The notes beneath the pieces are model-generated. The model was not told where the DNA came from and ran no database searches. It worked only from the letters and a program-made list of their open reading frames with translations. A DNA stretch of 64,000 nucleotides from Dehalococcoidia bacterium (GTDB lineage: Bacteria > Chloroflexota > Dehalococcoidia > Bin125). Each line of letters opens with the position of its first letter. Position 1 is the stretch's first letter. The stretch spans positions 1,469,827 to 1,533,826 of the forward strand of contig OZ244557.1 in the NCBI GenBank assembly GCA_965217625.1, written 5' to 3'. The position numbers and the translations under genes are program-made. This document shows positions 1 through 64,000 of this stretch, one piece after another.

Positions 1-609
1 GTGGCGCAGCATGATGCGCAGGTTGGTGGCGCCGATGGTTTGGGCGGCGATGACGTACTCCCGCTCCCGCAGGGCCAGGGTCTCGCCGCGGACGATCCGC
101 GCCCAGGTCGCCCAGAGCCCGAAGACGAGCACGATGACGACGTTGGTCAGACTCGGGCCCCAGATCGCGGCCAGGAAGACGGCCACGAGGATGCCCGGCA
201 GCGCGAGCTGGTAGTCCACCATCGCCCCGATGGCGCGGCCGGTCCAGCCGCCGAACCAGCCGGCCAGCAGGCCCAGGAAGGTCCCGATCAGGGTCGCGAT
301 GGGAATGATGAGCACGATGGCGACCAGGGAGATGCGGGCGCCATGCATCAGGCGGCTGAGGTAGTCACGGCCGAAATGGTCCGTCCCCAGGGGATGATCC
401 CAGCCGCCGCCGTCGAAGACGGGGGGTTGGATCCGCCCGACGAGGTCCTGGGCGTAGGGATCCTGGGGGGCGAGGGCGGGACCGAAGACGCCGAGAAAGA
501 CGAAGCCCAGGAGCATGCCGAGCGTCACCGCGAGCGTCTTGGGCGAGCGCACGTGGAAGCGGCGACGGCGGCTCGGGACCTCGGCCAGGAGGGGGACGTC
601 GACGGCCAC
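1..609 (-). CDS. ABC transporter permease, DppC/OppC-like (N-terminal part; C-terminus runs off the window edge)
   Basis: Reverse-strand translation gives VAVDVPLLAEVPSRRRRFHVRSPKTLAVTLGMLLGFVFLGVFGPALAPQDPYAQDL...DYQLALPGILVAVFLAAIWGPSLTNVVIVLVFGLWATWARIVRGETLALREREYVIAAQTIGA. This is a typical binding-protein-dependent transport permease with an EAA-loop region. GTG start at 609, just downstream of the DppB stop. Confidence 0.75.
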   Translation of the reverse strand, partial: MAVDVPLLAEVPSRRRRFHVRSPKTLAVTLGMLLGFVFLGVFGPALAPQDPYAQDLVGRIQPPVFDGGGWDHPLGTDHFGRDYLSRLMHGARISLVAIVLIIPIATLIGTFLGLLAGWFGGWTGRAIGAMVDYQLALPGILVAVFLAAIWGPSLTNVVIVLVFGLWATWARIVRGETLALREREYVIAAQTIGATNLRIMLRH

Positions 610-612
610 GGC

Positions 613-1548
613 TCAGTTCACTCCCGTCCGGATGCGGGGGTCGAGGAAGGTGTAGGAGACGTCGACCACGAAGTTGACGAAGATGATCCAGGTGGAGGTC
701 ATGATCACGGCCGCCTGCACGACCGGGTAGTCGATCGCCTTGATCGACTGAATGATCAGGAACCCCAGCCCGGGCCAGGCGAAGACCGTCTCCACGATGA
801 CCGAGCCGGAGAGGATGTAGCCGACCTGCAAACCGAGCAGGGTGACGACGGCCAGCATGGAGTTGCGCAGCGCGTGCTTGCGGACGACGACGCGCTCGCG
901 GAGCCCCTTGGCGCGCGCAGTGCGGATGTAGTCCTGCTGCAGCGTGTCCAGCATGGAGGAGCGGGTGAAGCGCATGACCGCGGCGGCCGGGAATGATCCC
1001 AGCGTGATCGCGGGCAGGATGATGCTGGACACGCCCGACCGGCCACCCGTGGGCAAGAAGTCGAAGTTCACCGCCAGGAAGAGGATCAGCATCAGGCCCA
1101 GCCAGAAGTTAGGCACCGCCTGTCCCAGCAGCGCGAACAGCCGCGCGATCACATCGACGCCGCCGCCGCGGCGCACCGCGGCGAGGACGCCCAAGGGGAC
1201 GCCCACGGCGAAGGCGAAGCCGAGCGCCGCGACGCCCAACAGGACGGTGGCGACGATGCGCTCTTTGACCACGGTGGAGGCGGGGACGTGGGCGCGGAAG
1301 GAGGTGCCGAAGTCGAACTGGGCGGTGTCGCTCAGGAAGCGGCCGTACTGCACGATCAGCGGATCGTTCAGGCCGAGCTGGTCCTTGAACTTCTCGATCT
1401 GCTCGGCGGTCGTCTCGATCGGCGCCAGATAGCTGATCGGGTCGCCGGTGGCCCGGCTGAGGATGAAGACGCTCGTCACGACCAGGAACACGACCGCGAC
1501 GCCGCGAATGAACCGCGCGACCGCGGCGTAGGCCAGCTGAGTGTTCAT
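613..1548 (-). CDS. ABC transporter permease, DppB/OppB-like
   Basis: 311-aa ORF with 6 predicted TM segments, the RTARAKGL EAA motif and a C-terminal DPRIR tail. Paralogous to 6488..7423 and 12654..13613. Confidence 0.9.
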   Translation of the reverse strand: MNTQLAYAAVARFIRGVAVVFLVVTSVFILSRATGDPISYLAPIETTAEQIEKFKDQLGLNDPLIVQYGRFLSDTAQFDFGTSFRAHVPASTVVKERIVATVLLGVAALGFAFAVGVPLGVLAAVRRGGGVDVIARLFALLGQAVPNFWLGLMLILFLAVNFDFLPTGGRSGVSSIILPAITLGSFPAAAVMRFTRSSMLDTLQQDYIRTARAKGLRERVVVRKHALRNSMLAVVTLLGLQVGYILSGSVIVETVFAWPGLGFLIIQSIKAIDYPVVQAAVIMTSTWIIFVNFVVDVSYTFLDPRIRTGVN

Positions 1549-1696
1549 CCCGGCGTCGACCCCTCCGGTACTTCGGCCTCACCTAGGCAGCAGGCTAGCG
1601 GCGGCGTGTGGCCCCTGGCAATCGGGGCATCAAACGACCCCCGGGGCCGCCATGTCCATGGCGACCCCGGGGGGACGGTTCACAAGCCGCAGACTC

Positions 1697-3742
1697 CTAG
1701 GTGTTCACCGCGAGGTACCGAGGATTGAGTGACGGGTCCGCGTTGAGCCAGCCCTGGTAGGTAATGTCTTTCCGCGCTCCGTGCTCGTGCGAGAGGTTGA
1801 ACAGCGGGATGTTGTACGCCCCCTCGTAGTGGATCACCGCCGCGTCCCAGTAGATGTCGTCGCGCTTCTGCGGATCGAACTCCTGGTTCCCCTGGTCGAT
1901 CAGCGCCTGGAAGTCCAAGAACCCCGGTATGAAGTCGTCGTCCGCATTCGTGTGCGTGTACGGGTTGTCGATCGCCCCGATCAGGGTCCAGGCGAAGCCG
2001 GCGCCCGCCGGCGACCCGAGCTCCGTCGCCCCGTTCTGACTCATCAGGAAGGGCCAGGGCACCGTGTGGTCGCGAACATCGGCCAGGGCGCCGCCCAAGT
2101 CGATGTAGTCCGTTTCCACGTCGAATCCCACGTCGTTCAGCATCTGCTGGATGGACGGCACCCAGCGTTCCTCGCCCCAGATCCCGGTGGCGATGTGCAA
2201 TCGGAACTGGAAGCCGACCTGGCCCGCCTCCTCGAGCAAGGCGCGCGCCTTATCCGGATCGTAGCCGCGGAGGCCGGAGGGGCCGAGCGGCAAGGGGTAG
2301 CCAGAGGGGAATGGCGAGACGGCCGGCAACTCCAGGCCGGTCAGCAGGTTGTCGATGATCGCCTTCCGGTCGATGGCGTAGTTGGCCGCCTCCCGCACGC
2401 GCTTGTCGCGCCAGGGGTTCGGGCCGCCCGTGATCGGGTCGACGGACGCGTTGAGCGGCAGCTCCAGCCCCATGACGCGCAGGCCCGAAATGGTGAGCAC
2501 GTGGTGGTCGTCCGAATCCGCGAACAGCGCGGCGCCGTCCGGGCCGAGGCGATCGGCGACGTCGATCTCCCCCGCCTCCAGGGCGGCGATACGGGTCGAC
2601 TCCTCCGGGAAGTAGCGGGCGGTGACCGTCTTGGCCCAGTTTCCGTACTTATCGTGCGGGCCGGTGTCGGAGGGGTTGGGCTGGAAGAACCAGTCGTCCC
2701 AGCGCTCGCTGACCATCTCCTGGTCCGGCGTGAAGGAGACGAACGTATACGGGCCCGTGCCGACCGGGTTGCGGGCGAAGAACTCGTCACCGTTGTCCAC
2801 GATGTAGTCCCGAGGCGTCACCGCGGTGTTGGCGCCGCCCAGCTGCTCCGACATGTTGACGCTGGGCGGGTCCATGCCCACGCGAAGCGTGAGGTCGTCC
2901 ACCACCTGCAGGTCGTCGATAAAGGCGATGCGCGCGCGGATACCGCTCACGTAGTCCGGGTTGTACTCGGCGATACCCAGGTTGCGCTCGTAGAACCACT
3001 TCAGGCGCTCGGCGTCCAACGGCTCGCCGTTGTGGAAGGTGACGCCGGGCTGCAGCGTGAGCAGGGCGGCCGTGTTTTGGTCCACGAACTCCCAGTCCGA
3101 GTAGCCGCCGCTCGCTATGAACTGACGGCCCTTGTCCATGGCGAAGATCGGGTCGAAATGCAGGCCGTTGGTGACGGCGGCGCCGCCCTGGTCGGTATTG
3201 TGGTCCAGTGAGGCCGGCCAGGAGGCGTAGCCGATCCGCAGCGGGGCCTCCGTGTCGAAGCGGCTGACCATGGGGGCCGCGTCTTCCTCGTCGGCCATGG
3301 TGGCGGCGTCGGCGGCCTCGCGGGCGGCCTGGGCCGCGTCCTCGGCGGCCGCGGCGGCGGCGGCGGCGGCGTCCGCGGCGGCTTGCGCCTGATCGGCGCC
3401 CGCCTCGCGGGCCGCTTCCGCGGCAGCGGTGGCCGCAGCAGCCGCAGCCTCGGCCACCGCGGCGGCGCCGGCATCCCCGGCGGCGGCAGCCGCAGCGGCA
3501 GCCGCTTCCGCGGCGGCGGCGGCGCGTTCGGCCGCGGCGGCGGCGGCGCTGGAGTCGCCGGCGGCGGCGGCGGCCTCCGCGGCAGCCGCGTCGCCCGCGC
3601 CCCCGTCGTCATCGTCGTCGCCGCCGCAGCCGACCAAGGCCAGCCCGGCGGCGCCAACGCCAGCCTTCGCGCTGGCTCCCAACATCGTGCGACGGCTGAT
3701 CTTGTGGTGTCGCAGTCTCGTCCAATAGTTCGGCGTGCTCAT
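1697..3742 (-). CDS. ABC transporter substrate-binding lipoprotein (family 5, DppA/OppA-like) with a long Ala/Glu-rich linker (SBP1)
   Basis: Start MSTPNYWTRLRHHKISRRTMLGASAKAGVGAAGLALVGCGG is a Tat-like RR motif plus an LVGC lipobox. Then about 150 aa of A/E/D low complexity, followed by an SBP_bac_5-like domain. AGGAAGGAA SD upstream of the ATG at 3742. Confidence 0.85.
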   Translation of the reverse strand: MSTPNYWTRLRHHKISRRTMLGASAKAGVGAAGLALVGCGGDDDDDGGAGDAAAAEAAAAAGDSSAAAAAAERAAAAAEAAAAAAAAAGDAGAAAVAEAAAAAATAAAEAAREAGADQAQAAADAAAAAAAAAEDAAQAAREAADAATMADEEDAAPMVSRFDTEAPLRIGYASWPASLDHNTDQGGAAVTNGLHFDPIFAMDKGRQFIASGGYSDWEFVDQNTAALLTLQPGVTFHNGEPLDAERLKWFYERNLGIAEYNPDYVSGIRARIAFIDDLQVVDDLTLRVGMDPPSVNMSEQLGGANTAVTPRDYIVDNGDEFFARNPVGTGPYTFVSFTPDQEMVSERWDDWFFQPNPSDTGPHDKYGNWAKTVTARYFPEESTRIAALEAGEIDVADRLGPDGAALFADSDDHHVLTISGLRVMGLELPLNASVDPITGGPNPWRDKRVREAANYAIDRKAIIDNLLTGLELPAVSPFPSGYPLPLGPSGLRGYDPDKARALLEEAGQVGFQFRLHIATGIWGEERWVPSIQQMLNDVGFDVETDYIDLGGALADVRDHTVPWPFLMSQNGATELGSPAGAGFAWTLIGAIDNPYTHTNADDDFIPGFLDFQALIDQGNQEFDPQKRDDIYWDAAVIHYEGAYNIPLFNLSHEHGARKDITYQGWLNADPSLNPRYLAVNT

Positions 3743-3908
3743 GGTCAGTTCCTTCCTGAATACCGGCTGTCCCCTTGTGGGACCGCTCGGTGCAAGAGCG
3801 CGGACAGTATGACACATTTTCGGAGAATCGTCCCTGCCCCCCACCCAGAGTGATGTCTCCTAGTGGAGAAGAGCGATCACGGAGGTCGTCGGTGTCGGGC
3901 GCCGGGCC

Positions 3909-5486
3909 CTACGGGCGGACGCCCACCTTGGCCTTCGGGCCCAATTGGCTGCGCACGGCCTCGTAGGCCAGTTCCAGGAAGCGATGCACGTACGACCGCG
4001 TCTGGCGCGGGTCGATGATGTCCTCAATGCCGAAGGCCTCGGCGGTGCGGAACGGGTTGCGGAACTGCAGCAGGTGCGTCTCGATCTCTTTGCGCCGCGC
4101 GTCGGGGTCGGGCGCGGCCTCGATCTCGCGCTTGTAGGCCGCCGCGACGCCGCCCTCTATCGGGATCGAGCCCCAGTCGCCCGCCGGCCAGCCCACGCGG
4201 TAGTTGATCCGGCCGACGTTGGCCGTCGCCTGCCCGGCCATGCCGAAGTTCTTGCGCGTGATCACGGTGAAGACGGGCACCGTGGCGAGATAGGTCGCCC
4301 AGTAGGCGCGCATCCCGTGGCGCAGCGTGCCGGTGCGTTCCGCTTGCGGGCCGAGCATGAAGCCTGGCACGTCGGCCAGAAAGACGATGGGGATGTGGAA
4401 GTGGTCGCACAATTCGACGAAGTGACCCTGTTTGCCGGCCGAGTCGGCCGACATCGCGCCCGCGAGCACGTAGGGGTTGTTGGCGACGATGCCCACGGGG
4501 TAGCCACCGACGCGCGCGAGAAGCGTGTGGACGGAGGCGCCGAACTCCGGCTTGATCTCGAAGAACTCGCCGTCGTCGACGATCAGCTCCACCACCCGCC
4601 GCATGTTGTAGGCCCGCGTCCGCTTCCGTGGGACGATCGAGAGCAACTCCTGCTCTTCGCGATCGGGCGGGTCACTGCTGGGGCGCACCGGCGGCTGCTC
4701 GTAGACGTTGCTCGGCATGTAGGAGAGGAAGGTCTTCATCTGACGCAGCGCGTCCAGCTCGTCACTGGCGCGGTTGTCGAGCGCCCCGGAGGTCCCGATG
4801 TGGATGTCGGGGCCACCGAGCTCCTCCTTCGTCACCTTGTGTCCGAGTGCCCGCTCGACCACCGGCGGACCGGCGGCGAAGAGCGATCCTTCGGGCGTCA
4901 TCACCGTGAAGTGTCCCAACACGGCCGCGGCCGCGGCGCCGCCCGCGGCCGGGCCGGGGACCGAGTAGACCAGCGGCACCTCCTGGCCGGCGAGGATGGC
5001 GTGTCCGAAGGCATCGAACGAGCTCGGCAGATGGCCATGGCCGTCTCCCTCGGCGGCGACGTTGGCGGCCGCGCTCTCGATGAAGTGGATCAGCGGCACC
5101 CGGTACTCCCGCGCCATGTCCTCGAAGAAGTGACTCTTCGAGCGTTCCTGGCCGCTGATGTCGGCGGCCCCCCCGGAGACCGTGAAATCCGACCCCGACA
5201 CCACGACGCGGCGGCCGTCGACCTTGGCCAGCCCGCCCACGTGGGCCACGGGCGTGAAGTCGACGAATTGCCCCTGCTCGTACGTGCCCTGGCCCGCCAG
5301 GCTGCCGACCTCGTGGAAGCTGCCGGGGTCGGCGATCGCGTCGATGCGCTCCCGGATCGTCAGCTTCCCCCGTGCGTGCTGCCGGGCGACGCGTTCCTCA
5401 CCGCCGAGCTTGAGCGCCAGGCGGCGGCGCATATTGAGTTCATCGACCTCGGGCTGCCAGTCGCGGGGCTGCTGCGGTTGGGGCAT
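3909..5486 (-). CDS. Acyl-CoA carboxylase carboxyltransferase (beta) subunit, PccB/AccD-like (CT1)
   Basis: Carboxyl_trans family. Diagnostic segments VDELNMRRRLALKLGGEERVARQHARGKLTIRERIDAI and PGFMLGPQAERTGTLRHG. Start at MPQPQQPRDW (5486). Confidence 0.85.
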   Translation of the reverse strand: MPQPQQPRDWQPEVDELNMRRRLALKLGGEERVARQHARGKLTIRERIDAIADPGSFHEVGSLAGQGTYEQGQFVDFTPVAHVGGLAKVDGRRVVVSGSDFTVSGGAADISGQERSKSHFFEDMAREYRVPLIHFIESAAANVAAEGDGHGHLPSSFDAFGHAILAGQEVPLVYSVPGPAAGGAAAAAVLGHFTVMTPEGSLFAAGPPVVERALGHKVTKEELGGPDIHIGTSGALDNRASDELDALRQMKTFLSYMPSNVYEQPPVRPSSDPPDREEQELLSIVPRKRTRAYNMRRVVELIVDDGEFFEIKPEFGASVHTLLARVGGYPVGIVANNPYVLAGAMSADSAGKQGHFVELCDHFHIPIVFLADVPGFMLGPQAERTGTLRHGMRAYWATYLATVPVFTVITRKNFGMAGQATANVGRINYRVGWPAGDWGSIPIEGGVAAAYKREIEAAPDPDARRKEIETHLLQFRNPFRTAEAFGIEDIIDPRQTRSYVHRFLELAYEAVRSQLGPKAKVGVRP

Positions 5487-5600
5487 CGGGGGCTCGTTTC
5501 GATCATGCGTCGGGCGGGGTGGGATCATCCGTGCCGGCGCCGTACCCGCCGGGCCGGGGCCCATCCGATGCTACACACGGGAGCGCTGTGGGCGCACGAC

Positions 5601-6491
5601 TCAGCGCGAGCGGCGCAGGCGCGGATCGAGGAAGTCGCGCAGCCAGTCGCCCATCAGGTTGGCGACCAGCGCCAGGATGACGATCGCCAAGCCCGGGATG
5701 CCGACGAGCCAGAACTTGATCGAGAGCAGATCGCGTCCCTCGGCCACCATGGAGCCCCAGGAGGGCGTGCCGATCTCGGCGCCCACGCCCAGGAAGCTGA
5801 GCGACGCCTCGGCGATGATCACCGTGGCCAGCTGCAGCGTCGCCAGGACGATGATCGAGTTGACGAGGTTGGGCAGCACGTGGCTGCCGAGGATGCGATA
5901 CGCGGGGGCGCCGATGGTTCTGGCGGCGAGGATGTAGTCGCGCTCGCGCAGGGAGATCGTTTCCGCCCGCACGAGGCGGGCGAAGGGGGCCCAGAGGAAG
6001 ATCGTGAGGATGATGATCACGTTGCGCAGGCTGGGGCCGGTGATCGCGGCGAGCAAGACGGCGGCGAGGATGGCGGGAAAAGCGAGCTGCACGTCGACGA
6101 CGCGCATGATTCCGCGGTCGACCAGGCCCAGTCGCCAGCCGGCGAGCAGTCCCAACAGGGTTCCCAGGAGGACCGCCGCGGGGATCACGATCGCGACGAC
6201 CTTCATGGAGATGCGGGCGCCGTGGATCACGCGCGAGAACTGGTCGCGTCCCAGGGCGTCGGTGCCGAAGACGTGATTCCAATCGCCCGTCTGCCAGATG
6301 GGCCCGTGCAGCCGCTCGACGAGGTCCTGCCGGTCCGGATCGTGCGGCGAGATGACATCGGCGAAGATGCCGGCGAAGATCACGACGCCGATCACGAGCA
6401 GGTAGACGCTGAGCGTGCGCCAGCCGCGCGGCAGCCCTCGTCCTGCAGAGCGGAACTCGACGGCCCCCGCCCCCGGGCCGGCGGCGCTCAT
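5601..6491 (-). CDS. ABC transporter permease, DppC/OppC-like
   Basis: Permease with FGTDALGRDQFSRVIHGARIS and an EAA-loop region. ATGA overlap with the upstream DppB stop at 6488. Confidence 0.85.
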   Translation of the reverse strand: MSAAGPGAGAVEFRSAGRGLPRGWRTLSVYLLVIGVVIFAGIFADVISPHDPDRQDLVERLHGPIWQTGDWNHVFGTDALGRDQFSRVIHGARISMKVVAIVIPAAVLLGTLLGLLAGWRLGLVDRGIMRVVDVQLAFPAILAAVLLAAITGPSLRNVIIILTIFLWAPFARLVRAETISLRERDYILAARTIGAPAYRILGSHVLPNLVNSIIVLATLQLATVIIAEASLSFLGVGAEIGTPSWGSMVAEGRDLLSIKFWLVGIPGLAIVILALVANLMGDWLRDFLDPRLRRSR

Positions 6492-7423
6492 ACGACGCCC
6501 TCGCGCACGCGCGGATCCAGGTAGGTGTAGCTGAAGTCCACGATCACGTTGGCGATGATCACCCAGGTCGCCGTCACGACCACCGCCGCCTGGACCACCG
6601 GGAAGTCGGCGCCGCGGACGGACGACCAGATGAGCAAGCCGACGCCGGGCCAAGCGAAGACGGTCTCGATGATGATGGAGCCGGCGATCAGGTCGCCCAC
6701 GTACAGCCCCAGGATCGTGATCACCGGGAAGAGCGCGTTGCGCAGCGCGTGCCGGCGGATGACGGTGAGCTCGCGCAAGCCCTTGGCGCGCGCGGTGCGG
6801 ATGTAGTCGCTGTCGAGCACCTCCAGCATCGCGGAGCGAGTCAGGCGGACCATGCCGGCGGCGAAGAACGAGCCCAGCGTGACCGCCGGCATGATCAGGC
6901 TGCGGAAGTCCCCCTTGCCGCCGGTGGGCAGCAAGCCCAGCTCGACGGAAAAGAGGAAGATCAGCAGCAGCCCTTGCCAGAAGCTGGGCGTCGCTTGCCC
7001 GATCAGCGCGAACAACCGCCCGATCAGGTCAATCGCGCTGCCGCGTTTGATCGCGGCCAGCACGCCGATGGGCACACCCACCCCGACGGCGAAGATGAGC
7101 GCCGCGGCGGCGAGCTGCAGCGTGTTCCCGATCCGGCGGCCAACATCGTCCATCGCCGGCTGGGCGCTGCGGTGCGAGACGCCGAAGTCGAGCTGCACGG
7201 CGTTCCAGAGGAAGCGCCCGTAGCGCTCCATGATCGGGTCGTTGAGTCCCAGCCGCTCTTTGATCTCCTCGATGCCCTCGGAGGTCGCCGTGATGTCGGC
7301 GAGCAGGAAGGCCGGGTCGCCGATGGCCCGGCTCATGAAGAAGACCAGCGTGAGGACGGTGAAGAGGACGAGGATGGAGGCGAGCAGCCGCAAGGCAAGC
7401 AGCCGCAGCAGGTTTTCCCTCAT
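6488..7423 (-). CDS. ABC transporter permease, DppB/OppB-like
   Basis: 311 aa, paralog of 613..1548 (same architecture, RTARAKGLRE motif). Confidence 0.9.
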   Translation of the reverse strand: MRENLLRLLALRLLASILVLFTVLTLVFFMSRAIGDPAFLLADITATSEGIEEIKERLGLNDPIMERYGRFLWNAVQLDFGVSHRSAQPAMDDVGRRIGNTLQLAAAALIFAVGVGVPIGVLAAIKRGSAIDLIGRLFALIGQATPSFWQGLLLIFLFSVELGLLPTGGKGDFRSLIMPAVTLGSFFAAGMVRLTRSAMLEVLDSDYIRTARAKGLRELTVIRRHALRNALFPVITILGLYVGDLIAGSIIIETVFAWPGVGLLIWSSVRGADFPVVQAAVVVTATWVIIANVIVDFSYTYLDPRVREGVV

Positions 7424-7534
7424 CGTATCCTCGGCAGGGGCATCCTCAACGGGGATGTCGTGCGGGCGGCGCCCCTCCCGTTGCGGAGAGGGGGCGCCGC
7501 CCGCGTCAGGAAGCGATCAGATCGCCGACTCGCG

Positions 7535-9559
7535 CTAGACGTTCCGCTGGCGAAGGTTCCACACCTCGACGGTTGAGGGCAGGTTCGCGAACTGCGGCCA
7601 CTCCAGGTTGCCGGCCGCGACGGTTGGTTGGACGAGCTCGAAGAGGTAGATCCAGGAGGCCTGATCGTAGTGCAGGTGGGCGCCCTCGTTCAGGAGCGCA
7701 TTCTGTTTGTCCTGATCGAACTCTGCCTCGGCCTCGTCGTAGAGGGCCTCGATCTCTTCGAAGATGGGGTCCGAGAGCTCTTCGATCCGGTGCGAGAAGA
7801 CCGCGGGCGTTCGCGACGACTCGAGGACGGCGATCAGTGGGTGGTTGCCGGCCGACTGCGGCATCAGGAACGGCACGTCGGTCTTCTTCTCGCGCAGGTC
7901 GGAGAAGTACTGGGAGATCTCCTGGGTGCGAATCTCGGCCCGGATGCCGACCTCTCGCAGCATCCCCCCCACGGCCTGGAAGAACGTATCGGAGTTGGTG
8001 TAGAGGCCCGCTGGGTAGCGGATCTCGGTGTCGAAGCCGTCGCCCCAGCCGGCTTCTTCCAAGAGCGCCCGGGCGCGGTCCGGGTCGTAGCCCCAGTCCT
8101 TGTCCGCGAGGGGGCCCTGCGGGCCGTCGTTCCCGCCCTGGTCGACCGCGAGCGTGTAGGTGTGGAACTCTTGGCCCGTCATGATCTCGTTGATGATCAA
8201 GTCGACGTCGACGGCCAGGTTGGCGGCGATGCGGACCCGCCGGTCCCGCCAGGGGTTGGGGCCGCCGCCGACCGCGTTCTCCAGCAGGTGCTGCGGCAGC
8301 TGGAGGTGCAGGCCGCGCTGCGCGCGGTGGAACCAGACGACGAAGTCGTCGTCGGCTTCGAAGGGCTCGGCCAGGTCCGGGGCGATCCGGAGGGCGACGT
8401 CGATCTCGCCGGCCTCCAGGGCGAACAGCCGCGCCTGTGCCTCCGGGATGTTCGTGGCCGTCGCGTTCTTGATGTAGGGAAGCCGCTTTTCATGCGCGAA
8501 GTCGCGGCTGTTGAGGAAGTCGTCGTTGCGGGTGCTGCGGATCTCCTGGTCCGCCTCCCAGGAGAGGAACTTGAAGGCCCCGAAGCCGACGGGGTGCTGC
8601 GCGACCCCGTCGGGGCCCTGCTCCTCGGCGTGGCGTCTCGACATCATCGGCAGGCGCGTGAGAATGCTGGGGGCGCCCGAACTCGGCGGGTCCATCGCGA
8701 CCCTCGCGGTGAACTCGTCCTCGATCCTGGGCTCGCCGAAGGTCGCGAAGTCGGCCGCGCGCCCCACGAAGTTCGGGTCGCCGGCCCAACGCCCGCCCGT
8801 CCGTTCGAGGTTGAATTTGAACTCTTCGGCGGTGACGGGATCGCCGTTATGGTACATCACGCCCTGTCGGAACGTGAACAGGATGTTCGCGTTGGCGTCG
8901 ACGAACTCCCAGTCCGAGGCGCCCCCCTGCCCGGCGGAGCCATCCGCCGTACGGGCAACGGGGTTATCGAAGTGGCAGTGAATGTTGAAGGCGCTGTGTC
9001 CCCCGAACCCCGCCTGGGCCTGGGGATCGAGCGTGGACGAGAAGACGTCGTAGCCGAGCACGAGACTCGCGTCGAGGTTGTAGTCGCCGGCGGGCGCCAT
9101 CTCTTCGTCGCCCGCGGTGGCGGCGTCGGCGGCCTCGCGGGCGGCCTGGGCCGCGTCCTCGGCGGCGGCAGCGGCGGCAGCGGCGGCCTCCGCGGCCGCT
9201 TGCGCCTGGTCGGCGCCAGCCTCGCGGGCCGCTTCCGCGGCGGCGGTGGCCGCAGCAGCCGCAGCCTCGGCGACCGCGGCGGCGCCGGCATCCCCGGCGG
9301 CGGCAGCCGCAGCGGCAGCCGCTTCCGCGGCCGCGGCCGCGCGTTCGGCCGCCGCGGCGGCGGCGCTCGAGTCGCCGGCGGCGGCCGCGGCCTCCGCAGC
9401 GGCGGCGTCGCCCGCGCCCCCGTCGTCATCGTCGTCCCCGCCACAGCCGACCAAGGCCAGCCCGGCGGCGCCAACGCCGGCCTTGGCGCTGGCTCCCAAC
9501 ATCGTGCGACGGCTGATCTTGTGGTGTCGCAGGCTCGTCCAGTAGTTCGGCACGCTCAT
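7535..9559 (-). CDS. ABC transporter substrate-binding lipoprotein with Ala/Glu-rich linker (SBP2)
   Basis: The first ~160 aa are near-identical to SBP1 (MSVPNYWTSLRHHKISRRTMLGASAKAGVGAAGLALVGCGG plus A/E linker). The mature SBP_bac_5-like domain is divergent. Confidence 0.85.
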   Translation of the reverse strand: MSVPNYWTSLRHHKISRRTMLGASAKAGVGAAGLALVGCGGDDDDDGGAGDAAAAEAAAAAGDSSAAAAAAERAAAAAEAAAAAAAAAGDAGAAAVAEAAAAAATAAAEAAREAGADQAQAAAEAAAAAAAAAEDAAQAAREAADAATAGDEEMAPAGDYNLDASLVLGYDVFSSTLDPQAQAGFGGHSAFNIHCHFDNPVARTADGSAGQGGASDWEFVDANANILFTFRQGVMYHNGDPVTAEEFKFNLERTGGRWAGDPNFVGRAADFATFGEPRIEDEFTARVAMDPPSSGAPSILTRLPMMSRRHAEEQGPDGVAQHPVGFGAFKFLSWEADQEIRSTRNDDFLNSRDFAHEKRLPYIKNATATNIPEAQARLFALEAGEIDVALRIAPDLAEPFEADDDFVVWFHRAQRGLHLQLPQHLLENAVGGGPNPWRDRRVRIAANLAVDVDLIINEIMTGQEFHTYTLAVDQGGNDGPQGPLADKDWGYDPDRARALLEEAGWGDGFDTEIRYPAGLYTNSDTFFQAVGGMLREVGIRAEIRTQEISQYFSDLREKKTDVPFLMPQSAGNHPLIAVLESSRTPAVFSHRIEELSDPIFEEIEALYDEAEAEFDQDKQNALLNEGAHLHYDQASWIYLFELVQPTVAAGNLEWPQFANLPSTVEVWNLRQRNV

Positions 9560-9627
9560 GACTGAATCCTTTCGCGGGCGTATGCAGTCGTCGCCCGGGC
9601 GGGCGGCTCATCGTTCAAGGCCAGCGA

Positions 9628-9657
9628 ATCGTAATCCTGGGAACGCTATGGTGTCAA
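9628..9657 (-). promoter_or_regulatory. Candidate sigma70-type promoter for the SBP2 cassette
   Basis: On the gene strand: TTGACA, 18-nt spacer, TACGAT (TAnnnT), about 95 nt upstream of the SBP2 ATG. The same module is conserved upstream of SBP3. Confidence 0.35.
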
Positions 9658-9716
9658 CAAGGCCCGCCGATCAGGGAAGCGGCACGCGAATGGACGCGCG
9701 ACCGCCTCGCCCGGCC

Positions 9717-11543
9717 TCACGGCTCCTGCGTGTAGCCGTCTTCCCCCTCGCGGATGACGATGGTGGCGTTCGCGGGGACGTCCTCCAGCACGGTGCGGGT
9801 TCCGCCGGCGGGCCAGATGACCGTGACCCGCGCGACCAGCGGCGGATCCGCGGCCCCGGCGCCTATCCCGCTGCCTAGTCCGAAGTGCAGCGTCGACTCG
9901 CTTTGGCCGAGGAAGTGCGTCGCGACGCCGGCCTCCCGCAGCTGCACGCCGGCGCCGGCCTCCACCTCCACCTCGACGCGCGCGCCGATCGCGTCCCGGT
10001 TCGAGGCCGAGCCGATCAGGCGCAGGCGCAGCCAGGCGAGCTGATTCCCCCCATCGTTGCGGTACAGCGTGGGTTGGCCGGCGTTGTTGACGACGAACAC
10101 GTCGAGGTCCCCGTCGCGGTCGTAGTCGAAGGTCAGCAAGCCCTTGCCCGCGGCCGTGGAGACGATGCCGGCGTCGGCGGACCGCTCGGCCATGCGTCCC
10201 GTGCCGTCGTTCTCCCAGAGGCGCATGGGGTCGTCGTTGAAGACCACCTCGTGCTCCGTGAGCACGAAGCCGTTGGTCATGATCAGGTCCGGGTCGCCGT
10301 CGTTGTCGGCGTCGAAGAAGGCGGCCCCCCAGCCCCAGTAGCCGTCGCGCACGTCGGCGGCGTCCGTCTGGTCGGAGAAGCGCCGGCCGCCCTCGTAGGC
10401 GAAGAGGCGGTTGCCGGAGGGGCGCCAGTCGCACATCCCGGTGAGATACGACTCGCCCCCCAGGCAAGGGAACGAGCTCGCGATGGCGGTCACGAACCAG
10501 TCCAGATCGCCGTCCCCATCGACGTCGCCGAAGGTCGAGCCCATGCCGTTCTCGTCCGTGCCGACGCCCGCCGCGACGGTGCCGTCGCTGAACGTGCCGT
10601 CGCCGTTGTTCCAGAACAGGCGCGAGCGGCCGTAGTCGCCCGCGACGGCCAGGTCCGGCCAGCCGTCGGCGTCCAGATCGACGAAGGCGGTGCCGAAAGA
10701 GAAGGCGCCGTCGAAGCCCGAGTCCGTCAGCGATTCGGCATCGGCCATGGAGACCCCGGCGGCGGCGGTCACGTCCTCGAAGAAGCCGGGCTGCTCCGCG
10801 CCCAAGTTGCGCAGCAGGCGCGCGTGCGCGGGCGCGGGCGCGGGCGCGTCGCGCTCGATGTACTGGGCCAGGCGCCACTCCGTGGTATGGATGTCCAGCC
10901 AGCCGTCGCGATCGAAGTCCCCCATGGCGACGCTCATGCCGGCGCGGGGCGCGTCGTCCGCGACGGCGGCGCCCCGCGCCACGGCCTCCTCCCGGAACGC
11001 ACCGTCGCCGTCGTTGATGTAGAGGAGGAAGCGCGGCGCCGCGATCGTGGTGACGAACAGATCCTGGTCGCCGTCGTTGTCGATGTCGCCCCACCATGCC
11101 CCGTTGGTCGGATAGGAGATCGTCGCCAGCCCGGCGGCCTCCGTCACGTCGGCGAAGGTCCCGTCGCCCTGGTTGCGGAAGAGGAGGCCGGGGCCGTCCA
11201 GCCGGGTGACATAGAGGTCGATCCAGCCGTCGCCGTCGTAGTCGGCGGCGGCGGCGCCGCCGGTGGCTCGCTCGACCAGGCAGCCGGTCGCGCCGGGCGG
11301 GTAGCCGGCGAAGATGCAGTCGGGCGTGGCCCGGAACTCGTGCTGGACATAGGAGAGGCCGGACTCCGCCGTGACGTCGGTGAACAGCAAGCGGGGTGGC
11401 GGCGGCTCGTCCGCCCCGCCGCAGGCCGTGGTCAGCAGCGCGGCGGCGACGCCGCCCAGCGCCCACGCCCCACAGCCGCGAACGATTGACCGCGCCCGCC
11501 AGACAAGCGCGGCACGGCGGACGGAGGGGTGGGGGAGCGGCAT
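9717..11543 (-). CDS. CRTAC1-family protein (FG-GAP/VCBS beta-propeller repeats plus a C-terminal ASPIC/UnbV domain), lipoprotein
   Basis: Multiple DxDxDGxxD repeats (DYDGDGWIDLYVT, GDIDNDGDQDLFVT, FDADNDGDPDLIMTNG). C-terminal RLRLIGSASNRDAIGARVEVEV. LLTTACGG lipobox after a signal sequence. Start uncertain (11543 or 11720). Confidence 0.75.
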   Translation of the reverse strand: MPLPHPSVRRAALVWRARSIVRGCGAWALGGVAAALLTTACGGADEPPPPRLLFTDVTAESGLSYVQHEFRATPDCIFAGYPPGATGCLVERATGGAAAADYDGDGWIDLYVTRLDGPGLLFRNQGDGTFADVTEAAGLATISYPTNGAWWGDIDNDGDQDLFVTTIAAPRFLLYINDGDGAFREEAVARGAAVADDAPRAGMSVAMGDFDRDGWLDIHTTEWRLAQYIERDAPAPAPAHARLLRNLGAEQPGFFEDVTAAAGVSMADAESLTDSGFDGAFSFGTAFVDLDADGWPDLAVAGDYGRSRLFWNNGDGTFSDGTVAAGVGTDENGMGSTFGDVDGDGDLDWFVTAIASSFPCLGGESYLTGMCDWRPSGNRLFAYEGGRRFSDQTDAADVRDGYWGWGAAFFDADNDGDPDLIMTNGFVLTEHEVVFNDDPMRLWENDGTGRMAERSADAGIVSTAAGKGLLTFDYDRDGDLDVFVVNNAGQPTLYRNDGGNQLAWLRLRLIGSASNRDAIGARVEVEVEAGAGVQLREAGVATHFLGQSESTLHFGLGSGIGAGAADPPLVARVTVIWPAGGTRTVLEDVPANATIVIREGEDGYTQEP

Positions 11544-11727
11544 TGGGGGGGCCCTCAGGGTCGCCAGGAGGGGCCGGCCGTGGGCCCGAGCTGCGTCCGG
11601 AGAACCGGCTGGGCCAGCTCGCAGCGCCGGTGGATCTCGTCGACCTCGGGTTGCCGGATCATCGAGTTGCCTTTCAGCGCGCCGGGAGTGGGCGGTGCGC
11701 GTCAGGGCAGGAGCATACAAGCGGGGC

Positions 11728-12657
11728 TCAGCGGATATTCCGCAGGCGCGGATCGAAGGCGTCCCGCATGCCGTCGCCGACGAAGTTGAACGACATCACG
11801 AGCAGGATGATGGCGATCGCAGGCGCGACGAGCGGCCAAGTGCCCCGCGTCAGCATGGTCTGGTAGCCCTGCGACACCATCCCGCCCCAGGCGGGCGTGG
11901 GCGGCTGCACCCCGGCGCCGATGAAGCTGAGCCCGGCCTCGATGAGGATGATGCCCGCCGCCGAGAGCGAGGCCAGCACCATGACCGGCGCGACGACGTT
12001 GGGCAGCATGTGCCGCCCCATGATGCGTGCCGGGGGCGCGCCGATCGCCCGCGCGGCATCGACATAGACCTCCTGTTTGATCGAGAGCACGATGCCGCGC
12101 GTGAGCCTCGCGTAGCCCGGTGACCAGACCACGCCAACGATGATCATCGTGTTCGTCAAGCTGGGCCCCGTGGCGCCGACAACGGCGAGGATGAGGATCA
12201 ACCCCGGCATCGCCATGACCGCGTCGACGAAGCGCATGATCACCAACTCGTCCAGCTTGCCGCCCACATACCCGGCCAGGAGTCCCAGCGGCACCCCGGA
12301 CCCCACCGCGATGCCGATCGCGACGATCACGATCTGCCAGGCGATCCGCGTGCCGAAGATCGTGCGGCTCAAGACGTCGCGGCCGAGCCGGTCGGTGCCG
12401 GCGATGTGATCCCAACTGGGGCTGTTGAAGACCGCCTCGCGCGTCTGTTCCGTCTGCAGCGGATCCGCCGGGGCGATCAGCGGGGCGAAGGCCGCCACGA
12501 TTCCGAAGCCGATCAACAGCACGCCCCCCGCGACCGCCGGCCGGTTGCGGAGATAGACGCGCAAGATCGCCCGAAGCTCCCGGACCCAAGCCCGCTCCCG
12601 CAGGCCGGACGTGGAGAACAGCGGCAGCGCTGTCGGGGGCGCCGTGCCGTCGCTCAT
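11728..12657 (-). CDS. ABC transporter permease, DppC/OppC-like
   Basis: Permease with GTDRLGRDVLSRTIFGTRIA and an EAA region. ATGA overlap with the DppB3 stop. Confidence 0.85.
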   Translation of the reverse strand: MSDGTAPPTALPLFSTSGLRERAWVRELRAILRVYLRNRPAVAGGVLLIGFGIVAAFAPLIAPADPLQTEQTREAVFNSPSWDHIAGTDRLGRDVLSRTIFGTRIAWQIVIVAIGIAVGSGVPLGLLAGYVGGKLDELVIMRFVDAVMAMPGLILILAVVGATGPSLTNTMIIVGVVWSPGYARLTRGIVLSIKQEVYVDAARAIGAPPARIMGRHMLPNVVAPVMVLASLSAAGIILIEAGLSFIGAGVQPPTPAWGGMVSQGYQTMLTRGTWPLVAPAIAIILLVMSFNFVGDGMRDAFDPRLRNIR

Positions 12658-13613
12658 AACGCCTCCCGGCCGGCGCGGATGCGCGGATCAAGCAGCGGAT
12701 ACGAGAGATCGACGATCAGATTCACGGCCACCACGCAGACGGCGAAGAACATCACCACGTTCTGGATGATCGCGAAGTCTTGATTGACCACCACGCTCTC
12801 CACGAACCAGCGGCCCATGCCCGGGATGGCGAAGACGTTCTCCGTGATCACCGCGCCGCTGAAGATCAGCCCGACCTGGAAGCCGAAGACAGTGATCACC
12901 GGGATCATCGCGTTGCGCAGCCCGTGCCGGATGATCACGGTCCGCCCTTGCAGCCCCTTGGCGCGGGCCGTGCGGATGTAGTCGTCGTTGAGCACGTTGA
13001 TCATCGCCGATCGTGTCTGCCGCATCAGCAGCGTCGTCGCGGCCAGGGAGATCGCGAGGACGGGCATCGCCATGCTCTTGAGGTTCTCGATGGGGTCTTC
13101 GCCGATCGAGACGTACCCGCCGACCGGGAGCAGATCCAACTCGAGCCCGAGCACCAGGATCAGCGCGATGCCGGTGAGGAACTCGGGGATCGAGTTCCCC
13201 ACGATCATGGTCGTGCTGGCCGCGACCTCGCGCTTGGAGCCGGGCTTCAGCGCCGCCAGCACGCCGATCGGAATGGCCACGACGAGGACCAGCAGGAGGC
13301 TCAGGACGCCCAACTCGATCGTCGCGGGCAGCCGCCGGGCGAACTGGTCCGTGATCGACTCCTGATTGATCAGGCTCAAACCCAGATCGCCCTGCAGCAG
13401 GTTGAACAGCCAGCGGAAGTAGCGCTGCATGAGCGGATCGTTGAGGTGCAGGCGATCGCGGATGGCGGCCAGCGACTCCGGGGTCGATTCGATGCCCCCG
13501 ATGCCGAAGGAGGGATCCCCCGGCAGCAGGTTCATCAACAGAAAGGAGACGAGGCTGACGATCCACAGGATCACGAGCGAGGAGAGGACGCGGGTGGCGA
13601 TGTAGCGGGACAT
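12654..13613 (-). CDS. ABC transporter permease, DppB/OppB-like
   Basis: 319 aa, RTARAKGLQGR motif, paralog of the two DppB-like genes above. Confidence 0.9.
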   Translation of the reverse strand: MSRYIATRVLSSLVILWIVSLVSFLLMNLLPGDPSFGIGGIESTPESLAAIRDRLHLNDPLMQRYFRWLFNLLQGDLGLSLINQESITDQFARRLPATIELGVLSLLLVLVVAIPIGVLAALKPGSKREVAASTTMIVGNSIPEFLTGIALILVLGLELDLLPVGGYVSIGEDPIENLKSMAMPVLAISLAATTLLMRQTRSAMINVLNDDYIRTARAKGLQGRTVIIRHGLRNAMIPVITVFGFQVGLIFSGAVITENVFAIPGMGRWFVESVVVNQDFAIIQNVVMFFAVCVVAVNLIVDLSYPLLDPRIRAGREAL

Positions 13614-13752
13614 CCGTCTTCGCTCGAATCACGCGGGCGCCGAACTGGCGGGCCCGCGACGCCCGATCCCAGGCCGCCGTTCGGCCGCAGCCGAGGACAA
13701 CCGCCGTGACCCCCGGCGGCGCACGCGCCGCCGGGGGTCCGGTTTCCCGGTC

Positions 13753-15999
13753 CTAGGTATTGATCCAGAGGCCCTTGTAGCCGTCGCCGTCGACATCGCC
13801 ATCGACAGGTCGCAGCCGGAACGCCCCGATGTTGCCCTGGGCGGCGAGGCCGGCCGGATACTGAACCCAGTTATACGTCCAGGAGTGGCCCTCGACATCG
13901 GCGCTGCCGTCGCCGTAGCTGGCGAAGAGCCGGTCGTACGGCGCCAGGCGATCCTCCTGCGCGGCGAAGCTCGCCGCCACGTTGAGAAGGTCCTCGGTCT
14001 CCGCGAGCCCCTGCAGCACCTCGTCGTTGGGGTAGTCCGCCAGGCTGGCGCGTCCCGTGCCGGGACCCTCCGCCGGCGAGCCGTACATCCAGCCCTTGAG
14101 GAGAAGTTCCATGGTGGGGCGCATCGTGACGTCCGGGTCGAAGGGCGACTCCCAACTGAGGCAAGCCGTGATGAAGTCGCCGGCCTGGAAGAAGCGGTCG
14201 AGCACGACCGACTCCGAGGCGTCGAAGTACTCGAGGTCCCAGCCGCGTTCCAGCAACTGATTGAAGACCGGCTGAGCCGAGCGGCGGTGGAAGTCCGTGC
14301 CGAAACCCAGGAAGACGCCACTGACCGGGTTGCCGTCGCCGAAGCCGGCGGCGTCCCGCAGCTGCTGGGCCGCTTGGAAGTCGGGCGGGTCGTAGTAGTT
14401 GGCCCCGGGCTGAATCGCCCAGCTCTCGGTGCTGGTGTTGCAGACCGACGCCTTGCCGCGTCCGTCGAAGGCCACGGCGTTGACCGCTTCCCGATCAACG
14501 CTGAGGTTGAGGGCCTTGCGCAGGCGGGGGTCGCGGAACATGTTGAATCCCTCAGCCGCCGGGTTCAGGTTGAACCACTCGCCCATCCAGGTTTGCCAAA
14601 TGCCCAGGCCCACCTGGAAGCCGTCGGCCTCCAGATCCGCCTGGAGGTCCGTCGTCATGCCGCCGGGGGGCTCGGCGTAACTGACCTCCCCATCCAAGAA
14701 CGCCGCCCACCTCCCTTGGGCGTCCGGACGGATGAGGATATCGAGTTCGTCCGCGTAGACGCGCTCATTGTCCCAGTAGCCGTCCCATTTCTCGCCCAGC
14801 CAGCGCTCACCATCCTGGTACTCGACGACCCGAGCGGGACCCGCGCCCACGGGATCGGTGATCGCCGTCTCGAAATGCGCCGGCGAGATCAGCATCCCGG
14901 CGCCCGGGTTGCCGTAGAAGCCCACGATGGTCGGCCCGAAGGGCTGCTCTTTCACCATGCGCCATGAGAGCTCATCGACGGCCTCGAACTGCGAGTTCGC
15001 GATCGCCGTCTGGGCGCGGCTGTTGCCCGCGGCGTCGGGGTCGGACTGCACGTACTCCATGTTGAGTTGCATGGCATTCGCGTCGACCGGCGCACCATCC
15101 TGGAACCGCGCGCGGCCCGCCGCGAAGTTGAAGATGTACGTCGTTTCGTTCGGAATCTCCCACGAATCGGCGAGCTCCGGCTGCACGCGGCCGTTGTCGT
15201 CGTAGCCCAAGACGGAGTCGTAGATGTACTTCAGGAAGCCGCCGTGGTCCGCGCCCGTCAGGGAGATGAAGGGGTTCCAGCCGCCGTCGATGCCGAAATC
15301 TCGCGTGCGGACGATCGTTCCGCCGTACACCGGCGCGCCGGCCGCGGCCGGCTCGTCCTCCTCGTCGGCCATGGTGGCGGCGGCGGCGGCCTCGCGGGCC
15401 GCGTCGGCAGCCTCTTCCGCCGCCGCGACGGCGGCGGCGGCGGTCTCGGCGGCCGCCGCGGACGCCTCTCCGGCGGCCGCCGCAGCGGCAGCCGCGGCAT
15501 CGGCCGCGGCCTGGGCGGCGGCAGCGGCAGCGGCGGTGTCCTCGGCGCCGGCTTCCCGCGCGGCGGCGGCGGCGGCTTCCGCTGCATCCGCAGCCGCCTG
15601 CGCGACGGCAGCGGCGCCCGCGTCGCCCGCGGCCCGGGCGGCCTCGGCCGCATCGGCGGCGGCATCGGCGGCGGCCTGGGCCGCAGCGGCGGCCTGTTCG
15701 GCGTCATCCGACTCCGCCGCTTCGGCCGCCAGGGCGGAGGCCGCCTCGGCGGCTTCGGCGGCGCGGCCCGCGGCATCGGCGGCGGCGCTCGCGGCCTCCG
15801 CCGCGGCAGCGGCGTCGCCCGCCGCCGCGTCGATCGCCGACGTATCGACGGCGGCCGGCGCGGCGTCATCGTCGTCGTCGCCGCAGCCGACGAGCGCGAG
15901 CCCGGCGGCCCCAACGCCGGCCTTGGCGCTGGCTCCCAACATCGTGCGGCGCGAGATCTTTCGCTGTCGCAGGGTGGTCCAATAGTTCGGTGTGCTCAT
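13753..15999 (-). CDS. ABC transporter substrate-binding lipoprotein with an extended (~200 aa) Ala/Glu/Asp-rich linker (SBP3)
   Basis: MSTPNYWTTLRQRKISRRTMLGASAKAGVGAAGLALVGCG plus a long A/E/D low-complexity region, then an SBP_bac_5-like domain. AAAGGA SD before the ATG at 15999. Confidence 0.8.
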   Translation of the reverse strand: MSTPNYWTTLRQRKISRRTMLGASAKAGVGAAGLALVGCGDDDDDAAPAAVDTSAIDAAAGDAAAAAEAASAAADAAGRAAEAAEAASALAAEAAESDDAEQAAAAAQAAADAAADAAEAARAAGDAGAAAVAQAAADAAEAAAAAAREAGAEDTAAAAAAAQAAADAAAAAAAAAGEASAAAAETAAAAVAAAEEAADAAREAAAAATMADEEDEPAAAGAPVYGGTIVRTRDFGIDGGWNPFISLTGADHGGFLKYIYDSVLGYDDNGRVQPELADSWEIPNETTYIFNFAAGRARFQDGAPVDANAMQLNMEYVQSDPDAAGNSRAQTAIANSQFEAVDELSWRMVKEQPFGPTIVGFYGNPGAGMLISPAHFETAITDPVGAGPARVVEYQDGERWLGEKWDGYWDNERVYADELDILIRPDAQGRWAAFLDGEVSYAEPPGGMTTDLQADLEADGFQVGLGIWQTWMGEWFNLNPAAEGFNMFRDPRLRKALNLSVDREAVNAVAFDGRGKASVCNTSTESWAIQPGANYYDPPDFQAAQQLRDAAGFGDGNPVSGVFLGFGTDFHRRSAQPVFNQLLERGWDLEYFDASESVVLDRFFQAGDFITACLSWESPFDPDVTMRPTMELLLKGWMYGSPAEGPGTGRASLADYPNDEVLQGLAETEDLLNVAASFAAQEDRLAPYDRLFASYGDGSADVEGHSWTYNWVQYPAGLAAQGNIGAFRLRPVDGDVDGDGYKGLWINT

Positions 16000-16066
16000 C
16001 ACGTGTCCTTTCGCAAACACATAGGGCCGTCGTCCCCACGGACGGCTCGACCATCAAGGCGCGGGG

Positions 16067-16095
16067 AGTCTAGCCCCGGGCATAGGGCCTGTCAA
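16067..16095 (-). promoter_or_regulatory. Candidate sigma70-type promoter for the SBP3 cassette
   Basis: Gene strand: TTGACA, 17 nt, TAGACT. Homologous in position and sequence to the SBP2 upstream module. Confidence 0.35.
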
Positions 16096-16180
16096 CGGAA
16101 TCCACCGCCCAGCGGAGCGGCGCGGGAGTGGTCGCGCGACCGTCTCGCCGGGCCTCAGGGCGACGGCGTGTAGCCGTCTT

Positions 16181-16211
16181 CCCCCTCTCCATCCTCCAGA
16201 TGGAGAGGGGG
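16181..16211. terminator. Perfect 13-bp inverted repeat hairpin (CCCCCTCTCCATC / 5-nt loop / GATGGAGAGGGGG)
   Basis: Seen directly in the sequence. It lies 58 nt downstream of the CT2 stop, inside a remnant of a CRTAC1 gene 3' end. No U-tract follows, so it is not a canonical intrinsic terminator. Confidence 0.4.
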
Positions 16212-16268
16212 TTAGGGGGTGAGGTCCGGCTCGCGACTGGGATCTCGCCAGCGGCGCAGGCGGTTCCC

Positions 16269-17828
16269 TCAGGGTCGCCAGGAGGGGCCGGCCGTGGGGC
16301 CGAGTTGCGTCTTGAGGACGGGCTGGGCGAGCTCGGCGAACTCGCAGAGCAGCGAGCGGGTGTCGCGGGGGTCGATGAGGTCGAGCCCGCTCGCCTCGGC
16401 CGTCTTGAAGGGCGACGAGTACTTGCGGAAGTCGTTCTCCAGCTCGAGCCGCTTGGCCTCGGGGTCGGGGGCCGACTCGATCACCCGGCGGAAGGCGGCC
16501 GAGGTGCCGCCCTCGATGTGCATCGAGCCCCAGTGCCCCGACGGCCAGGCGTAGCGCCGGAAGAGATGCGGGCCGGGGCGGTACTGCAAGCTGCCCGCCA
16601 GCCCGTACGACTGCCGGCAGATGAACGAGACCCAGGGCATGCGGCTGTGGATGATCTGGTACATGAAACGTGCGCCCGCGCGCTCGATGCCCTGCTTCTC
16701 GGACTCGGGGCCGACGAGGAAGCCGGGGTCGTCCATGAGCACGACCATGGGCAAGTGGAAGGTGTCGCAGAGCTGGACGAGGCGCGTGCACTTCTCGGCC
16801 GCCGCGACGTCCATCGAGCCGCCGCGCCGGTTGGGGTTGTTCATCATCACGCCCACTGGGTAGCCGTCGGCGCGGGCCAGGCCGATGATCCGGGAGGGGC
16901 CGTAGGCGGGGGCGATCTCGAAGAACGAGCCCTCGTCGAAGACGCCCTCGATGATGGGGCGCGGGTTGTAGGGCTTGCGGATGTCGCGCGGGATCAGCGA
17001 CAGCAGGCGCTCGTCGCGGCGGTTTGGGTCGTCGCCGGTTTCGACGCGGGGCGCCATCTCGTAGACGTTGTCGGGCAGGTAGCTGAGGAAGCGTTTGGCC
17101 TGCTCGATCGCGGCCGGCTCGTCGGGGGCGACGTTGTCGACCACGCCGCTGACGCGGGTGTGCACGCGCCAGCCGCCCAGGTCCTCCTTGTCGATGTCGA
17201 GGCCCAGGGCCGCCTTGACCACCGGCGGCCCGCCGGGGAACACCTGCCCCAGGCCCTTCGCCACGACGCTGAAATGGCTCAGCGGCGGGATGGGGGCCGC
17301 CCCGCCGGCGGCGGGGCCCAGCACGACCGTGACGACCGGCGCCACGTTGACGACCTTGCACATCCACTCGAACTGGGCGCCGTCGGGGATGTAGGTGCGG
17401 CCCAGCTCCGTGAACTCGTTCACGCTGCCCCCGGCGGCGTCCATGAGGTGCACCGTGGGCATGAGCATGGCCGACGCGTCGGGCTGGCCGTGGCCGATAT
17501 CGACCGCGCCGTCGCTGGTCCGGCCGGATGCGCCGCGGATGGTGAAGTCGGAGCCGCTGACGTAGACAGGTCGCCCGTTGACCTTGGCGACGCCGCGGAC
17601 GCGGGGGGCCGGGGTGAAGCCGGCGAGGGCGCCGTCGTCGTCGTAGGTGGCGTGACCCTGCAGCTTGCCCATCTCGCGCAAGGTGCCGGGGTCGACCAGC
17701 AGCGCCAGGCGCTCGCGGACGGTGAGCTTGCCGCGGGCGCGCTGCCGGGCGATGCCCACGGGCCCGCCCATGCCCTCGGCCAGCGTGTGGCGGCGCTGCA
17801 ACTCGTCGATCTCCGGCTGCCAGGTCAT
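16269..17828 (-). CDS. Acyl-CoA carboxylase carboxyltransferase (beta) subunit, PccB/AccD-like (CT2)
   Basis: Paralog of CT1. MTWQPEIDELQRRHTLAEGMGGPVGIARQRARGKLTVRERLALL... and PGFLVGPESEKQGIERAGARF. ATG at 17828. Confidence 0.85.
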   Translation of the reverse strand: MTWQPEIDELQRRHTLAEGMGGPVGIARQRARGKLTVRERLALLVDPGTLREMGKLQGHATYDDDGALAGFTPAPRVRGVAKVNGRPVYVSGSDFTIRGASGRTSDGAVDIGHGQPDASAMLMPTVHLMDAAGGSVNEFTELGRTYIPDGAQFEWMCKVVNVAPVVTVVLGPAAGGAAPIPPLSHFSVVAKGLGQVFPGGPPVVKAALGLDIDKEDLGGWRVHTRVSGVVDNVAPDEPAAIEQAKRFLSYLPDNVYEMAPRVETGDDPNRRDERLLSLIPRDIRKPYNPRPIIEGVFDEGSFFEIAPAYGPSRIIGLARADGYPVGVMMNNPNRRGGSMDVAAAEKCTRLVQLCDTFHLPMVVLMDDPGFLVGPESEKQGIERAGARFMYQIIHSRMPWVSFICRQSYGLAGSLQYRPGPHLFRRYAWPSGHWGSMHIEGGTSAAFRRVIESAPDPEAKRLELENDFRKYSSPFKTAEASGLDLIDPRDTRSLLCEFAELAQPVLKTQLGPTAGPSWRP

Positions 17829-18214
17829 GGGTGCTCCTCGTGCGATGCCGGGCGCAGCCCCGTCGGGGGGTGCGGGGGCTCGCGCACCCCACGAGCCTAA
17901 CGTGCCTAACGAGTTACGGTGCGCTGCGCCCGGCGCGCGGGCGGGGCCGCCACGTCGTCCTCGGCGGCGACGAGGCGCGTCCGGCCGGGGCATCGCTCAG
18001 CGGCGGCGGCGCCCGTCTGCTAAAGTGCTAGCGGAGCCGGGGCGTCACCCCCGACGATCCGGCAGGCCGGCGCCGACCACGACCGCGGCCTGCCCTCGCC
18101 ACCTGCGAACAGGCGGCCCCACCAGCGCCCCCGACCATACCGGCCGGGGGCGCTTCGCGTTCAGGCTCCGCAGCGGTGCCGACCCCTTGACGGCTGGAAG
18201 CTGCGCGGCGGCGG

Positions 18215-19594
18215 CTATCCGGCCGCATCCTCCTCGAGTTCCTCCGGCATGAGCACGAACTCGGGGTAGGCCTCGATGCCCAACTCGCCGCTGTCCTGGC
18301 CCAAGCGTTCGACCTGCGGCGACACCCGCAGGCCCAGCGTCCGGTCGAGCGCCTGCCACAGCAACCAGGTGGTCGTGAAGACGAACGCGCCGATGCTCAC
18401 GACGCCGAGCAGCTGGATGTGGAAGCTCCCGCCCGCGGCGATGCACACCGCCAGCGTCCCCCAGATGCCGGCGCAGAGGTGAGCGGGGATCGCGCCGACG
18501 ACGTCGTCGAGCTTGACCACCTCCAGCAGCTTGATCGCGCTCGTGCAGATGATGCCGCCGATGGCGCCGATGATGATCGCCCAATAGGGGTCGACGATGT
18601 CCGGGCCGGCGGTGATCGAGACGAGCCCCGCGATCGCGCCGTTGAGGCTCGCGAAGAGGTCGACGCGGCCCAAAAGCGGCCGCGAGACGGCGAGAGCGGC
18701 GATGACGCCGCCGGCCGCCGCCAGGTTCGTGTTGACGAGCACTTGGCTCATCGCGACGGCGTCGGCGGCGCTGCCGATGGCGAGCTGTGATCCGCCGTTG
18801 AAGCCGAACCAGCCCAGCCAGAGGATGAAGACGCCCAGCGTCACCACGAGCACGTTGGAGGGGGGCGTCGCTCGCACGCTACCGTCGCGGCGGAACTTGC
18901 CCAGCCGCGGCCCGACGACCATCACGCCCGCGAGGGCCGCCCAGCCGCCGGTGCCGTGCACGATGGTGGAGCCGGCGAAGTCTTGGAAGTCCAGCTCGGC
19001 GAGCCAGCCGCCGCCCCACGTCCAGGCGCCGACGATCGGGTAGATGAGCGCCGTGAGCACCAGCGTGAAGAGCAGGAACGACCACAGCTTCACGCGCTCG
19101 GCGATGGCGCCGGACACGATCGAGGCGGTGGTCGCGACGAAGACCATCTGGAAGAACCAGTCGGACATGGTGGCGTGGCCGGCGCTGATCACGCTCGCCG
19201 TCGTGTCGCGCGCGCCCGTCAGCAGGTCGATCTCGTCGGCCGACGGGCCGTAGAGGAGCTGCAGCGAGCCGATCACGCTGCCGACGTCGACGTACATCAG
19301 GCCGTAGCCGACGACGAAGTAGGCGATCCCGGCGATCGCGTAGAGGCCGATGTTCTTCAGGCAGATCATCGAGGCGTTCTTGGTGCGGACCGCGCCCGAC
19401 TCGAGCATGGTGAAGCCGGCGCACATCCACATGATCAGCGCGCCCCAGACGAGGAACATGAAGGTGTTGAGGATGAACTGCGTCTCGTCGTCGGTCGCGG
19501 CGTGCGCGGTACCGGTCTTGGCGAGGAAGGCCCCGACCGTCAGCAGCACAATCGCGGCCACGAGGACGAGACGGCGGCGATGCGCGAGTCGCAT
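18215..19594 (-). CDS. amt: Ammonium transporter, Amt/MEP family
   Basis: Signal peptide followed by about 11 TM helices. Amt signature region FMFLVWGALIMWMCAGFTMLESGAVRTKNA. GGAG SD before the ATG at 19594 (alternative GTG at 19609). Confidence 0.9.
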   Translation of the reverse strand: MRLAHRRRLVLVAAIVLLTVGAFLAKTGTAHAATDDETQFILNTFMFLVWGALIMWMCAGFTMLESGAVRTKNASMICLKNIGLYAIAGIAYFVVGYGLMYVDVGSVIGSLQLLYGPSADEIDLLTGARDTTASVISAGHATMSDWFFQMVFVATTASIVSGAIAERVKLWSFLLFTLVLTALIYPIVGAWTWGGGWLAELDFQDFAGSTIVHGTGGWAALAGVMVVGPRLGKFRRDGSVRATPPSNVLVVTLGVFILWLGWFGFNGGSQLAIGSAADAVAMSQVLVNTNLAAAGGVIAALAVSRPLLGRVDLFASLNGAIAGLVSITAGPDIVDPYWAIIIGAIGGIICTSAIKLLEVVKLDDVVGAIPAHLCAGIWGTLAVCIAAGGSFHIQLLGVVSIGAFVFTTTWLLWQALDRTLGLRVSPQVERLGQDSGELGIEAYPEFVLMPEELEEDAAG

Positions 19595-19908
19595 TGTCAG
19601 GCTCCGCACGGGCTCACTCCCGTCTCCACGTCGCGCCGCCGGGCCGCGGGGGACGTCCGATCACTCCGTCTCATAGTCCCGCGCCGGGCGTTTGTCCAGC
19701 CGAGTCTCAGTCCGGGGCGGATCAGCCGGGTGCGTGCTGGCGCGCGCCGGGGAGGATCGGACAGCGGCCGGTTACGCCCGGGCCGACGTGACCAAGCTGG
19801 TAGCCTCGCCGCCAGGGCGTCGCGTCGCTGCGGCATGTACCGGCGCCGTATGTCGCCACGGCCAGCGGCGCTAAGGGCTGGGCGGCGGGGCGTAGCGGGG
19901 AGTGGTCC

Positions 19909-22887
19909 GTGGGTAGACGGGCCGTTGTGTTCGTCTTGGTTTTGCTGCTGGGCGGCCTGGCGGCGGCGATCATCCTCGCGTCCGGGGACACGCCAGGGGA
20001 ACCAGCGGAGGCTCCCGGGCCCTCGGCGGCCGCCGCGGATGCGGAGGCGTCGCCCGAGGCCGAGCCCGCCGCCGCGGAGGCGGAGCCGCCGCCCGAGGCT
20101 GAGCCCGCCGACGCCGAACCGGAGCCGCCGCCCGAGGCCGAGCCGACCGCCGCAGAGCCGGAGCCGCCGCCCGAGCCCACCGCCGCCGAGGCCGAGCCGC
20201 CACCCGAGCCCGAGCCCGCCGCCGAGGCCGAGCCGACCGCCGCGGAGCCGGAGATACCGCCCGAGTCCGAGCCGGCCGCCGCGGAGGCCGAGGCACCGCC
20301 CGAGCCCGAGCCGGCCGCCGCAGAGTCGGAGACGCCGCCGGAGCCCGAGCCGGCCGCCGCGGAACCGGAGGCGCCGCCCGCGCCCGAGCCGGCCGCCGCG
20401 GAGCCGGAGACGCCGCCCGCGCCCGAGCCGGCCGCCGCGGAACCGGAACTGCCGCCGCGATGCGACAGCGGGACGGCGGTTCCCAGCCCCGAGGACAACC
20501 CCGGACTCGTCGCCGACTGCGCCATCCTGCTCGAAGCGGAAGCGCAGCTCGCCGGCCGCGCCACGCTCAACTGGGACGCCGGCACGCCAATCAGCGAGTG
20601 GGACGGTGTCACGGTGGGCGGGACGCCGGAGCGCGTGCAGCGGCTGCGCTTGGCTTCGCGTGAGCTCACCGGCAGCCTGCCGCCAACACTCGGCGGTTTA
20701 TCGGGTCTGCTGGTCCTGGAACTCCGCGGCAACCAGTTAAGCGGCCCGATACCGGCGGAACTGGGAACACTGGCTGAACTCCAAGAACTGAGCCTGAGCC
20801 GCAATCAGTTCAACGGTGCGATTCCGGCGGAGGTTGGCTCCCTGCGCTCCCTGGAGGCCCTGCGCCTGGAAGACAACCAGCTCAGCGGTGCGATTCCGGC
20901 GGAGTTGGGATCCCTTGCGAACCTTCGGCGACTGCTTCTCGAAAACAACCAATTGAGCGGCCCGATCCCGAGCGAGTTGGGGCGTCTGGAAGGCCTGCGG
21001 CTACTGCACCTGTACAACAACCAGTTGAGCGGCCCCATCCCGAGCGAACTGGGGCGCCTGCGAGGCCTGCAGGTACTGCACCTGCACAACAACCAGTTGA
21101 GCGGGCCGATCCCGAGCGAATTGGGGTGGGTGCGCAGCCTGCTGTCCCTGCGACTGCAGGGCAACCAACTGAGCGGAGCAATCCCGCCGATGCTTGGGGT
21201 GCTGCGGCGCCTTCAGCGCTTGGATCTGCGCGATAACCAGTTGAGCGGCGACGTCCCCCAGTGGCTGCAACGCCTGCCAGCCCTCGTCGAGGTGTATCTG
21301 GCCGGCAACGCCGGTCTGACGGGCTGCGTCGTGACGCTGCCGCTACGGGTGACGCGTAGCGATCTCCGCGATCTCGGCCTGCCAACGTGCGAGTCGGCCC
21401 CACCCACGACGACGGCAGCAGCATCGTCGCCCTCTACCTCCCGGCCGGCGTTGCCGCCCGGTCCCTCGCCGTCACTCCCGCCGGGCCCCCCGGGAACGCC
21501 GCCGATCACGCTTGCTGTCTGGATATCCGACGAGGAGTCGGCGATCATCCAGGAAGTGGTCGCCGACGTGTTCGCGTACTTCACGCCGCGGCTGGGGCCG
21601 CCGCCCGATGACTACCGGTTCGTTGTCAGATCAATCTCGTTCCCCTGCTTGACGAGCTTATACAACGGCGGCGTGAACGAGATCTACGTGCCCTGCCGGC
21701 AACTGGAAGCGCTACTCCGATTCGACCTGCCGCGCAGCTATGCAGAACAAATACTGCATCGGAACGTCTACCGTAACCCTTGCGACTACCCCGACCCGGC
21801 GTGGCTGGTGCTCGGCGCTCCGTACTACGTGGCACGGCGGTATGCCGACGCACGTGGGCTACTCGCCTACGAGGAGTCCCGGAAACCCATAGTCGCCCTG
21901 GCGCGCGCGACGCGACTCGCACTCGATGATCCCGATCTGCACAAACCGGGTACGTGTGGGAACTACCCACCGCACTACGAGTTCTACATCGAGATGGTGA
22001 GAATGCTGGGAGTGCTCGCCGTCGAGCGGTTGGTCGAGCGCAGCGGGGACGAGGCGCTCGGCGAGTACTTCACGCTCAGCAAGACGACGGCGTGGCGGGA
22101 CGCCTTCGCGGCCGCCTTCGGCCTGTCCGTCGAGGACTTCTACCGGGAGTTCGCGGAATACCGGCGCTCGGTAACGCCGGCGGGGCTGGCGGAGGCGGAC
22201 GCCACGCCCGAGTTGCACGTGGTCATGAACGTGGCGGATCCGAGCGTGGAGGGCGCGCAGGAGGTGTGGGCGGAGTGGGAGGCCGTGCGGCGCTTCTACC
22301 TGGACCGCTTCGGCCTGGAGGTCGACGCGGCCATCGCCTACGCGGACCTCACGCCCACATTGTACCGCGACCTGCTCGGGTGGTGGGACGTGACGTCACA
22401 GTGCGCCATCGTGCTGCGCCCCGGCGTCGCGATGTATCTGAAGAAGGACTGCGGGGGGCGCGACGTGAATCTCGCGCACGAGTACTTCCACCTGCTACAG
22501 CGCGAACTGGGTGATGGCGGTGGGCACCATTGGATGATCGAGGGCTCCGCCATCCACATGCAGGAACAGTTCGTGCTCGACCAGTGGGGCTTCTCGGCCG
22601 AGGAGCGGAGGCCGAACAATGTGCGCCTCGCCGCCTCATACATACAATCGGTCAGCCGTGGGGTACCCGACGCCAGCTTTGCCGAAACCGCTCTAGAGTA
22701 CGGTCCGCACTACGTCGGATTCCTGGCCGTGGAGTGGCTGGTGGAGCGCGCGGGAGAGGAAGCGATCCTTGAGTACTTCCAAGGGCGATCGTTCTCCAAT
22801 CTGTTCGGCTTGACCGAGGAGGAGTTCTACGCGGAATTCGGCCCCTATCTGCGCGCGCTCCTGGAGGAGCACGCCTCGGGTCGGTGA
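19909..22887 (+). CDS. Membrane-anchored multidomain protein: PEAE-rich linker, about 11 leucine-rich repeats, Pro-rich spacer, two tandem ~220-aa domains with an HExxH motif in the second
   Basis: N-terminal TM anchor (GRRAVVFVLVLLLGGLAAAIIL). (A/E/P)-rich repeats. 24-residue LRRs (LSGPIPSELGRLxxLxxLxLxNNQ). Internally duplicated C-terminal domain (LAVERLVERSGDEALGEYF vs LAVEWLVERAGEEAILEYF). HEYFH present only in copy 2. GGGGAG SD before the GTG start. Confidence 0.7.
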   Translation: MGRRAVVFVLVLLLGGLAAAIILASGDTPGEPAEAPGPSAAAADAEASPEAEPAAAEAEPPPEAEPADAEPEPPPEAEPTAAEPEPPPEPTAAEAEPPPEPEPAAEAEPTAAEPEIPPESEPAAAEAEAPPEPEPAAAESETPPEPEPAAAEPEAPPAPEPAAAEPETPPAPEPAAAEPELPPRCDSGTAVPSPEDNPGLVADCAILLEAEAQLAGRATLNWDAGTPISEWDGVTVGGTPERVQRLRLASRELTGSLPPTLGGLSGLLVLELRGNQLSGPIPAELGTLAELQELSLSRNQFNGAIPAEVGSLRSLEALRLEDNQLSGAIPAELGSLANLRRLLLENNQLSGPIPSELGRLEGLRLLHLYNNQLSGPIPSELGRLRGLQVLHLHNNQLSGPIPSELGWVRSLLSLRLQGNQLSGAIPPMLGVLRRLQRLDLRDNQLSGDVPQWLQRLPALVEVYLAGNAGLTGCVVTLPLRVTRSDLRDLGLPTCESAPPTTTAAASSPSTSRPALPPGPSPSLPPGPPGTPPITLAVWISDEESAIIQEVVADVFAYFTPRLGPPPDDYRFVVRSISFPCLTSLYNGGVNEIYVPCRQLEALLRFDLPRSYAEQILHRNVYRNPCDYPDPAWLVLGAPYYVARRYADARGLLAYEESRKPIVALARATRLALDDPDLHKPGTCGNYPPHYEFYIEMVRMLGVLAVERLVERSGDEALGEYFTLSKTTAWRDAFAAAFGLSVEDFYREFAEYRRSVTPAGLAEADATPELHVVMNVADPSVEGAQEVWAEWEAVRRFYLDRFGLEVDAAIAYADLTPTLYRDLLGWWDVTSQCAIVLRPGVAMYLKKDCGGRDVNLAHEYFHLLQRELGDGGGHHWMIEGSAIHMQEQFVLDQWGFSAEERRPNNVRLAASYIQSVSRGVPDASFAETALEYGPHYVGFLAVEWLVERAGEEAILEYFQGRSFSNLFGLTEEEFYAEFGPYLRALLEEHASGR

Positions 22888-22978
22888 GCCGGCAGGCGCT
22901 CCCCTTGGCAGCGACGCGACGCTGCGACTACCCTCCCGGCATCATCCATCCGTTGTTCGCAGGGAATCGGGGGGCGTC

Positions 22979-23395
22979 ATGCGCAATCAATCCATCATCA
23001 TGCGGCTGCTATCGGTCTACCTGATGGGGTTGGCCGCCGTCGTCGCGGTGTACTTCATCCTCTCGCCGGTGATCCACGGCGACGCGACGGAGTTCCCCGT
23101 CTGGGAAGTGCTCAACTACTTCATGGCCGTCGCGGTCGTCATCGCCGTGGGGGCGAGCGCGCTGCACAAGCTCGACATGGAGAGCGACGTCCGATCGACG
23201 GACGCCGTGCGGTACTTCCGCATGAGCGGGGCGTTCTACGGCGCGGCGCTGCTGGCGCTGTGGTTCTTCTGGCGCTGGTTCACGCAGTTGAACGGTGGGG
23301 ACGGGTCCGATGTCTCCTGGGCGATCATTGACCCGCTCTTCGCGATCGTGACCGCGGCCGTCGGCCGGCACGTGTGGCAGGGCGCCGAGGGCTAG
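22979..23395 (+). CDS. Small hypothetical membrane protein (4 predicted TM helices)
   Basis: 138-aa ORF, hydrophobic segments, coding-like GC3. No recognisable family. Confidence 0.5.
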   Translation: MRNQSIIMRLLSVYLMGLAAVVAVYFILSPVIHGDATEFPVWEVLNYFMAVAVVIAVGASALHKLDMESDVRSTDAVRYFRMSGAFYGAALLALWFFWRWFTQLNGGDGSDVSWAIIDPLFAIVTAAVGRHVWQGAEG

Positions 23396-23431
23396 CCGGC
23401 CGGACCGCCCCCGGTCCGCCGCGCAGGGCGG

Positions 23432-24814
23432 CTACTTCAGGCGCGTGAGGATGCGGCCCTGGTGGTCGGCGTGCGGCGGCGGATACGTGCGCATCTGCGC
23501 GGTCCAGCGCAGGACGCGGCCGACGTGGTCGCGGGTCTCCGTGGGCAGCATCACGTCGTCGATGACGCCCTCGGCAGCGGCGGCGAAGGGGCCGCGGCCA
23601 TCGTCGGCGGTCGCGGCATGGGTCGTATAGGCGGGGACGGGGCCGGTCGCGACGTCGGCCTGCGCCCACGCTCCGACGTAGTGCCGCCCCAGCTCCTCGC
23701 CGCCCAGGAGCCAGTCGCCGAAGACGTAGCCGCGCGAGACGATCAGCGACAGCAGAGGCGCGTCCGCCTCGCGCAAGTGGTTGCCGGCCGTGGCGATATC
23801 GCGCAGCGTCTCGGGGTCGGCGAGGGCGGCCGGGTCGTAGGCCGCGCCGTGCTGAATCAGCAGGATGGGGATGCGGAACCGGCGCCGCAGCCGCGCGATG
23901 TGCAGCAGCGGCGTGACGTGCGCGCGCGTCAGGCCCAGCCCCGGCCCCGCCGCCGCGTAGGCGGTCAGGATCCCGTCGATGACGCCGAGCCCGGTCGCGA
24001 ACGTGCCGTCGGAGGCGGCGTGGATGGGGAAGTGGCTGCCCTCGTCGAGGAGGCCGGCGAGCAGGTCCGCGACGCTCAGGGTGGCGGGATCGACGTCGTC
24101 GGCGAAGCGACCTCTCGGCGGGGCGGCGTCGCGGCGCAGATCATCCTCGCCGTCGTGGGGCAGGAGGGCGAGGCAGCGGCGCGCGGCCGCGATCGCGGCC
24201 GCATCGTCGGCGACGGCGATGTCGGCGATGGCGCGGGTCGCGTCGGAGGCGGCACCGCCGGCGATCGTGAGATCCGCGGCGGCCAGCAGGCCGGTGTCGG
24301 CCCCCTCAAGACCGCCCAGGACGACCGCGATCAGCGGTGCCTGGCGATCATCGAGGCGCAACTCCGGGACCACGGACGCGCGGTCGGACGCGCCGCGGCG
24401 GAGCAGGCCTTCGGCCGCGTCGGGGAACTGCGCGGGCAGGGCGGCGTCGGCGAGGTAGGCGATGGCGACGCCGCCGGCGAGGCTCTGCTGGACGATGCGC
24501 ACGCGCTTGTTCGTGCCCACTTGGCCGTCGCTGCGGGCCATGATCACGGGGTCGTCGGCGATGACGCCGACGAGGCGGCCGCCGACATCGGCGAAGCCCG
24601 CGACCACGCCGTCGCCGGGGGTGGCGTCCTCGATCGCCGGGAGCTGGCTGCGGGTCAGCGCGCCGATCTCGAACAGGCTGCCCGGGTCGATCAGCTGCTC
24701 GACGCGGCGGCGCGGCGTGAGCGCGCCCGGGGCGGGGGTGCGCGCCGCCTCGTAGGCGGCGAGGTCGCGCTTCTCGGCGTGCGCGCGGGCGATGCGGTCG
24801 GCGGTACCTGCCAT
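23432..24814 (-). CDS. Divergent carboxyltransferase-domain protein (acyl-CoA carboxylase beta-like, possibly non-catalytic) (CT4)
   Basis: 460 aa with CT-like N-terminal (RRRVEQLIDPGSLFEIGAL) and C-terminal halves, but degenerate catalytic regions. Directly downstream of CT3 on the same strand. Confidence 0.6.
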   Translation of the reverse strand: MAGTADRIARAHAEKRDLAAYEAARTPAPGALTPRRRVEQLIDPGSLFEIGALTRSQLPAIEDATPGDGVVAGFADVGGRLVGVIADDPVIMARSDGQVGTNKRVRIVQQSLAGGVAIAYLADAALPAQFPDAAEGLLRRGASDRASVVPELRLDDRQAPLIAVVLGGLEGADTGLLAAADLTIAGGAASDATRAIADIAVADDAAAIAAARRCLALLPHDGEDDLRRDAAPPRGRFADDVDPATLSVADLLAGLLDEGSHFPIHAASDGTFATGLGVIDGILTAYAAAGPGLGLTRAHVTPLLHIARLRRRFRIPILLIQHGAAYDPAALADPETLRDIATAGNHLREADAPLLSLIVSRGYVFGDWLLGGEELGRHYVGAWAQADVATGPVPAYTTHAATADDGRGPFAAAAEGVIDDVMLPTETRDHVGRVLRWTAQMRTYPPPHADHQGRILTRLK

Positions 24815-24834
24815 GGCGGGGGTCCGTTCTGCTG

Positions 24835-26355
24835 CTAGCGATAGGGCCGCATGCGGCGGCGGCAGATCTCGAGCACGCGGGCCAGCACGGGCCGGGTGTC
24901 GGCGGGGTCGATGACGTCGTCGAGGTAGCCGAGCCGGGCGCCGATCCAGGGCTCGCCCCGCTCGCGGAACGTTTCGGCGCGCTCCTCCAGGTAGGCCTGC
25001 GGATCGGGCGCGGCCTCCATCTCGCGCCGGAACGCGACGCGCACGCCGGGCTCAGGCCCCATGAACATGATCTGCGAGGTCGGCCAGGCGATGGTGTGCC
25101 ACTCGTAGTCGGAGGCGCTCATGCCGGGATAGGCGTAGCCGTAGCCCTTGCGCAGCGAGATCGCGATCTTCGGCACGGGCACGCGGATGCGGCGAATCGC
25201 CATGTCGTAGATCACCGTGAGCAGCCGGTGGTGCTCCTGCTCGACGTTGGGGATCACGCCGGGCACGTCGACGAAGCTGAGCAGGGGCAGGCGGAAAGCG
25301 TCGCAGGCGCGCAGCATGCGGTCGATCTTGTTGATCGCGGGCACGTCGAGCGAGCCGGCCTTGCGGGCAGGCTGATTGGCGATGATCGCGACGGCGTGTC
25401 CGTCGAGCCGGGCCAGGCCGGCGACCAGGTTCGAGGCGTAGTCGGGCGTCCACTCCATGAAGCTGTCGCGGTCGACGACGAGGCGGATGATCTTGCGCAC
25501 GTCGTAGGCGCGGTTGAGGCGGTCGGGGATGATGTCGCGGAGGATGGGCTCGCGGCGATCGACGGGGTCCCCGCAGCGCACGACGGGCGGCGGCTCCCAG
25601 GCGTTGCCGGGCACATAAGAGAAGGTGCGCCGCAGCAGCGCGATGGCGGCGGCATCGTCGGGGACGACGGCGTCGATCTGGCCCGTCACGCGCCCCTGGA
25701 TCTCGGCGCCGCCGATGTCGAAGGGGGAGACGAACTCGCCGCTGGCCTCCTGCACGACCGGCGGGCTGGCGATGGAGAGGTTGGAGTTCTGCGTCATGAT
25801 GCAGAAGTCGGCGTCGGCGGCGTCCCAGGGGGCGTAGTAGTTGCCCATCACGGCGGCGAAGTGGGCCCAGCGGTTGGGGAAGGCGAGGCGCTCACCGAGC
25901 TCACCGCCGGGCACGCCGGCGAAGCGCGAGGAGAGGACGTCGGTGATGCGGCCGCCGCCGCCCTGGATCAGCGCAAACAGCGGCAGGCCCGCTTGCTCGC
26001 AGACCCGGTGGATGCGGGTCTTCTTGCGCATGTTGCCGCCGCCCAGGGAGCCGCCCTTCACCGTCGCGTCCGAGGCGTAGTAGCCGACGGGGCGGCCGTC
26101 GATCTCGCCGAAGCCGGTCAGCAGGCCGTTGCCCAGCGTGCGCGCCTCCTCCCCCGGGACGCCGGACGTGAGGAAGGAGCCCAGCGGCAACTCGCTGCCG
26201 GGGTCGAGCAGCAGGTCGATCCGTTCCCGCGCGGTGAGCAGCCCGCGCGCGTGCTGTCGCGCGACGCGCTGCGGCCCGCCGAGGCCGCGGGCGCTCTCGC
26301 GCAGCGCGCGCAGATACGCGACGGCGTCGGCGGGGGCGTCGGTGGGTGCAGTCAT
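24835..26355 (-). CDS. Acyl-CoA carboxylase carboxyltransferase (beta) subunit (CT3)
   Basis: GGPQRVARQHARGLLTARERIDLLLDPGS, KGGSLGGGNMRKKTRI, VPGVIPNVEQEHHRL. Carboxyl_trans family. ATG at 26355. Confidence 0.85.
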   Translation of the reverse strand: MTAPTDAPADAVAYLRALRESARGLGGPQRVARQHARGLLTARERIDLLLDPGSELPLGSFLTSGVPGEEARTLGNGLLTGFGEIDGRPVGYYASDATVKGGSLGGGNMRKKTRIHRVCEQAGLPLFALIQGGGGRITDVLSSRFAGVPGGELGERLAFPNRWAHFAAVMGNYYAPWDAADADFCIMTQNSNLSIASPPVVQEASGEFVSPFDIGGAEIQGRVTGQIDAVVPDDAAAIALLRRTFSYVPGNAWEPPPVVRCGDPVDRREPILRDIIPDRLNRAYDVRKIIRLVVDRDSFMEWTPDYASNLVAGLARLDGHAVAIIANQPARKAGSLDVPAINKIDRMLRACDAFRLPLLSFVDVPGVIPNVEQEHHRLLTVIYDMAIRRIRVPVPKIAISLRKGYGYAYPGMSASDYEWHTIAWPTSQIMFMGPEPGVRVAFRREMEAAPDPQAYLEERAETFRERGEPWIGARLGYLDDVIDPADTRPVLARVLEICRRRMRPYR

Positions 26356-26435
26356 CGGACCTCCCGGCTGGCGAAGGGTCGCCGTGGCGCAGGATAGCCG
26401 CAACCGGCGTCGTGGGGGGGCGCAACCTCAACTGG

Positions 26436-26666
26436 CTATGGGTCGAAGCCAATCTCGCTGAGGAAGTCGGCGAGGCTCCATGCCGCGAGGCCGAGACGCT
26501 GACAGGCTGTCGTCATTGCGATCTTGATCGGCAGCCGGTCGATACGATCTTCGGTCACGACGCGGACCAACCGACCGGACTGCTGGAACTCCATGCCCTG
26601 CGCCGATATATCGAAGACGGCGATCCGATCGAGATCGCGGCGGAGAATGTCCCCGCCGGCGCTCAT
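26436..26666 (-). CDS. Small hypothetical protein (76 aa), translationally coupled to the upstream HTH/ImmA gene
   Basis: ATGA start/stop overlap at 26663-26666. High GC3 consistent with coding. No family recognised. Confidence 0.45.
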   Translation of the reverse strand: MSAGGDILRRDLDRIAVFDISAQGMEFQQSGRLVRVVTEDRIDRLPIKIAMTTACQRLGLAAWSLADFLSEIGFDP

Positions 26667-27835
26667 GCCGAAGTGCCGATCTCGTCGGCAAGTTCCACGA
26701 TCTCGGCACCGTCGAGACGCAAGTATCGGCGCGCGTCGAGCTCATTGAGCCGGTGATCAGACACCGCGCGCAGGACCGTCATCGCCGCACGGGGTCCGAC
26801 CTCGTTCAGCCTGCGCTTCGGCGCTCGCCGAGCACCCCCGCGGCCGAAACCCTTGTCAAAGTCGGCAGTCGGAGCGGCTTCCTCGACATCTGCATACAGC
26901 GTGTCGTCCGCCAGTCCAGATCGGATCAACGCGACTGCCGTCGCTCGCAGGCTGACGTTGAATTCCGAGGCAAGCTCCTGGACGAGTGCGAAGTCGGGCT
27001 CAACAGCCACTACAGCACTCCGGACCGCCGCACGTAGCGCGTCCCGCGGGAGCACGGCTGCGCTCGCGACGGCTTCGCACCAGCGCTCAACGTCGTCAGC
27101 ACCGGGCCCGTGGCCCACTTCCTCAAGGCACGAGGTCCCTGTTCCTGCGCCGAGATGCGCGAGTTCATGCAGCAGCGTGAATATCCGCGCCTGGGGGTTT
27201 TCGCGCGTATTCACGGCGACCAAGGGAGCGAAATCATCGGGGAGCGAGAACCCTCGCAGGCCGTCGCTGCCAAGCTGCAATTGCATAACGACGACGCCGC
27301 GGCGCTCCAACGCGTCGCGCCACGCATTGAACGCTTCCCGGGCCGACGACCAGTCCCGTTGCTCCTGCAGCGTCAGCCCGAGCCATGTCCTCAGCCGAGC
27401 GCCAGCGACGTCGGCCGGGGACGTGATGGGCACGCGGGGCAACTCCACGGATTCCCCGTGCTCGTCCCGCTCAAGCAGGCTCAGAAGGCGCTGCATGCGT
27501 CGGGCCCGGCGCACAGGCAGCAACTCCGCTGCGGTCAACCGTCTCGTGGTCCTCCCGACGGCGCTACGCAGCCGGGGTGGCACTCCGCCGGTCTTCGGAG
27601 GCTCCGGGAGGAAGAAGATCGACTTTGGGCGGTGTAGTCTCTCCGCGAGTTTGGTGAACTGCCCCTGTGTCGGTCCATCGTCGCCCGTGATCCACGCCTG
27701 GACGGTCGCTGCGTCGAGCTTGAGGCCCGCTGCAAGATCCTCGGCCGAATAGCCGGACTCTTCGATTGCCCATTTGAGAACCTCGGAGGTCACGGGCGGT
27801 CGTGCAGGCGGCATTATCCGGCTCGCTTCACGCAT
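26663..27835 (-). CDS. XRE-family HTH fused to ImmA/IrrE-type (COG2856/DUF955) metallopeptidase-like domain; candidate ScfR/RamB/PrpR-like regulator
   Basis: N-terminus VTSEVLKWAIEESGYSAEDLAAGLKLDAATVQAWITGDDGPTQGQFTKLAERLHRPKSIFFLPEPP is the HTH typical of the COG2856 family. HExxH in RIFTLLHELAHLGAG. Only the C-terminal ~390 aa of the 890-aa track ORF is real. Confidence 0.75.
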   Translation of the reverse strand: MREASRIMPPARPPVTSEVLKWAIEESGYSAEDLAAGLKLDAATVQAWITGDDGPTQGQFTKLAERLHRPKSIFFLPEPPKTGGVPPRLRSAVGRTTRRLTAAELLPVRRARRMQRLLSLLERDEHGESVELPRVPITSPADVAGARLRTWLGLTLQEQRDWSSAREAFNAWRDALERRGVVVMQLQLGSDGLRGFSLPDDFAPLVAVNTRENPQARIFTLLHELAHLGAGTGTSCLEEVGHGPGADDVERWCEAVASAAVLPRDALRAAVRSAVVAVEPDFALVQELASEFNVSLRATAVALIRSGLADDTLYADVEEAAPTADFDKGFGRGGARRAPKRRLNEVGPRAAMTVLRAVSDHRLNELDARRYLRLDGAEIVELADEIGTSA

Positions 27836-27879
27836 CCAGTACGTTGGCGGAATGATACGGGACGGGGGAGGCGCAGGCC

Positions 27880-29373
27880 CTACCCCGCGACGGACGGGCG
27901 CGTGCGACCGACGCCCGTCGCCGTCTCGAAGGCGTGCGCGAGTTGCAGGACCTCGAAGTCGGCCTGGTGGCGGCCGACGATCTGGACGCCGACGGGGAGG
28001 CCGTCGGCGGTGAAGCCGGCGGGGACGGAGATCGCGGGCAGGCCGGTGAGCGTGATGGCGTAGCAGACGGCCATCCAGTCGATGTAGGTGTGCATGACGA
28101 CGCCGTCGATCTCGCGCACCCAGGGCTGTTCGATGGGGAAGGGCGGGACGGCGGCGGCCGGCAGCACCAGGAAGTCGTAGCGCTGCATGAACCCGCGCAC
28201 GCGCTGATACAGTTCGCTGCGTTTCGCCACGGCCTCGGAGACGTCCATGCCGGAGAGCGCGAGCCCCTTCTCCGTGTTCCAGCCGACGGTGTCCTTCATG
28301 CGGTCGCGATGCAGCCGCAGGTCGTCGATGCGGGCGCGGGAGGTCGCCCAGGCGCGCAGCGTCTGGAAGATGGCGTCGGCGTCGTGGAGGTCGGGCTCGC
28401 CGTCCTCGACGACGCAGCCGAGCGCTTCGAACACCGGACGCTGGGCGTCGAGGGTCTGCGTGACGGCGGGCTCGACGGGGTAGCGCCCCAGGTTCCGGCT
28501 CCAGGCGACGCGCGTGCCCTCGAAGCTGGCGTCGAGGGGGGCGGCGAAGCGCTCGCCGGGCTCGGCGATGGCGATGGGTGCGCGGGCGTCGGGCCCGGCG
28601 ATGGCGGAAAGCAGCAGCGCGGCGTCGGCGACGGAGCGACCCATGGGGCCCAGGACAGCCAGCGGCGACCAGGCGTCGAGCGTGGGCCAGGACGGGACGC
28701 GGCCCGGCGAGGGGCGAAAGCCCACGACGTTGCAGAAGCTGGCGGGGTTGCGCAGCGAGCCGCCGAGGTCGGAGCCGTCGGCGATGGGGACCATGCCGGT
28801 CGCCAGCGCGACGGCCGCGCCGCCGCTGCTGCCCCCGCAACTGCGGGTGAGGTCGTAGGGGTTGCGCGTCGCGCCGAAGACGGGGTTGAAGGTGTGCGAG
28901 CCCGCCCCGAACTCGGGCACGTTGCTCTTGCCCAGGATGATCGCGCCGGCGGCGCGCAGGCGCTCGACGATGAGGTCGTCCTGGGCGGGCACGTGGTCGG
29001 CGTAGATGGGCGAGCCGAAGGTCGTGCGGATGCCCGCCGTCGAGACGAGGTCCTTGATCACGATGGGCAGCCCGTGCAACGGGCCCGGCGGACGGCCCGC
29101 GGCGAGGGCGGCGTCGTCGGCGGCGGCGTCGGCCAGGGCGCGCTCGGGGAGGAGCGTGCAGATCGCGTTGACGCGCGGGTTGACCCGCGCGATCTGGTCG
29201 AGGTGCGCCTCGACGACCTCGCGAGCGGAGAGTTCCCGGCGGCGGATCAGGCCGGCGAGGTCGCGGGCGGAGCGGAAGTGGAGTGGGTCGGTGATGGGGG
29301 TTCTCCCGGGGGTGCCGGCGCCTGGAGACGGCCACAGGACCGAGGTTAGCGCGCCGGACCCTCGACGGCCCAC
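27880..29373 (-). CDS. Amidase (amidase-signature family, GatA-like)
   Basis: GGSSGGAAVALATGMVPIADGSDLGGSLRNPASFCNVVGFRPS signature. KDL/Ser-cisSer-Lys context (PIVIKDLVSTAGIRTTFGS). Start uncertain (GTG 29373 suggested; the track ORF extends to 29736, overlapping the next gene). Confidence 0.8.
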   Translation of the reverse strand: MGRRGSGALTSVLWPSPGAGTPGRTPITDPLHFRSARDLAGLIRRRELSAREVVEAHLDQIARVNPRVNAICTLLPERALADAAADDAALAAGRPPGPLHGLPIVIKDLVSTAGIRTTFGSPIYADHVPAQDDLIVERLRAAGAIILGKSNVPEFGAGSHTFNPVFGATRNPYDLTRSCGGSSGGAAVALATGMVPIADGSDLGGSLRNPASFCNVVGFRPSPGRVPSWPTLDAWSPLAVLGPMGRSVADAALLLSAIAGPDARAPIAIAEPGERFAAPLDASFEGTRVAWSRNLGRYPVEPAVTQTLDAQRPVFEALGCVVEDGEPDLHDADAIFQTLRAWATSRARIDDLRLHRDRMKDTVGWNTEKGLALSGMDVSEAVAKRSELYQRVRGFMQRYDFLVLPAAAVPPFPIEQPWVREIDGVVMHTYIDWMAVCYAITLTGLPAISVPAGFTADGLPVGVQIVGRHQADFEVLQLAHAFETATGVGRTRPSVAG

Positions 29374-29380
29374 GCAGCGG

Positions 29381-30226
29381 TCACGACTCGCACCCCAGCC
29401 CATCCCCGTCGACGTCGAAGCGGTGCGGGTCGGCGCCGACGACGCGGAACCGGCGCAGCGAGATGTCGCCGCAGTCGAGGTCGGGCGGGGGCGGCGGGAT
29501 GCACACGCCGGGGTACGACGGATCGCAGTGCGAGGCGTCGGGGATGGTCGCGGAGCGGCGGCCGTCCGACTGCACCCAGAGGGCCTGCCCGCGCTCGACC
29601 ATATGGAGCGTGCGGAGCCCAGGCGGCAGGCCAGCGGCGAAGGACATGAAGCGGCCGTCGGCGTAGGCGATGATCCGATCGGCGCCCAGCGTCGCCGCGA
29701 CCTCGGAGGCCGTCGCGCCGGGCCCGGTCCAGCCAATCGTGCTCCACCCGTCCGCGACGGCGACCGTGCGCGCGCCGGTGAACACGGGTCGCGTCCAGGA
29801 CGAGGGCCCAGACAGTTGCAGCCAGAGCGCGTCCCCCGCCGCGACCTCGGGCAGCGTGTTGAGGGACGAGGCTGACGTCACGCGCCAGGTATCGAACTCG
29901 CCGGCCTCGACGTTCCAGCGGAACACCGCAAGCAGACCGGGGATCGCTCCCAGCACCGCCGCCGGCGCGCCCGCCTCGGTCGCGACCACGAAGCTCCAGG
30001 GGGCCTGCAGCGGGATGGTTTGGGGGGTGACGGCGGCATCGGTCGCGGCGGACGGGGTCGTCGGCGGGGCGGGTTGCTCGGTCGCCTGGATGTCGCGCGA
30101 CTCGGCCCCGGCGACCAGCATCCCAGCGACGAGCAACACGACGGCAAGCAGAGCAGCCGCCAAGCCCGCGGGGCGCTCCTCATGGCCGGTTCCGCCGACG
30201 CATCGGCGCAGCGTAGCAGCGGGCAT
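29381..30226 (-). CDS. Secreted/membrane-anchored protein with a C-terminal Excalibur (extracellular Ca-binding) domain
   Basis: C-terminal CDPSYPGVCIPPPPPDLDCGDISLRRFRVVGADPHRFDVDGDGLGCES contains the DxDxDGxxCE Excalibur motif. Hydrophobic anchor LAAALLAVVLLVAGMLVAG. Start uncertain. Confidence 0.6.
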   Translation of the reverse strand: MPAATLRRCVGGTGHEERPAGLAAALLAVVLLVAGMLVAGAESRDIQATEQPAPPTTPSAATDAAVTPQTIPLQAPWSFVVATEAGAPAAVLGAIPGLLAVFRWNVEAGEFDTWRVTSASSLNTLPEVAAGDALWLQLSGPSSWTRPVFTGARTVAVADGWSTIGWTGPGATASEVAATLGADRIIAYADGRFMSFAAGLPPGLRTLHMVERGQALWVQSDGRRSATIPDASHCDPSYPGVCIPPPPPDLDCGDISLRRFRVVGADPHRFDVDGDGLGCES

Positions 30227-30374
30227 CGCGCCGGAACGGCGTCGCGGGCCGCCGACCGTGACGGGGGCGCGGAACCTGGCGCAGGTCGACAGCGGCAGCG
30301 CGATCCGATACACAAGCGCGAGGCCGTCCCGGCGCGGCGGCCCGGCAGACCCTGCACCGCTGAGGAGGCCCGCA

Positions 30375-31118
30375 ATGCGGCTGGCGCGAATCGAGCACAA
30401 CGGCAACCCGGTCTACGCGATCGTCGAGGGCGACGAACTGGCGCTGATCGAGGGCGACCCGTTCGGCGCCCACGGGACGACGGGCGAGCGCGTGCCGCTG
30501 GCCGGCGCGACGCTGCTCTGCCCGGCGACGCCCACGAAGATCGTGGCGATGGCCGTCAACTACCGCAGCCACGGGGATCCGGTGACGGTGCCGCAGCCCT
30601 TCCTCAAGGCCCCGTCGGCGCTGATTGGGCCGGAGCAGCCGATCGTGCTGCCGCCCGACGCGGGCCGCGTGGACGAGGAGGGCGAGGTGGTCGCGGTGAT
30701 CGGGCGGCGGGCGTCGCGGATCACGGTCGACGAGGTCGACGCGCACGTCTTCGGCTACACCTGCGGCAACGACGTCTCGGCGCGCGAGTGGCAGGGGGCC
30801 GACGTGCAATGGTGGCGCGCCAAGTCGTCCGACACGTTCGCGGCCGTCGGGCCCTGGATCGAGACGGACCTCGACCCGGAGGCGATCGGGTTCCGCGCGC
30901 GCGTGAACGGGGAGACGGTGCAGGACGCGCACACCAGCGAGCTCGTCTTCGCGGTGCGCGAGTGCGTGGCGTTCATCTCGCAGGCGATGACGCTGGAGCC
31001 CGGGGATCTGGTCTACACGGGCACGCCGGGCACGACGGCGCGGCTGTCGGCCGGGGACGTCGTCGAGATCGAGGCGGACGGGATCGGCGTGCTGCGGAAC
31101 CCGGTCGTCGGGGGCTGA
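30375..31118 (+). CDS. Fumarylacetoacetate hydrolase (FAH) family protein
   Basis: MRLARIEHNGNPVYAIVEGDE...KIVAMAVNYRSH...GTPGT...DVVEIEADGIGVLRNPV. TGAGGAGG SD 7 nt upstream of the ATG. Confidence 0.85.
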   Translation: MRLARIEHNGNPVYAIVEGDELALIEGDPFGAHGTTGERVPLAGATLLCPATPTKIVAMAVNYRSHGDPVTVPQPFLKAPSALIGPEQPIVLPPDAGRVDEEGEVVAVIGRRASRITVDEVDAHVFGYTCGNDVSAREWQGADVQWWRAKSSDTFAAVGPWIETDLDPEAIGFRARVNGETVQDAHTSELVFAVRECVAFISQAMTLEPGDLVYTGTPGTTARLSAGDVVEIEADGIGVLRNPVVGG

Positions 31119-31124
31119 CGGGGG

Positions 31125-33608
31125 TCAGGGGCGGGAGCGGCGCACCAGCGCAGTAGCGGCCAGGCCGAGGGTCAGGGCGGCAGCGACGGCGAGGGGGAGG
31201 ACAGCGCGCGAGGGCCGGTCGAGGCCGCCGCTGCCGGTATTGGGGAGGGCGGTGGGGCCGGGGACGGCCTCATCGTCCGCGGGAGCGGTGTCGCGATCGT
31301 CCGCGGGGGCGGCATCGCTATCGTCCGCGGCGGCGGCATCGTCCTCATCCGCGGCGCCGGCATCGTCCTCATCCGCGGCGCCGGCATCGTCCTCATCCGC
31401 AGCGGCGGTGTCGCCATCATCCGCGGCGACGCCGACGTCATCATCCGCGGCGGCGGCATCGCTATCGTCCTCGGCGCCGGCGATGTCATCGTCCTCGGCG
31501 GCGTCACCATCGCCGCGGTCCTCCTCCGCCGGAGCGTCGCTGTCAGCGTCGTCGCCGGCGCCGTCTCCGGTGTCCGGCGAGCCGAAGGCGAGGGCGACTT
31601 CGGTCCAGGCCCCGCCGACGACATCGTACGGCGCGCTGTGCTCCGACCCCTCAATGCTGAACGCGACGCGGGCGGCCTCCCCCTCGCTGACATCGATGAC
31701 CCAGTCGCCGCCGGCGACCACCGCGCTGTGGAGCTCTTCTCCGTCTTGGTCCCAGGCGATGATGACCGTGCCGTCGGCGACGAGTTCACCGTCGATGGTG
31801 GGGCCGGAGCCGTCCGCGGCGGAGCCGTAGAACACGTGTGACGAGGCGACCGGGACCTCGATGGCGCGCCGCATCCAGACGACGCTGCCCAGGGTCAGAG
31901 AGGAGTCGTCAAGCGTGCTCACGAGCTCGGGGACGCCAACCCTGTGGCTCAGGAAACGCTGCGCGGCGACATCGAACATCCACACGCCGGCGACCGGGAA
32001 CTGCTGCGCGGCGATCAGGGCCGCCAGGTCGGATGTGCACGCGAGCCCGTAGGTCCATCCGCCCGGCGGCGGAACCGGCAGAGCGGTTGGCTCGTCCTCG
32101 GCGATCGACGCCTCCGCGTCCGACACGCCGCCCGGCGCGTCGGTGCGCCGCATGATCACGACGCTCCCGGGCCGCAGCGAGGAGCCGTCGAGGGTGTTCA
32201 AGGAATCGGGCGCGCCAACGGTGTGGCCCCGGAACTCCTGCGCGTCGATGTCAAACAACCAGACGCTGGCGACCGGGAACCGCTGCGCGTCCATCAGGGC
32301 CGCGAGGTCCGATGTGTCGGAGGCGCCGTAGGTCCATCCACCTGGTGGAGGGACCGGCAGGACGCTCGACCCGCACGCCTCGGCGGGCGCCGGCTCCTCG
32401 GACCCTGTCGAGTCTGGCGTCCCGCCGGCGCCGTCGCCCACGATGCCGCCGGGCGCACCACCCTGGGAGCCGCCCGGTGGGTCAGTCCCCGCGGTCTCCA
32501 GTGGGGGCGTCTGGGTGTCCTGCGGCGGCGGGTTCTGGGTGTCCTGCGGTGGCGGGTTCTGGGTGTCCTGCGGTGGGGGGTTCTGCGTGTCCTCCGGCGG
32601 GGGGTCCTGCGTGTCCTCCAGCGGGGGGTCCTGCGTGTCCTCCGGCGGGGGGTCCTGCTCCGTGTCCTCCGGCGGCGGGTCCTGCGTGTCCTCTGGCGGC
32701 GGGTCCTGCGTGTCCTCCAGCGGGGGGTCCTGCGTGTCCTCCGGCGGCGGGTTCTGCGTGTTCTGCGGCGGGGGGTTCTGGGTGTTCTGCGGCGGAGGGC
32801 TCACGTCGCAGTTGGCCTGGTCCACGCGCAGGACCGCGTCATCGAAGTCCTCGTCGCCGCCGCCGTACCAGTCCTCGAAGGAGACGGTGGAGCCCGAGGT
32901 CCGTGCGTGTGTGAGTCCGTCGGGGTTGCGCGTCCCAGACCCCGCCCAGAACACGTCTCCGGTGTCGTGCACGCGGATCCCGAGTATGAAGTCCCCCGCT
33001 GAAAGGTCGTCGAGCACCTTCGTGCTGCCGGCATCGTGGTTCGTGATGCCGAGTGAGGTCGACGGGCCCGTTTCGGAGCGCTTGAAGAGGAACGTGCTCA
33101 CATACAGGGCCTCCGAGGGCTGCACGGTGAAGGTGATCTTGGTGCAGGCGCCCGTCAGCGTGATGGCGGGACCGATCGCTGGGCCGTTGGCGCCCATCCG
33201 GGTCGGTTCCTGTCCGAGCGCGACCTCGCGGGCCCGCCCCGGCCCGCAGCCGGCGTCGTTGCACGCCTGCAGCCGCACTCGCCACAGACCGCGGCCGGGC
33301 ATGGCGAGCGTGGCCTCGGTCTCGGTGACGGTCACCGCGTCGCCCGGCTCGAAGTCCCCGCCGGGGCGCCGCCAGTTGAGGGAATAGGAGGTCGCTCCGG
33401 GAACGTCATCCCATGACACGCCCACCTCCAGCGCGGCCACCTGGACGCCGACCGCCAATCCGGCGGGCTTGGCTGGCGCCCTCTCCTCGGTGCGCACGTC
33501 GCGGGCGGCGGCGGCGGATCCGGGCAGCGCCAGCAAGACACTCAACAGGACCAGGACGCCCGCGAGGAACTGGATACGGAAGGTCGGACTCTTGTCGCGC
33601 AGCCCCAC
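31125..33608 (-). CDS. LPXTG-anchored surface protein A: FN3-like and DUF4114-like domains, PPPQDTQN octapeptide repeats, duplicated ~75-aa domain, acidic D/A tail, LPNTG sorting signal
   Basis: Signal peptide FRIQFLAGVLVLLSVLLALPGSAAA. FEDWYGGGDEDFDDAVLRV matches the DUF4114 motif. C-terminal LPNTGSGG plus a hydrophobic stretch plus RRSRP. GGGAG SD before the GTG at 33608 (the track ORF starts at 33647). Confidence 0.8.
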   Translation of the reverse strand: MGLRDKSPTFRIQFLAGVLVLLSVLLALPGSAAAARDVRTEERAPAKPAGLAVGVQVAALEVGVSWDDVPGATSYSLNWRRPGGDFEPGDAVTVTETEATLAMPGRGLWRVRLQACNDAGCGPGRAREVALGQEPTRMGANGPAIGPAITLTGACTKITFTVQPSEALYVSTFLFKRSETGPSTSLGITNHDAGSTKVLDDLSAGDFILGIRVHDTGDVFWAGSGTRNPDGLTHARTSGSTVSFEDWYGGGDEDFDDAVLRVDQANCDVSPPPQNTQNPPPQNTQNPPPEDTQDPPLEDTQDPPPEDTQDPPPEDTEQDPPPEDTQDPPLEDTQDPPPEDTQNPPPQDTQNPPPQDTQNPPPQDTQTPPLETAGTDPPGGSQGGAPGGIVGDGAGGTPDSTGSEEPAPAEACGSSVLPVPPPGGWTYGASDTSDLAALMDAQRFPVASVWLFDIDAQEFRGHTVGAPDSLNTLDGSSLRPGSVVIMRRTDAPGGVSDAEASIAEDEPTALPVPPPGGWTYGLACTSDLAALIAAQQFPVAGVWMFDVAAQRFLSHRVGVPELVSTLDDSSLTLGSVVWMRRAIEVPVASSHVFYGSAADGSGPTIDGELVADGTVIIAWDQDGEELHSAVVAGGDWVIDVSEGEAARVAFSIEGSEHSAPYDVVGGAWTEVALAFGSPDTGDGAGDDADSDAPAEEDRGDGDAAEDDDIAGAEDDSDAAAADDDVGVAADDGDTAAADEDDAGAADEDDAGAADEDDAAAADDSDAAPADDRDTAPADDEAVPGPTALPNTGSGGLDRPSRAVLPLAVAAALTLGLAATALVRRSRP
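32500..32810 (-). repeat. Coding tandem repeat, 24-bp unit x ~13 (encodes PPP(Q/E)DTQ(N/D))
   Basis: Seen directly: ggggggttctgcgtgtcctccggc-type units repeated head-to-tail inside the LPXTG-A gene. Confidence 0.8.
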
Positions 33609-33697
33609 GGTGCTCCCGTGCGCGGGGCGCGGCACGCAGCCGCGCACTCCACCGCCCGCTCAGAGAGTCACGTCACCACCAATTGCGCCAGGGCCGC

Positions 33698-33703
33698 ACT
33701 ATA
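33698..33703 (-). promoter_or_regulatory. Candidate -10 element (TATAGT) upstream of LPXTG-A
   Basis: TATAGT on the gene strand, about 90 nt upstream of the proposed GTG start. No good -35. Confidence 0.25.
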
Positions 33704-33902
33704 CGATCTCCGCGCCCGCGGGGCCAGGGGACAGCACCCGATTGGCGGTTTCGGTAACCCGCAGTTAACGCGTGACCGGTGGCGGCTCCGATCGGCCGGC
33801 ATGGAGCGCGCCCTCCACCCGGTGTGGGGTCGTTCCGGGGTGACGGGGGAGATCACGGGGGCGGGCGTCGATCGCCCCGCGCTTGCCGCTCGTGAGACGT
33901 GT

Positions 33903-36314
33903 CTAGCCCGCGGCTGCGTCATCGACCGCGGCGGCGGCGACCGCTGGTTCGGCGAATTCGGGGAACCGCTCCGCCATCAGGCCACCGATATCGAGTGCAG
34001 GCCGGCCCTCGTGCGCTTCCTGGACATCACGCCAGACGATCGCTGCCGGTACACCCTCGTGCTCGACGCTCAGAGCGCTGGCCACATCGTTCAACGAACG
34101 GATCGGGGTATGCAGACCGAGTTCGCCGGCGATCCGCTGGTCGACCGGCAGCGAGCCGGGGGAGGCTCGCTGCACGACTCGCAGGTCCACCTCGGGGCCA
34201 CCCGGCTGGTGGCAGACGAACAGCAGGTCCCCGACCCGCGCGCCTGTCTCCTTCAGCACCGGCCCGACCGAGCCCATCGCGGGTTTCGGCGTGACTTCCG
34301 CCCAGACCAGGCTGATCGAGCCCCACGCACTCGCGACGTTTTGGCGCCCTCCCGGCCGGCAGCCCAGCTGCGCGGCGAACTGCGCCGGCACTTCTCGTCC
34401 GCTGCCCCGGAGCAGATTCCGCGTGACCGACATCCGCAGCGACCAATGATCGTCGTGCCAGAAGCACACCCCACTCGTCGCGGGGTCGTCCTTGAATTCG
34501 TACGGGACGTCCTCGGTCCGAAACGCCAGCTTGCCGGCGGCGGTCTTCATGAATATGGGCGCCGCGGTGCGACCGCGGACGGAGGCCGCGGACACGCCGT
34601 ACCGCGCGGCGAGTACGCGGCACAGCTCACCGATGGGGGCCACGCCGCCGCGACGCTCCAACTCATCGATCAGCCCATCCGTGATGTGCGTGTATCCCTT
34701 GAAGCCCCAGTCCCGATGCGCCAAGGTGGCGGTCCGATCGAGGCGCGTGAAGCGCGGATCGTCGATCGCTTCGTAGCGGGCCCCCCGCGGGTTGAGGTGG
34801 GTGAGCCGGGCTTCCTCCAGCAGTTGGGGCACGGTCGCGGGCTCCCCGCGGTGGCGCAGCAACCGCTCGAAGTCATCGCGGGACGAGCCCCGCGGGAGCG
34901 CGCCGGCGTCGATGAACCGGAGACGGTCGAACTGCGTGCACCACGCCTCCACGTGGTCCGCCGCGATCCCGTGGCCGCCCAGCACGCGTGCGAGTTCCGC
35001 AAGCGGCACGACAGGCCATTGCTCGAGCAACGCCGCGACGCCCGCGGCCAAGTCGTCCCGGTCCTCGGACGACAGGCGCATGAGCCAGCCCTCGGTCCGC
35101 GAATACCCCGTCAACTCCAAGAAGATGTGGAGGACGACGGTGCGATGTTCCGACGCCAGACCACCGCAGAAGTCGTCCACGACCTGCGACAGCCGCTCAT
35201 CCGATAGTGGGACTGCCGACCCGATGTGGGCACTGAATTTCTCGGCGAAATCGCGAAGCGGTTGGTAGTCCGGGCGGTCAAACCGCGCCCTCCACTTTGC
35301 GCTCGCGCGGGTTTCAATCTGCCGGATCCGTTCACGCGTGACGCTGAAGTCCGAACCGATCGATTCGAGCGTTCTTCGTCCTTCCGACGTGAACGATCGC
35401 GCTGCAAATACGTAGAGTTCCCGTTCTCGTAAGCCGCTCAACAGCTGGACAAGCAGATCGATCGGATCGCGCGGCTCCGGCTCTGGAGCGACCGGATCGT
35501 CCGGAGCGTCCGGAGCGTCCGGCATGACCGGAATGACTGCGGGCGGCGGTTCACCGGGGGCGAAGTCCGCGACCGTCAGCCATTCGGGGAGCGGGGGGTC
35601 TTCTCCCGTATCGAGGGGATCATCATCTGGCGACAAGTGGGATTCCTCGACCGCGCGGACGATGGTCCAAACGACCGGTTCGGCCAAGCGGGCCTCCGGG
35701 GCCGGGATGGGTAGCTCCAGCGGGACATCGGCATCCGCGTCGCCGTCGGATGCCGTGCTCGCCGATTCGCCGGCCTGGACGGCGCGATCCCGCACCTCTA
35801 CGGCCGCCGCCGCCAGGAGATCCGCGGCGAGTATCCGATCCGCCGCCCGACCGGTCTCGACCTGCAGAAGAAGCTGATCCCGCATCTCTTCCCCGCGCCC
35901 GGCGTCGATCAACTCGCGAGCGGCGCTGATGAGCGGCGCCCGCACCTGCTCCTTGCGAATCGTCAGGTTTCTGGCCAGCAAGCGGGTCGCGGAGGGGTCG
36001 CCCGCGTGCGCGGACTGAATGATCAGTTGGACGGCGTCGCGGCGGGTTTTCGGCACGCGCGAGTGGAGCGATCGCTCCACCGCCCGGGTTGCCAGGCTGT
36101 CCGAACCGAAGAGGCCGGCCACCGCGTCGAAGGCGGCGCGGCGCGTCGCCGGGTCCCGCTCTTCGTCGCGGCCGACGACGGAGATCACGGCGATCCGGAG
36201 CCTGTCATTTTCGCGAACGTGCCCCGCGGCCTCACGAATGGCCTTGCGACGGACAACGGCGTCTGTGTCCTCGCACCGGGCAAGTATCTCGTCAACGGTC
36301 GTGAGGTCAAGCAT
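33903..36314 (-). CDS. Large HEAT-like-repeat / sigma-70 region-4 HTH domain protein with an uncharacterised ~450-aa C-terminal domain
   Basis: Residues ~300-345 (ELYVFAARSFTSEGRRTLESIGSDFSVTRERIRQIETRASAKW) match sigma-70 region 4.2. N-terminal helical repeats (DAVVRRKAIREAAGHV..., DPATRRAAFDAVAGL...). Long acidic/Pro linker. C-terminal domain has no recognisable family. Confidence 0.65.
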   Translation of the reverse strand: MLDLTTVDEILARCEDTDAVVRRKAIREAAGHVRENDRLRIAVISVVGRDEERDPATRRAAFDAVAGLFGSDSLATRAVERSLHSRVPKTRRDAVQLIIQSAHAGDPSATRLLARNLTIRKEQVRAPLISAARELIDAGRGEEMRDQLLLQVETGRAADRILAADLLAAAAVEVRDRAVQAGESASTASDGDADADVPLELPIPAPEARLAEPVVWTIVRAVEESHLSPDDDPLDTGEDPPLPEWLTVADFAPGEPPPAVIPVMPDAPDAPDDPVAPEPEPRDPIDLLVQLLSGLRERELYVFAARSFTSEGRRTLESIGSDFSVTRERIRQIETRASAKWRARFDRPDYQPLRDFAEKFSAHIGSAVPLSDERLSQVVDDFCGGLASEHRTVVLHIFLELTGYSRTEGWLMRLSSEDRDDLAAGVAALLEQWPVVPLAELARVLGGHGIAADHVEAWCTQFDRLRFIDAGALPRGSSRDDFERLLRHRGEPATVPQLLEEARLTHLNPRGARYEAIDDPRFTRLDRTATLAHRDWGFKGYTHITDGLIDELERRGGVAPIGELCRVLAARYGVSAASVRGRTAAPIFMKTAAGKLAFRTEDVPYEFKDDPATSGVCFWHDDHWSLRMSVTRNLLRGSGREVPAQFAAQLGCRPGGRQNVASAWGSISLVWAEVTPKPAMGSVGPVLKETGARVGDLLFVCHQPGGPEVDLRVVQRASPGSLPVDQRIAGELGLHTPIRSLNDVASALSVEHEGVPAAIVWRDVQEAHEGRPALDIGGLMAERFPEFAEPAVAAAAVDDAAAG

Positions 36315-36422
36315 TGCAAAAATGGTAGCCGATGCGACGCTATGGCGTTGTGTGTGGCTCGACAGAACGCGTTCCGCGATGCCCGGGGCGCGGGCGTGAC
36401 GGGCGATCGGCGCCGCCGACGC

Positions 36423-38111
36423 TCAGGCGCGCGTCCGCCGCGCCACGGCCACGCCACCCAGGGCCAGCACCAGGCTGACGGCAAGGGCCACGGGGAGCGC
36501 CGCGCGACCGCCGCCACCCAGGCCGCCGCTGCCGGTGTTCGGCAGGGCGACGGGGCCGGGCGTGTCGTCATCGTCCCCGGCGGGGGTATCAGCGGCGGGG
36601 GCATCGTCGGCGGGGGCCTCCTCGGCGGGGGCGTCGGCGGCCGCATCGTCATCGGGAGCGACGGGGGCAGGGGCGGGGGCGGCGCGCGACATGATCACGA
36701 CGCTGTCGGGGTGCAGTGAGGCGGCGTCGAGGGTGTTGACGACCGCGGGCGCGCCGACGCCGTAGCCCAGGAACGCTTGCGCCGCGACGTCGAGCACCCA
36801 CACGGCGACGACCTCGAACTGCTGCACGGCGATGAGGGCGTCGATGTCGGAGGTGCAGGCGACGCCGTAGGTCCATCCGCCGGGCGGGGGGACGGGCAGC
36901 ACGCTCGGCTCGTCACGCTGTGAGCCTCCCGCGGCGGCGGGGGTGGCGTCGGCGGCGGGGTCCGCGGGGGCGTCGGTGCGGCGCATGATGACGACGCTGC
37001 CGGGCGCGAGGGTGGAGGCATCGAGGCTGTTGACGAGGCCGGGCCGCCCGACGCGGTGGCCGAGGAACTCCTGTGCGGCGACATCGAACACCCAGACGCT
37101 GTCGACCGGGAACCGCTGCGCGGCGATCAGGGCGTCGATGTCGGACGTGTCCGAGACGCCGTGGGTCCATCCGCCGGGCGGCGGGACGGGCAGCACGCTC
37201 AAGCCGCAGCTGTCGGTGCCCGCCCGATCGCCTTCGTCCTCCTCGGGAGGGATCCCTTCGTCGGAGTCCGGCGGGGGCTCGTCCTCGTCGGAGGCGTCGT
37301 CTTCCGTGCCGTCTTTCGTGCCGTCTTTCGTGCCGTCTGGCGTGCCGTCCGGGGTGCCGCCGGTGGTGTCACCCGGAGGGGTGCCCGAGTCGTCCGTCTC
37401 GATGTCCTCCTCGTCCTCGTCCTCCTCCGGCGTCGGTGTCGGCGTCGGTGTCGGGGTCGGTGTCGGCGTCGGTGTCGGGGTCGGCGTCGGCGTCGGCGGG
37501 GTTCCGACGCACTCGGCCGGAGACACGCTCAGGACCGCGTCATCGAAGTCCTCGTCCCCGCCGTCCCAGAAGTCCTCAAAGGACACGGTCGCGCCCGAGA
37601 CCCGTGCATGCACGACACCGTCGGGATTGCGCGAGCCGGGCCCCGTCTTGAACACGTTCCCGGTGTCCTCGACGCGGATCCCGAGCACGAGCTCCCCCGC
37701 CGAAAGGCCGCTGAGCGTCATCGTTTGGCCGACATCACGGTTCGTGAAGCCGAGATCCGTCGCCGTGCCATTGTTGAAGTGCAGGAACGTGCTCGTGTAC
37801 GCGGCCTCGAAGTCCTCCACGGCGAGCGTGATCGTGGTGCAGGCGCCCGTCAGCGTGATGGTGCGACGCTTCGGCGGGCCGCTGGTCTCCGACCACGCGT
37901 CGGCGCCGACCCGGACGCTGGGGGGCGCCGGGGAGGGCGTGGAAGCGCTGCCGGCGGCGGAGTCGAGGGCGTCGGAGGACACCCGCGGGCCATCCGGAGG
38001 CGTGTCGCGGGTCGCGGAGGCGGACCCGGGCAGGGCCAGGAACACGGCGAGCAGAACGAAGACACCGGTGAGGAGCCGGACATGGAACGCCATGGTCCTG
38101 CTGCGAATCAC
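36423..38111 (-). CDS. LPXTG-anchored surface protein B (paralog of A): DUF4114-like domain, (TP)12 repeat, acidic region, duplicated ~75-aa domain, LPNTG
   Basis: FEDFWDGGDEDFDDAVLSV. TPTPTPTPTPTP... Two LPVPPPGGWTxG...VVIM(R/S)R repeats. LPNTGSGG plus TM plus RRTRA. Start at GTG 38111 or ATG 38093. Confidence 0.8.
   Translation of the reverse strand: MIRSRTMAFHVRLLTGVFVLLAVFLALPGSASATRDTPPDGPRVSSDALDSAAGSASTPSPAPPSVRVGADAWSETSGPPKRRTITLTGACTTITLAVEDFEAAYTSTFLHFNNGTATDLGFTNRDVGQTMTLSGLSAGELVLGIRVEDTGNVFKTGPGSRNPDGVVHARVSGATVSFEDFWDGGDEDFDDAVLSVSPAECVGTPPTPTPTPTPTPTPTPTPTPTPTPEEDEDEEDIETDDSGTPPGDTTGGTPDGTPDGTKDGTKDGTEDDASDEDEPPPDSDEGIPPEEDEGDRAGTDSCGLSVLPVPPPGGWTHGVSDTSDIDALIAAQRFPVDSVWVFDVAAQEFLGHRVGRPGLVNSLDASTLAPGSVVIMRRTDAPADPAADATPAAAGGSQRDEPSVLPVPPPGGWTYGVACTSDIDALIAVQQFEVVAVWVLDVAAQAFLGYGVGAPAVVNTLDAASLHPDSVVIMSRAAPAPAPVAPDDDAAADAPAEEAPADDAPAADTPAGDDDDTPGPVALPNTGSGGLGGGGRAALPVALAVSLVLALGGVAVARRTRA
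37436..37505 (-). repeat. Hexanucleotide coding microsatellite (GTCGGN)n x ~12 encoding (TP)n
   Basis: Seen directly: cggtgtcggcgtcggtgtcggggtcggtgtcggcgtc... Confidence 0.8.
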
Positions 38112-38234
38112 GACGGCACTCCCGGCGCAGCCAGGGCGCGCCTCTCGGCCGCGCCTCTCGCCTGACGGTCGATCAAGAACGCTCGATCAGGAATGTGAGA
38201 CGCGCGCCAACGTCGACTGCGCGGCACGGAAGAG

Positions 38235-38280
38235 TAGGTGGATTATTGATATGTCGTCAATCTGATTAATCGGAATACTC
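38235..38280. promoter_or_regulatory. AT-rich island with palindromes in the divergent intergenic region between LPXTG-B and the PPC-domain protein
   Basis: gtgGATTATTGATATGTCGTCAATCTGATTAATCggaatact is about 30% GC within a 70% GC genome. It contains the palindrome GATTAATC and an ATTGA(N7)TCAAT inverted repeat. Confidence 0.35.
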
Positions 38281-38422
38281 GGAGCCGATGTCCGTCGGCG
38301 CGCGGCGTCCATTCCGGCTTCCTGATTGCGAGGGCACGGGTGGAAACTTAGGCTCCGCGTATCGCCGGTACGGGGCGCTCCGTATGCGCCGCCGTCCGGC
38401 GGGCAAGACCCAGGAGATGCAA

Positions 38423-40921
38423 ATGAGTCGCAACGCGTCCGCGGTGATCCCCGCTGGGTTCGGATTGCGCACGCTGGCGAAGGCGCTGGCCGTCGTCGCG
38501 CTGATCGCCGGAGCGCTGATGGTGGACGGACCTCGCGCCGCCTGGGGACAAGAGGAACCAGGCTGCGACGTCACCGACCTGGGCGCGCTCGGCGCCGATG
38601 CCGACGGCGAGCTGCGGGTGGACGGGCGCTGGACGACCGCGGACTGTGACTCGCGCTTCCGCATCGACAGCGATGCCCACACCTACCGCTTCGAGATCAC
38701 CGATCCCGGCCGGGTGCGGATCAATCTGACATCGGCCGACGGCGACCCCTACCTCTATCTGCTGGCCGAGGACGGCAGCCGCGTCGCGGACGACGACGAG
38801 GGCGGCGCCATCCTCAACGCGCGGATCGAGCGCGATCTGGCGACGGGCGTCTACCTGGTCGAGGCGACGACGGTCGGCGGGCGCGGGCGCGGCGCGGCGG
38901 ACTTCACGCTGTCGGTCCACTACGTCACGGGCTGCGAGCCGATCGGCCTGGGCGTTCTCGAGCCGGGCGTCGACCTGACCGCGTCCGGCACCTGGACGCT
39001 CGACGTCTGCGGCTCCCGCTTCGTCGTGGCGCACCCCGCCCACACCTACTTTTTCCATCTGCCGACGGACGGCCGCGTGCTGATCGACCTGACGTCGGTG
39101 AACGGCGACCCGGTGCTCTCCCTGTTCTCGCCCGAGCAGGGCGTGATCGGCGCCAACGACGACGGCGGGGGCCGCCGCGACGCGCGCATCGAGGAATACG
39201 TGACCGCGGGAACCTACCTGATCGAGGCGACGACCTACTTCGAGCGTGGCCTCCAGCCGGTGTCGACCGACTTCGACCTCGTGGTCCATCTGGTGGACGA
39301 GGAGGCCGAGCAGCACCGCTCCAACCTCAAGGTGGAGGCGATCCACACGCCCGACCAGGTGGTGGCGGGCGAACCCTTCCACGTGCACTACCGCGCCGGC
39401 AATCTGGGCGGCGGCGGCCTGTCCGACGTCGGCGGGGGCGCCGTGCTGTATGTCGTGGGCCCCGGCGACCGCGCGTTTACGGACCCCATCTGGGCGTCCG
39501 AGGAGCGCTGGCGGGCCGGTGCCTCGTACCACTCCGGCCCGCAGACGGCGAGCGCGACGAGTACCACCCTCGATCAGGTTGCGCCGTTCACGCTGACGCT
39601 CGACAGCCCCGGCCCCTCGTGGGTGTTCGTCGGGGTCGTCGCGGTCGACGGCCTGGGCCGGGAGATCGGCTTCCACGGCATCTGGCGCAATCTGACGGTG
39701 CTGAGCGGCGTGACGTTCGACCCGGTGACGGTGAGCGCCGACGGCGCGGACTACGAGGTCTCGGCGGCGGCCAATTCGCGCGGGCTGGTCACGGTCGCGG
39801 TGCGCGCCGTCGCGGATCCTGAGGCGGCCATCGGGCGGGCGCAGCGGGCGAAGGCGATCTACGCGGCCGGCGTGCGGGCCCGGGTGCTCGACGGCATCCT
39901 CGAGCGGCCGGCGATCGCCGCGCTGCGCCAGCAACATGAGGGGGTCGCGGAGACGGAGGGCGCGGCGCCCGTCGTCGTGGCCAACCCGTCGTCGCGCGCC
40001 CTGCTGGCGGCGTTCGCGGATCACCACGCGAACGCGATCGCCACGTCCGGGGTGGCCGCGCGGGTCGCCGCGGGCGAGCTGATCAGTCAGGCGGCGGTTG
40101 AGGATCTGACGCTGAGCGCGGCGGAGGCGGCGTCGGCGCAGTGGCTCTCGCTGGCCGCCGCCTGGAGCGCGCTCCAGGAGCGGATCGCGGGCGGGGCGGC
40201 GCTCTCATTCGCCGACGCGCTGGCCGTGCAGTCGCAGCTCGCCTACGCCGAGCGCATCATCGCGCCGATCGTGGCCGGCGGCGAGATCGTCCGGGCGGCC
40301 CGCGCCGCCGAGTTGGGCTGGGACGACGCCGCGGTCCGGGCGATGGTCGCCGATCTGGCGGCGGGGGCGTCCTGCGCCGGCGGCGGCGGGCCGTTGATCG
40401 CGCTCGACGCCGAGTTGCGCGCGGCGCTGCCCATCCACGGTCTCGTGGACGGCAGCGTGCTCTGCGGCGTGGCGGAGGCCGATGCGGCGACTGCCCGCTT
40501 CCTGCGAGGGCTGGCAATCGCCGGCAGCAGCGATCTGCGCGCGCTGGTCGCGCCCGCGCCACCGGCGCCGCCGGCGGCGTATCGGCTGCGGGTCATCGCA
40601 CGGCTGGCCGAGGACGGCCGGGTCGAGCACGGCGTGGAGCTCGCGAGCGGCCAACGCATCTTCCCGTCGGTTCGCTTCCTGCCCACCAGCGCGGCCGTCG
40701 GCGCCTGGAAGATCACCAGCGCCGTCGAGGTCGGGGGGGTCTCGATCGGCTGGATCCGTGCGCAACGCTTGGCCGACGGTCGCGTTGAGGTGGGCTTCCG
40801 CAGCGCCGGCGGCGGCCTGATCACGCCCGCCATCCGCTACCTGCCGGCCGACGTGGCGGTCGGGGTCTGGCTGCGCAGCAGCGAGACCGAGGTGCCGCCG
40901 GTGGCGCCGCCGGTCGAGTAG
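38423..40921 (+). CDS. Secreted protein with two tandem PPC (pre-peptidase C-terminal)-like domains, a central uncharacterised region and two C-terminal ~45-aa repeats
   Basis: Signal peptide AKALAVVALIAGALMV. PPC-like patterns DGDPYLYLLAEDGSRVADDDEGG...GVYLVEATT and NGDPVLSLFSPEQGVIGANDDGG...GTYLIEATT. CAGGAG SD 6 nt before the ATG at 38423. Confidence 0.65.
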   Translation: MSRNASAVIPAGFGLRTLAKALAVVALIAGALMVDGPRAAWGQEEPGCDVTDLGALGADADGELRVDGRWTTADCDSRFRIDSDAHTYRFEITDPGRVRINLTSADGDPYLYLLAEDGSRVADDDEGGAILNARIERDLATGVYLVEATTVGGRGRGAADFTLSVHYVTGCEPIGLGVLEPGVDLTASGTWTLDVCGSRFVVAHPAHTYFFHLPTDGRVLIDLTSVNGDPVLSLFSPEQGVIGANDDGGGRRDARIEEYVTAGTYLIEATTYFERGLQPVSTDFDLVVHLVDEEAEQHRSNLKVEAIHTPDQVVAGEPFHVHYRAGNLGGGGLSDVGGGAVLYVVGPGDRAFTDPIWASEERWRAGASYHSGPQTASATSTTLDQVAPFTLTLDSPGPSWVFVGVVAVDGLGREIGFHGIWRNLTVLSGVTFDPVTVSADGADYEVSAAANSRGLVTVAVRAVADPEAAIGRAQRAKAIYAAGVRARVLDGILERPAIAALRQQHEGVAETEGAAPVVVANPSSRALLAAFADHHANAIATSGVAARVAAGELISQAAVEDLTLSAAEAASAQWLSLAAAWSALQERIAGGAALSFADALAVQSQLAYAERIIAPIVAGGEIVRAARAAELGWDDAAVRAMVADLAAGASCAGGGGPLIALDAELRAALPIHGLVDGSVLCGVAEADAATARFLRGLAIAGSSDLRALVAPAPPAPPAAYRLRVIARLAEDGRVEHGVELASGQRIFPSVRFLPTSAAVGAWKITSAVEVGGVSIGWIRAQRLADGRVEVGFRSAGGGLITPAIRYLPADVAVGVWLRSSETEVPPVAPPVE

Positions 40922-40950
40922 CCCGGACGGCGCGGCCTACGCGCGCGGGC

Positions 40951-41322
40951 TCAGCCGCTTGGGAGGGGCTTCGCCCAGTAGCCGGCGTCGGCGGGGAACA
41001 CCGACTCCAGGCGGGTGAGCTCGATGGGGCCGTCGAGCGTGTCGGCGACGGCCTTCCAGGCCGCGTAGTGGGGCGCGCGTGCATGCGCGGCGAGCGCGGC
41101 GTCGTCCTCGTACACCTCGTAGAAGTAGTAGGTGTCCTCGTCCGCGGGATCCTGCAGCACGTTGAAGCGCAGGCAGCCCGGCTCGTCGCGTTCCGATCCC
41201 AGGGCGTCGGTCTCGATGCCCTGCAGGAACCGATCCCGCTGGTCCGGGTGGATGCGAACCTTGACCCATATCGCGAGCACTGGCGCCTCCTCGTCCCCGC
41301 GCCCGTCCGAGTGGAGGAGCAC
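40951..41322 (-). CDS. Antibiotic-biosynthesis-monooxygenase (ABM)-domain protein
   Basis: AIWVKVRIHPDQRDRFLQGIE...CLRFNVLQDPADEDTYYFYEVYEDDAALAAHARAPHYAAW is the ABM fold signature. Start uncertain. Confidence 0.6.
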   Translation of the reverse strand: MLLHSDGRGDEEAPVLAIWVKVRIHPDQRDRFLQGIETDALGSERDEPGCLRFNVLQDPADEDTYYFYEVYEDDAALAAHARAPHYAAWKAVADTLDGPIELTRLESVFPADAGYWAKPLPSG

Positions 41323-41382
41323 GGGCGCCGGGCCAGTCTAGCGCCCGGCCACGATCGAGGCGCGGGGCGTCGACGCCCGGCG

Positions 41383-42198
41383 CTACACCGCGCGGCGCTT
41401 GAAGACGGCGGCCAGCGCGAAGAACGCCGTCGCGACCAGGGCCATGGCGGGGCCCGAGGGCAGGTCGGCGTGGAAGGAGAGGTAGAGGCCCGCAATGGCC
41501 GAGAGCGCGCCGATGCCGGCCCCGACCAGCATCACGCCGACGAAGCGCTTGGCGAGCAGATAGCCGGTGGCGGCGGGGGTGATGAGCATCGCCATGACGA
41601 GCACGATGCCGGCGGCCTGGATGCCGATCACGACGACCAGCGCGAGCAGGGCGAGCAGCACGTACTCGACGACGCCGGTCCTGATCCCCACCACCTGGGC
41701 GCCCACCGCGTCGAAGGTGGTGTAGACGAGCTGGCGGTGGAAGGCGTAGAGCCCGAAGACGACGAGCGCGGTGAGCCCCAGCGAGACGTAGACATCGGTC
41801 TGGGAGACGCCCAGCACCTGTCCGAGCAGCAGATCCTCGATGTTGACGGTGACGTTCGTGGCCTGCGACAGCATGACGAGACCCAGCGCGAACATGCCGG
41901 CGAAGATGATGCCGATCGACGTGTCTTCGCTGATGCCGGTGCGCCGGCCGACGGAGCCCATCAGCAGCGCGATGCCAATCCCGGCCGGCACGGCGGCGAT
42001 GAAGGGGCTGATGCCCAGCAGGAACGCGACCACCATGCCCGGCAGGACGGAGTGGGCGAGGGCGTCGCCCATGAAGGCGCGCCCCCGCGTGATGACGTAG
42101 GCGCCGAGTACGGGGCACATAACGCCGACCAGCACGGAGACGATCAGCGCCCGCACCATGAAGCTGTATTCGAACGGCCCGACGATGTGGTCGATCAT
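41383..42198 (-). CDS. znuB: Metal (Zn/Mn) ABC transporter permease, ZnuB/MntB (ABC-3) family
   Basis: About 8 TM segments, ABC-3 family profile (DALAHSVLPGMVVAF, GAQVVGIRTGVVEYVLLALLA). ATGA overlap with the ATPase gene. Confidence 0.85.
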   Translation of the reverse strand: MIDHIVGPFEYSFMVRALIVSVLVGVMCPVLGAYVITRGRAFMGDALAHSVLPGMVVAFLLGISPFIAAVPAGIGIALLMGSVGRRTGISEDTSIGIIFAGMFALGLVMLSQATNVTVNIEDLLLGQVLGVSQTDVYVSLGLTALVVFGLYAFHRQLVYTTFDAVGAQVVGIRTGVVEYVLLALLALVVVIGIQAAGIVLVMAMLITPAATGYLLAKRFVGVMLVGAGIGALSAIAGLYLSFHADLPSGPAMALVATAFFALAAVFKRRAV

Positions 42199-42960
42199 GA
42201 CGCCGCTCCCCCGTGGCTGAAGTGATCGGCGGCGAACTCGATCCCGTGCGAGCCGTACAACTCCTCCAGCACGTCGGGCGTGAACGCCTCGTCGGGCGGG
42301 CCGTAGGCGCAGACGTGGTGATTGATGCACAGCACTTGGTCGAAGCGCTGGGCGAGGTTGGTGAGGTCGTGCGTGGCGAGCAGGACGATGCGGCCCTCGT
42401 CGCGGAGCGACTGCAGCACCTCGACGATGCCCTCCTGTGCGCCGACATCGACGCCGCTGAAGGCCTCGTCGAACAGGATGACGATCGCTTCCTGCGCCAG
42501 GGCCCGGGCGATGAAGACGCGCTGGCGCTGGCCGCCGGACAGCTGCGTGACCAGCGAGGAGCGGCTGTCCCACATGTTCACGCGCTCCAGGCAGAGCCGG
42601 ACCGCCTCCTTGTCGCGCTTGCCGGGACGCCGCAGCCAGCCGATGTGGTTCTCGCGGCCCATCATGACCACGTCGTGCACGGTCGCGGGGAAGGCCCAGT
42701 TGATGCTGTCGCGCTGGGGCACGTAGGCGAGGGCGCCCTCGTGCGCCGCCGCGCCGCGCCGGGTCACGGCGCCCCGCGTGACGGGCAGGATGCCCGCGAT
42801 GGCGTCGAAGAGGGTGCTCTTGCCGGCGCCGTTGGGACCCACGACGCCCACCAGCGCGCCCGGCCCGATGTCGAAGCTGACGTCGATCAGTGCCTTGTGG
42901 CCGCCCCGCTCGACATCGAGCCCCTCGACCCTGATGCCGGGTTCGGAAGTCGTCATCATC
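42195..42960 (-). CDS. znuC: Metal ABC transporter ATP-binding protein, ZnuC/MntA-like
   Basis: Walker A GPNGAGKST. Signature LSGGQRQR. Walker B ILFDEAFSGVD. H-loop ATHD. Confidence 0.9.
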
Positions 42961-43011
42961 GCCTCGATTCCAGGGGGGCCGCCAACGCGCCCCGCCACAT
43001 GATCGCGCCGG

Positions 43012-44037
43012 TCACCGCAGGGCCTCGGTCACGCGCCCGACGTTCGTCCGCACCATCTCGATGTACGTCTCCGCGCCGCTGCCCTCCGTGCCGAGCGAGC
43101 CCGAGTAGAGCCGGACGAGCACGGCGCCGGATTCCGTCGCCAGGGCGTCGGCCAGGCGTTCGCTGACCGTCGTTTCGCCGAACACGGCGGGGACCCCGTA
43201 CTCCCGGATCTCGTCGGACAGCTCGGTAAGGGCCGCCGCCGAGGGCTCGACTTCGGTCGTGATGGAGAGGATGACGCCAACGACCTCGAAGCCGTACCGC
43301 TCCGCGAAGTAGCCCAGGCTGTCGTGTGAGGTCACGAGCAGCCGGCGCTCCAGCGGGATCACGCCGACCTGCTCCTCGGTCCACGCGTGCAACTCGTCGA
43401 GCTGCGCGTTGTAGGCGTCGGCGTTGGCGCGATAGGCGTCGGCCCGGCCGGGGTCGAGCGCGGCGAGCCGGGCGGCGATGTCGCTGACGACGCGCTGCAC
43501 GCGGAGGGGGTCGAACCAGAAGTGGGGGTCGTCGATGCCGTGGCCGTGGTCGTCGTGCTCCTCGTCCCGCTCTTCGGCTTCGGTCTCCGCCAACTCGATG
43601 GGATCGATGACCTCCCCCAGCTCGACGATCGCGCTGGGGTCCCGGGCCGCGTTCTCCAGCAGGTCGCGCAGCCAGGACTCCTCGAGACCCAGGCCGACGC
43701 TGAGCACGAGATCGGCGTCGGCGACCTTGGCGACATCGCGGGCGCCCGGCTGGAAGCCGTGCGGGTCGACGCCGACGGGGACGAGGCTGAAGACCTCGAC
43801 GTGGTCGCCGCCCACGTTCGCGACCCAGTCCGCGACGATGCTGGTCGTGACGACGACGCGGATGGGGGCGGGGGGTTCCGGGTCCGCCTGGGCGGCCGCG
43901 GGCGTCCCCTGGGCGGGGCTCGCAGCAGGGGGAGCGTAGTCGTCGCCCGAGCAGGCGGCCAGGGCTGCCACCAGCGCGAGGGCGGCGATCAGGACCATCG
44001 TGCGTCCCGCGATCCTCATCACGATACTGTGTCTCAT
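43012..44037 (-). CDS. znuA: Metal ABC transporter substrate-binding lipoprotein, ZnuA/TroA family with a His/acid-rich loop
   Basis: Lipobox LAAC. EAEERDEEHDDHGHGIDDPHFWFDP loop typical of ZnuA. AAGGA SD before the ATG at 44037. Confidence 0.85.
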   Translation of the reverse strand: MRHSIVMRIAGRTMVLIAALALVAALAACSGDDYAPPAASPAQGTPAAAQADPEPPAPIRVVVTTSIVADWVANVGGDHVEVFSLVPVGVDPHGFQPGARDVAKVADADLVLSVGLGLEESWLRDLLENAARDPSAIVELGEVIDPIELAETEAEERDEEHDDHGHGIDDPHFWFDPLRVQRVVSDIAARLAALDPGRADAYRANADAYNAQLDELHAWTEEQVGVIPLERRLLVTSHDSLGYFAERYGFEVVGVILSITTEVEPSAAALTELSDEIREYGVPAVFGETTVSERLADALATESGAVLVRLYSGSLGTEGSGAETYIEMVRTNVGRVTEALR

Positions 44038-44147
44038 TTGTCCTTGTCCTTTCCGGGGCATGGCGGCTCGCCTGAGCCAATCGATCACGTATTGGTACTG
44101 GGTATCATCTTCTGGCGGACGGTCGCGGGGGACCGGATCATCGTCTG

Positions 44148-44579
44148 TCAGCTCCCGTCGGCCGCGATGCAGCGGTCGCAGGTCACGTAGAGCTCGATGC
44201 GGTGGCCCACGATGTCGCCCGGGATGTCGCTGCCGATGACGCGCAGGACGCGCTCGACGGTCGCGGCGCGGAACTCCCCCACGTCGCCGCAGCGGACGCA
44301 GACGGTGTGATGGTGGTGCTCGACACGGGAGAGGCTGTACCGAGGGGTGCCGTCGATCAGGTTGAGGCGGCAGATGATGCCGGCCTCGCGCAGGAGCTTG
44401 ATCGTCCGGAAGATCGTGGCGCGGCCCACCCAGGGCAGCTCATCGCCGATCTCCTCCGCGGTGAAGCCGCCGGGCTTCCCGTCGAGGATGTCGATGACGG
44501 CGCGGCGCGGCGCCGTCGATCGGTAGCCCCGGTCCTCGAGCACGGCCATGATGTCGAGTCGTGACGGGTGACCGGCCAT
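44148..44579 (-). CDS. zur: Fur-family transcriptional regulator, probable Zur
   Basis: RSTAPRRAVIDILDG...FTAEEI DNA-binding helix region. HHHHTVCVRCG and CDRC metal sites. Start ambiguous (ATG 44600, 44579 or 44549). 44600 is unlikely because the candidate promoter and operator overlap it. Confidence 0.8.
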   Translation of the reverse strand: MAGHPSRLDIMAVLEDRGYRSTAPRRAVIDILDGKPGGFTAEEIGDELPWVGRATIFRTIKLLREAGIICRLNLIDGTPRYSLSRVEHHHHTVCVRCGDVGEFRAATVERVLRVIGSDIPGDIVGHRIELYVTCDRCIAADGS

Positions 44580-44583
44580 CAGA

Positions 44584-44628
44584 ATGATACCTCGTATCAT
44601 GGATAGCGGAGCCTGCTCGCGCCGTCAA
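44584..44628 (-). promoter_or_regulatory. Candidate zur-znuACB promoter (TTGACG, 17 nt, TATCCA) with an overlapping 7-3-7 palindrome ATGATAC-ctc-GTATCAT (putative Zur box)
   Basis: Seen directly in the sequence. The palindrome sits at or just downstream of the -10, the classic repressor-operator geometry. AT-rich palindromes of this type are Fur-family operators. Confidence 0.45.
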
Positions 44629-44749
44629 GCCTGGGGGGCGGTCGCGCGTGAGTCGGGGGGGGGGGGCGTGAGTCGGGGGGCAACCCTCCGACCTCCTGTG
44701 GCGGCTCATCGCAGCGCCGACAGGCGCTCGGTGACTCGGCACCACTGAC

Positions 44750-46195
44750 TTACCGGGGCATCTCGCGCTGATGCAGATCGATCAGCTCGCCGAGGCGGCT
44801 AACGCCCTGCCTCGGCACTCTCCCCCGTTCGTCACTATGCATTATGTCCATCAGCCTCCCAATTCTTCGAGGGTCTGCTGTCTTCGTTCTTTGCGAAATG
44901 CACTGGGGCTGTGTCAAATCCGCACCGTCTCTGAGAAGTTGCAGTTGCGCCAACGCTGGTGCCTGCTCATCCAGGTCTTGTTGGTCCGCAATGTACAAAT
45001 GGCTCTCGATCACATCCAGCACCCGCTCTGTGTCTCTAGTCTGACGCCCGCTGGGATCCGCTGCGTCGATATAATTCATGACATCACTGCCACGACACTT
45101 GCCTGAGAGAAATCGGCGATATAGTCCGGTATTGCCAAGCTTCAGTGCCACAAGCGGCGCAAGCAGCACAGGGTACATAAATCGCCGGACTTCCATGCTC
45201 TTGGCGAGCAACACTACCAACCGCACACAGTAGTCTATATCCCTGAGGGATAGTCCCACGCGGTCACAGATCACCGAGAAGGCTGTGGCGAACACATCAA
45301 GTTCTTCGGTGTGCAGTCTTGTGTTGCCTTCCTTGCCGAGCTCCTCAAAGAACTCCGCCAGTCCGTACCTGTCGATCATGTGCTTGCAGAATGGCTCTGA
45401 GCTCACTTCTGACAGCGTGAGCTCCATATCGAAGAAGCGCCGGAGGTAGACATCCGCGTCGATCCCTCCATAGACCGACTGGAGGGCCGAGCAGAGTTCA
45501 GTCCGGTTCACGCCAAACACGAACACCATGTGGGGTACGTCGAAGATGTGCTTGACCCTCTCCAACAGCTCGATGGCGAAGGTCGGGCGACATCTGTCCA
45601 GCTCATCAATGATGAAGACCAGAGGGTGCTCGGTCTTCCGATGCACTTCCGATGCCAGGTCCCGCAAGGACTCCCTCAGCTCATCCTTGCTGGCTCGCTG
45701 CGCAGCATAGGCACCGAGAAGATTCCCTTGATCCGGTCCCCTCGGCTCTACCTGGAACGTGATCCCGACTTGTTTGCTTAGGACCCCCAGCACGTTCTGG
45801 CGGATCAGTGGTACGGCAGCCTTGGCAATCCGGCCAGCCATGTCCTTGAGTTCCGATCCGCTGAAGTACGCCGAGAGCTGGCCGAGGATCGCTAGAAGTG
45901 GGTCGTCGCAGAAGTCGTCTTCCCAGGCATTGAAATAGATGGCTCTGAAGCCATCGCTCTGCAACTCCGCCTGCCAGCGCTGGAGGAAGAATGTCTTACC
46001 TGTCCCCCAATGGCCATGGACGCTGAGCACGAACGGGGATTCCTGATCGCGGACGACGTTGGTCAACCGTTCGGCGACCTCCGCCCGATTGAGGACATCA
46101 TCGTGCCATGGTTTCCCTGCCGAAACATCCGGCTCCAGCACCTTCAAGCTCAATGGGTCACGAGTCTTCGCTGCGGGCGTACCATCTTCGCTCAT
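44750..46195 (-). CDS. KAP-family P-loop NTPase
   Basis: Walker A HGHWGTGKTFFL. Walker B FIIDELDRC. Size and architecture typical of KAP NTPases. Locally depressed GC (about 55-60% versus about 70%). Confidence 0.8.
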   Translation of the reverse strand: MSEDGTPAAKTRDPLSLKVLEPDVSAGKPWHDDVLNRAEVAERLTNVVRDQESPFVLSVHGHWGTGKTFFLQRWQAELQSDGFRAIYFNAWEDDFCDDPLLAILGQLSAYFSGSELKDMAGRIAKAAVPLIRQNVLGVLSKQVGITFQVEPRGPDQGNLLGAYAAQRASKDELRESLRDLASEVHRKTEHPLVFIIDELDRCRPTFAIELLERVKHIFDVPHMVFVFGVNRTELCSALQSVYGGIDADVYLRRFFDMELTLSEVSSEPFCKHMIDRYGLAEFFEELGKEGNTRLHTEELDVFATAFSVICDRVGLSLRDIDYCVRLVVLLAKSMEVRRFMYPVLLAPLVALKLGNTGLYRRFLSGKCRGSDVMNYIDAADPSGRQTRDTERVLDVIESHLYIADQQDLDEQAPALAQLQLLRDGADLTQPQCISQRTKTADPRRIGRLMDIMHSDERGRVPRQGVSRLGELIDLHQREMPR

Positions 46196-46378
46196 TGTTG
46201 GACTCCACTACGTTCTCGGTCGGCCGGTTGCTGGGGTCTCAGTCTCCGCGCTGAGCATATCCACAGCTACGCCTTGGGACAGGCACATGGGCCGCGGCAT
46301 GCACGACCACCGCGTGAAGTCGGCACCGACGACGACTTTGCCGCAACAGGGCGGCTAGCAACCAACCGCCCCACCCCA

Positions 46379-48595
46379 TCACACCCCCACGCCCGACGGC
46401 CACCAATTCCAGCGACCGACGACCTTCACCAGCGCCGGGACGATCAAGGTGCGTGTGACGAACGTGTCGATCAGGACGCCGGTGGCGACGGCGAAGCCCA
46501 GCTGCATGAGGTCTTGCAGGGGCAGCAGCATGAGCGCGGAGAAGGTGCCGGCCAGGATGAGGCCGGCGGAGGTGATGACGGGGCCGGTGCGGGCGAGCGC
46601 GTGCGCGGTCGCCTCGGCGAGGGGGGCGCGGCGGACCTCCTCGCGGATGCGGGACATGAGGTAGATGTTGTAATCGACGCTGAGGGCGTTGAGGAAGACG
46701 AAGAGGAAGAAGGGCACGCTCTCGCCGATGCCGCCGTGACCGAGCAGCAGGATGAACACCGCGACGGCGAGGCCGAGCGTCGCGAAGTAGGTGAAGGCGA
46801 TGGTGGCCATCAGGTAGAGCGGCGCGACGGCCGAGCGCAGGAGCAGCGCCAGCACGACGCCGATCGCGAGCAGGATGGCCGGCAGGACGACCAACGCATC
46901 GCGGTTGCCGGCGGCGCGGGTGTCGGCCGCCTCGGGCGTGTCGCCGCCGACGAGGACGCTGCCCGGCGGGAGGCCGGCCGCGGCCGCGCTTTCGCGGGCG
47001 ACATCGCGCAGCTCCGCCACGGCGTCGAGCGCATCGGCGGCGTAGGGGTTCATCGCCAGCACGACGTCGATGCGGGCGGCGCCGCCGTCGGGCGAGACGA
47101 AGCGCGACCGGGCGGCGTCGGGAGGCCCGGGGCCGCCGCCCGGTCCGGCCGTGCCGAAGGGGCGGCTGGGGCCCGACGCCCCGGCGACGTCGGGATGCCC
47201 GGCCAGGGCGAGCGTCAGAGCGTCGATCCGCTCCAGCGACGCCGGGTCCAGCGCGTGGTCGCCGGGCGGGAGCGAGACGTAGACGCGCGTGGGGGAGAGT
47301 TCGCCGGCCGGGAAGCCGCCCCGCAGCAGCTCGAAGCTGCGCACCGATTCGGTGTCGTCGGGCAGGCTCTCCAGCCGGTCGTAGTTGGGGCGGAAGGCGA
47401 GCAGGCCGGCGATGAGCACGCTGAGGGCCAGGGCTGTGCAGGCGAGCGTCGTGCCGGGGCGCCGCAGCACGACCGCGCCGATGCGCCCGTAGACGCTGCG
47501 CCGCCAGTCGGCCGCGGCGGCGGGCCGGGGGTCGAGGCGGGGCTGCATCGGCCAGTAGGCGCGGCGCCCGACGACCGTCAGCACGGCCGGGATCAGGGTG
47601 AGCGCGGCGAGCATCATCAGCGCGACGGCCAGCGCGATGACCGGCCCGAGCGTCTGGTAGGAGCGCAGGCTGGCGAAGCCGAGCGCGGCGGAGGCGACGA
47701 GGATGGTCGCGCCGGCGGAGGCGACGGCGCCGCCGACGCCGCGCATCGTGCGGCGCATCGCCTCGTGGCGGTCGCCGTGGCGGGTCAGCTCCTCGCGGAA
47801 GCGCGCCGAGACGAAGAGCACGTAGTCGGTGCCGGTGCCGAACAGCACGACGGTCATGATGCCGGTGGCCTGGCCGGAGATGGGCAGGTCGAACTGCTGG
47901 GCGACCCAGGCGCCGATCCCGCCGGCCAGCTGGAAGACGAGCCCGACGCCCAGCAGCGGGATGACGGCGACGATGGGCGATCGGTAGATGGCGAGCAGCA
48001 GCGCGAGGACGAGCGCGACGGTCACGAGCAGGAGGACGGTGTCGATCTGCGCGAAGACGCCCACGAGGTCGACGACCAGCCCGCCGGGCCCGCCCACGGC
48101 CACCTCGACGCCGGGCAGGTCGAGCGCCGCCGTGCGGTCGCGGATCGCGTCGACGGTGTCGATGAAGGGCGGCTCGGCCGGTTCGCCGGCGATGTCGGCG
48201 AGGACGTAGAGCGTCGTGCGGTCGGGCGAGACGAGGGGGGAGCCGGGGTCGCCGGCGTCGGGCGCGCGCACGTGGATGACGTTGCCCGGGGCGCCGGGGC
48301 CGGTCAGCCAGCCGGCGAGATCGGCCGCGGCGGCGAAGGTCGCCGGGCGGAGCCCGTCCGGCTCGCGGAAGACGGCCAGGACGGGCGTCCCGGCCGACGG
48401 GAACCGCTCCCGCGCGAAGTCGTAGGCGCGGGTCGATTCGGCGTCGGCGGGGAGGAAGAGCGCGGCCTCGTTCTCGCGCACGTCGCTGAGGCGCGGCAGC
48501 TGCGAGATCAGCAGCCCCGCGACCACGAGCCAGACGAGCAGCGTGACCCACTTGCCGCGCGGACTGCTCGCGAAGTCGGTGATGCGACCGAGCAC
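46379..48595 (-). CDS. MMPL-family (RND superfamily) membrane transporter
   Basis: 738 aa, two 6-TM bundles separated by soluble loops. MMPL-like N-terminus MLGRITDFASSPRGKWVTLLVWLVVAGLL. Confidence 0.8.
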   Translation of the reverse strand: MLGRITDFASSPRGKWVTLLVWLVVAGLLISQLPRLSDVRENEAALFLPADAESTRAYDFARERFPSAGTPVLAVFREPDGLRPATFAAAADLAGWLTGPGAPGNVIHVRAPDAGDPGSPLVSPDRTTLYVLADIAGEPAEPPFIDTVDAIRDRTAALDLPGVEVAVGGPGGLVVDLVGVFAQIDTVLLLVTVALVLALLLAIYRSPIVAVIPLLGVGLVFQLAGGIGAWVAQQFDLPISGQATGIMTVVLFGTGTDYVLFVSARFREELTRHGDRHEAMRRTMRGVGGAVASAGATILVASAALGFASLRSYQTLGPVIALAVALMMLAALTLIPAVLTVVGRRAYWPMQPRLDPRPAAAADWRRSVYGRIGAVVLRRPGTTLACTALALSVLIAGLLAFRPNYDRLESLPDDTESVRSFELLRGGFPAGELSPTRVYVSLPPGDHALDPASLERIDALTLALAGHPDVAGASGPSRPFGTAGPGGGPGPPDAARSRFVSPDGGAARIDVVLAMNPYAADALDAVAELRDVARESAAAAGLPPGSVLVGGDTPEAADTRAAGNRDALVVLPAILLAIGVVLALLLRSAVAPLYLMATIAFTYFATLGLAVAVFILLLGHGGIGESVPFFLFVFLNALSVDYNIYLMSRIREEVRRAPLAEATAHALARTGPVITSAGLILAGTFSALMLLPLQDLMQLGFAVATGVLIDTFVTRTLIVPALVKVVGRWNWWPSGVGV

Positions 48596-48646
48596 AAGGG
48601 ACTCCCTGCGAGTCGAGAGAGGATGTCACGCAAAAATAAGGTGGGG

Positions 48647-48722
48647 TGGTGGGCCCTCAGGGGTTCGAACCCTGGACCTTCGGATTAAAAGTCCGCTGCT
48701 CTACCAGCTGAGCTAAGGGCCC
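48647..48722 (-). tRNA. tRNA-Lys (anticodon UUU), CCA encoded
   Basis: GGGCCCUUAGCUCAGCUGGUAGAGCAGCGGACUUUUAAUCCGAAGGUCCAGGGUUCGAACCCCUGAGGGCCCACCA. Clean cloverleaf, 7-bp acceptor stem, TpsiC GGUUCGAAC, anticodon loop CUUUUAA. Confidence 0.9.
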
Positions 48723-48897
48723 CCTGCCAGTCTGGCGCACGGCCCGGCGGGGCGTCGAGGGGGACGGGGAGGCCAGGACCGCCCGGCGACCAACCGCGAG
48801 GACGCCGCGCTGCTCAAGGCCGCGCGAACCGTCGAGAATGACGGAGCGGCGGCGAGACGCCACACGTACATTAGCAGCCTCTTCACCTGTGCCACGA

Positions 48898-50667
48898 TCA
48901 GATGCCGTTGGCGAACGGCCACACCTCTGTCACGAGTTTGGCTAGTTCTCCGCTCCGCTTCCGAATAGTCTCCTCGTTCCAAATTCGTGGCGGATCCTTC
49001 AATAGCACCCAGTTCAGACGCAAGGCGGTGTGCTTCTCCAGGGTCACCATCTTTTGATCCCACGGATCGTTCGACAGCGATGCATTCAGTTTTCCGGTAA
49101 CAAGTGTTAGGTTGCCAAGTTCCTTGACGGCTTGGTCTCGAGCGTTTTCTGCTTCGTCTCCACTGATGCCGGCTGGCAATGGCCAGTTCTTTCGCCATGC
49201 TTGTGGCATTATGTGCTCTCTGGTCAACTTGCCCTGATTCAGTGGTTCGGTCATGCCGCTCCTGAGCTGCGACTCAATGGCCTTCAGCACCATCGTCTGC
49301 CTTCCGATAGTGCCCCGTAGTGGGGTTCCGACGAGACTCTCTTCCAGCATTGAGTCTCTCGGCCAGATGCGGTTATCGACGGTCTGCTCATTCAGAAAGT
49401 CAATGATCACCTGGTCGGTCGTGGAAGAGCCACTTCCTTCTGCTCTTACCAGCAGTTCTACAAAAAGCCTGTTGAGCCCCTGCGACGGAACACCGCAAAG
49501 CATTCGCCGGACAAGGTAGCTCTCGATGGCCCGAGTGCTCCGTTCGCGTATATCGCCAGGGATATCTGTAGTATAGAGCCACATTAGAAGTGGCATCGTA
49601 ACACCGATTTCCATCTCCTTCATGCGGCCGAGGAACGCCTCAATCCCTGGAGTCCTCGCCTCTTCCAGGTCTTGATAGACCTGCCCAGCATCCCCGATGT
49701 CTGTAGCAACCTCTTCGATCGGCAGGTCACTGTCCGCCAAGAACCGACTGAACTCAGTAGACACGCTATCCGCGTTCACTTCATGCGTCCGAGTCCGCAT
49801 AATCACCCAGTAGTTCAGGAAGCGGTCCAGGTGGATACGGCTGATCCTTCCTTCATTCGTGCTGCCGCGCCACCACTCATTCGTGTCGAAACTTCCCCAG
49901 AGCTCTGTCGCCTTGGCCGCGTCATCGATCACGTTCGCCTCGTACATGACGGTGTTCTTGATGTGGTCAGACTCCTTCAACGGTTCAGCCCTGGCATTGA
50001 GGACAGAGAATATGAAGTGTGGTCTCTCACCCTCATCGAGATCAACAGTAGCCAGTTGCAGATACTCGGTGAGAACGGTTTCCAGCGCATCGGCTCGAGC
50101 ATCTCTGTTTGCGGGCTCTTCGTTCAGCCATGTTTCTATTGCCTGCGTGAAGAATTGATACGCCTTCCCAATAGAGCGCAAGGGCTTGCTCGTCTCGCTT
50201 AGGCCCCGCATGACATCTTGGAAGGACTGCAAATCATTGGCGTTAGACTGACGGACCTTGGTGTCGTCGTCAGCAGCCCTGCCCTGCTCCTGGTCACTAT
50301 TCAAAGTGAGCTGAGACATTCGGGTTGCTCTTTGGGTATCGTTGAGGTTCTGGAACGATTGTTGGGCCGCTCTAATCAGGAGTTGCAGAGTTGTCAGGCG
50401 CTGTTGACCGTCAACGACGATACGTTTCACAACGTGACCTGATTTGGCACTCTGCAATTGCAGCACGATGGCTCCCATGAAGTGGGGTGGGATTGTTTCC
50501 CCTGTCTTTGCTTCGAGGAGCTGTTCGGCGATCCGTTGAGCATCGCTCCAAAGTGGTTGCCACTGCCTTTCCTTCGTCCATGCGTAGGGACGTTGGAACA
50601 CTGGTATGCGATATGAGACAGGGGTGCCGAAGAGGCCCTTCAGGGTCTGTATGGCGGCTTCCATCAT
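48898..50667 (-). CDS. GmrSD-family type IV (modification-dependent) restriction endonuclease, DUF262 (ParB-like) plus DUF1524 (HNH-like)
   Basis: N-terminal FQRPYAW...DGQQRLTT (DUF262). C-terminal REHIMPQ (DUF1524 His-Me). Low local GC (about 53-55%). GGGAGGAG SD. Confidence 0.75.
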   Translation of the reverse strand: MMEAAIQTLKGLFGTPVSYRIPVFQRPYAWTKERQWQPLWSDAQRIAEQLLEAKTGETIPPHFMGAIVLQLQSAKSGHVVKRIVVDGQQRLTTLQLLIRAAQQSFQNLNDTQRATRMSQLTLNSDQEQGRAADDDTKVRQSNANDLQSFQDVMRGLSETSKPLRSIGKAYQFFTQAIETWLNEEPANRDARADALETVLTEYLQLATVDLDEGERPHFIFSVLNARAEPLKESDHIKNTVMYEANVIDDAAKATELWGSFDTNEWWRGSTNEGRISRIHLDRFLNYWVIMRTRTHEVNADSVSTEFSRFLADSDLPIEEVATDIGDAGQVYQDLEEARTPGIEAFLGRMKEMEIGVTMPLLMWLYTTDIPGDIRERSTRAIESYLVRRMLCGVPSQGLNRLFVELLVRAEGSGSSTTDQVIIDFLNEQTVDNRIWPRDSMLEESLVGTPLRGTIGRQTMVLKAIESQLRSGMTEPLNQGKLTREHIMPQAWRKNWPLPAGISGDEAENARDQAVKELGNLTLVTGKLNASLSNDPWDQKMVTLEKHTALRLNWVLLKDPPRIWNEETIRKRSGELAKLVTEVWPFANGI

Positions 50668-50697
50668 TAACTCCTCCCGGAAGGATGGCGGGCGCTG

Positions 50698-51672
50698 CTA
50701 GGAGCGCTCGAAGACGAGCTGGAACTCCATGATGCCGTGGTCGTCGATCGCCAGCACGATGAAGGCGCTGGGCGAGTCCATGTCGTAGTCGGCGAAGACG
50801 ATCTCGATCGACCCCACGACCGCCACCCGATCCCCGACGAGCTGGCCTTCCATCGGAATCTGCACCTCGCGCGTGACGCCGTGCAGCGTCAGGTCGCCCG
50901 TGGCCGTGACCGACAGCGTCTCCCCCTCGGCGGGCGCCGCATCGATGGGGATGGGCTCGGTGAGCGTGAAGGTGGTCGAGGGGTAGGTGTTCGTCTCAAG
51001 CGCCTGGCGGCGCAGGGCGCCGTCGCGGCGGCTGTCGTCGCTGGTGAGCGCGGTGAGGTCGACCTCGATGACGACCTCAGTGATCGCGGCGCCGTCGAAG
51101 ACGAGCGACCCCGTCAGGACCGTCGAGCGCCCAACGGCCGTCGTGGCGCCGATGCGCGCGAGTTCCTCCTCGACGCGGTAGCCGGCGAAGGACGACCCGT
51201 CGGCGAGCACCTCCCAGCGTCCGACGAGGCCGGCGTCGGCGGGGGCGTCCTCCTCGGTGGCTTCGTCAGCGGGGGCGTCGTCAGCGGGGGCTTCGGGTTC
51301 GGCCGTCGTCTCGGCCGCGGCGTCTTCAGCTTCTTCTGCTGCTTCTTGTGCCGCCGCCGCGGGGGCGCTGCCTTCGTCGCTCTGGGCGGTCGCGGAATCG
51401 GCGGCCGGCTCGTCCGCCTCGGGCTCCACCTCTGACTCGACCGGGGCGGCCTGCTCGGCGGCGGCCTGCTCGGCGGGGGCCGCGTCGGCATCGGATTCGG
51501 TGGGGGTGTCCGCGTCCGACGCCTGGGCGGCGGCCACGGCCTGCTCGAGCGCAACGGGCGGCGGGGCGTCGCCGCGCAGCACGAAGTACCAGACGGCGAT
51601 CACGATCACCGCGACGGCCAGCAGCGCGGCGCCACCACCGAGAACGAGTCGTCTCCTGGTCAGTTCCGGCAT
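50698..51672 (-). CDS. YceI-family (polyisoprenoid-binding-like) protein with N-terminal TM anchor and acidic linker
   Basis: C-terminal ~180 aa match the YceI domain (GRWEVLADGSSFAGYRVEE...LTLHGVTREVQIP). TM LAVAVIVIAVWYFVL. Confidence 0.7.
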   Translation of the reverse strand: MPELTRRRLVLGGGAALLAVAVIVIAVWYFVLRGDAPPPVALEQAVAAAQASDADTPTESDADAAPAEQAAAEQAAPVESEVEPEADEPAADSATAQSDEGSAPAAAAQEAAEEAEDAAAETTAEPEAPADDAPADEATEEDAPADAGLVGRWEVLADGSSFAGYRVEEELARIGATTAVGRSTVLTGSLVFDGAAITEVVIEVDLTALTSDDSRRDGALRRQALETNTYPSTTFTLTEPIPIDAAPAEGETLSVTATGDLTLHGVTREVQIPMEGQLVGDRVAVVGSIEIVFADYDMDSPSAFIVLAIDDHGIMEFQLVFERS

Positions 51673-51788
51673 CGTGGACCCCTCCGAACTCGCGCCCGCC
51701 CAGCCTATCCCGCCGAGCGCGCTTCGTGCGCCAGCGTCAGACGCGCTAGCCTCGGTCGTGGACGGCGATCGCGGAGAGGAGCACGGCG

Positions 51789-52241
51789 ATGACGACGGCG
51801 ATGAGCAAGCAGGAGCGGGAGGCGTTTCTGGCCGAGGTGCGCGTGGGCATCCTCAGCGTGCCGCAGCCCGGCCTCGGGCCGCTGGCGGCGCCGATCTGGT
51901 ACGCGTACGAGCCGGGCGGCGACGTGCTGGTCCTGACGGGCCGCGACAGCCGCAAGGGCCGCCTGCTGGCCCCCGGCGTTCGCGTGAGCCTGTGCGTGCA
52001 GACCGAGACCCGCCCGTACAAGTACGTCACGGTCGAGGGCCCGGTGGTCGCCATCGATGCGCGGGACGTGGATCGGGATCTGCGGCCGATGGCGGTCCGC
52101 TACCTGGGCCGCGAGCAGGGCGACCAGTACGCGGCGGCGGCCGCGAGCGCCACGATGGACAGCGTGCTGGTGCGCATCCGCCCCGAGCACTGGCTCACGG
52201 TCGACTACGGCAAGGCGGAACCGTCGGGGGACGGCGGCTGA
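51789..52241 (+). CDS. Pyridoxamine 5'-phosphate oxidase-like / F420-dependent PPOX-class protein
   Basis: EREAFLAEVRVGILSV...APIWYAYEPGGDVLVLTGRDSRKGR is the PPOX split-barrel family. GAGGAG SD. Confidence 0.7.
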   Translation: MTTAMSKQEREAFLAEVRVGILSVPQPGLGPLAAPIWYAYEPGGDVLVLTGRDSRKGRLLAPGVRVSLCVQTETRPYKYVTVEGPVVAIDARDVDRDLRPMAVRYLGREQGDQYAAAAASATMDSVLVRIRPEHWLTVDYGKAEPSGDGG

Positions 52242-52265
52242 GGGGAGCGGGGCGACGTCGCGGCG

Positions 52266-53162
52266 CTACGGCCTTCGCGACCGCACCTCTGTGTTCATCG
52301 TCTCCTCATACACACGCATCAGCGCGGTCGTGTTCTCACCGCCGTGTCCCATGGCCCGGGCCATGCGCATGAGGTTGTGCACCTGCGGGCTGAGGGATAC
52401 GGGGACGTTCAGTTCATCGGCCAGCTCGAGCGCCAGGTGCATGTCCTTGTACGCGAGATCGAGCGCGAAGGTCGGGGACCAATCACCGGCGAGCGTGTTC
52501 TTCGCGAGGCTGTGAAAGGCTCCGCTGTCGCCGGTCGAGTTGCGGACCACCCGATCGAGGACGTCGGGATCGACGCCGGCAACGGCGCCGAGCAAGAGTC
52601 CTTCGGCGGCGGCGGCCATATTGCAAAACGCCAGCATATTGTTGACGAGTTTCGCGATGCAGCCGGTGCCCACGTCCCCAGTATGGATGATGTTCTTGCC
52701 GAACGACTCCAGCACGCCCCGATACGTCTCCAGCGCCGCTTGGTCACCCCCGACCATGACCGTCAACGTGCGCTCCTCGGCGCCGGCCACTCCACCACTC
52801 ACCGGCGCGTCCAGCATGGTGATGCCCTTGGTTCGCAGCTGCCCCGCGACGGTGCGAGCCACCGCGGGTGAGTTGGTGCTCAGATCGAAGTACACCGTGC
52901 CCGGCCGGGCGTGGCCCTCGATGCCCTCCGCGCCCAGCGCGACCGTCTCGACATCCCGCGGGCGCGGCAGGGAAGTCAGCACGACGTCGGCATCCCTCAC
53001 CGCGTCCGCGACCGACGTCGCGGCGATGCCGCCCACGTCGGTGCAGCGCTTCACCGCGTCGGGGTTGAGGTCGAATACCGCCACGTCGGCGCCGCTGTGC
53101 CGAATCACATGGCGACACATGGGCCCGCCGATGTTGCCGGTTCCGATGAATCCGATCTTCAT
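52266..53162 (-). CDS. NAD(P)-dependent 3-hydroxyisobutyrate dehydrogenase-family oxidoreductase (MmsB/GarR-like)
   Basis: MKIGFIGTGNIGGPMCRH Rossmann motif. Family-typical length (298 aa). GGAG SD before the ATG at 53162. The track ORF has a 52-aa false N-terminal extension. Confidence 0.85.
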   Translation of the reverse strand: MKIGFIGTGNIGGPMCRHVIRHSGADVAVFDLNPDAVKRCTDVGGIAATSVADAVRDADVVLTSLPRPRDVETVALGAEGIEGHARPGTVYFDLSTNSPAVARTVAGQLRTKGITMLDAPVSGGVAGAEERTLTVMVGGDQAALETYRGVLESFGKNIIHTGDVGTGCIAKLVNNMLAFCNMAAAAEGLLLGAVAGVDPDVLDRVVRNSTGDSGAFHSLAKNTLAGDWSPTFALDLAYKDMHLALELADELNVPVSLSPQVHNLMRMARAMGHGGENTTALMRVYEETMNTEVRSRRP

Positions 53163-53250
53163 GCCATCTCCATCCCTCGGAGAGCATACTCGCGCGGCCG
53201 GATCGCCGGCCGTCGAACGATCCGCGATCCTGCGCGGTCCCCGGTCGCTG

Positions 53251-53358
53251 CCTGGGCCGCGAGCAGGGCGATGGACAACGTGCCCGGTGCGCATCCGCCC
53301 CGGGCGCTGGCTCACCATCGGCTACGGTAGGGCGGAACCCTCGGGAGACGGGGGCTAA
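53251..53358 (+). pseudogene. Decayed duplicate of the 3' end of the PPOX gene (52104..52241)
   Basis: cctgggccgcgagcagggcga...gcgcatccgcccc(g/a)(g/a)gc(g/a)ctggctcac...ggcggaacc(c/g)tcggg(a/g)gacgg(g/c)ggctaa aligns to the end of 51789..52241. One ~34-bp deletion. Ends at the same stop position. Confidence 0.6.
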
Positions 53359-53374
53359 GCAGGGAGACGACCCC

Positions 53375-54100
53375 ATGCCCAACCCGATCGACCTCACGCA
53401 GATCCGCGTCCTGACCTGGGACATCGGCGGGACGGTCTTCGACTGGCATCACACGATCCGGGACGAGGTCGCCGGACTGGCCGCGGCCCGCGGCGGCGAC
53501 GTCGACCCCGCGCGCTTCGCCAACACCTGGCGACGGCGCATGTTCCAGGAGCTGGCGCGGGTGCGGAGCGGCGACCTGCCTTGGATGAACGCGGACCAGA
53601 TCCACCGCGGGCTGCTCGACGAGCTGGCGGAGCAGCACCCGTCGCTTGCGCTCTCGCCGGCGGACCTGGATGCGCTCAACGACGTCTGGCACCGGCTGGC
53701 GGCCTGGCCCAACGCCGCCGCCGCGCTGCGCCGGCTGCGGGCACGCTACACCGTCGTCGTGCTGACCGTGATGAGCACGGCCATCGCCGTCGACAGCTCC
53801 AAGCACAACGGCATCGAGTGGGACGGCATCATCTCCTGCGAGTTCCTGGGCCACTACAAGCCCGACCGGGAGGCCTATCTGGGCGGCCTGCGCCTGCTGG
53901 GCGTCGAGCCGGGGCAGGCGATGATGTGCGCCGCCCATCACCGCGACCTGCGCGCCGCGATGGCCGCGGGCCTGCGCTCGGCCTACGTGCCTCGCCCGGG
54001 TGAGAGCGGCGCCGGCAACGACGGCGACCTCTCGCCGCAGCCCGACTTCGACGTCAACGCGCGGGACTTCACCGATCTGGCCGATCAACTGCTGGCCTGA
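53375..54100 (+). CDS. HAD-superfamily hydrolase (haloacid dehalogenase type II-like)
   Basis: LTWDIGGTVFDW motif I region. HYKPDREAY motif. AGGGAGA SD. Confidence 0.75.
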   Translation: MPNPIDLTQIRVLTWDIGGTVFDWHHTIRDEVAGLAAARGGDVDPARFANTWRRRMFQELARVRSGDLPWMNADQIHRGLLDELAEQHPSLALSPADLDALNDVWHRLAAWPNAAAALRRLRARYTVVVLTVMSTAIAVDSSKHNGIEWDGIISCEFLGHYKPDREAYLGGLRLLGVEPGQAMMCAAHHRDLRAAMAAGLRSAYVPRPGESGAGNDGDLSPQPDFDVNARDFTDLADQLLA

Positions 54101-54180
54101 GCGCGCGGGCGCCGTCGGGCGCGCATCCGCGTAGCGTCCGCACGGCGCATGGGGTACGTTCCGGGCGTCAGGAGAGCACG

Positions 54181-55446
54181 ATGACCGCCGTGCGCAGCGA
54201 TCCCGTCCCTCCATCCGCGCCGCCGCCGCGGCGGGGGCCCGCCGGCGCACGGCCGGCCGACTTCGCGCCGATGCGCGAGGTGCGCAAGTCGCTGCGGGTG
54301 AAGTGGTACCGCAGCCCGATCGAGAAGGCCACGCTCTGGCAGTTGATGGAGCGCAGCGATCGCAAGGGCTTCACGCAGACGCTGGGCCACATCGGGCTGG
54401 CGGCGGCCTTGGGGGCGCTGGCGGCCTTCTTCTTCATCCAGGGGCAGTGGCTGCTGTTCGGCGTCTTCCTCTGGCTCTTCGGCGCCGTGCGCACGTTCCT
54501 GTCGGGCCCGGCGAACCATGAACTGGGGCACGGCGCGGTCTTCCGCACGCCGGTTCTGAATCGCGTCTTCCTACGCGGCCTGAGCGTGCTGACGTTCTGG
54601 AACTACAACGAATACCGGATGAGTCACACCTACCACCATCGCTACACGTTGCACGCGGACGGGGATCGAGAGGTGCTGCTGCCACTCGACCCGTCGCTGC
54701 ACCCGTTGGTGGTCCTCGAGATGCTCACGTTCAACCTGCGCGGGATGGTCCGCCAACTCCGCTTCACGGTCCGCACGGCGATGGGTCGCTTCGACAGCGG
54801 CATGACGGTCGGCGCGATGGGGAGTACGGCCTGGATCGAGACGCTGGCCGACGTGCATCCCGACACCTACCGGGCGGCGATCCGGCTGGCTCGGGTCACC
54901 TTGCTCTTCCACGCCGCCGTGATCGCGATCTCGATCGCGACCGGGTTCTGGTGGCTCGCCATCGTGATCACGGGCGGGAACTGGATCGGCAATTGGTACC
55001 GCTACGTCCTCGCGTCGACCCAGCACGCCGGGCTGCGGGACAACATCCCCGACTTCCGGCTCTGCGTGCGCTCGCTGCGCATCGACCCGTTCTCCTCGTT
55101 TCTCTACTGGCACATGGACCGCCACGCCGAGCATCACATGTACGCCGGCGTACCCTGCTACAACATGGCGGCGCTGGGGCAGGAGATCGCCTGGGACATG
55201 CCGCAGCCGCGCACGCCGCTGGCGGCCTGGCGCGAGATGTATGCGGCGCGCCGGCGGCAGCAGACGGACCCCGACTACCAGTTCGACACGCCGCTGCCGC
55301 CCACGGCGAACCCCGCCGTACTGCGCGAGGCCCACGTCCCGGCGGCGCCGGCCGGCGCCGGCGCGATGGCCTCCTCGATCGGGACGATGGACCCCGACGA
55401 CGACGTGGAGAACCCCGTCGGGCAGGGCGCCGCGGCCGGCGGCTGA
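54181..55446 (+). CDS. Membrane fatty-acid desaturase
   Basis: Three His boxes HELGH, HTYHHRY, HAEHHMY. Multiple TM helices. AGGAGAG SD 5 nt before the ATG. Confidence 0.85.
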   Translation: MTAVRSDPVPPSAPPPRRGPAGARPADFAPMREVRKSLRVKWYRSPIEKATLWQLMERSDRKGFTQTLGHIGLAAALGALAAFFFIQGQWLLFGVFLWLFGAVRTFLSGPANHELGHGAVFRTPVLNRVFLRGLSVLTFWNYNEYRMSHTYHHRYTLHADGDREVLLPLDPSLHPLVVLEMLTFNLRGMVRQLRFTVRTAMGRFDSGMTVGAMGSTAWIETLADVHPDTYRAAIRLARVTLLFHAAVIAISIATGFWWLAIVITGGNWIGNWYRYVLASTQHAGLRDNIPDFRLCVRSLRIDPFSSFLYWHMDRHAEHHMYAGVPCYNMAALGQEIAWDMPQPRTPLAAWREMYAARRRQQTDPDYQFDTPLPPTANPAVLREAHVPAAPAGAGAMASSIGTMDPDDDVENPVGQGAAAGG

Positions 55447-55560
55447 CGGCCCCCGCGCGATCCGCGAACGCTATACTGCCGCTGATCGCCGTCCCGGCGG
55501 TCAGCAGTTCCCGCGCGGCGCGATCCCTGGCGATCAGCCGGCCCAGAAAGGCAACAGCCC

Positions 55561-56754
55561 ATGCCCAGCAACCGCGGTATCGCCTACCTGGAGCCCGGCA
55601 AGGTGGCCGTACACTCGATCGACTATCCGGAGCTGGCGCTGGGCGATCGGGCCTGCCACCACGGCGTCATCCTGCGCGTCCTGACGACGAACATCTGCGG
55701 CTCCGATCAGCACATGGTGCGCGGCCGCACGACTGCGCCCGCCGGGCTGATCCTGGGCCACGAGATCACCGGCGAGGTCGTGGAGCGCGGCCGCGACGTG
55801 GAATTCCTGCAGTTGGGCGACGCCGTCTCGGTGCCGTTCAACATCGCCTGCGGGCGCTGCCGTAACTGCAAGGAGGGGCAGACCGGCATCTGCTTGAACG
55901 TGAACCCCGCCCGGCCCGGGGCCGCCTACGGCTACGTCGATATGGGCGGCTGGGTGGGCGGCCAGGCCGAGTACGTGATGGTGCCCTACGCCGATTTCAA
56001 CCTGCTCAAGCTGCCCCCGATGGACGTCACGCTGCCCAAGATCCGCGACCTCACCCTGCTCTCCGACATCTTCCCCACCGGGTTCCATGGCGCGGTCAAG
56101 GCGGGGGTCGGGCCGGGATCCACCGTCTACGTGGCGGGCGCGGGACCGGTGGGCCTGGCCTGCGCCGCCTCGTGTCAACTGCTGGGCGCGGCCGTCGTCA
56201 TCGTCGGGGACCTGATCGACGAGCGGCTGGCGCAGGCGCGCAGCTTCGGCTGCGAGACGATCGATCTGAAGCAGGACGCCAGCCTGACGGAGCAGGTGGA
56301 GCAGATCCTGGGCGTCCCGGAGGTGGACTGCGCGGTCGATTGCGTGGGCTTCGAGGCCCGCGGGCACGGTGCCGACGCGGACACGGAGCATCCCGCGACG
56401 GTGCTGAACTCGATCATGGAGGTCACGCGCGCGGGCGGCAGCTTGGGCATCCCCGGGCTGTACGTCACGGGCGACCCGGGCGCCGGGACCGAGGCGGCGA
56501 AGGAAGGCCGGCTGGTGATCCGCATCGGCCTGGGCTGGGCCAAGAGCCACTCGTTCTATACGGGGCAGTGCCCCGTCATGCGCTACCACCGCCCGCTGAT
56601 GCAGGCGATCCTCTACGACAAGGTGCAAATCGCCGACGCCGTGAACGCGACGGTCATCACCCTGGACGACGCGCCCAGCGGCTACCAGGACTTCGATCGC
56701 GGCGCCGCGAAGAAGTACGTGATCGATCCGCACGGCCTCGTCCCGCCCGTCTGA
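55561..56754 (+). CDS. fdhA: Glutathione-independent formaldehyde dehydrogenase (Zn-dependent MDR family)
   Basis: N-terminus MPSNRGIAYLEPGKVAVHSIDYP...HGVILRVLTTNICGSDQHMVRGRTTA...CGRCRNCKEGQTGICLNVNPARPGAAYGYVDMGGWVGGQAEY is colinear with characterised FdhA proteins. Confidence 0.85.
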   Translation: MPSNRGIAYLEPGKVAVHSIDYPELALGDRACHHGVILRVLTTNICGSDQHMVRGRTTAPAGLILGHEITGEVVERGRDVEFLQLGDAVSVPFNIACGRCRNCKEGQTGICLNVNPARPGAAYGYVDMGGWVGGQAEYVMVPYADFNLLKLPPMDVTLPKIRDLTLLSDIFPTGFHGAVKAGVGPGSTVYVAGAGPVGLACAASCQLLGAAVVIVGDLIDERLAQARSFGCETIDLKQDASLTEQVEQILGVPEVDCAVDCVGFEARGHGADADTEHPATVLNSIMEVTRAGGSLGIPGLYVTGDPGAGTEAAKEGRLVIRIGLGWAKSHSFYTGQCPVMRYHRPLMQAILYDKVQIADAVNATVITLDDAPSGYQDFDRGAAKKYVIDPHGLVPPV

Positions 56755-56805
56755 GCGGGGCCGGGGAACGACGCGGCCGCCGGCGCCGGCGGCAAGAGGA
56801 GTCGC

Positions 56806-57807
56806 ATGCGCATCGATGAGGGACCGTTCCGCTTCGAGTGGGTCGAGGACTGGGCCGAGATCCCGGAGCCGGCCGCGGCGGCGCGGGGCTGGGCGCATCC
56901 GGGCATGGTGCTCTCGCCGGCGGGCACGATCGTGACCTTCCATCCGGGGCTGCCGCGGGCGCTGGAGCTTGCGGCGGACGGCGCGTTGCGGGCGTCGTGG
57001 GACGTGCCGGTGGTCGAAGGGCACGGGATCGCCGTCGCCGGCGACGGCGTCGAGCCGTGTCTGTGGTTCGCCGACCCGGGCAGCAAGCGCGACCCCGGCA
57101 GCCAGTACAGCTCTCCAATCGAGGGGCCGCCCCACACCGTGAAGACCGACCTGCGGGGCAACGTGCTGGCGGAGATGGGAATCCCCGACCTGCCCGCCTA
57201 CCGCGAGGGCGGCTACGCGCCCACGCACGTCGCCGTCTTCGATGAGGCGCGCGGCGGCAACGGCGACGTCTGGATCACGGACGGCTACGGCCGCAGCCTG
57301 ATCCATCGCTACACGCGCGGCGGCGATTACGTGGGCACCATCACCGGCGAGGAAGGCCGGACGGGGGCGTTCCGGACACCGCACGCGATCCACATCGACA
57401 CGCGCGGGCCGGCGCCCGAGCTGTACATCGCCGATCGCGCCAACGACCGCCTCCAGGTCTACGACCTCGACGGCGGCTACAAGCGCGGGGCCGGCGCGGG
57501 AGTCCTGCGCCACCCGGCCGCGTTCGCCGCGATGGGCGAGTACCTCGTGGTCGCCGAGTTGCACGCGCGCCTGACGGTGCTGGACGGCGACGATCAGCCG
57601 GTGGCGTTCCTGGGCGAGAACTCCGCGGTGATCGGGGAGCCGGGCTGGCCCAACATGCTCGACCCGGCCGGGAAGCCGGTGCGCACCGACCGCCTCCGCC
57701 CCGGGCTGTTCAACGGCCCGCACGGGGTCGCGGCCGACGCCGCCGGCAACATCTACGTCGCGGAGTGGCTGATCGGCGGACGCTACGTCAAACTGGCGGC
57801 CGTGTAG
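56806..57807 (+). CDS. NHL-repeat / six-bladed beta-propeller protein
   Basis: Repeated GxHGIAVxxDG / PHAIHID / PHGVAADAAGNIYVAE blades. AGAGGAG SD. Confidence 0.65.
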   Translation: MRIDEGPFRFEWVEDWAEIPEPAAAARGWAHPGMVLSPAGTIVTFHPGLPRALELAADGALRASWDVPVVEGHGIAVAGDGVEPCLWFADPGSKRDPGSQYSSPIEGPPHTVKTDLRGNVLAEMGIPDLPAYREGGYAPTHVAVFDEARGGNGDVWITDGYGRSLIHRYTRGGDYVGTITGEEGRTGAFRTPHAIHIDTRGPAPELYIADRANDRLQVYDLDGGYKRGAGAGVLRHPAAFAAMGEYLVVAELHARLTVLDGDDQPVAFLGENSAVIGEPGWPNMLDPAGKPVRTDRLRPGLFNGPHGVAADAAGNIYVAEWLIGGRYVKLAAV

Positions 57808-57826
57808 GCCGCCGGGTCCGATCCGG

Positions 57827-58366
57827 CTAGAGCCCGCGCCAATCGACCGACGGCGCCGCGCGCTGTCCCTCGGCCGGGGGCGCAAGCGCGTAGCCCAGGT
57901 AGACGTAGGCCACGATGCGGTCGCCGGGCGCGAGGCCCAGGTGCCGCTTGGCGGCCGCGGACTCGGCGAGGGCGCCCGTGCTCCACTTCGACGCGAGGCC
58001 GGCCGCCTGCGCGGCGAGCAGCAGGTTCTGCACCGCGCAGGCGCAGGCGGCGTAGTCCTCGCGCTCCAGGACGGCGTCCACGTCCCGGGGGATGCACTGC
58101 CCGACGACGACGCAGACGGGCGCGCGCGTCAGCTTCGCGTGCGCGGTCTTGGCGACGCCGGCCGACGGGTCGGCCGCGACGACCGCCTCGGCCAGGGCCG
58201 CGCGGGCGTCGCCCGCCAGCACCGTGAAGCGCCAGGGCTGCGTGAGGTGATGCGTCGGCGCCCAGCTGGCGGCCTCGATCAACTCCGCGACGGTGGCACG
58301 AGGCACCGGCCGGTCGCCGAACGCGCCCACGGAGCGGCGCGAACGGATGGCCTCGCCGACATCCAT
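57827..58366 (-). CDS. Nitroreductase-family protein
   Basis: IRSRRSVGAFGDRPVPRATVAELIEAASWAPTHHLTQPWRFTVL. GGAGGAG SD before the ATG at 58366. The track ORF fuses it with an upstream frame. Confidence 0.8.
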   Translation of the reverse strand: MDVGEAIRSRRSVGAFGDRPVPRATVAELIEAASWAPTHHLTQPWRFTVLAGDARAALAEAVVAADPSAGVAKTAHAKLTRAPVCVVVGQCIPRDVDAVLEREDYAACACAVQNLLLAAQAAGLASKWSTGALAESAAAKRHLGLAPGDRIVAYVYLGYALAPPAEGQRAAPSVDWRGL

Positions 58367-58443
58367 GGCTGGCTCCTCCGCTTCCCCGTCCGCGGGTGGT
58401 CGCAGCATACCGCCGCGCCAGTCGGGCGGCTCCGGTCCGCAGC

Positions 58444-59385
58444 CTAGTCGTCGCGCGCCCAGGTCGGGTCGAAGTCGGGCGCGCCCGTGGCGACGCGCGC
58501 CGGGCTCGAGCCGTCGGCGTTCATCACGTAGATCTGCCGCAGGCCGTCGCGGGTCGACACGAAGGCGATGCGCCGGCCGTCGGGCGACCAGGCGGGGTCC
58601 AGATCGCCCCAGGGGTTGTCGGTGAGCAGGGTGCGGGCGCCCCCAACCACCGGGATGACGGCGATCGAGGCGCGCTCGAGGGGCAGATGGCCATCGGGCA
58701 CGGCGGTGTAGGCGATGCGCGAACCGTCCGGCGACCACGCGGCTTGATGGTTGAAGCCCGGATCGTTGGTAAGCAACGTCAGCTCGCCGCCGGTCGCGGG
58801 GATCACGGCGATCTGCGAGGCCAGCGAGAACTCGAACTCGCGCGCGATGGTGAAGGCGATCGTGCGGCCGTCCGGCGACCAGGCCGGGAAGGCGACCGGC
58901 TCCGGCAGGTCGGTGAGCTGCGATGCATCGCCGTTCTCGATGTCCAGGATGAAGAGGTTGGAGCGGCCGTCGCGGATGGAGACGAACACGATCCGGCGGC
59001 CGTCGGGCGACCAACTGGGCTGCTGGTCCACGCCGGGGGAGCGGGTGAGCTGACGGGCCTCGCCGCCCGCGGCACCGATCACCCAGATGTCGAGGTTGCC
59101 CGCGCGGTCGCTGACGAAGGCGATCTGCTCCCCGTCCGGCGACCAGGCGGGGTCGCTCTCAGCGGCGGCGTTATGCGTCAGCGCGACCGCGGGCCCGCCC
59201 GAGGCCGCGCGCACGAAGAGGTCGGCCACGCCGTCGCGCCGGGAGATGAAGGCGTGGCGGCCGTCGCCCACGCGGCGGGCAGCATCGTCGTCGTCGGCGA
59301 TGGCGACGCCGGCCAGCAGCCCGGCGATCAGCAGCAGGACCAGGGTCAGGCGCGAGACCGTCCGCCGGGGCAGGTGTCGCGGCAT
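58444..59385 (-). CDS. TolB-like / PD40 WD40-like beta-propeller repeat protein, secreted
   Basis: Signal anchor LTLVLLLIAGLLAGVAIA. Five or more repeats of PAWSPDG(x)IAF(V/T)S. ATG at 59385. Confidence 0.75.
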   Translation of the reverse strand: MPRHLPRRTVSRLTLVLLLIAGLLAGVAIADDDDAARRVGDGRHAFISRRDGVADLFVRAASGGPAVALTHNAAAESDPAWSPDGEQIAFVSDRAGNLDIWVIGAAGGEARQLTRSPGVDQQPSWSPDGRRIVFVSIRDGRSNLFILDIENGDASQLTDLPEPVAFPAWSPDGRTIAFTIAREFEFSLASQIAVIPATGGELTLLTNDPGFNHQAAWSPDGSRIAYTAVPDGHLPLERASIAVIPVVGGARTLLTDNPWGDLDPAWSPDGRRIAFVSTRDGLRQIYVMNADGSSPARVATGAPDFDPTWARDD

Positions 59386-59584
59386 GGGGCTCTCGCGCCT
59401 CCTTCGCCGCGGCGCGCCCGGCACGGCCCGCGCGGCGCCCGTGGAGACCGCGCCAAGACGGCGCGCCGGACGCAGATCAGGGTAGCGGCGATGGCGCGCA
59501 CACGGAGACGCGCCGTCGCGACCCGCCGCGGGGAAGTTCCGATAGCATCGACGCGCCACCCCGCCGCGACCAAGGAGCGCATCA

Positions 59585-60700
59585 ATGACCAGGATCACCG
59601 CCGTTCGATCGCGCATGCTGCGCATTCCGCTCGACCACCCGACCTCGTTCTCGAACCGCACCGTCACCCACCGCGACACTCCGGTGGTCGAAGTCGAGTG
59701 CGACGACGGTCACACCGGCATTGGCTTCTGTTACGCCGGCAGTTCCAACGGGCAGTTGGTGACCTCAGCCGTGGACAACCTCTTCGCCCCGCTGCTGCTG
59801 GGTCGGGACCCGTTCCGAGTCGAGGGCCTCTGGGCCGAGATGTATCAGGAGTCGCTGCTGCACGGGCGCGCCGGCGTGACGATGCGCGCGCTGTCGGCGC
59901 TCGACATCGCGCTTTGGGATCACAATGCCAAGGCGGCCGGGTTGCCCCTCCACAAGATGCTCGGCGGCTACTACGAAGACACGGTCCCCGCCTACGCGTC
60001 GGGCGGCTACTACCTCGAGGGCAAGGGCCACGAGGGGCTGCAGCAGGAACTGCTGGGCTACGTCGAGATGGGCTTCGACGCGGTCAAGATCAAGGTCGGG
60101 CGGCTGTCGGTCCGCGAGGAGGCATCCCGGATGCAGGCGGCCCGGGAGGCCGTCGGACCCGACGTCCACATCATGCTCGACGCCAACAACGCCTGGTCGA
60201 ACCTCGAGGATGCGCTGCGCTACATGACCGCGTATGAGCCCGCCAATCCGTACTGGATCGAGGAGCCGTTCTCCCCCGACGCGATCGGCCTGCACGCGAA
60301 GCTGGCGCTGCGCGCCGGCGTGCCGGTCGCGACGGGGGAGATCGAGGCCGGGCGGTGGCGCTTCAAGGAACTGCTCGACCAGGACGCGGCGATGATCCTG
60401 CAGCCCGACGCCGCCGTCCTCGGCGGCGTGACGGAGTTCCGCAGGGTCGCCCACACGGCCGCCTCATACGGCGTCTCGATCTGCCCGCACTGGTTCCACG
60501 ACCTGCACCGCCACCTCGTCGCCGCGTCGCCGAACGCAACCTACGTCGAGTTCTTCCCCGACGACCAGGTCCACAACTTCCGCAACGTGATCGATCGGCA
60601 GACGGAGGTCCGGGACGGCCGGCTGGTGCTGCCCGACACGCCGGGGCTAGGATTCGAGTTCCTGCCCGAGGCGCTGGAGCGGTACACCGTCGCTCAGTAG
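59585..60700 (+). CDS. Enolase-superfamily enzyme (mandelate racemase / muconate lactonizing enzyme family)
   Basis: KIKVG...DANNAW...EEP...GE metal-ligand progression (IMLDANNAWS, WIEEPFSPD, ATGEIEAG). AAGGAG SD. Confidence 0.8.
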   Translation: MTRITAVRSRMLRIPLDHPTSFSNRTVTHRDTPVVEVECDDGHTGIGFCYAGSSNGQLVTSAVDNLFAPLLLGRDPFRVEGLWAEMYQESLLHGRAGVTMRALSALDIALWDHNAKAAGLPLHKMLGGYYEDTVPAYASGGYYLEGKGHEGLQQELLGYVEMGFDAVKIKVGRLSVREEASRMQAAREAVGPDVHIMLDANNAWSNLEDALRYMTAYEPANPYWIEEPFSPDAIGLHAKLALRAGVPVATGEIEAGRWRFKELLDQDAAMILQPDAAVLGGVTEFRRVAHTAASYGVSICPHWFHDLHRHLVAASPNATYVEFFPDDQVHNFRNVIDRQTEVRDGRLVLPDTPGLGFEFLPEALERYTVAQ

Positions 60701-60844
60701 CGGAACACTCAGTGCGGATCTCCCGTCCCGGCCTCGGAGCCGGGATCCGTTCCGCGGCCCACGCGGCGCCCGTGGCGACCGCGCCAAAACGGCGCGCCGG
60801 GCGTACCCTCAGCGTACGGGCGATCGACCGGGAGGCGGGGCGGC

Positions 60845-62458
60845 ATGCACAAGATCTGGACCCCGCCCAGCGATGTTCGCTCCATCCGCGGCGCGCTGCG
60901 GCTGGCCGGCCCGGGGGCGGTCGGGGCGCTGGGCGCGCTCGCGGCCTGGCTGCTCGTCGTGCAGGAGTCCGACGCGCCCTTCCTGGGCAACCTGATCATC
61001 GACGCCAGCAGTTCGGTGCTGTCGCCGTCCGGCTTCACCGTGGCGCTCGACATCGTGGGGCAGGCCGGAAAGGCCGTCACGCTGGCGACGACCATCGCCA
61101 TGCAGTTCCTGCTCTTCGTGCTGCTCTGGGCCTGGGGCACGCAGTACGTGCAGGCCCGCGACGGCTGGGGCACGCGCTGGCGCTTCGGCTTAATCCAGCT
61201 GGGCGTGGCGGTCGCGCTGCTCGTGATCGCGGCCGCGATCTTCGATCTGGCCGCCTCGTCCGTCTTCAGCGCCGGGGACTGGTGGACCTACCTCTGGCAG
61301 ACCGTGTTCTTCACGACGCTCTTCCTGACGGTCGCGCACGGGCTCGATCGGTTCGCCGCGCCCGCGCCGCCGGCGGTCGCGACGCCCGCGCCCGAGGCGG
61401 TCGCGACGCGCCCGCGTCCCCCGCGGCCGACGCCGCTGCTGGAGCGCGGCCAGACGCGGCGCGGCTTCCTGGCGATGGCGGGCGGCCTGGCCGTCTTCGT
61501 GACGGCAGCCGTCTTCGTGGGGCGGGTCGTCAGCGACACGGCCGCGACGGGGGTGCGTCGCGTGTTCCTGGGCAGGCTGCCGCCGGCCGTGACGCCGAAC
61601 GAGGCCTTCTACACCGTCTCCAAGAACTTCTTCGACCCCGAAGTCGACGGCGACAGGTGGCGCTTGCAGATCGACGGGCTGGTGGAAGCCCCGCAGGAGT
61701 TCACGCTCGCCGAGCTGCGGGCCTTCCCCGCCGAGGAGACGATGAACACGCTGATGTGCATCAGCTACGAGCCGGGCGACAACCTGATCAGCAACGCGCG
61801 CTGGACGGGCGCCTCGCTGCGCGACCTGCTCGACCGGGCGGGCGTGCTGCCGGCGGCGACGCACCTGCAATTCACGAGCGCCGACGATTACGTCGAGTCG
61901 CACTCCCTGGCCTACGCGCAGGATCCGCGCGTGCGGCTGGTCTGGGAGATGAACGGCGAGCCGCTGCCCTACAAGCACGGCTTCCCGGCGCGGCTCCTGG
62001 CGCCCGGCCGCTACGGCATCAAGAACCCCAAGTGGATCACCCGCATCACCCTGATCGAGGGCGACATCGAGGGCTATTGGCAACAGCGCGGCTGGGACCA
62101 GGACGGCTTCATCAAGACGATGTCCCGCATCGACGTGCCGAGCCGGGGCGTGCGGGGAACGCCGGTGCGCACCCGCGTGGAGGGCATCGCCTTCGCGGGC
62201 GAGCGCGGCATCGAGCGGGTCGAGGTCAGCACGGACGACGGCGTCACCTGGAGCGACGCGGAACTGCACGACCCCTTCGCGCCCCTAGCCTGGCGCTTCT
62301 GGTCGTTCGAGTTCGATGCTACGGTCGGCAAGCACGAGCTGCGGGTGCGCGCCAGCGACGGCGCCGGCGCCCTGCAGATCCGCGAGAAGAGTTCCGCGCT
62401 GCCCGACGGATCGAGCGGCTACCACAAGCGCACGCTCCGGGTGGCGCCCACTGCCTAG
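60845..62458 (+). CDS. Sulfite-oxidase-family molybdopterin oxidoreductase with ~200-aa N-terminal multi-TM domain and internal RR motif
   Basis: Oxidored_molyb region EFTLAELRAFP...MCISYEPGDNLISNARWTGASLRDLL...HGFPARLLAPGRYGIKNPKWITRITL. TRRGFLAMAGGLAVF at about aa 200. GGGAGG SD. Confidence 0.75.
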   Translation: MHKIWTPPSDVRSIRGALRLAGPGAVGALGALAAWLLVVQESDAPFLGNLIIDASSSVLSPSGFTVALDIVGQAGKAVTLATTIAMQFLLFVLLWAWGTQYVQARDGWGTRWRFGLIQLGVAVALLVIAAAIFDLAASSVFSAGDWWTYLWQTVFFTTLFLTVAHGLDRFAAPAPPAVATPAPEAVATRPRPPRPTPLLERGQTRRGFLAMAGGLAVFVTAAVFVGRVVSDTAATGVRRVFLGRLPPAVTPNEAFYTVSKNFFDPEVDGDRWRLQIDGLVEAPQEFTLAELRAFPAEETMNTLMCISYEPGDNLISNARWTGASLRDLLDRAGVLPAATHLQFTSADDYVESHSLAYAQDPRVRLVWEMNGEPLPYKHGFPARLLAPGRYGIKNPKWITRITLIEGDIEGYWQQRGWDQDGFIKTMSRIDVPSRGVRGTPVRTRVEGIAFAGERGIERVEVSTDDGVTWSDAELHDPFAPLAWRFWSFEFDATVGKHELRVRASDGAGALQIREKSSALPDGSSGYHKRTLRVAPTA

Positions 62459-62489
62459 CCGGCGCGGCCGGCGAGACGCGGAGGTACGT

Positions 62490-63515
62490 GTGTCATCTGG
62501 AGAGCGGGTGCGGATCGCGCTGGTCGGCTGCGGCAACATCGCGCGGGCGCACTGGCGCGGGATCCACTACCACGCGCCGCTGATCGAGGTGACGGCCGTC
62601 GTCGACGCCGACCCGGCCCGCGCCGCCGCGATGGCGGAGCGCACCGGGGGCCGCGCGTTCACCTCCTTGTCGGCGGCGCTCGCGGAGGGCGACTTCGGCG
62701 CCGTCGATCTGATGCTGCCGCACGACCTGCACGAGCCGGCCGCGATCGAGTCGTTCGCGGCGGGCAAGCACGTCGTGCTGGAGAAGCCGATGGCGCCGAC
62801 GCTCGACGCCTGCGCGCGGATCATGGCGGCGGCGGAGGTCTCGGGGCTGGTCTTCATGATCGCCGAGCAGTCGCAGTTCTGGCCCGACGTGATCCGGATC
62901 CGCGAGTTGCTGGCGGCGGGGGCGATCGGGGAGGTGATCTGGGCGCGCGCGTTCTTCTTCGACCCGCTGGTGCGGGATCCGGCCGACCCCGTGCCCTGGC
63001 GTTTCCGCCTGGCCCGCTCCGGCGGCGGCATCTGCATCGACGGGGGGGCGCACTGGATCCGCCCGCTGCGGATGTGGTTCGGCGACGTGGCGGAGGTCCT
63101 GGCGTCGACGCACCGCCACATCGCGGGGATGGAGGGCGAGTCGCGCGCGCACGCGATCTTCCGCTTCGAGAGCGGCGTCACGGCCACCTTCGACGCACTG
63201 CTGAGCGAGGGACCCGGAGCGCCCCCGGAGGACTTCCGCATCACCGGCACGGCGGGGCAGATCGTGGCGGAGCGCGGCGGGGCGGGGCGACTGTCGCTCT
63301 ACGACGCCGCTCACCCCGGCGGCGACGTGCTGCTCGACTCGTTCGACGGCCGCCGCGACGCGTTCGGCGTCGAGCTGGACGAGTTCAGCCGCGCGGTGCT
63401 GCACGGCGCCCCGCTGACGGCGGGGCCCGCCGACTCGCTGGGGGAGCTGCGCACCGCGCTGGCGATCTACCGCTCGGCGCGGAGCGGCGGCTGGGAGCGG
63501 GTCGGCCCGGACTGA
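62490..63515 (+). CDS. Gfo/Idh/MocA-family NAD(P)-dependent oxidoreductase
   Basis: RIALVGCGNIARAHW Rossmann start. EKP motif (VVLEKPMAP). GGAGG SD 5 nt before the GTG at 62490. The upstream part of the track ORF is an artefact. Confidence 0.8.
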   Translation: MSSGERVRIALVGCGNIARAHWRGIHYHAPLIEVTAVVDADPARAAAMAERTGGRAFTSLSAALAEGDFGAVDLMLPHDLHEPAAIESFAAGKHVVLEKPMAPTLDACARIMAAAEVSGLVFMIAEQSQFWPDVIRIRELLAAGAIGEVIWARAFFFDPLVRDPADPVPWRFRLARSGGGICIDGGAHWIRPLRMWFGDVAEVLASTHRHIAGMEGESRAHAIFRFESGVTATFDALLSEGPGAPPEDFRITGTAGQIVAERGGAGRLSLYDAAHPGGDVLLDSFDGRRDAFGVELDEFSRAVLHGAPLTAGPADSLGELRTALAIYRSARSGGWERVGPD

Positions 63516-63539
63516 GCGGGGCCGGCGGGGACGAGGCCG

Positions 63540-63950
63540 CTACTTCAGGCGCTGCAGCAGTTGCATGCGCACGCCGTGCGCGTTGCGGGGGCTGACGAAC
63601 GCCTCTTGCACCTCGTCGTTGCCGATGGGGTCGGTGACGGTGCAGCCCTTGGCCCGCAGGTCGGCGATGGCGGCCGCCATGTCGTCGACGCGCACGCAGA
63701 ACATGTAGAGCCCCTCGCCGCGCCGCTCGATGTGCTTGCGGACGAAGTTCCCCTCCGAGTCGTCGTAGGGCGTGACGAGTTCCAGGATGGCGTCGCCGAC
63801 GTTGAAGTAGGCGGCCTTGATGCCCAGCTCCGGGGCCTCACCGAGATGGTCGAGGCTCAGCCCCCACGTCTCCCCGAACGTCTCGATGCCGGCCTCCAAG
63901 TCCTCCACGGCGACGATCACGTGATTGATGCCGGTAACGTTGATTCCCAT
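63540..63950 (-). CDS. VOC-family (glyoxalase/dioxygenase fold) protein, methylmalonyl-CoA-epimerase-like
   Basis: INHVIVAVEDLEAGIETFGETWGL...AAYFNVGDAILELVTP...GEGLYMFCVRVDDMAAAIADLRAKGCTV is a two-module VOC fold with MCE-like length (136 aa). Confidence 0.6.
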   Translation of the reverse strand: MGINVTGINHVIVAVEDLEAGIETFGETWGLSLDHLGEAPELGIKAAYFNVGDAILELVTPYDDSEGNFVRKHIERRGEGLYMFCVRVDDMAAAIADLRAKGCTVTDPIGNDEVQEAFVSPRNAHGVRMQLLQRLK

Positions 63951-64000
63951 GCGGGTCCCTCCTTCTGCTTCGGCCTGCGTCGGCCCCTGTGGCCGGACGC

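Follow-up and report, generated by a model that had tools for sequence, protein, structure and literature searches.

Genes at the locus and the four carboxyltransferase paralogs

The window, by which we mean the whole 64,000-nucleotide stretch of Dehalococcoidia DNA that was analysed, carries on its minus strand an amidase-signature enzyme gene (27880..29403; Pfam Amidase, 1.3e-110; NCBIfam PRK07486, 560 bits against a cut-off of 465). This is followed by a gene for an antitoxin-like regulator that combines an XRE-type HTH with an M78 (ImmA/IrrE) Zn-peptidase domain (26663..27814, 383 aa; HTH-M78 in the following), and by a 76-codon remnant of a DUF4411 (PIN-like) toxin gene (26436..26666), the start of which overlaps the stop of the regulator by 4 nt (ATGA) and which had been overlooked in an earlier, sequence-only reading of this DNA. 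Downstream of the remnant are two carboxyltransferase genes: CT3 (24835..26355, 506 aa), a candidate β subunit, and CT4 (23432..24814, 460 aa), a candidate β′ subunit with a divergent carboxyltransferase fold. Two further paralogs, CT1 (3909..5486) and CT2 (16269..17828), occur singly on the same strand.

All four paralogs match the Pfam Carboxyl_trans profile (CT1, 2.4e-101; CT2, 8.4e-84; CT3, 2e-91; CT4, 6.5e-18). As the sequence-only reading had it, they lie close together, within a span of 22.4 kb, and CT4 directly follows CT3 on the same strand, separated by a spacer of 20 nt. Its statement that the window holds no biotin carboxylase (BC) or BCCP gene was likewise borne out by Pfam scans of the ORFs and tblastn, which recovered no homolog; the same searches found no CoA-transferase or acyl-CoA ligase homologs in the window, and BC and BCCP genes are also missing from the flanks of the related sequences L001, L005 and L006. 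None of the four carboxyltransferases has a specific NCBIfam equivalog, and all fall far under the mmdA cut-off. CT1 and CT2 both retain the GG motif corresponding to G182-G183 of PccB, and both adjoin peptide-type ABC transporter genes. In automatic annotation CT3 and CT4 appear separately, each as an “acyl-CoA carboxylase beta” gene.

The regulator, its partner gene and the insertion that carries them

Pfam places an HTH_3 domain (residues 20-69, 2e-07) N-terminal to a Peptidase_M78 domain (residues 177-302, 8.9e-17) in the regulator, in agreement with the domain order described earlier, and a family alignment sets its start at the ATG at 27814, not at 27835. The HExxH motif (H223, E224, H227) and E250 are invariant in an alignment of 26 sequences, and its sole cysteines, C236 and C253, both fall within the M78 domain. 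Nearly all of its 107 homologs are about 375-400 aa long, a few being shorter or partial. The best PDB match is 9vzy_A (393 aa; single sequence, 2.5e-24; family profile, 1.4e-53 over the full length), an HTH-M78-type chain in complex with a chain described as a “DUF4411 family protein”. The regulator further matches 14 PADLOC models of RmrA, the RosmerTA antitoxin, the best at 3.6e-16.

The same partner recurs in the gene neighborhoods of the regulator homologs: a DUF4411 homolog is found at 71 of 80 genome loci, and in 66 of the 80 it starts between -60 and +150 nt from the regulator stop (median gap, -1 nt). A carboxyltransferase gene, on the other hand, lies within 6 kb in 2/80 loci only, one being the window’s own lineage and the other having a canonical carboxyltransferase 3.3 kb away. 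The remnant ORF in the window has no Pfam match of its own; in tblastn it aligns with residues 88-165 of the intact 170-aa DUF4411 protein of L002 (51% identity, E 6e-19), and a purpose-built DUF4411 HMM detects ORFs of identical length in L001 and L006 at about 1e-15. What is left here of a full-length, translationally coupled PIN-like protein with its four acidic residues is hence the equivalent of residues 88-165. PADLOC assigns no RmrT or other model to three intact DUF4411 partners (L002, L011 and L018) or to the window remnant.

Both genes reside on an insertion of about 1.45 kb (26428..27876), which was delineated by an empty-site alignment with the sister lineage L005 and by GC3. Positions 8170-8388 of L005 align to 28095-27877 of the window and positions 8381-8614 to 26427-26201, such that L005 lacks the insertion and has its amidase gene 71 bp upstream of CT3. 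To judge from this alignment, the amidase gene is the ancestral upstream neighbour of CT3. The GC3 of the insertion is 0.74-0.78 versus 0.94-0.95 in the flanking genes, and imperfect direct repeats are present at 27879-27864 and 26427-26414. The insertion is common to the window, L001 and L006, and the region upstream of the inserted regulator is promoter-like and conserved with L002. The regulator has a dN/dS of 0.27, indicating purifying selection, and the remnant one of 0.20, computed from few sites; because both appear to be under such selection, the remnant may retain some role.

CT3 and CT4 as a conserved pair

CT3 had been described as canonical, which holds only in part. Its best PDB match is 1vrg (7e-94). 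The N-domain loop that bears G182-G183 in PccB is gone, “GPCAGGAVY” of PccB being replaced by “GNY--YAPW”; the same change recurs in each of the 8 additional CT3-like partners that were aligned and defines a “GNYYAPW” subfamily. In the C-domain oxyanion loop, which features G419-A420 in PccB, CT3 reads “YGYAY” with Tyr in place of G419, and CT3-like proteins in general have Tyr, Phe or Leu at this position. CT3 nevertheless retains the “DVPG..P..QEH” and “RKxYG.A” regions, and its dN/dS is 0.07. The CT3 HMM scores true CT3-like proteins at 816-924 bits versus 380-450 bits for canonical PccB-like carboxyltransferases; a scan of metagenomic contigs with the CT3-like alignment returned only the latter.

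CT4 falls in a short subfamily of its own, of which 38 representatives score E<1e-30. Its good match to Pfam Carboxyl_trans is confined to residues 30-124, but the CT4 family profile matches PccB over the full length (about 1e-56), its AF2 model shows a confident carboxyltransferase fold (pLDDT 87), and Foldseek searches with this model recovered acyl-CoA carboxylase β subunits with TM scores of 0.75-0.80. Alignment with the active-site residues of PccB revealed that most catalytic motifs are not retained in CT4-like proteins. Specifically, CT4 lacks about 24 N-domain residues and the “DVPGF..QEH” region; its N-domain loop reads “GGLEGADTG”, in which G182 is kept and G183 is replaced by Ala, in a region that varies across the family; and “YVFGDW” stands where the C-domain oxyanion loop of PccB has G419-A420. 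The family has invariants of its own, namely D96, K103, D181 and a “GHxLGDFxLGG” motif, and CT4 is under purifying selection (dN/dS = 0.17). Used in a word-indexed search, the CT4 profile retrieved no more than a single distant member.

A CT3-like gene lies directly upstream of a CT4-like gene in all eight loci examined, often with a 4-nt overlap; the neighbor-joining clades of the two sets of proteins are congruent, and each family conserves its own motif changes. By these signs CT3-CT4 is a conserved, co-evolving pair in several distantly related sequences. The suggestion that CT4 is a divergent and possibly non-catalytic partner of CT3 is thus upheld by its separate subfamily, the consistent pairing, the motif loss and the purifying selection. 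Elsewhere the pair has BC and BCCP genes adjacent to it (L089), or a gene for a BC-BCCP α subunit (L090), or a BCCP-like gene with no BC gene (L086); regulators of the TetR type are present at other CT3/CT4 loci.

A close known parallel is the mycobacterial AccD4/AccD5 complex, in which, as proposed for CT3 and CT4, two paralogous PF01039 β subunits would share one carboxyltransferase core served by BC-BCCP; CT3 and CT4 both match AccD4/AccD5 chains. Both AccD4 and AccD5 reportedly remain catalytically equipped and are encoded by genes that do not stand in tandem, whereas the CT3/CT4-like genes are adjacent and often overlapping, most catalytic motifs are gone from the CT4-like proteins, and the CT3-like proteins lack the G182-G183 loop. 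With the homohexamers of PccB and the transcarboxylase 12S subunit (PDB 1xny, 1on3, 1vrg) the pair shares the fold and overall domain layout, but differs in the missing N-domain Gly-Gly oxyanion loop and the replacement of G419 by Tyr/Phe/Leu in CT3-like proteins, and in the degenerate second subunit that always accompanies these proteins in the loci examined. The XccABC/AcvCDE ketone carboxylases were considered as a two-subunit precedent and set aside, their carboxyltransferase being PycB-like and not of the PF01039 family. We found no precedent for a degenerate β′ carboxyltransferase subunit in the literature that was searched, which does not prove novelty.

Explanations for the regulator and the carboxyltransferase pair

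We think it probable that the locus brings together two unrelated neighbours, a decayed toxin-antitoxin (TA)-type module and an ancient CT3-CT4 heteromeric pair. The first gene of the module would specify the XRE-HTH/M78 Zn-peptidase protein in the role of antitoxin and autoregulator, and the second, translationally coupled to it, a PIN-like DUF4411 nuclease in the role of toxin; from its gene context and homology, the HTH-M78 protein is predicted to be the antitoxin that neutralises the DUF4411 toxin. The module would have arrived on about 1.45 kb of foreign DNA that separated CT3 from the amidase gene. The toxin gene would afterwards have lost its first ~87 codons, and with them the PIN core’s first acidic strand, which probably left the toxin inactive. 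The HTH-peptidase remains intact and in all likelihood continues to bind to its own promoter; it would sense no acyl-CoA, such that its influence on CT3-CT4 would amount at most to read-through transcription.

HTH-DUF955 proteins paired with DUF4411 have been predicted to form a TA system (Matelska et al. 2017, PMC5499597). The window copy resembles these HTH-DUF955(M78)/DUF4411 three-domain modules in its fusion of HTH and M78, its intact HExxH and its full-length match to 9vzy_A, and downstream of its orthologs lies a DUF4411 gene in translational coupling; the window copy differs in being an orphan antitoxin-like gene with a C-terminal toxin fragment. RosmerTA, which is reportedly an anti-phage system made up of an RmrA antitoxin and an RmrT toxin (Millman 2022 preprint; Ernits 2023, PMC10440598), offers a further likeness: the regulator has the same architecture of HTH and ImmA-type Zn-peptidase and matches the RmrA models, although its DUF4411 partner matches no PADLOC model and the toxin in the window is truncated. 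ImmA-type antitoxins have been described as parts of RosmerTA (PMC10440598).

The sequence-only reading had instead taken the regulator for a shortened ScfR/RamB/PrpR-type sensor of short-chain acyl-CoAs that controls the carboxyltransferase genes within a propionyl- or methylmalonyl-CoA regulon, an idea we regard as very improbable. The regulator does share with RamB/PrpR an XRE HTH at the N-terminus and a DUF955-type domain after it, and its gene is co-oriented with CT3 and 300 nt upstream of it with no predicted terminator between; however, the DUF955/M78 domain is common to thousands of non-ScfR proteins, and domain order alone cannot separate an ScfR regulator from a mobile TA-type remnant. 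A C-X2-C-X4-C motif, which holds a [4Fe4S] cluster, is among the defining features of ScfR/IsaR proteins (Tang et al. 2019, PMC6765138). The regulator, with its two cysteines, has no such motif; an HMM search found no Pfam match to DUF2083 at E<=0.01, as the reading itself had suspected, and this domain is absent from all 107 homologs, the C-terminal region aligning with 9vzy_A in its place. Neither the sequence nor the family profile matches PrpR (PDB 6CYY) at E<=10. The protein is ~100 aa shorter than RamB/PrpR, with HExxH intact, yet the uniform length of its homologs and its end-to-end alignment with 9vzy_A contradict the notion of a shortened variant, and it groups with ImmA-type proteins, not with ScfR. 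Its conserved linkage is to DUF4411 and not to acyl-CoA assimilation genes: carboxyltransferase genes are rarely nearby, the syntenic locus of L005 has no regulator gene, the GC3 of the gene is a mark of foreign DNA and TetR proteins take its place at other CT3/CT4 loci. Upstream of the regulator there is no palindrome or other inverted repeat and no operator-like motif shared with the CT promoters, the 8-mers in common with the upstream regions of the CT and amidase genes are GC-rich ones only, and a sigma-70 scan gave no match, all three being weak tests in DNA of 70% GC. The VOC gene at 63540, which weakly resembles methylmalonyl-CoA epimerase, was rejected as a marker of such a regulon, its 65.7 bits to TIGR03081 being below the 115-bit cut-off and its position 36 kb away. 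The presence of an HTH-M78 gene beside metabolic genes is therefore not in itself evidence of an acyl-CoA-sensing ScfR regulator. That the orphaned HTH-M78 protein was domesticated as a transcription factor after loss of the toxin, with its promoter driving or gating CT3-CT4, is also improbable, though less markedly so. Its continued purifying selection after toxin truncation, the sharing of the insertion by the window, L001 and L006, the co-orientation of the inserted genes with CT3 across a gap of 78 nt free of terminator-like sites, and the conserved promoter-like region that the insert brings with it are what one would expect; but the insertion looks recent and lineage-restricted, the protein has no ligand-sensing domain, and the selection can be explained by anti-addiction or autoregulatory retention.

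As for the other neighbour in the favoured account, CT3 and CT4 would be an ancient co-inherited pair and probably make up a heteromeric β/β′ core, so far uncharacterised, within a biotin-dependent acyl-CoA carboxylase. We infer the heteromer from the adjacency and co-evolution of the genes; biotin dependence in this organism is assumed, and the BC and BCCP subunits serving the core would be encoded elsewhere in the genome. CT3 retains most C-domain catalytic motifs, and CT4, since it keeps the fold while having lost most catalytic motifs, may be a structural or substrate-shaping partner. One could go further and propose an obligate asymmetric β/β′ enzyme in which each heterodimer has composite active sites of a single kind, because the losses are complementary (the N-domain Gly-Gly loop in CT3, the C-domain motifs in CT4), or else a Tyr/Trp pocket formed by “GNYYAPW” that makes new chemistry possible on an unusual acyl-CoA; we advance this tentatively, as a minority possibility. 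It is rather unlikely that CT4 is catalytic through a re-invented site built on D96, K103, D181 and “GHxLGDFxLGG”, or that the pair is a biotin-dependent decarboxylase or transcarboxylase. The acidic and basic invariants peculiar to the CT4 family, the BCCP-like gene without a BC gene in L086 and the failure to find BC nearby in the window lineage are compatible with it, but BC genes adjoin the pair in L089 and L090, no membrane β-subunit typical of Na+-pumping decarboxylases was seen, and CT4 is short of the N-domain residues and the “DVPGF..QEH” region.

Should either form of this proposal hold, the pair would represent an undescribed class of biotin-dependent carboxylases in Chloroflexota and other, mostly unclassified, metagenomic lineages. 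A heteromer with a degenerate subunit would be the second mixed carboxyltransferase core after that of AccD4/AccD5, and would open pseudoenzyme partnering among biotin enzymes to convenient study. Associated with the CT pair are ligases, CoA-transferases and DUF35/thiolase pairs, which hint at an acyl-CoA catabolic pathway.

Gene content of the region

In this window of about 70% GC, real genes were chosen by their GC3 and the corresponding ORFs were then scanned with Pfam. On the minus strand this yielded, in order, an amidase-signature enzyme (27880-29403; Pfam Amidase 1.3e-110), a 383-aa XRE-HTH/M78 protein, hereafter the regulator (26663-27814; HTH_3 and Peptidase_M78), a 76-codon ORF whose ATG overlaps the regulator stop (26436-26666), the carboxyltransferase CT3 (24835-26355; Carboxyl_trans 2e-91) and, 20 nt after it, CT4 (23432-24814; Carboxyl_trans 6.5e-18, with a good match only in the N-terminal ~100 residues). 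Together with the paralogs CT1 (3909-5486) and CT2 (16269-17828) there are four carboxyltransferases inside 22.4 kb. Pfam scans and tblastn with such genes from related loci recovered no biotin carboxylase, biotin carrier protein (BCCP), CoA-transferase or acyl-CoA ligase in the window. These searches bear out the sequence-only reading as to the four paralogs, the tandem CT3-CT4 pair and the lack of biotin carboxylase and BCCP; it had also rightly recognized the regulator gene, whose start is corrected here from 27835 to 27814, as in all homologs, and had no mention of the 76-codon ORF.

CT1 and CT2 both retain the Gly-Gly loop and stand as single paralogs amid peptide-type ABC transporter genes (SBP_bac_5, BPD_transp_1; 613-16053), a neighborhood that also has an FG-GAP/ASPIC protein (9717-11795). 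These contexts suggest putative carboxylase or decarboxylase modules tied to substrate uptake. On the plus strand, a 992-aa protein (19909-22887) combines N-terminal Pro/Glu/Ala-rich tandem repeats with some ten leucine-rich repeats (LRR_8 1.5e-23); its C-terminal half is long and gives no Pfam match, and the gene is absent from L005, a syntenic locus of a sister lineage. It is followed by a 138-aa predicted membrane protein (22979-23395, plus strand) with no family match, which is kept convergently downstream of CT4 in L005 and the related locus L001 (138-140 aa).

The regulator and its DUF4411 partner

The regulator had been read as an ScfR (RamB/PrpR)-type short-chain acyl-CoA sensor of a propionate regulon, shortened relative to its relatives. 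PrpR/RamB proteins are defined by HTH, DUF955 and DUF2083 domains together with a C-X2-C-X4-C motif, present throughout the clade, which ligates a [4Fe4S] cluster beside the CoA pocket (PMC6765138). In contrast, HMM searches of the regulator detected HTH_3 and Peptidase_M78 but not DUF2083 or any other domain, its only two cysteines both lie within the peptidase domain, and no PrpR chain in the PDB was matched at E<=10 by the single sequence or by a profile of 26 family members. By these tests the regulator is not an ScfR, and the propionate-regulon reading lacks support. Nor is the protein shortened: nearly all of its 107 homologs are ~375-400 aa long (a few are shorter or partial) with the same two domains, and within the family neither the HExxH motif nor a downstream Glu varies. 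The family profile instead matched chain A of PDB 9vzy (393 aa) over its full length (1.4e-53), the next matches being CapP (1.6e-4) and IrrE (1e-3); the same entry holds a chain named “DUF4411 family protein”. PADLOC calls the regulator RmrA, the Zn-peptidase antitoxin of RosmerTA (PMC10440598; Millman preprint).

The real partner of the regulator is DUF4411. Among 80 genome loci retrieved with the regulator family alignment, 71 have a DUF4411 homolog, typically of 150-180 aa, and in 66 it is co-oriented with the regulator gene and starts -60 to +150 nt from the stop of the latter (median gap -1 nt). A carboxyltransferase occurs within 6 kb of the regulator homolog at only two of the 80, one from the window's own lineage and the other with a canonical enzyme 3.3 kb off. 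This arrangement is that of the HTH-DUF955 plus DUF4411 toxin-antitoxin system predicted by Matelska et al. (PMC5499597). At L002, a regulator homolog (68% identical) lies between a methyltransferase gene and gyrB, followed with a 4-nt overlap by a 170-aa DUF4411 gene. Of this intact protein, the 76-aa ORF in the window matches residues 88-165 (51% identity, E 6e-19), so that just the C-terminal half of a PIN-like toxin is left. The regulator module belongs to a known class, of which it is a commonplace, decayed representative. DUF4411 genes split by frameshifts also lie beside an intact HTH-M78 gene at L003 and L004 (7152-7665), L016 (7133-7645) and L024 (7133-7649); with the window's truncation, these several independent genomes point to recurrent toxin decay with the antitoxin-like gene retained. 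The DNA for the regulator C-terminus (GAEIVELADEIG, 26663-26740) resembles an internal DUF4411 segment (LAEVMRLAGDVV, L002 7075-7420), a likeness that may have mediated a ~260-nt deletion removing the toxin 5' half while keeping the ATGA overlap.

An insertion upstream of CT3

The regulator and the remnant toxin ORF are an insertion. L005 (CT4 86% identical) has CT3 71 bp after the amidase gene with nothing between; blastn against this locus places the break points at 27877/27876 and 26428/26427. The insert spans ~1.45 kb, with an imperfect direct repeat of ~14 nt on its two sides (27879-27864, GGCCTGCGCCTCCCCC; 26427-26414, GGTTGCGCCCCCCC), of which the empty site has one copy, and which resembles either a duplicated target or a junction at microhomology. 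The GC3 of the regulator (0.74) and of the remnant (0.78) contrasts with that of the amidase, CT3 and CT4 genes (0.94-0.95). The insert is common to L001 and L006 (93-94% identity), and dN/dS between the window and L001 (regulator 0.27; remnant 0.20, from few sites) indicates that neither is decaying freely. Neither a palindrome nor a motif in common with the CT promoters was found upstream of the regulator. No terminator-like site was found between the insert and CT3, and read-through into CT3-CT4 is possible.

The CT3/CT4 pair

With CT4 as query, exhaustive phmmer searching retrieved 38 representatives at E<1e-30 (430-475 aa, 31-44% identical), canonical beta subunits matching only at ~1e-20, chiefly in the N-terminal part. 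In every CT4-like locus examined (eight as counted; listed are L005, L086-L090, L171, L172 and one JGI contig lacking DNA sequence), the gene immediately upstream in the same orientation encodes a carboxyltransferase of ~500-517 aa, called shorter on the JGI contig (324 aa), and the two genes often overlap by 4 nt. Against a CT3-like HMM these carboxyltransferases reach 540-920 bits, versus 380-450 for canonical ones. A neighbor-joining tree was built from the pairs of the window, L005 and L086-L090; in it, both the CT3-like and the CT4-like proteins are monophyletic and the two clades branch congruently, the CT4-like proteins evolving faster.

Both partners have lost motifs (PccB numbering, from PDB alignments). 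In all CT3-like proteins “GPCAGGAVYSPA” (G182-G183) is replaced by a two-residue-shorter “GNYYAPW”-type loop and the G419 position is Tyr, Phe or Leu, while “QGGGxRIT” and “DxPGxxP..(Q/E)E(H/Q)” are retained; CT3 is hence not fully the canonical carboxyltransferase it was labeled. CT4 has likewise not kept all catalytic residues: its family lacks the “GGAR” loop and ~24 N-domain residues (“FxTGPxVV...ELGGA”), is variable around G182-G183, and has the family-specific “QHGAAYDP” and “GHxLGDFxLGG” in place of the C-domain motifs. Nevertheless, the CT4 family profile matches PccB end to end (1e-56), and CT4 has a confident AF2 model (pLDDT 87, pTM 0.86), which superposes on acyl-CoA carboxylase beta subunits (TM 0.75-0.80), and a dN/dS of 0.17.

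In PccB/12S-type enzymes the two subunits of a dimer build each active site together, one giving its N-domain and the other its C-domain. Given such composite sites, the conserved complementary motif loss fits CT3 and CT4 forming an obligate heteromer, with CT4 as a putative structural or specificity subunit. These data support and extend the suggestion that CT4 is a partner subunit. In the mycobacterial AccD4/AccD5 complex both subunits are reportedly catalytic and their genes not tandem, whereas the CT3/CT4 genes are tandem and CT4 has degenerate motifs. Its AccD4(2)AccD5(4) core is the closest precedent (PMC13012033); XccABC/AcvCDE was rejected since its carboxyltransferase is PycB-type, and literature searches turned up no account of a beta-prime partner that is degenerate. 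The CT3/CT4 family is plausibly a new form of an already known type of enzyme.

Neighboring genes elsewhere, namely BCCP and biotin carboxylase (L089), a BC-BCCP alpha subunit and acyl-CoA ligase (L090), a BCCP-like gene, family III CoA-transferase and Amidohydro_2 gene (L086), and DUF35 plus thiolase-like pairs (L171 and the JGI contig), place the family in biotin-dependent acyl-CoA metabolism; the regulators among them are TetR, not XRE-M78. The flanking DUF35 (OB_ChsH2_C) and SCP-x-type thiolase pairs, acyl-CoA ligases and family III CoA-transferases (L171 2990-4614; JGI 3300047160 contig; L086 9341-11650; L090 5729-7294) hint at a C-C-cleaving acyl-CoA catabolic pathway.

Follow-up and report, generated by a model that had tools for sequence, protein, structure and literature searches.

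Replacement-type defense hotspots have been described in the E. coli pan-genome (PMC10121019) and, under the name of "replacement islands", in Vibrio and E. coli (PMC10250203). At these sites, short defense cassettes that are unrelated from strain to strain occupy a fixed position between core genes, the cassettes are low in GC and carry no mobility genes, and recombination within the flanking sequence has been put forward as the way in which they are transferred. Among the protein families that concern us here, KAP NTPases with uncharacterized C-terminal regions protect against phage, as exemplified by EF_KAP (PMC13552941), HEC-06 is a validated GmrSD-like defense, with GmrSD-like proteins acting as single genes (10.1101/2024.01.29.577857), and the PDC candidates were defined by their location inside BREX, DISARM and type I restriction-modification (R-M) systems (10.1101/2024.01.29.577857).

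The locus described here was analyzed within a window of 64 kb (one strand) by comparison with seven related loci (L001–L004, L081, L085 and L125). The host, a bacterium of ~70% GC, is uncultured, and the labels of related MAGs read Dehalococcoidia or Chloroflexota. The window very probably holds two unrelated, independently acquired single-gene defense cassettes in two neighboring, integrase-free replacement hotspots. With the hotspots described above, it shares the fixed position between core genes, the short unrelated cassettes, the low GC and the lack of mobility genes; the mode of transfer proposed for them may apply here as well. Unlike them, it belongs to a lineage known from MAGs only, it packs two and possibly three of these junctions into 6 kb, each of its cassettes is a single gene, and in one relative (L081) the end of a target gene is duplicated over 129 nt. 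Both islets are new examples of already known kinds, found in clean but ordinary integrase-free defense hotspots.

Two low-GC genes and the slots they occupy

Both genes of interest are intact and lie on the minus strand amid conserved genes. The original prediction placed a KAP-family P-loop NTPase at 44750–46195 and a GmrSD-family nuclease at 48898–50667, each 12–15 points below the local GC; Pfam and PADLOC agree with the coordinates and the family assignments, and the computed deficits are, at 13.6 and 16.4 points respectively, slightly larger than anticipated. Against a background GC of 0.710 (sd 0.029, minimum 0.654 in 1-kb windows), the KAP coding sequence stands at 0.574 (z = -4.8) and that of GmrSD at 0.546 (z = -5.8). 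Their GC3 values are 0.69 and 0.64 versus 0.89–0.97 for the neighboring genes, and across the whole 64 kb, 1.5-kb windows of <0.62 GC occur only over these two genes and their immediate flanks. Since close relatives either lack them or have something else in their place, and since their GC is 4.8–5.8 sd low, both are accessory genes of defense-type families, as had been proposed, and their horizontal acquisition is supported; neither a core synteny at equal GC nor a deviation within normal GC variance was found.

Between the two genes lie, as predicted, an MMPL/RND-type transporter gene (46379–48595, minus strand; Pfam MMPL 1.6e-126) and a native tRNA-Lys(UUU) gene (48647–48722, minus strand; ARAGORN anticodon ttt, Rfam 72 bits). 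The former, which is the minus-strand reading frame rather than a longer one on the plus strand, has a GC3 of 0.97 and 89–96% amino acid identity in L001–L004, L081 and L125, and it is the core gene that separates the islets. The outer borders are a yceI-like core gene (50698–51672, minus strand; Pfam YceI 4.1e-19) and zur (44148–44600, minus strand; Pfam FUR 3.9e-22), a core gene encoding a Fur-family regulator and the first gene of the zur-znuABC cluster. We define slot 1 as the spacer of 45 nt that separates yceI from tRNA-Lys, and slot 2 as the gap from the MMPL stop codon to the zur promoter.

The KAP islet (44681–46373, minus strand; GC 0.587) is the 1.69-kb low-GC cargo of slot 2, with borders at blastn breakpoints against L001 (46374 and 44680). 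Five unrelated cargo types fill this slot across the seven relatives: KAP alleles of 76–78% amino acid identity in L081 and L125, ThsB-TIR with Nmad2 and MazG_C in L001, HKD-SNF2 in L002, DUF7002 with PD-(D/E)XK in L003, and an SMC_N/LmuB-like ATPase in L004. An empty slot was seen in none of the seven related loci. The flanks, MMPL on one side and zur(-znuABC) on the other, are conserved in L001, L002, L003, L081 and L125, zur itself standing beside the slot in all five. In comparisons with L081, dS is 0.54 for KAP, 0.37 for zur, 0.27 for znuA and 0.19 for MMPL, although the excess over MMPL may in part be due to the extreme constraint on GC3 in that gene and not to an import of alleles.

The GmrSD islet (48762–50690, minus strand) is, by blastn against the relatives, a 1.93-kb low-GC insertion in slot 1, and includes a GC-rich 3' tail of 136 nt (48762–48897) for which no match was found except in L085. 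It is precisely absent from L001 (9824|9826), L002 and L125, all of which have the same 45-nt empty site, while the slot of L081 holds an NsnB-like ATPase gene and a gene of 167 aa, a different cargo bordered on both sides by 129 nt of the yceI 3' end in direct repeat. The slot is thereby known among the relatives in two cargo types and an empty state, and the order of yceI and tRNA-Lys-MMPL around it is conserved in L001, L002, L081, L085 and L125. The islet of L085 is 99.6% identical in nucleotides to that of the window and its flanks only ~88–90%, although L085 is a metagenome assembly of 3x coverage, in which a chimeric assembly path, crossing from one strain to another, could give the picture of an identical islet in diverged flanks. 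Identity steps at ~48752–48775 and at ~50769, the near-identical tract reaching into yceI. The last ~65–130 nt of yceI is where exchange tracts end, as seen in both the L085 tract (to 50769) and the L081 repeat. A third polymorphic junction, between tRNA-Lys and MMPL, is found in L003 and L004, and in L004 a ~60-nt repeat flanks the block at this position.

It is these features, namely the same conserved pairs of flanking genes with mutually unrelated, defense-enriched cargo at the same position, that make the slots replacement hotspots. Presumably, a cell would take up DNA from a related strain and recombine with it in the conserved genes on either side, thereby swapping whatever cargo lies between them, with no need for an integrase or an att site. 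Homologous recombination in the flanks is probably how the islets are exchanged. The near-identical islet of L085 in its diverged flanks, with a tract that runs into yceI, and the higher divergence beside slot 2 favor this route. The 60–130-nt target duplications could just as well be due to a trans-acting recombinase.

The KAP gene and its probable type I R-M ancestry

The KAP gene (44750–46195, minus strand) encodes a predicted soluble P-loop NTPase of 481 aa, which matches Pfam KAP_NTPase (PF07693; 1.9e-33, 116.5 bits against a cut-off of 20) and the PADLOC candidate PDC-S20 (PDLC04959; 4.8e-101, 403/464 profile positions covered), a name that no paper in our literature search mentioned. 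The Walker A motif GTGKT (G64–T68) and the Walker B motif IIDELD (I195–D200) are invariant or nearly so in 48 homologues. In the AF2 model (pLDDT 82.5), the nearest solved fold is that of RdrA, followed by ORC/Cdc6, with NLR NTPases also close, whereas PifA and QatA are more distant relatives with weak matches (1e-17 and 1e-13). Neither hydropathy (maximum 19-residue Kyte-Doolittle mean of 1.37) nor the model revealed in the NTPase domain the inserted transmembrane helices of many KAP proteins, including EF_KAP, and between Walker A and B the model instead places a helical hairpin that is soluble and whose tip (residues 143–156) is disordered. Judged by these two measures, the protein is a member of a soluble KAP subfamily. 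Like PDC-S20 and the active defense protein EF_KAP (PMC13552941), it combines a KAP_NTPase domain with intact Walker A/B motifs, a C-terminal region without known domains and a single-gene architecture, and it belongs to a family that was discovered via type I R-M embedding. In contrast to EF_KAP and the classical KAP proteins, it lacks N-terminal as well as intra-domain transmembrane helices and is shorter (481 aa, with a C-terminal region of ~160 aa). The protein, soluble and all-helical in its C-terminal domain, probably works as an NTP switch of the AAA+/STAND-like type, and it would most likely serve as an NTP-dependent anti-phage sensor or effector. Downstream of the stop codon, a short GCGCC-N4-GGCGC hairpin without a T-run (44714–44727, minus strand) can be read from the 3' UTR; it was not called by a terminator scan, and the same hairpin follows the KAP stop codon of L081.

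Members of this KAP family usually lie between hsdM and hsdS, with reading frames that overlap or nearly abut, as in four of the seven non-syntenic homologues (L082, L121, L122 and L124), and solitary members occur in L118 and L123. The window KAP is not embedded between type I R-M genes. Upstream of it, in the register of intact hsdM-KAP-hsdS operons, tblastx recognizes the remains of hsdM, a type I R-M methyltransferase gene of which a decayed 3' end survives as a pseudogene relic (46235–46351, minus strand) that matches L082, L121 and L122 at an identical offset. Its local BLOSUM62 score is 56 versus 19.7 +/- 3.7 for shuffles, none of 2000 reaching 56 (z ~ 10). No hsdS relic was found beside KAP, and hsdS and hsdR are both missing. 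The window KAP is most likely a detached descendant of the hsdM-KAP-hsdS arrangement to which, as its upstream sequence suggests, only a decayed remnant of hsdM is still attached. In this respect, the description of the locus as "decayed or mosaic" in the original prediction holds for the KAP islet, and it fails as a description of one tRNA-borne island.

The nesting of an NTPase gene in an hsd operon recalls PrrC of the EcoprrI type Ic R-M locus and suggests a guard or back-up role for the KAP family when restriction is inhibited. Unlike PrrC, the window KAP is detached from any R-M genes; no sequence or fold relationship between the two emerged, and no anticodon-nuclease motif was identified. 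The substrate of PrrC is tRNA-Lys; with regard to this likeness, the proximity of a tRNA-Lys gene to the KAP locus is most likely a coincidence. A bolder extension would be that the soluble KAP (PDC-S20) arose between hsdM and hsdS as a guard module for sensing the inhibition of restriction and has become, after its excision, an autonomous switch in the window, trans-acting or self-sufficient, and that the locus may in addition use an unrecognized, integrase-independent insertion route which duplicates 60–130 nt of its target. Taken jointly, these propositions are speculative and rather unlikely.

Somewhat less likely still is that KAP has no function and is just what a degraded type I R-M operon left behind, with GmrSD as the sole working defense gene. 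The hsdM relic, the missing hsdS and hsdR, the failure of domain searches and fold comparison to recognize an effector domain in KAP, and a coding strand on which no site resembling a promoter was found would all fit such a leftover. However, its reading frame of 481 codons is intact, the Walker motifs are invariant, and the solitary members in L118 and L123 show that the family also occurs by itself elsewhere. Furthermore, dN/dS is 0.27 among the three syntenic alleles, which have diverged by ~19% in nucleotides, and the detached form is therefore maintained under selection.

The GmrSD-type gene

The islet in slot 1 holds only one gene, for a predicted GmrSD-type (DUF262 + DUF1524) type IV restriction enzyme of 589 aa (48898–50667, minus strand) that was assigned by Pfam, PADLOC and motifs. 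GmrSD_N (PF03235) matches residues 12–240 (5.8e-29) and GmrSD_C (PF07510) residues 435–577 (2e-20), and the translation contains an N-terminal DGQQR motif (VVDGQQRL) and a C-terminal REHIMP...LGNLTLV...NASLSN. The latter fits the pattern EHIxP...GNLTL...N...N, the DUF1524 His-Me-finger consensus of the family. Among PADLOC models, the best is "Orf5" (1e-81), followed by HEC-06 (3e-47) and mREase_IV (4e-45); to our knowledge, Orf5 is uncharacterized. A dN/dS of ~0.1 against 78%-identical homologues shows that the predicted enzyme is under purifying selection.

No cognate methyltransferase gene accompanies it within 48762–50690, and the neighbors are yceI and tRNA-Lys. The protein would act as a stand-alone type IV enzyme, in which the NTPase domain of DUF262 (DGQQR) drives the His-Me-finger nuclease of DUF1524. 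By analogy with its family, it would cut DNA that carries modified bases, so that no partner methylase would be needed. The single polypeptide of ~590 aa, the DGQQR NTPase domain, the helical linker, the His-Me-finger motif and the stand-alone setting without a methylase are all features of the GmrSD/BrxU/HEC-06/SspE family, which is also found beside other R-M enzymes (L083). On the other hand, the solved members are only distantly similar (9jfl 2e-6; 7dri 4e-3), and the best PADLOC model is Orf5 rather than BrxU, SspE or HEC-06.

tRNA-Lys, the question of a pairing and the zur border

The locus had originally been viewed as one islet straddling MMPL and tRNA-Lys, the latter being singled out as a classic integration hotspot. 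In its fullest form, this would be a single decayed island integrated at tRNA-Lys, which has lost its integrase and left two remnants on either side. Low-GC accessory DNA does adjoin the tRNA gene, as in tRNA-targeting integrative islands, tRNA genes are frequent landing sites of mobile elements (PMC10250203), this one lies between the two low-GC genes, the junction of tRNA-Lys with MMPL is polymorphic as well (L003, L004), and the KAP islet, too, is a fragment that has decayed. Nonetheless, MMPL and the tRNA gene are native, and their order is kept in relatives lacking GmrSD or KAP: tRNA-Lys adjoins MMPL in relatives without GmrSD and has the same position in L001, L002 and L125. The islets are two, at two junctions, and vary independently, since L081 and L125 have KAP without GmrSD, while L001 and L002 have neither, with other cargo in the KAP slot only. 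Unlike a tRNA-targeting island, the GmrSD islet lies ~40 nt 5' of tRNA-Lys instead of downstream of its 3' end, and KAP is cut off from the tRNA by a core gene, MMPL.

The remaining hallmarks of such islands are missing as well. No integrase or transposase domain occurs in any real gene between 41.4 and 53.3 kb, in agreement with the original prediction, or in the annotated cargo genes of the relatives. A search for a direct repeat of the tRNA 3' end had been proposed; each half of tRNA-Lys occurs once in the 64 kb, up to 3 mismatches allowed, and the repeat of L081 duplicates the yceI 3' end instead. Integration at tRNA-Lys is accordingly not demonstrable in the window, and the single-island reading, which is largely refuted, must be considered very unlikely.

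It is more improbable yet that KAP and GmrSD form a two-component defense system working across the intervening genes, even though both belong to defense-type families and share a strand and a stretch of 6 kb. In the syntenic KAP relatives L081 and L125, the yceI/tRNA slot has no GmrSD, no GmrSD domain was found within 5–8 kb of six non-syntenic KAP homologues, and no KAP within 6 kb of two non-syntenic GmrSD homologues (L083, L084). GmrSD-like proteins act as single genes, and the natural partners of the KAP family are type I R-M subunits. The pairing that had been remarked upon is thus not a functional one and does not recur among the loci examined. Least of all, although three lineages (window, L081 and L125) share KAP at one and the same position, could the low GC mark atypical yet vertically inherited core genes with no horizontal acquisition, a notion that has next to no probability and is refuted by the presence/absence pattern (the identical site without GmrSD in three relatives, unrelated genes in place of KAP in four), to which are added the composition z-scores given above and the low GC (0.49–0.58) of both families in each host context examined.

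Returning to the hotspot reading, the zur border of slot 2 carries the tandem duplication that had been noted with its 12-nt poly-G tract. GCGTGAGTCGGGGGG, a 15-mer, occurs exactly twice in the window, at 44646 and 44666 (expected 0.10), and the G12 run at 44655–44666 is the only run of >=10 G. The duplication (44646–44680) abuts the KAP islet, the homology with L001 beginning at 44680. It had been suspected to be a recombination scar; it is part of the native spacer that precedes the zur promoter, and degenerate C-run+GAC repeats occupy the same place in L001 and L081. Judged from these repeats, the junction carries a local repeat and no demonstrable insertion scar. The palindrome TGATACGAGGTATCA (~44583–44600) overlaps the annotated zur start, and both this palindrome and the zur promoter are conserved in the alignment of relatives.

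Two cassettes in adjacent slots

The two low-GC genes between zur and a yceI-like gene are independent single-gene cassettes residing in adjacent, integrase-free replacement hotspots, rather than a tRNA-borne island or a KAP and GmrSD pair. All of the real genes located between 41 and 54 kb are encoded on the minus strand and, in coordinate order, include znuB, znuC, and znuA followed by zur (44148–44600), a KAP-family P-loop NTPase gene (KAP, 44750–46195), an MMPL gene (46379–48595), tRNA-Lys(UUU) (48647–48722), a DUF262/DUF1524 type IV restriction enzyme gene (GmrSD, 48898–50667), and the yceI-like gene (50698–51672). On the coding strand of this region, promoter and terminator scans together with Rfam picked up the tRNA and nothing else. 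The original prediction of two low-GC genes of the KAP and GmrSD families is borne out by profile matches (KAP: Pfam KAP_NTPase, 1.9e-33, and PADLOC PDC-S20, 4.8e-101; GmrSD: GmrSD_N and GmrSD_C, with PADLOC Orf5, 1e-81, HEC-06, 3e-47, and mREase_IV, 4e-45) and by coding sequence GC contents of 0.574 (z = -4.8) for KAP and 0.546 (z = -5.8) for GmrSD, compared to a window background of 0.710 ± 0.029 (1-kb bins, minimum 0.654). Their GC3 values are 0.69 and 0.64, respectively, versus 0.89–0.97 for the adjacent genes, and nowhere in the 64 kb, apart from these two genes and the DNA directly beside them, does a 1.5-kb window fall below 0.62 GC. The accompanying view that both are horizontally acquired defence genes was likewise upheld. 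Both cassettes belong to already catalogued families (GmrSD-like type IV enzymes and PDC-S20/KAP), and the two-islet finding does not overturn current understanding. It does provide a clean, base pair-resolved case of integrase-free defence gene turnover in an uncultured high-GC lineage and widens the replacement hotspot picture past the Proteobacteria.

Scanning genomes for MMPL returned MAGs labelled Dehalococcoidia, Chloroflexota, or Acidimicrobiia, and L001–L004 have MMPL at 89–95% amino acid identity; three additional relatives came from metagenome contigs (L081, L085, and L125), and breakpoints were placed at base level via tblastn and blastn. The 90% cluster to which the MMPL protein belongs comprises 28 members, on contigs as long as 2.9 Mb. 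A JGI metagenome scan with MMPL yielded nothing above 77% identity and added nothing to the hotspot census. In L001, L002, and L125, the first slot, between yceI and tRNA-Lys, is empty: the two genes are just 45 nt apart, and window positions 48762–50690 are missing (L001 junction 9824|9826). In L081, the same slot contains a 445-aa AAA_15/AAA_21 ATPase (PADLOC NsnB, 1.3e-45) and a 167-aa ORF, and on either side of this insert the last 129 nt of yceI are present as direct repeats (~94% identity). The repeat copies, at L081:3100–3260 and L081:5290–5440, constitute a target duplication with no integrase nearby.

The second slot, which lies between the MMPL stop and the zur promoter (window islet 44681–46373), contains KAP alleles in L081 and L125 (76% and 78% amino acid identity) and unrelated cargo elsewhere: 3.0 kb encoding a 160-aa ORF, a ThsB-like TIR protein, Nmad2, and MazG_C in L001; a 1177-aa HKD(PLD)+SNF2 helicase (PADLOC C3a139, 3e-53) in L002; DUF7002 and PD-(D/E)XK/REase-ARP nuclease genes in L003; and an 816-aa SMC_N/LmuB-like ATPase in L004. 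None of the cargo genes having a Pfam match contains an integrase or transposase domain. It is also evident that the two slots vary independently, with KAP lacking GmrSD in L081 and L125 and neither gene present in L001 or L002, where other cargo occupies the second slot only, which argues against the proposed KAP and GmrSD pairing.

Several of these cargo sets are themselves further defence candidates. The L001 cluster (L001:12396–15166) consists of four same-strand genes (ThsB, 1e-62 in PADLOC; Nmad2, 2e-69; MazG_C, 5e-79), of which the TIR gene alone matches PADLOC, and may represent an uncharacterised TIR/nucleotide-modification or nucleotide-depletion system. Similarly, since neither the DUF7002 gene nor the PD-(D/E)XK nuclease gene (PDDEXK_13/REase-ARP) of L003:7587–9270 is matched by PADLOC, they form a candidate two-gene defence system.

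The tRNA-Lys/MMPL junction is a third polymorphic site of this locus. In L004, a 9.2-kb block of native GC separates tRNA-Lys from MMPL and encodes metabolic and transport genes, including two enoyl-CoA hydratases, parts of a peptide ABC transporter, and a CoA-transferase. At either end it has a ~60-nt copy of the MMPL 5' UTR and first codons, in direct orientation (L004:695–800 and L004:9930–10030, equivalent to window 48577–48640), and the same block is found upstream of MMPL in L003.

Mechanism of cargo exchange

Presumably, cargo would be exchanged by homologous recombination via the conserved flanks, as has been put forward for "replacement" defence hotspots (PMC10250203; PMC10121019). 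Four observations fit this model: one cargo precisely takes the place of another while the core genes on both sides stay unchanged, mobility genes are lacking, a near-identical islet occurs within diverged flanks, and synonymous divergence is raised near the second slot. The near-identical islet is the GmrSD islet of L085 (contig ctg713853, ERZ25067264), which differs from the window by only 8 substitutions and 2 single-base indels over 48752–50769, whereas ~11–12% of positions differ in the flanks on both sides; the identical tract ends ~65 nt inside yceI, although L085 is a 3x assembly and a possible chimera. Relative to L081, dS is 0.54 for KAP, 0.37 for zur, 0.27 for znuA, and 0.19 for MMPL, a gradient to which GC3 constraint on MMPL may contribute in part. 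The 60–130-nt target duplications of L081 and L004 may reflect single-crossover insertion of circular DNA or the action of an unrecognised recombinase. The classical tRNA island, with tRNA-Lys as its integration site, fails in three defining features, since the window contains no partial tRNA-Lys copies (both halves queried, up to 3 mismatches), GmrSD is located on the 5' side of the tRNA, and a gene of native composition, MMPL, stands between the tRNA and KAP.

The KAP and GmrSD cassettes

The most informative new details are a relic of hsdM beside KAP and the persistence in nature of PDC-S20 as a detached gene. Among seven non-syntenic homologues surveyed for context, three (L082, L121, and L122) lie directly between hsdM and hsdS with abutting or overlapping frames, while that of L124 occupies the same interval amid other inserted genes; three were counted as standing alone (L118, L123, and the copies in window-type slots). 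The 183 nt from the MMPL stop to the KAP start encode, in the correct register, a decayed HsdM C-terminus (FTR..P.PM....D.L..E.ET), which has a local score of 56 compared to 19.7 ± 3.7 for shuffled sequences (0/2000 reach 56) and is likewise present in L081. No hsdS relic was found downstream of KAP. The hsdM relic, together with the homologues nested in such operons, indicates that the KAP islet was once part of an hsdM-KAP-hsdS operon, from which it was cut out as a fragment. This origin fits the definition of the PADLOC PDC candidates, which were nominated through "guilt-by-embedding" in BREX, DISARM, and type I R-M systems (10.1101/2024.01.29.577857). KAP-bearing type I R-M operons act as multi-gene "embedding" platforms. 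Those of L121 and L122 contain DUF433/DUF5615 and BrnT toxin-antitoxin-like genes between hsdS and hsdR, and L124 encodes RusA, an AHJR/HEPN gene, and a 1286-aa gene of no known identity between hsdM and hsdS.

Among three syntenic alleles differing at ~19% of nucleotides, the detached KAP has a dN/dS of 0.27 and is under purifying selection. Its Walker A (GTGKT) and Walker B (IIDELD) motifs are intact and invariant, or nearly so, in 48 homologues. Such natural evidence that selection maintains PDC-S20 outside of a type I R-M context makes this KAP subfamily a reasonable candidate for experimental test. The AF2 model (pLDDT 82.5) most closely resembles the RADAR ATPase RdrA, ORC/Cdc6, clamp loaders, and NLR resistosomes among solved structures, with TM-scores of only 0.3–0.44; based upon these matches, KAP is predicted to be an AAA+/STAND-like NTPase in which a helical hairpin is inserted between Walker A and Walker B and the C-terminal region is entirely helical. 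None of its segments is hydrophobic enough for a TM helix, no effector domain is recognisable, and a PDB sequence search returned nothing meaningful for KAP and marginal matches for GmrSD. The operon origin of KAP also agrees with recent evidence of phage protection by other KAP NTPases with uncharacterised C-terminal regions (PMC13552941). Literature searches retrieved no mention of PDC-S20 or COG4928, nor of KAP among the papers listed for hsdM/hsdS. In IMG/VR, 354 viral or prophage contigs encode distant KAP relatives (28–38% identical); viral contigs yielded no close KAP relative and no GmrSD relative.

GmrSD retains the DGQQR motif and the C-terminal EHIxP...GNLTL...N...N signature, with a dN/dS of ~0.1 versus homologues of 78% identity. 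Homologues of 70–81% identity are common on 2.5–3.1-Mb contigs from similar MAGs, some genomes having two, and their contexts differ, as one directly follows a type ISP/IIG enzyme (L083) and another stands alone amid metabolic genes (L084). The cassettes of the window and these two loci share the coding sequence and RBS region and nothing at their ends, and nothing in the non-coding ends points to a MITE-like or attC-like element. Every KAP and GmrSD homologue examined has a GC content of 0.49–0.58, irrespective of its host locus. A GC-rich 136-nt tail (48762–48897) encoding nothing recognisable separates the GmrSD stop from the native spacer of the tRNA. It moves with the islet, being identical in L085 and unmatched in the other fetched sequences, and its resemblance to the yceI 3' end is not significant (score 22 versus 18 ± 2.6 for shuffled sequences). 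In its 5' half, the yceI-like gene has a low-complexity region encoded by 15-nt tandem repeats (51226–51495), which varies in length and aligns poorly among relatives.

The zur border

As originally predicted, a tandem duplication with a poly-G tract lies near zur: the window has exactly two copies of the 15-mer GCGTGAGTCGGGGGG, at 44646 and 44666, and besides the G12 run it contains no stretch of 10 or more G. The suggestion that it is a recombination scar is not supported, since the duplication sits in native spacer on the zur side of the L001 homology breakpoint (44680) and has counterparts in L001 and L081, where degenerate C-run+GAC repeats occupy the equivalent position ahead of the conserved zur promoter. 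The spacer is thus native and prone to repeats, and it merely happens to adjoin the second slot. TRF did not call it, and a general repeat search of 44–51.8 kb returned only chance-level GC-rich matches.

The zur neighbourhood itself has gained or lost a zinc-homeostasis gene, as a cation-diffusion-facilitator (zinc efflux) gene of native composition lies between the hotspot and zur in L002 (18122–19312) and L003 (9956–11146) and is missing from the window, L001, L081, and L125. Within 44583–44640, the palindrome TGATACGAGGTATCA overlaps the first zur ATG and comes after a -35/-10-like pair (TTGACG ... TATCCA), and both elements are conserved in L001, L002, L003, and L081. The palindrome looks like a putative autoregulatory Zur box, and zur may in fact begin at the ATG of position 44579.
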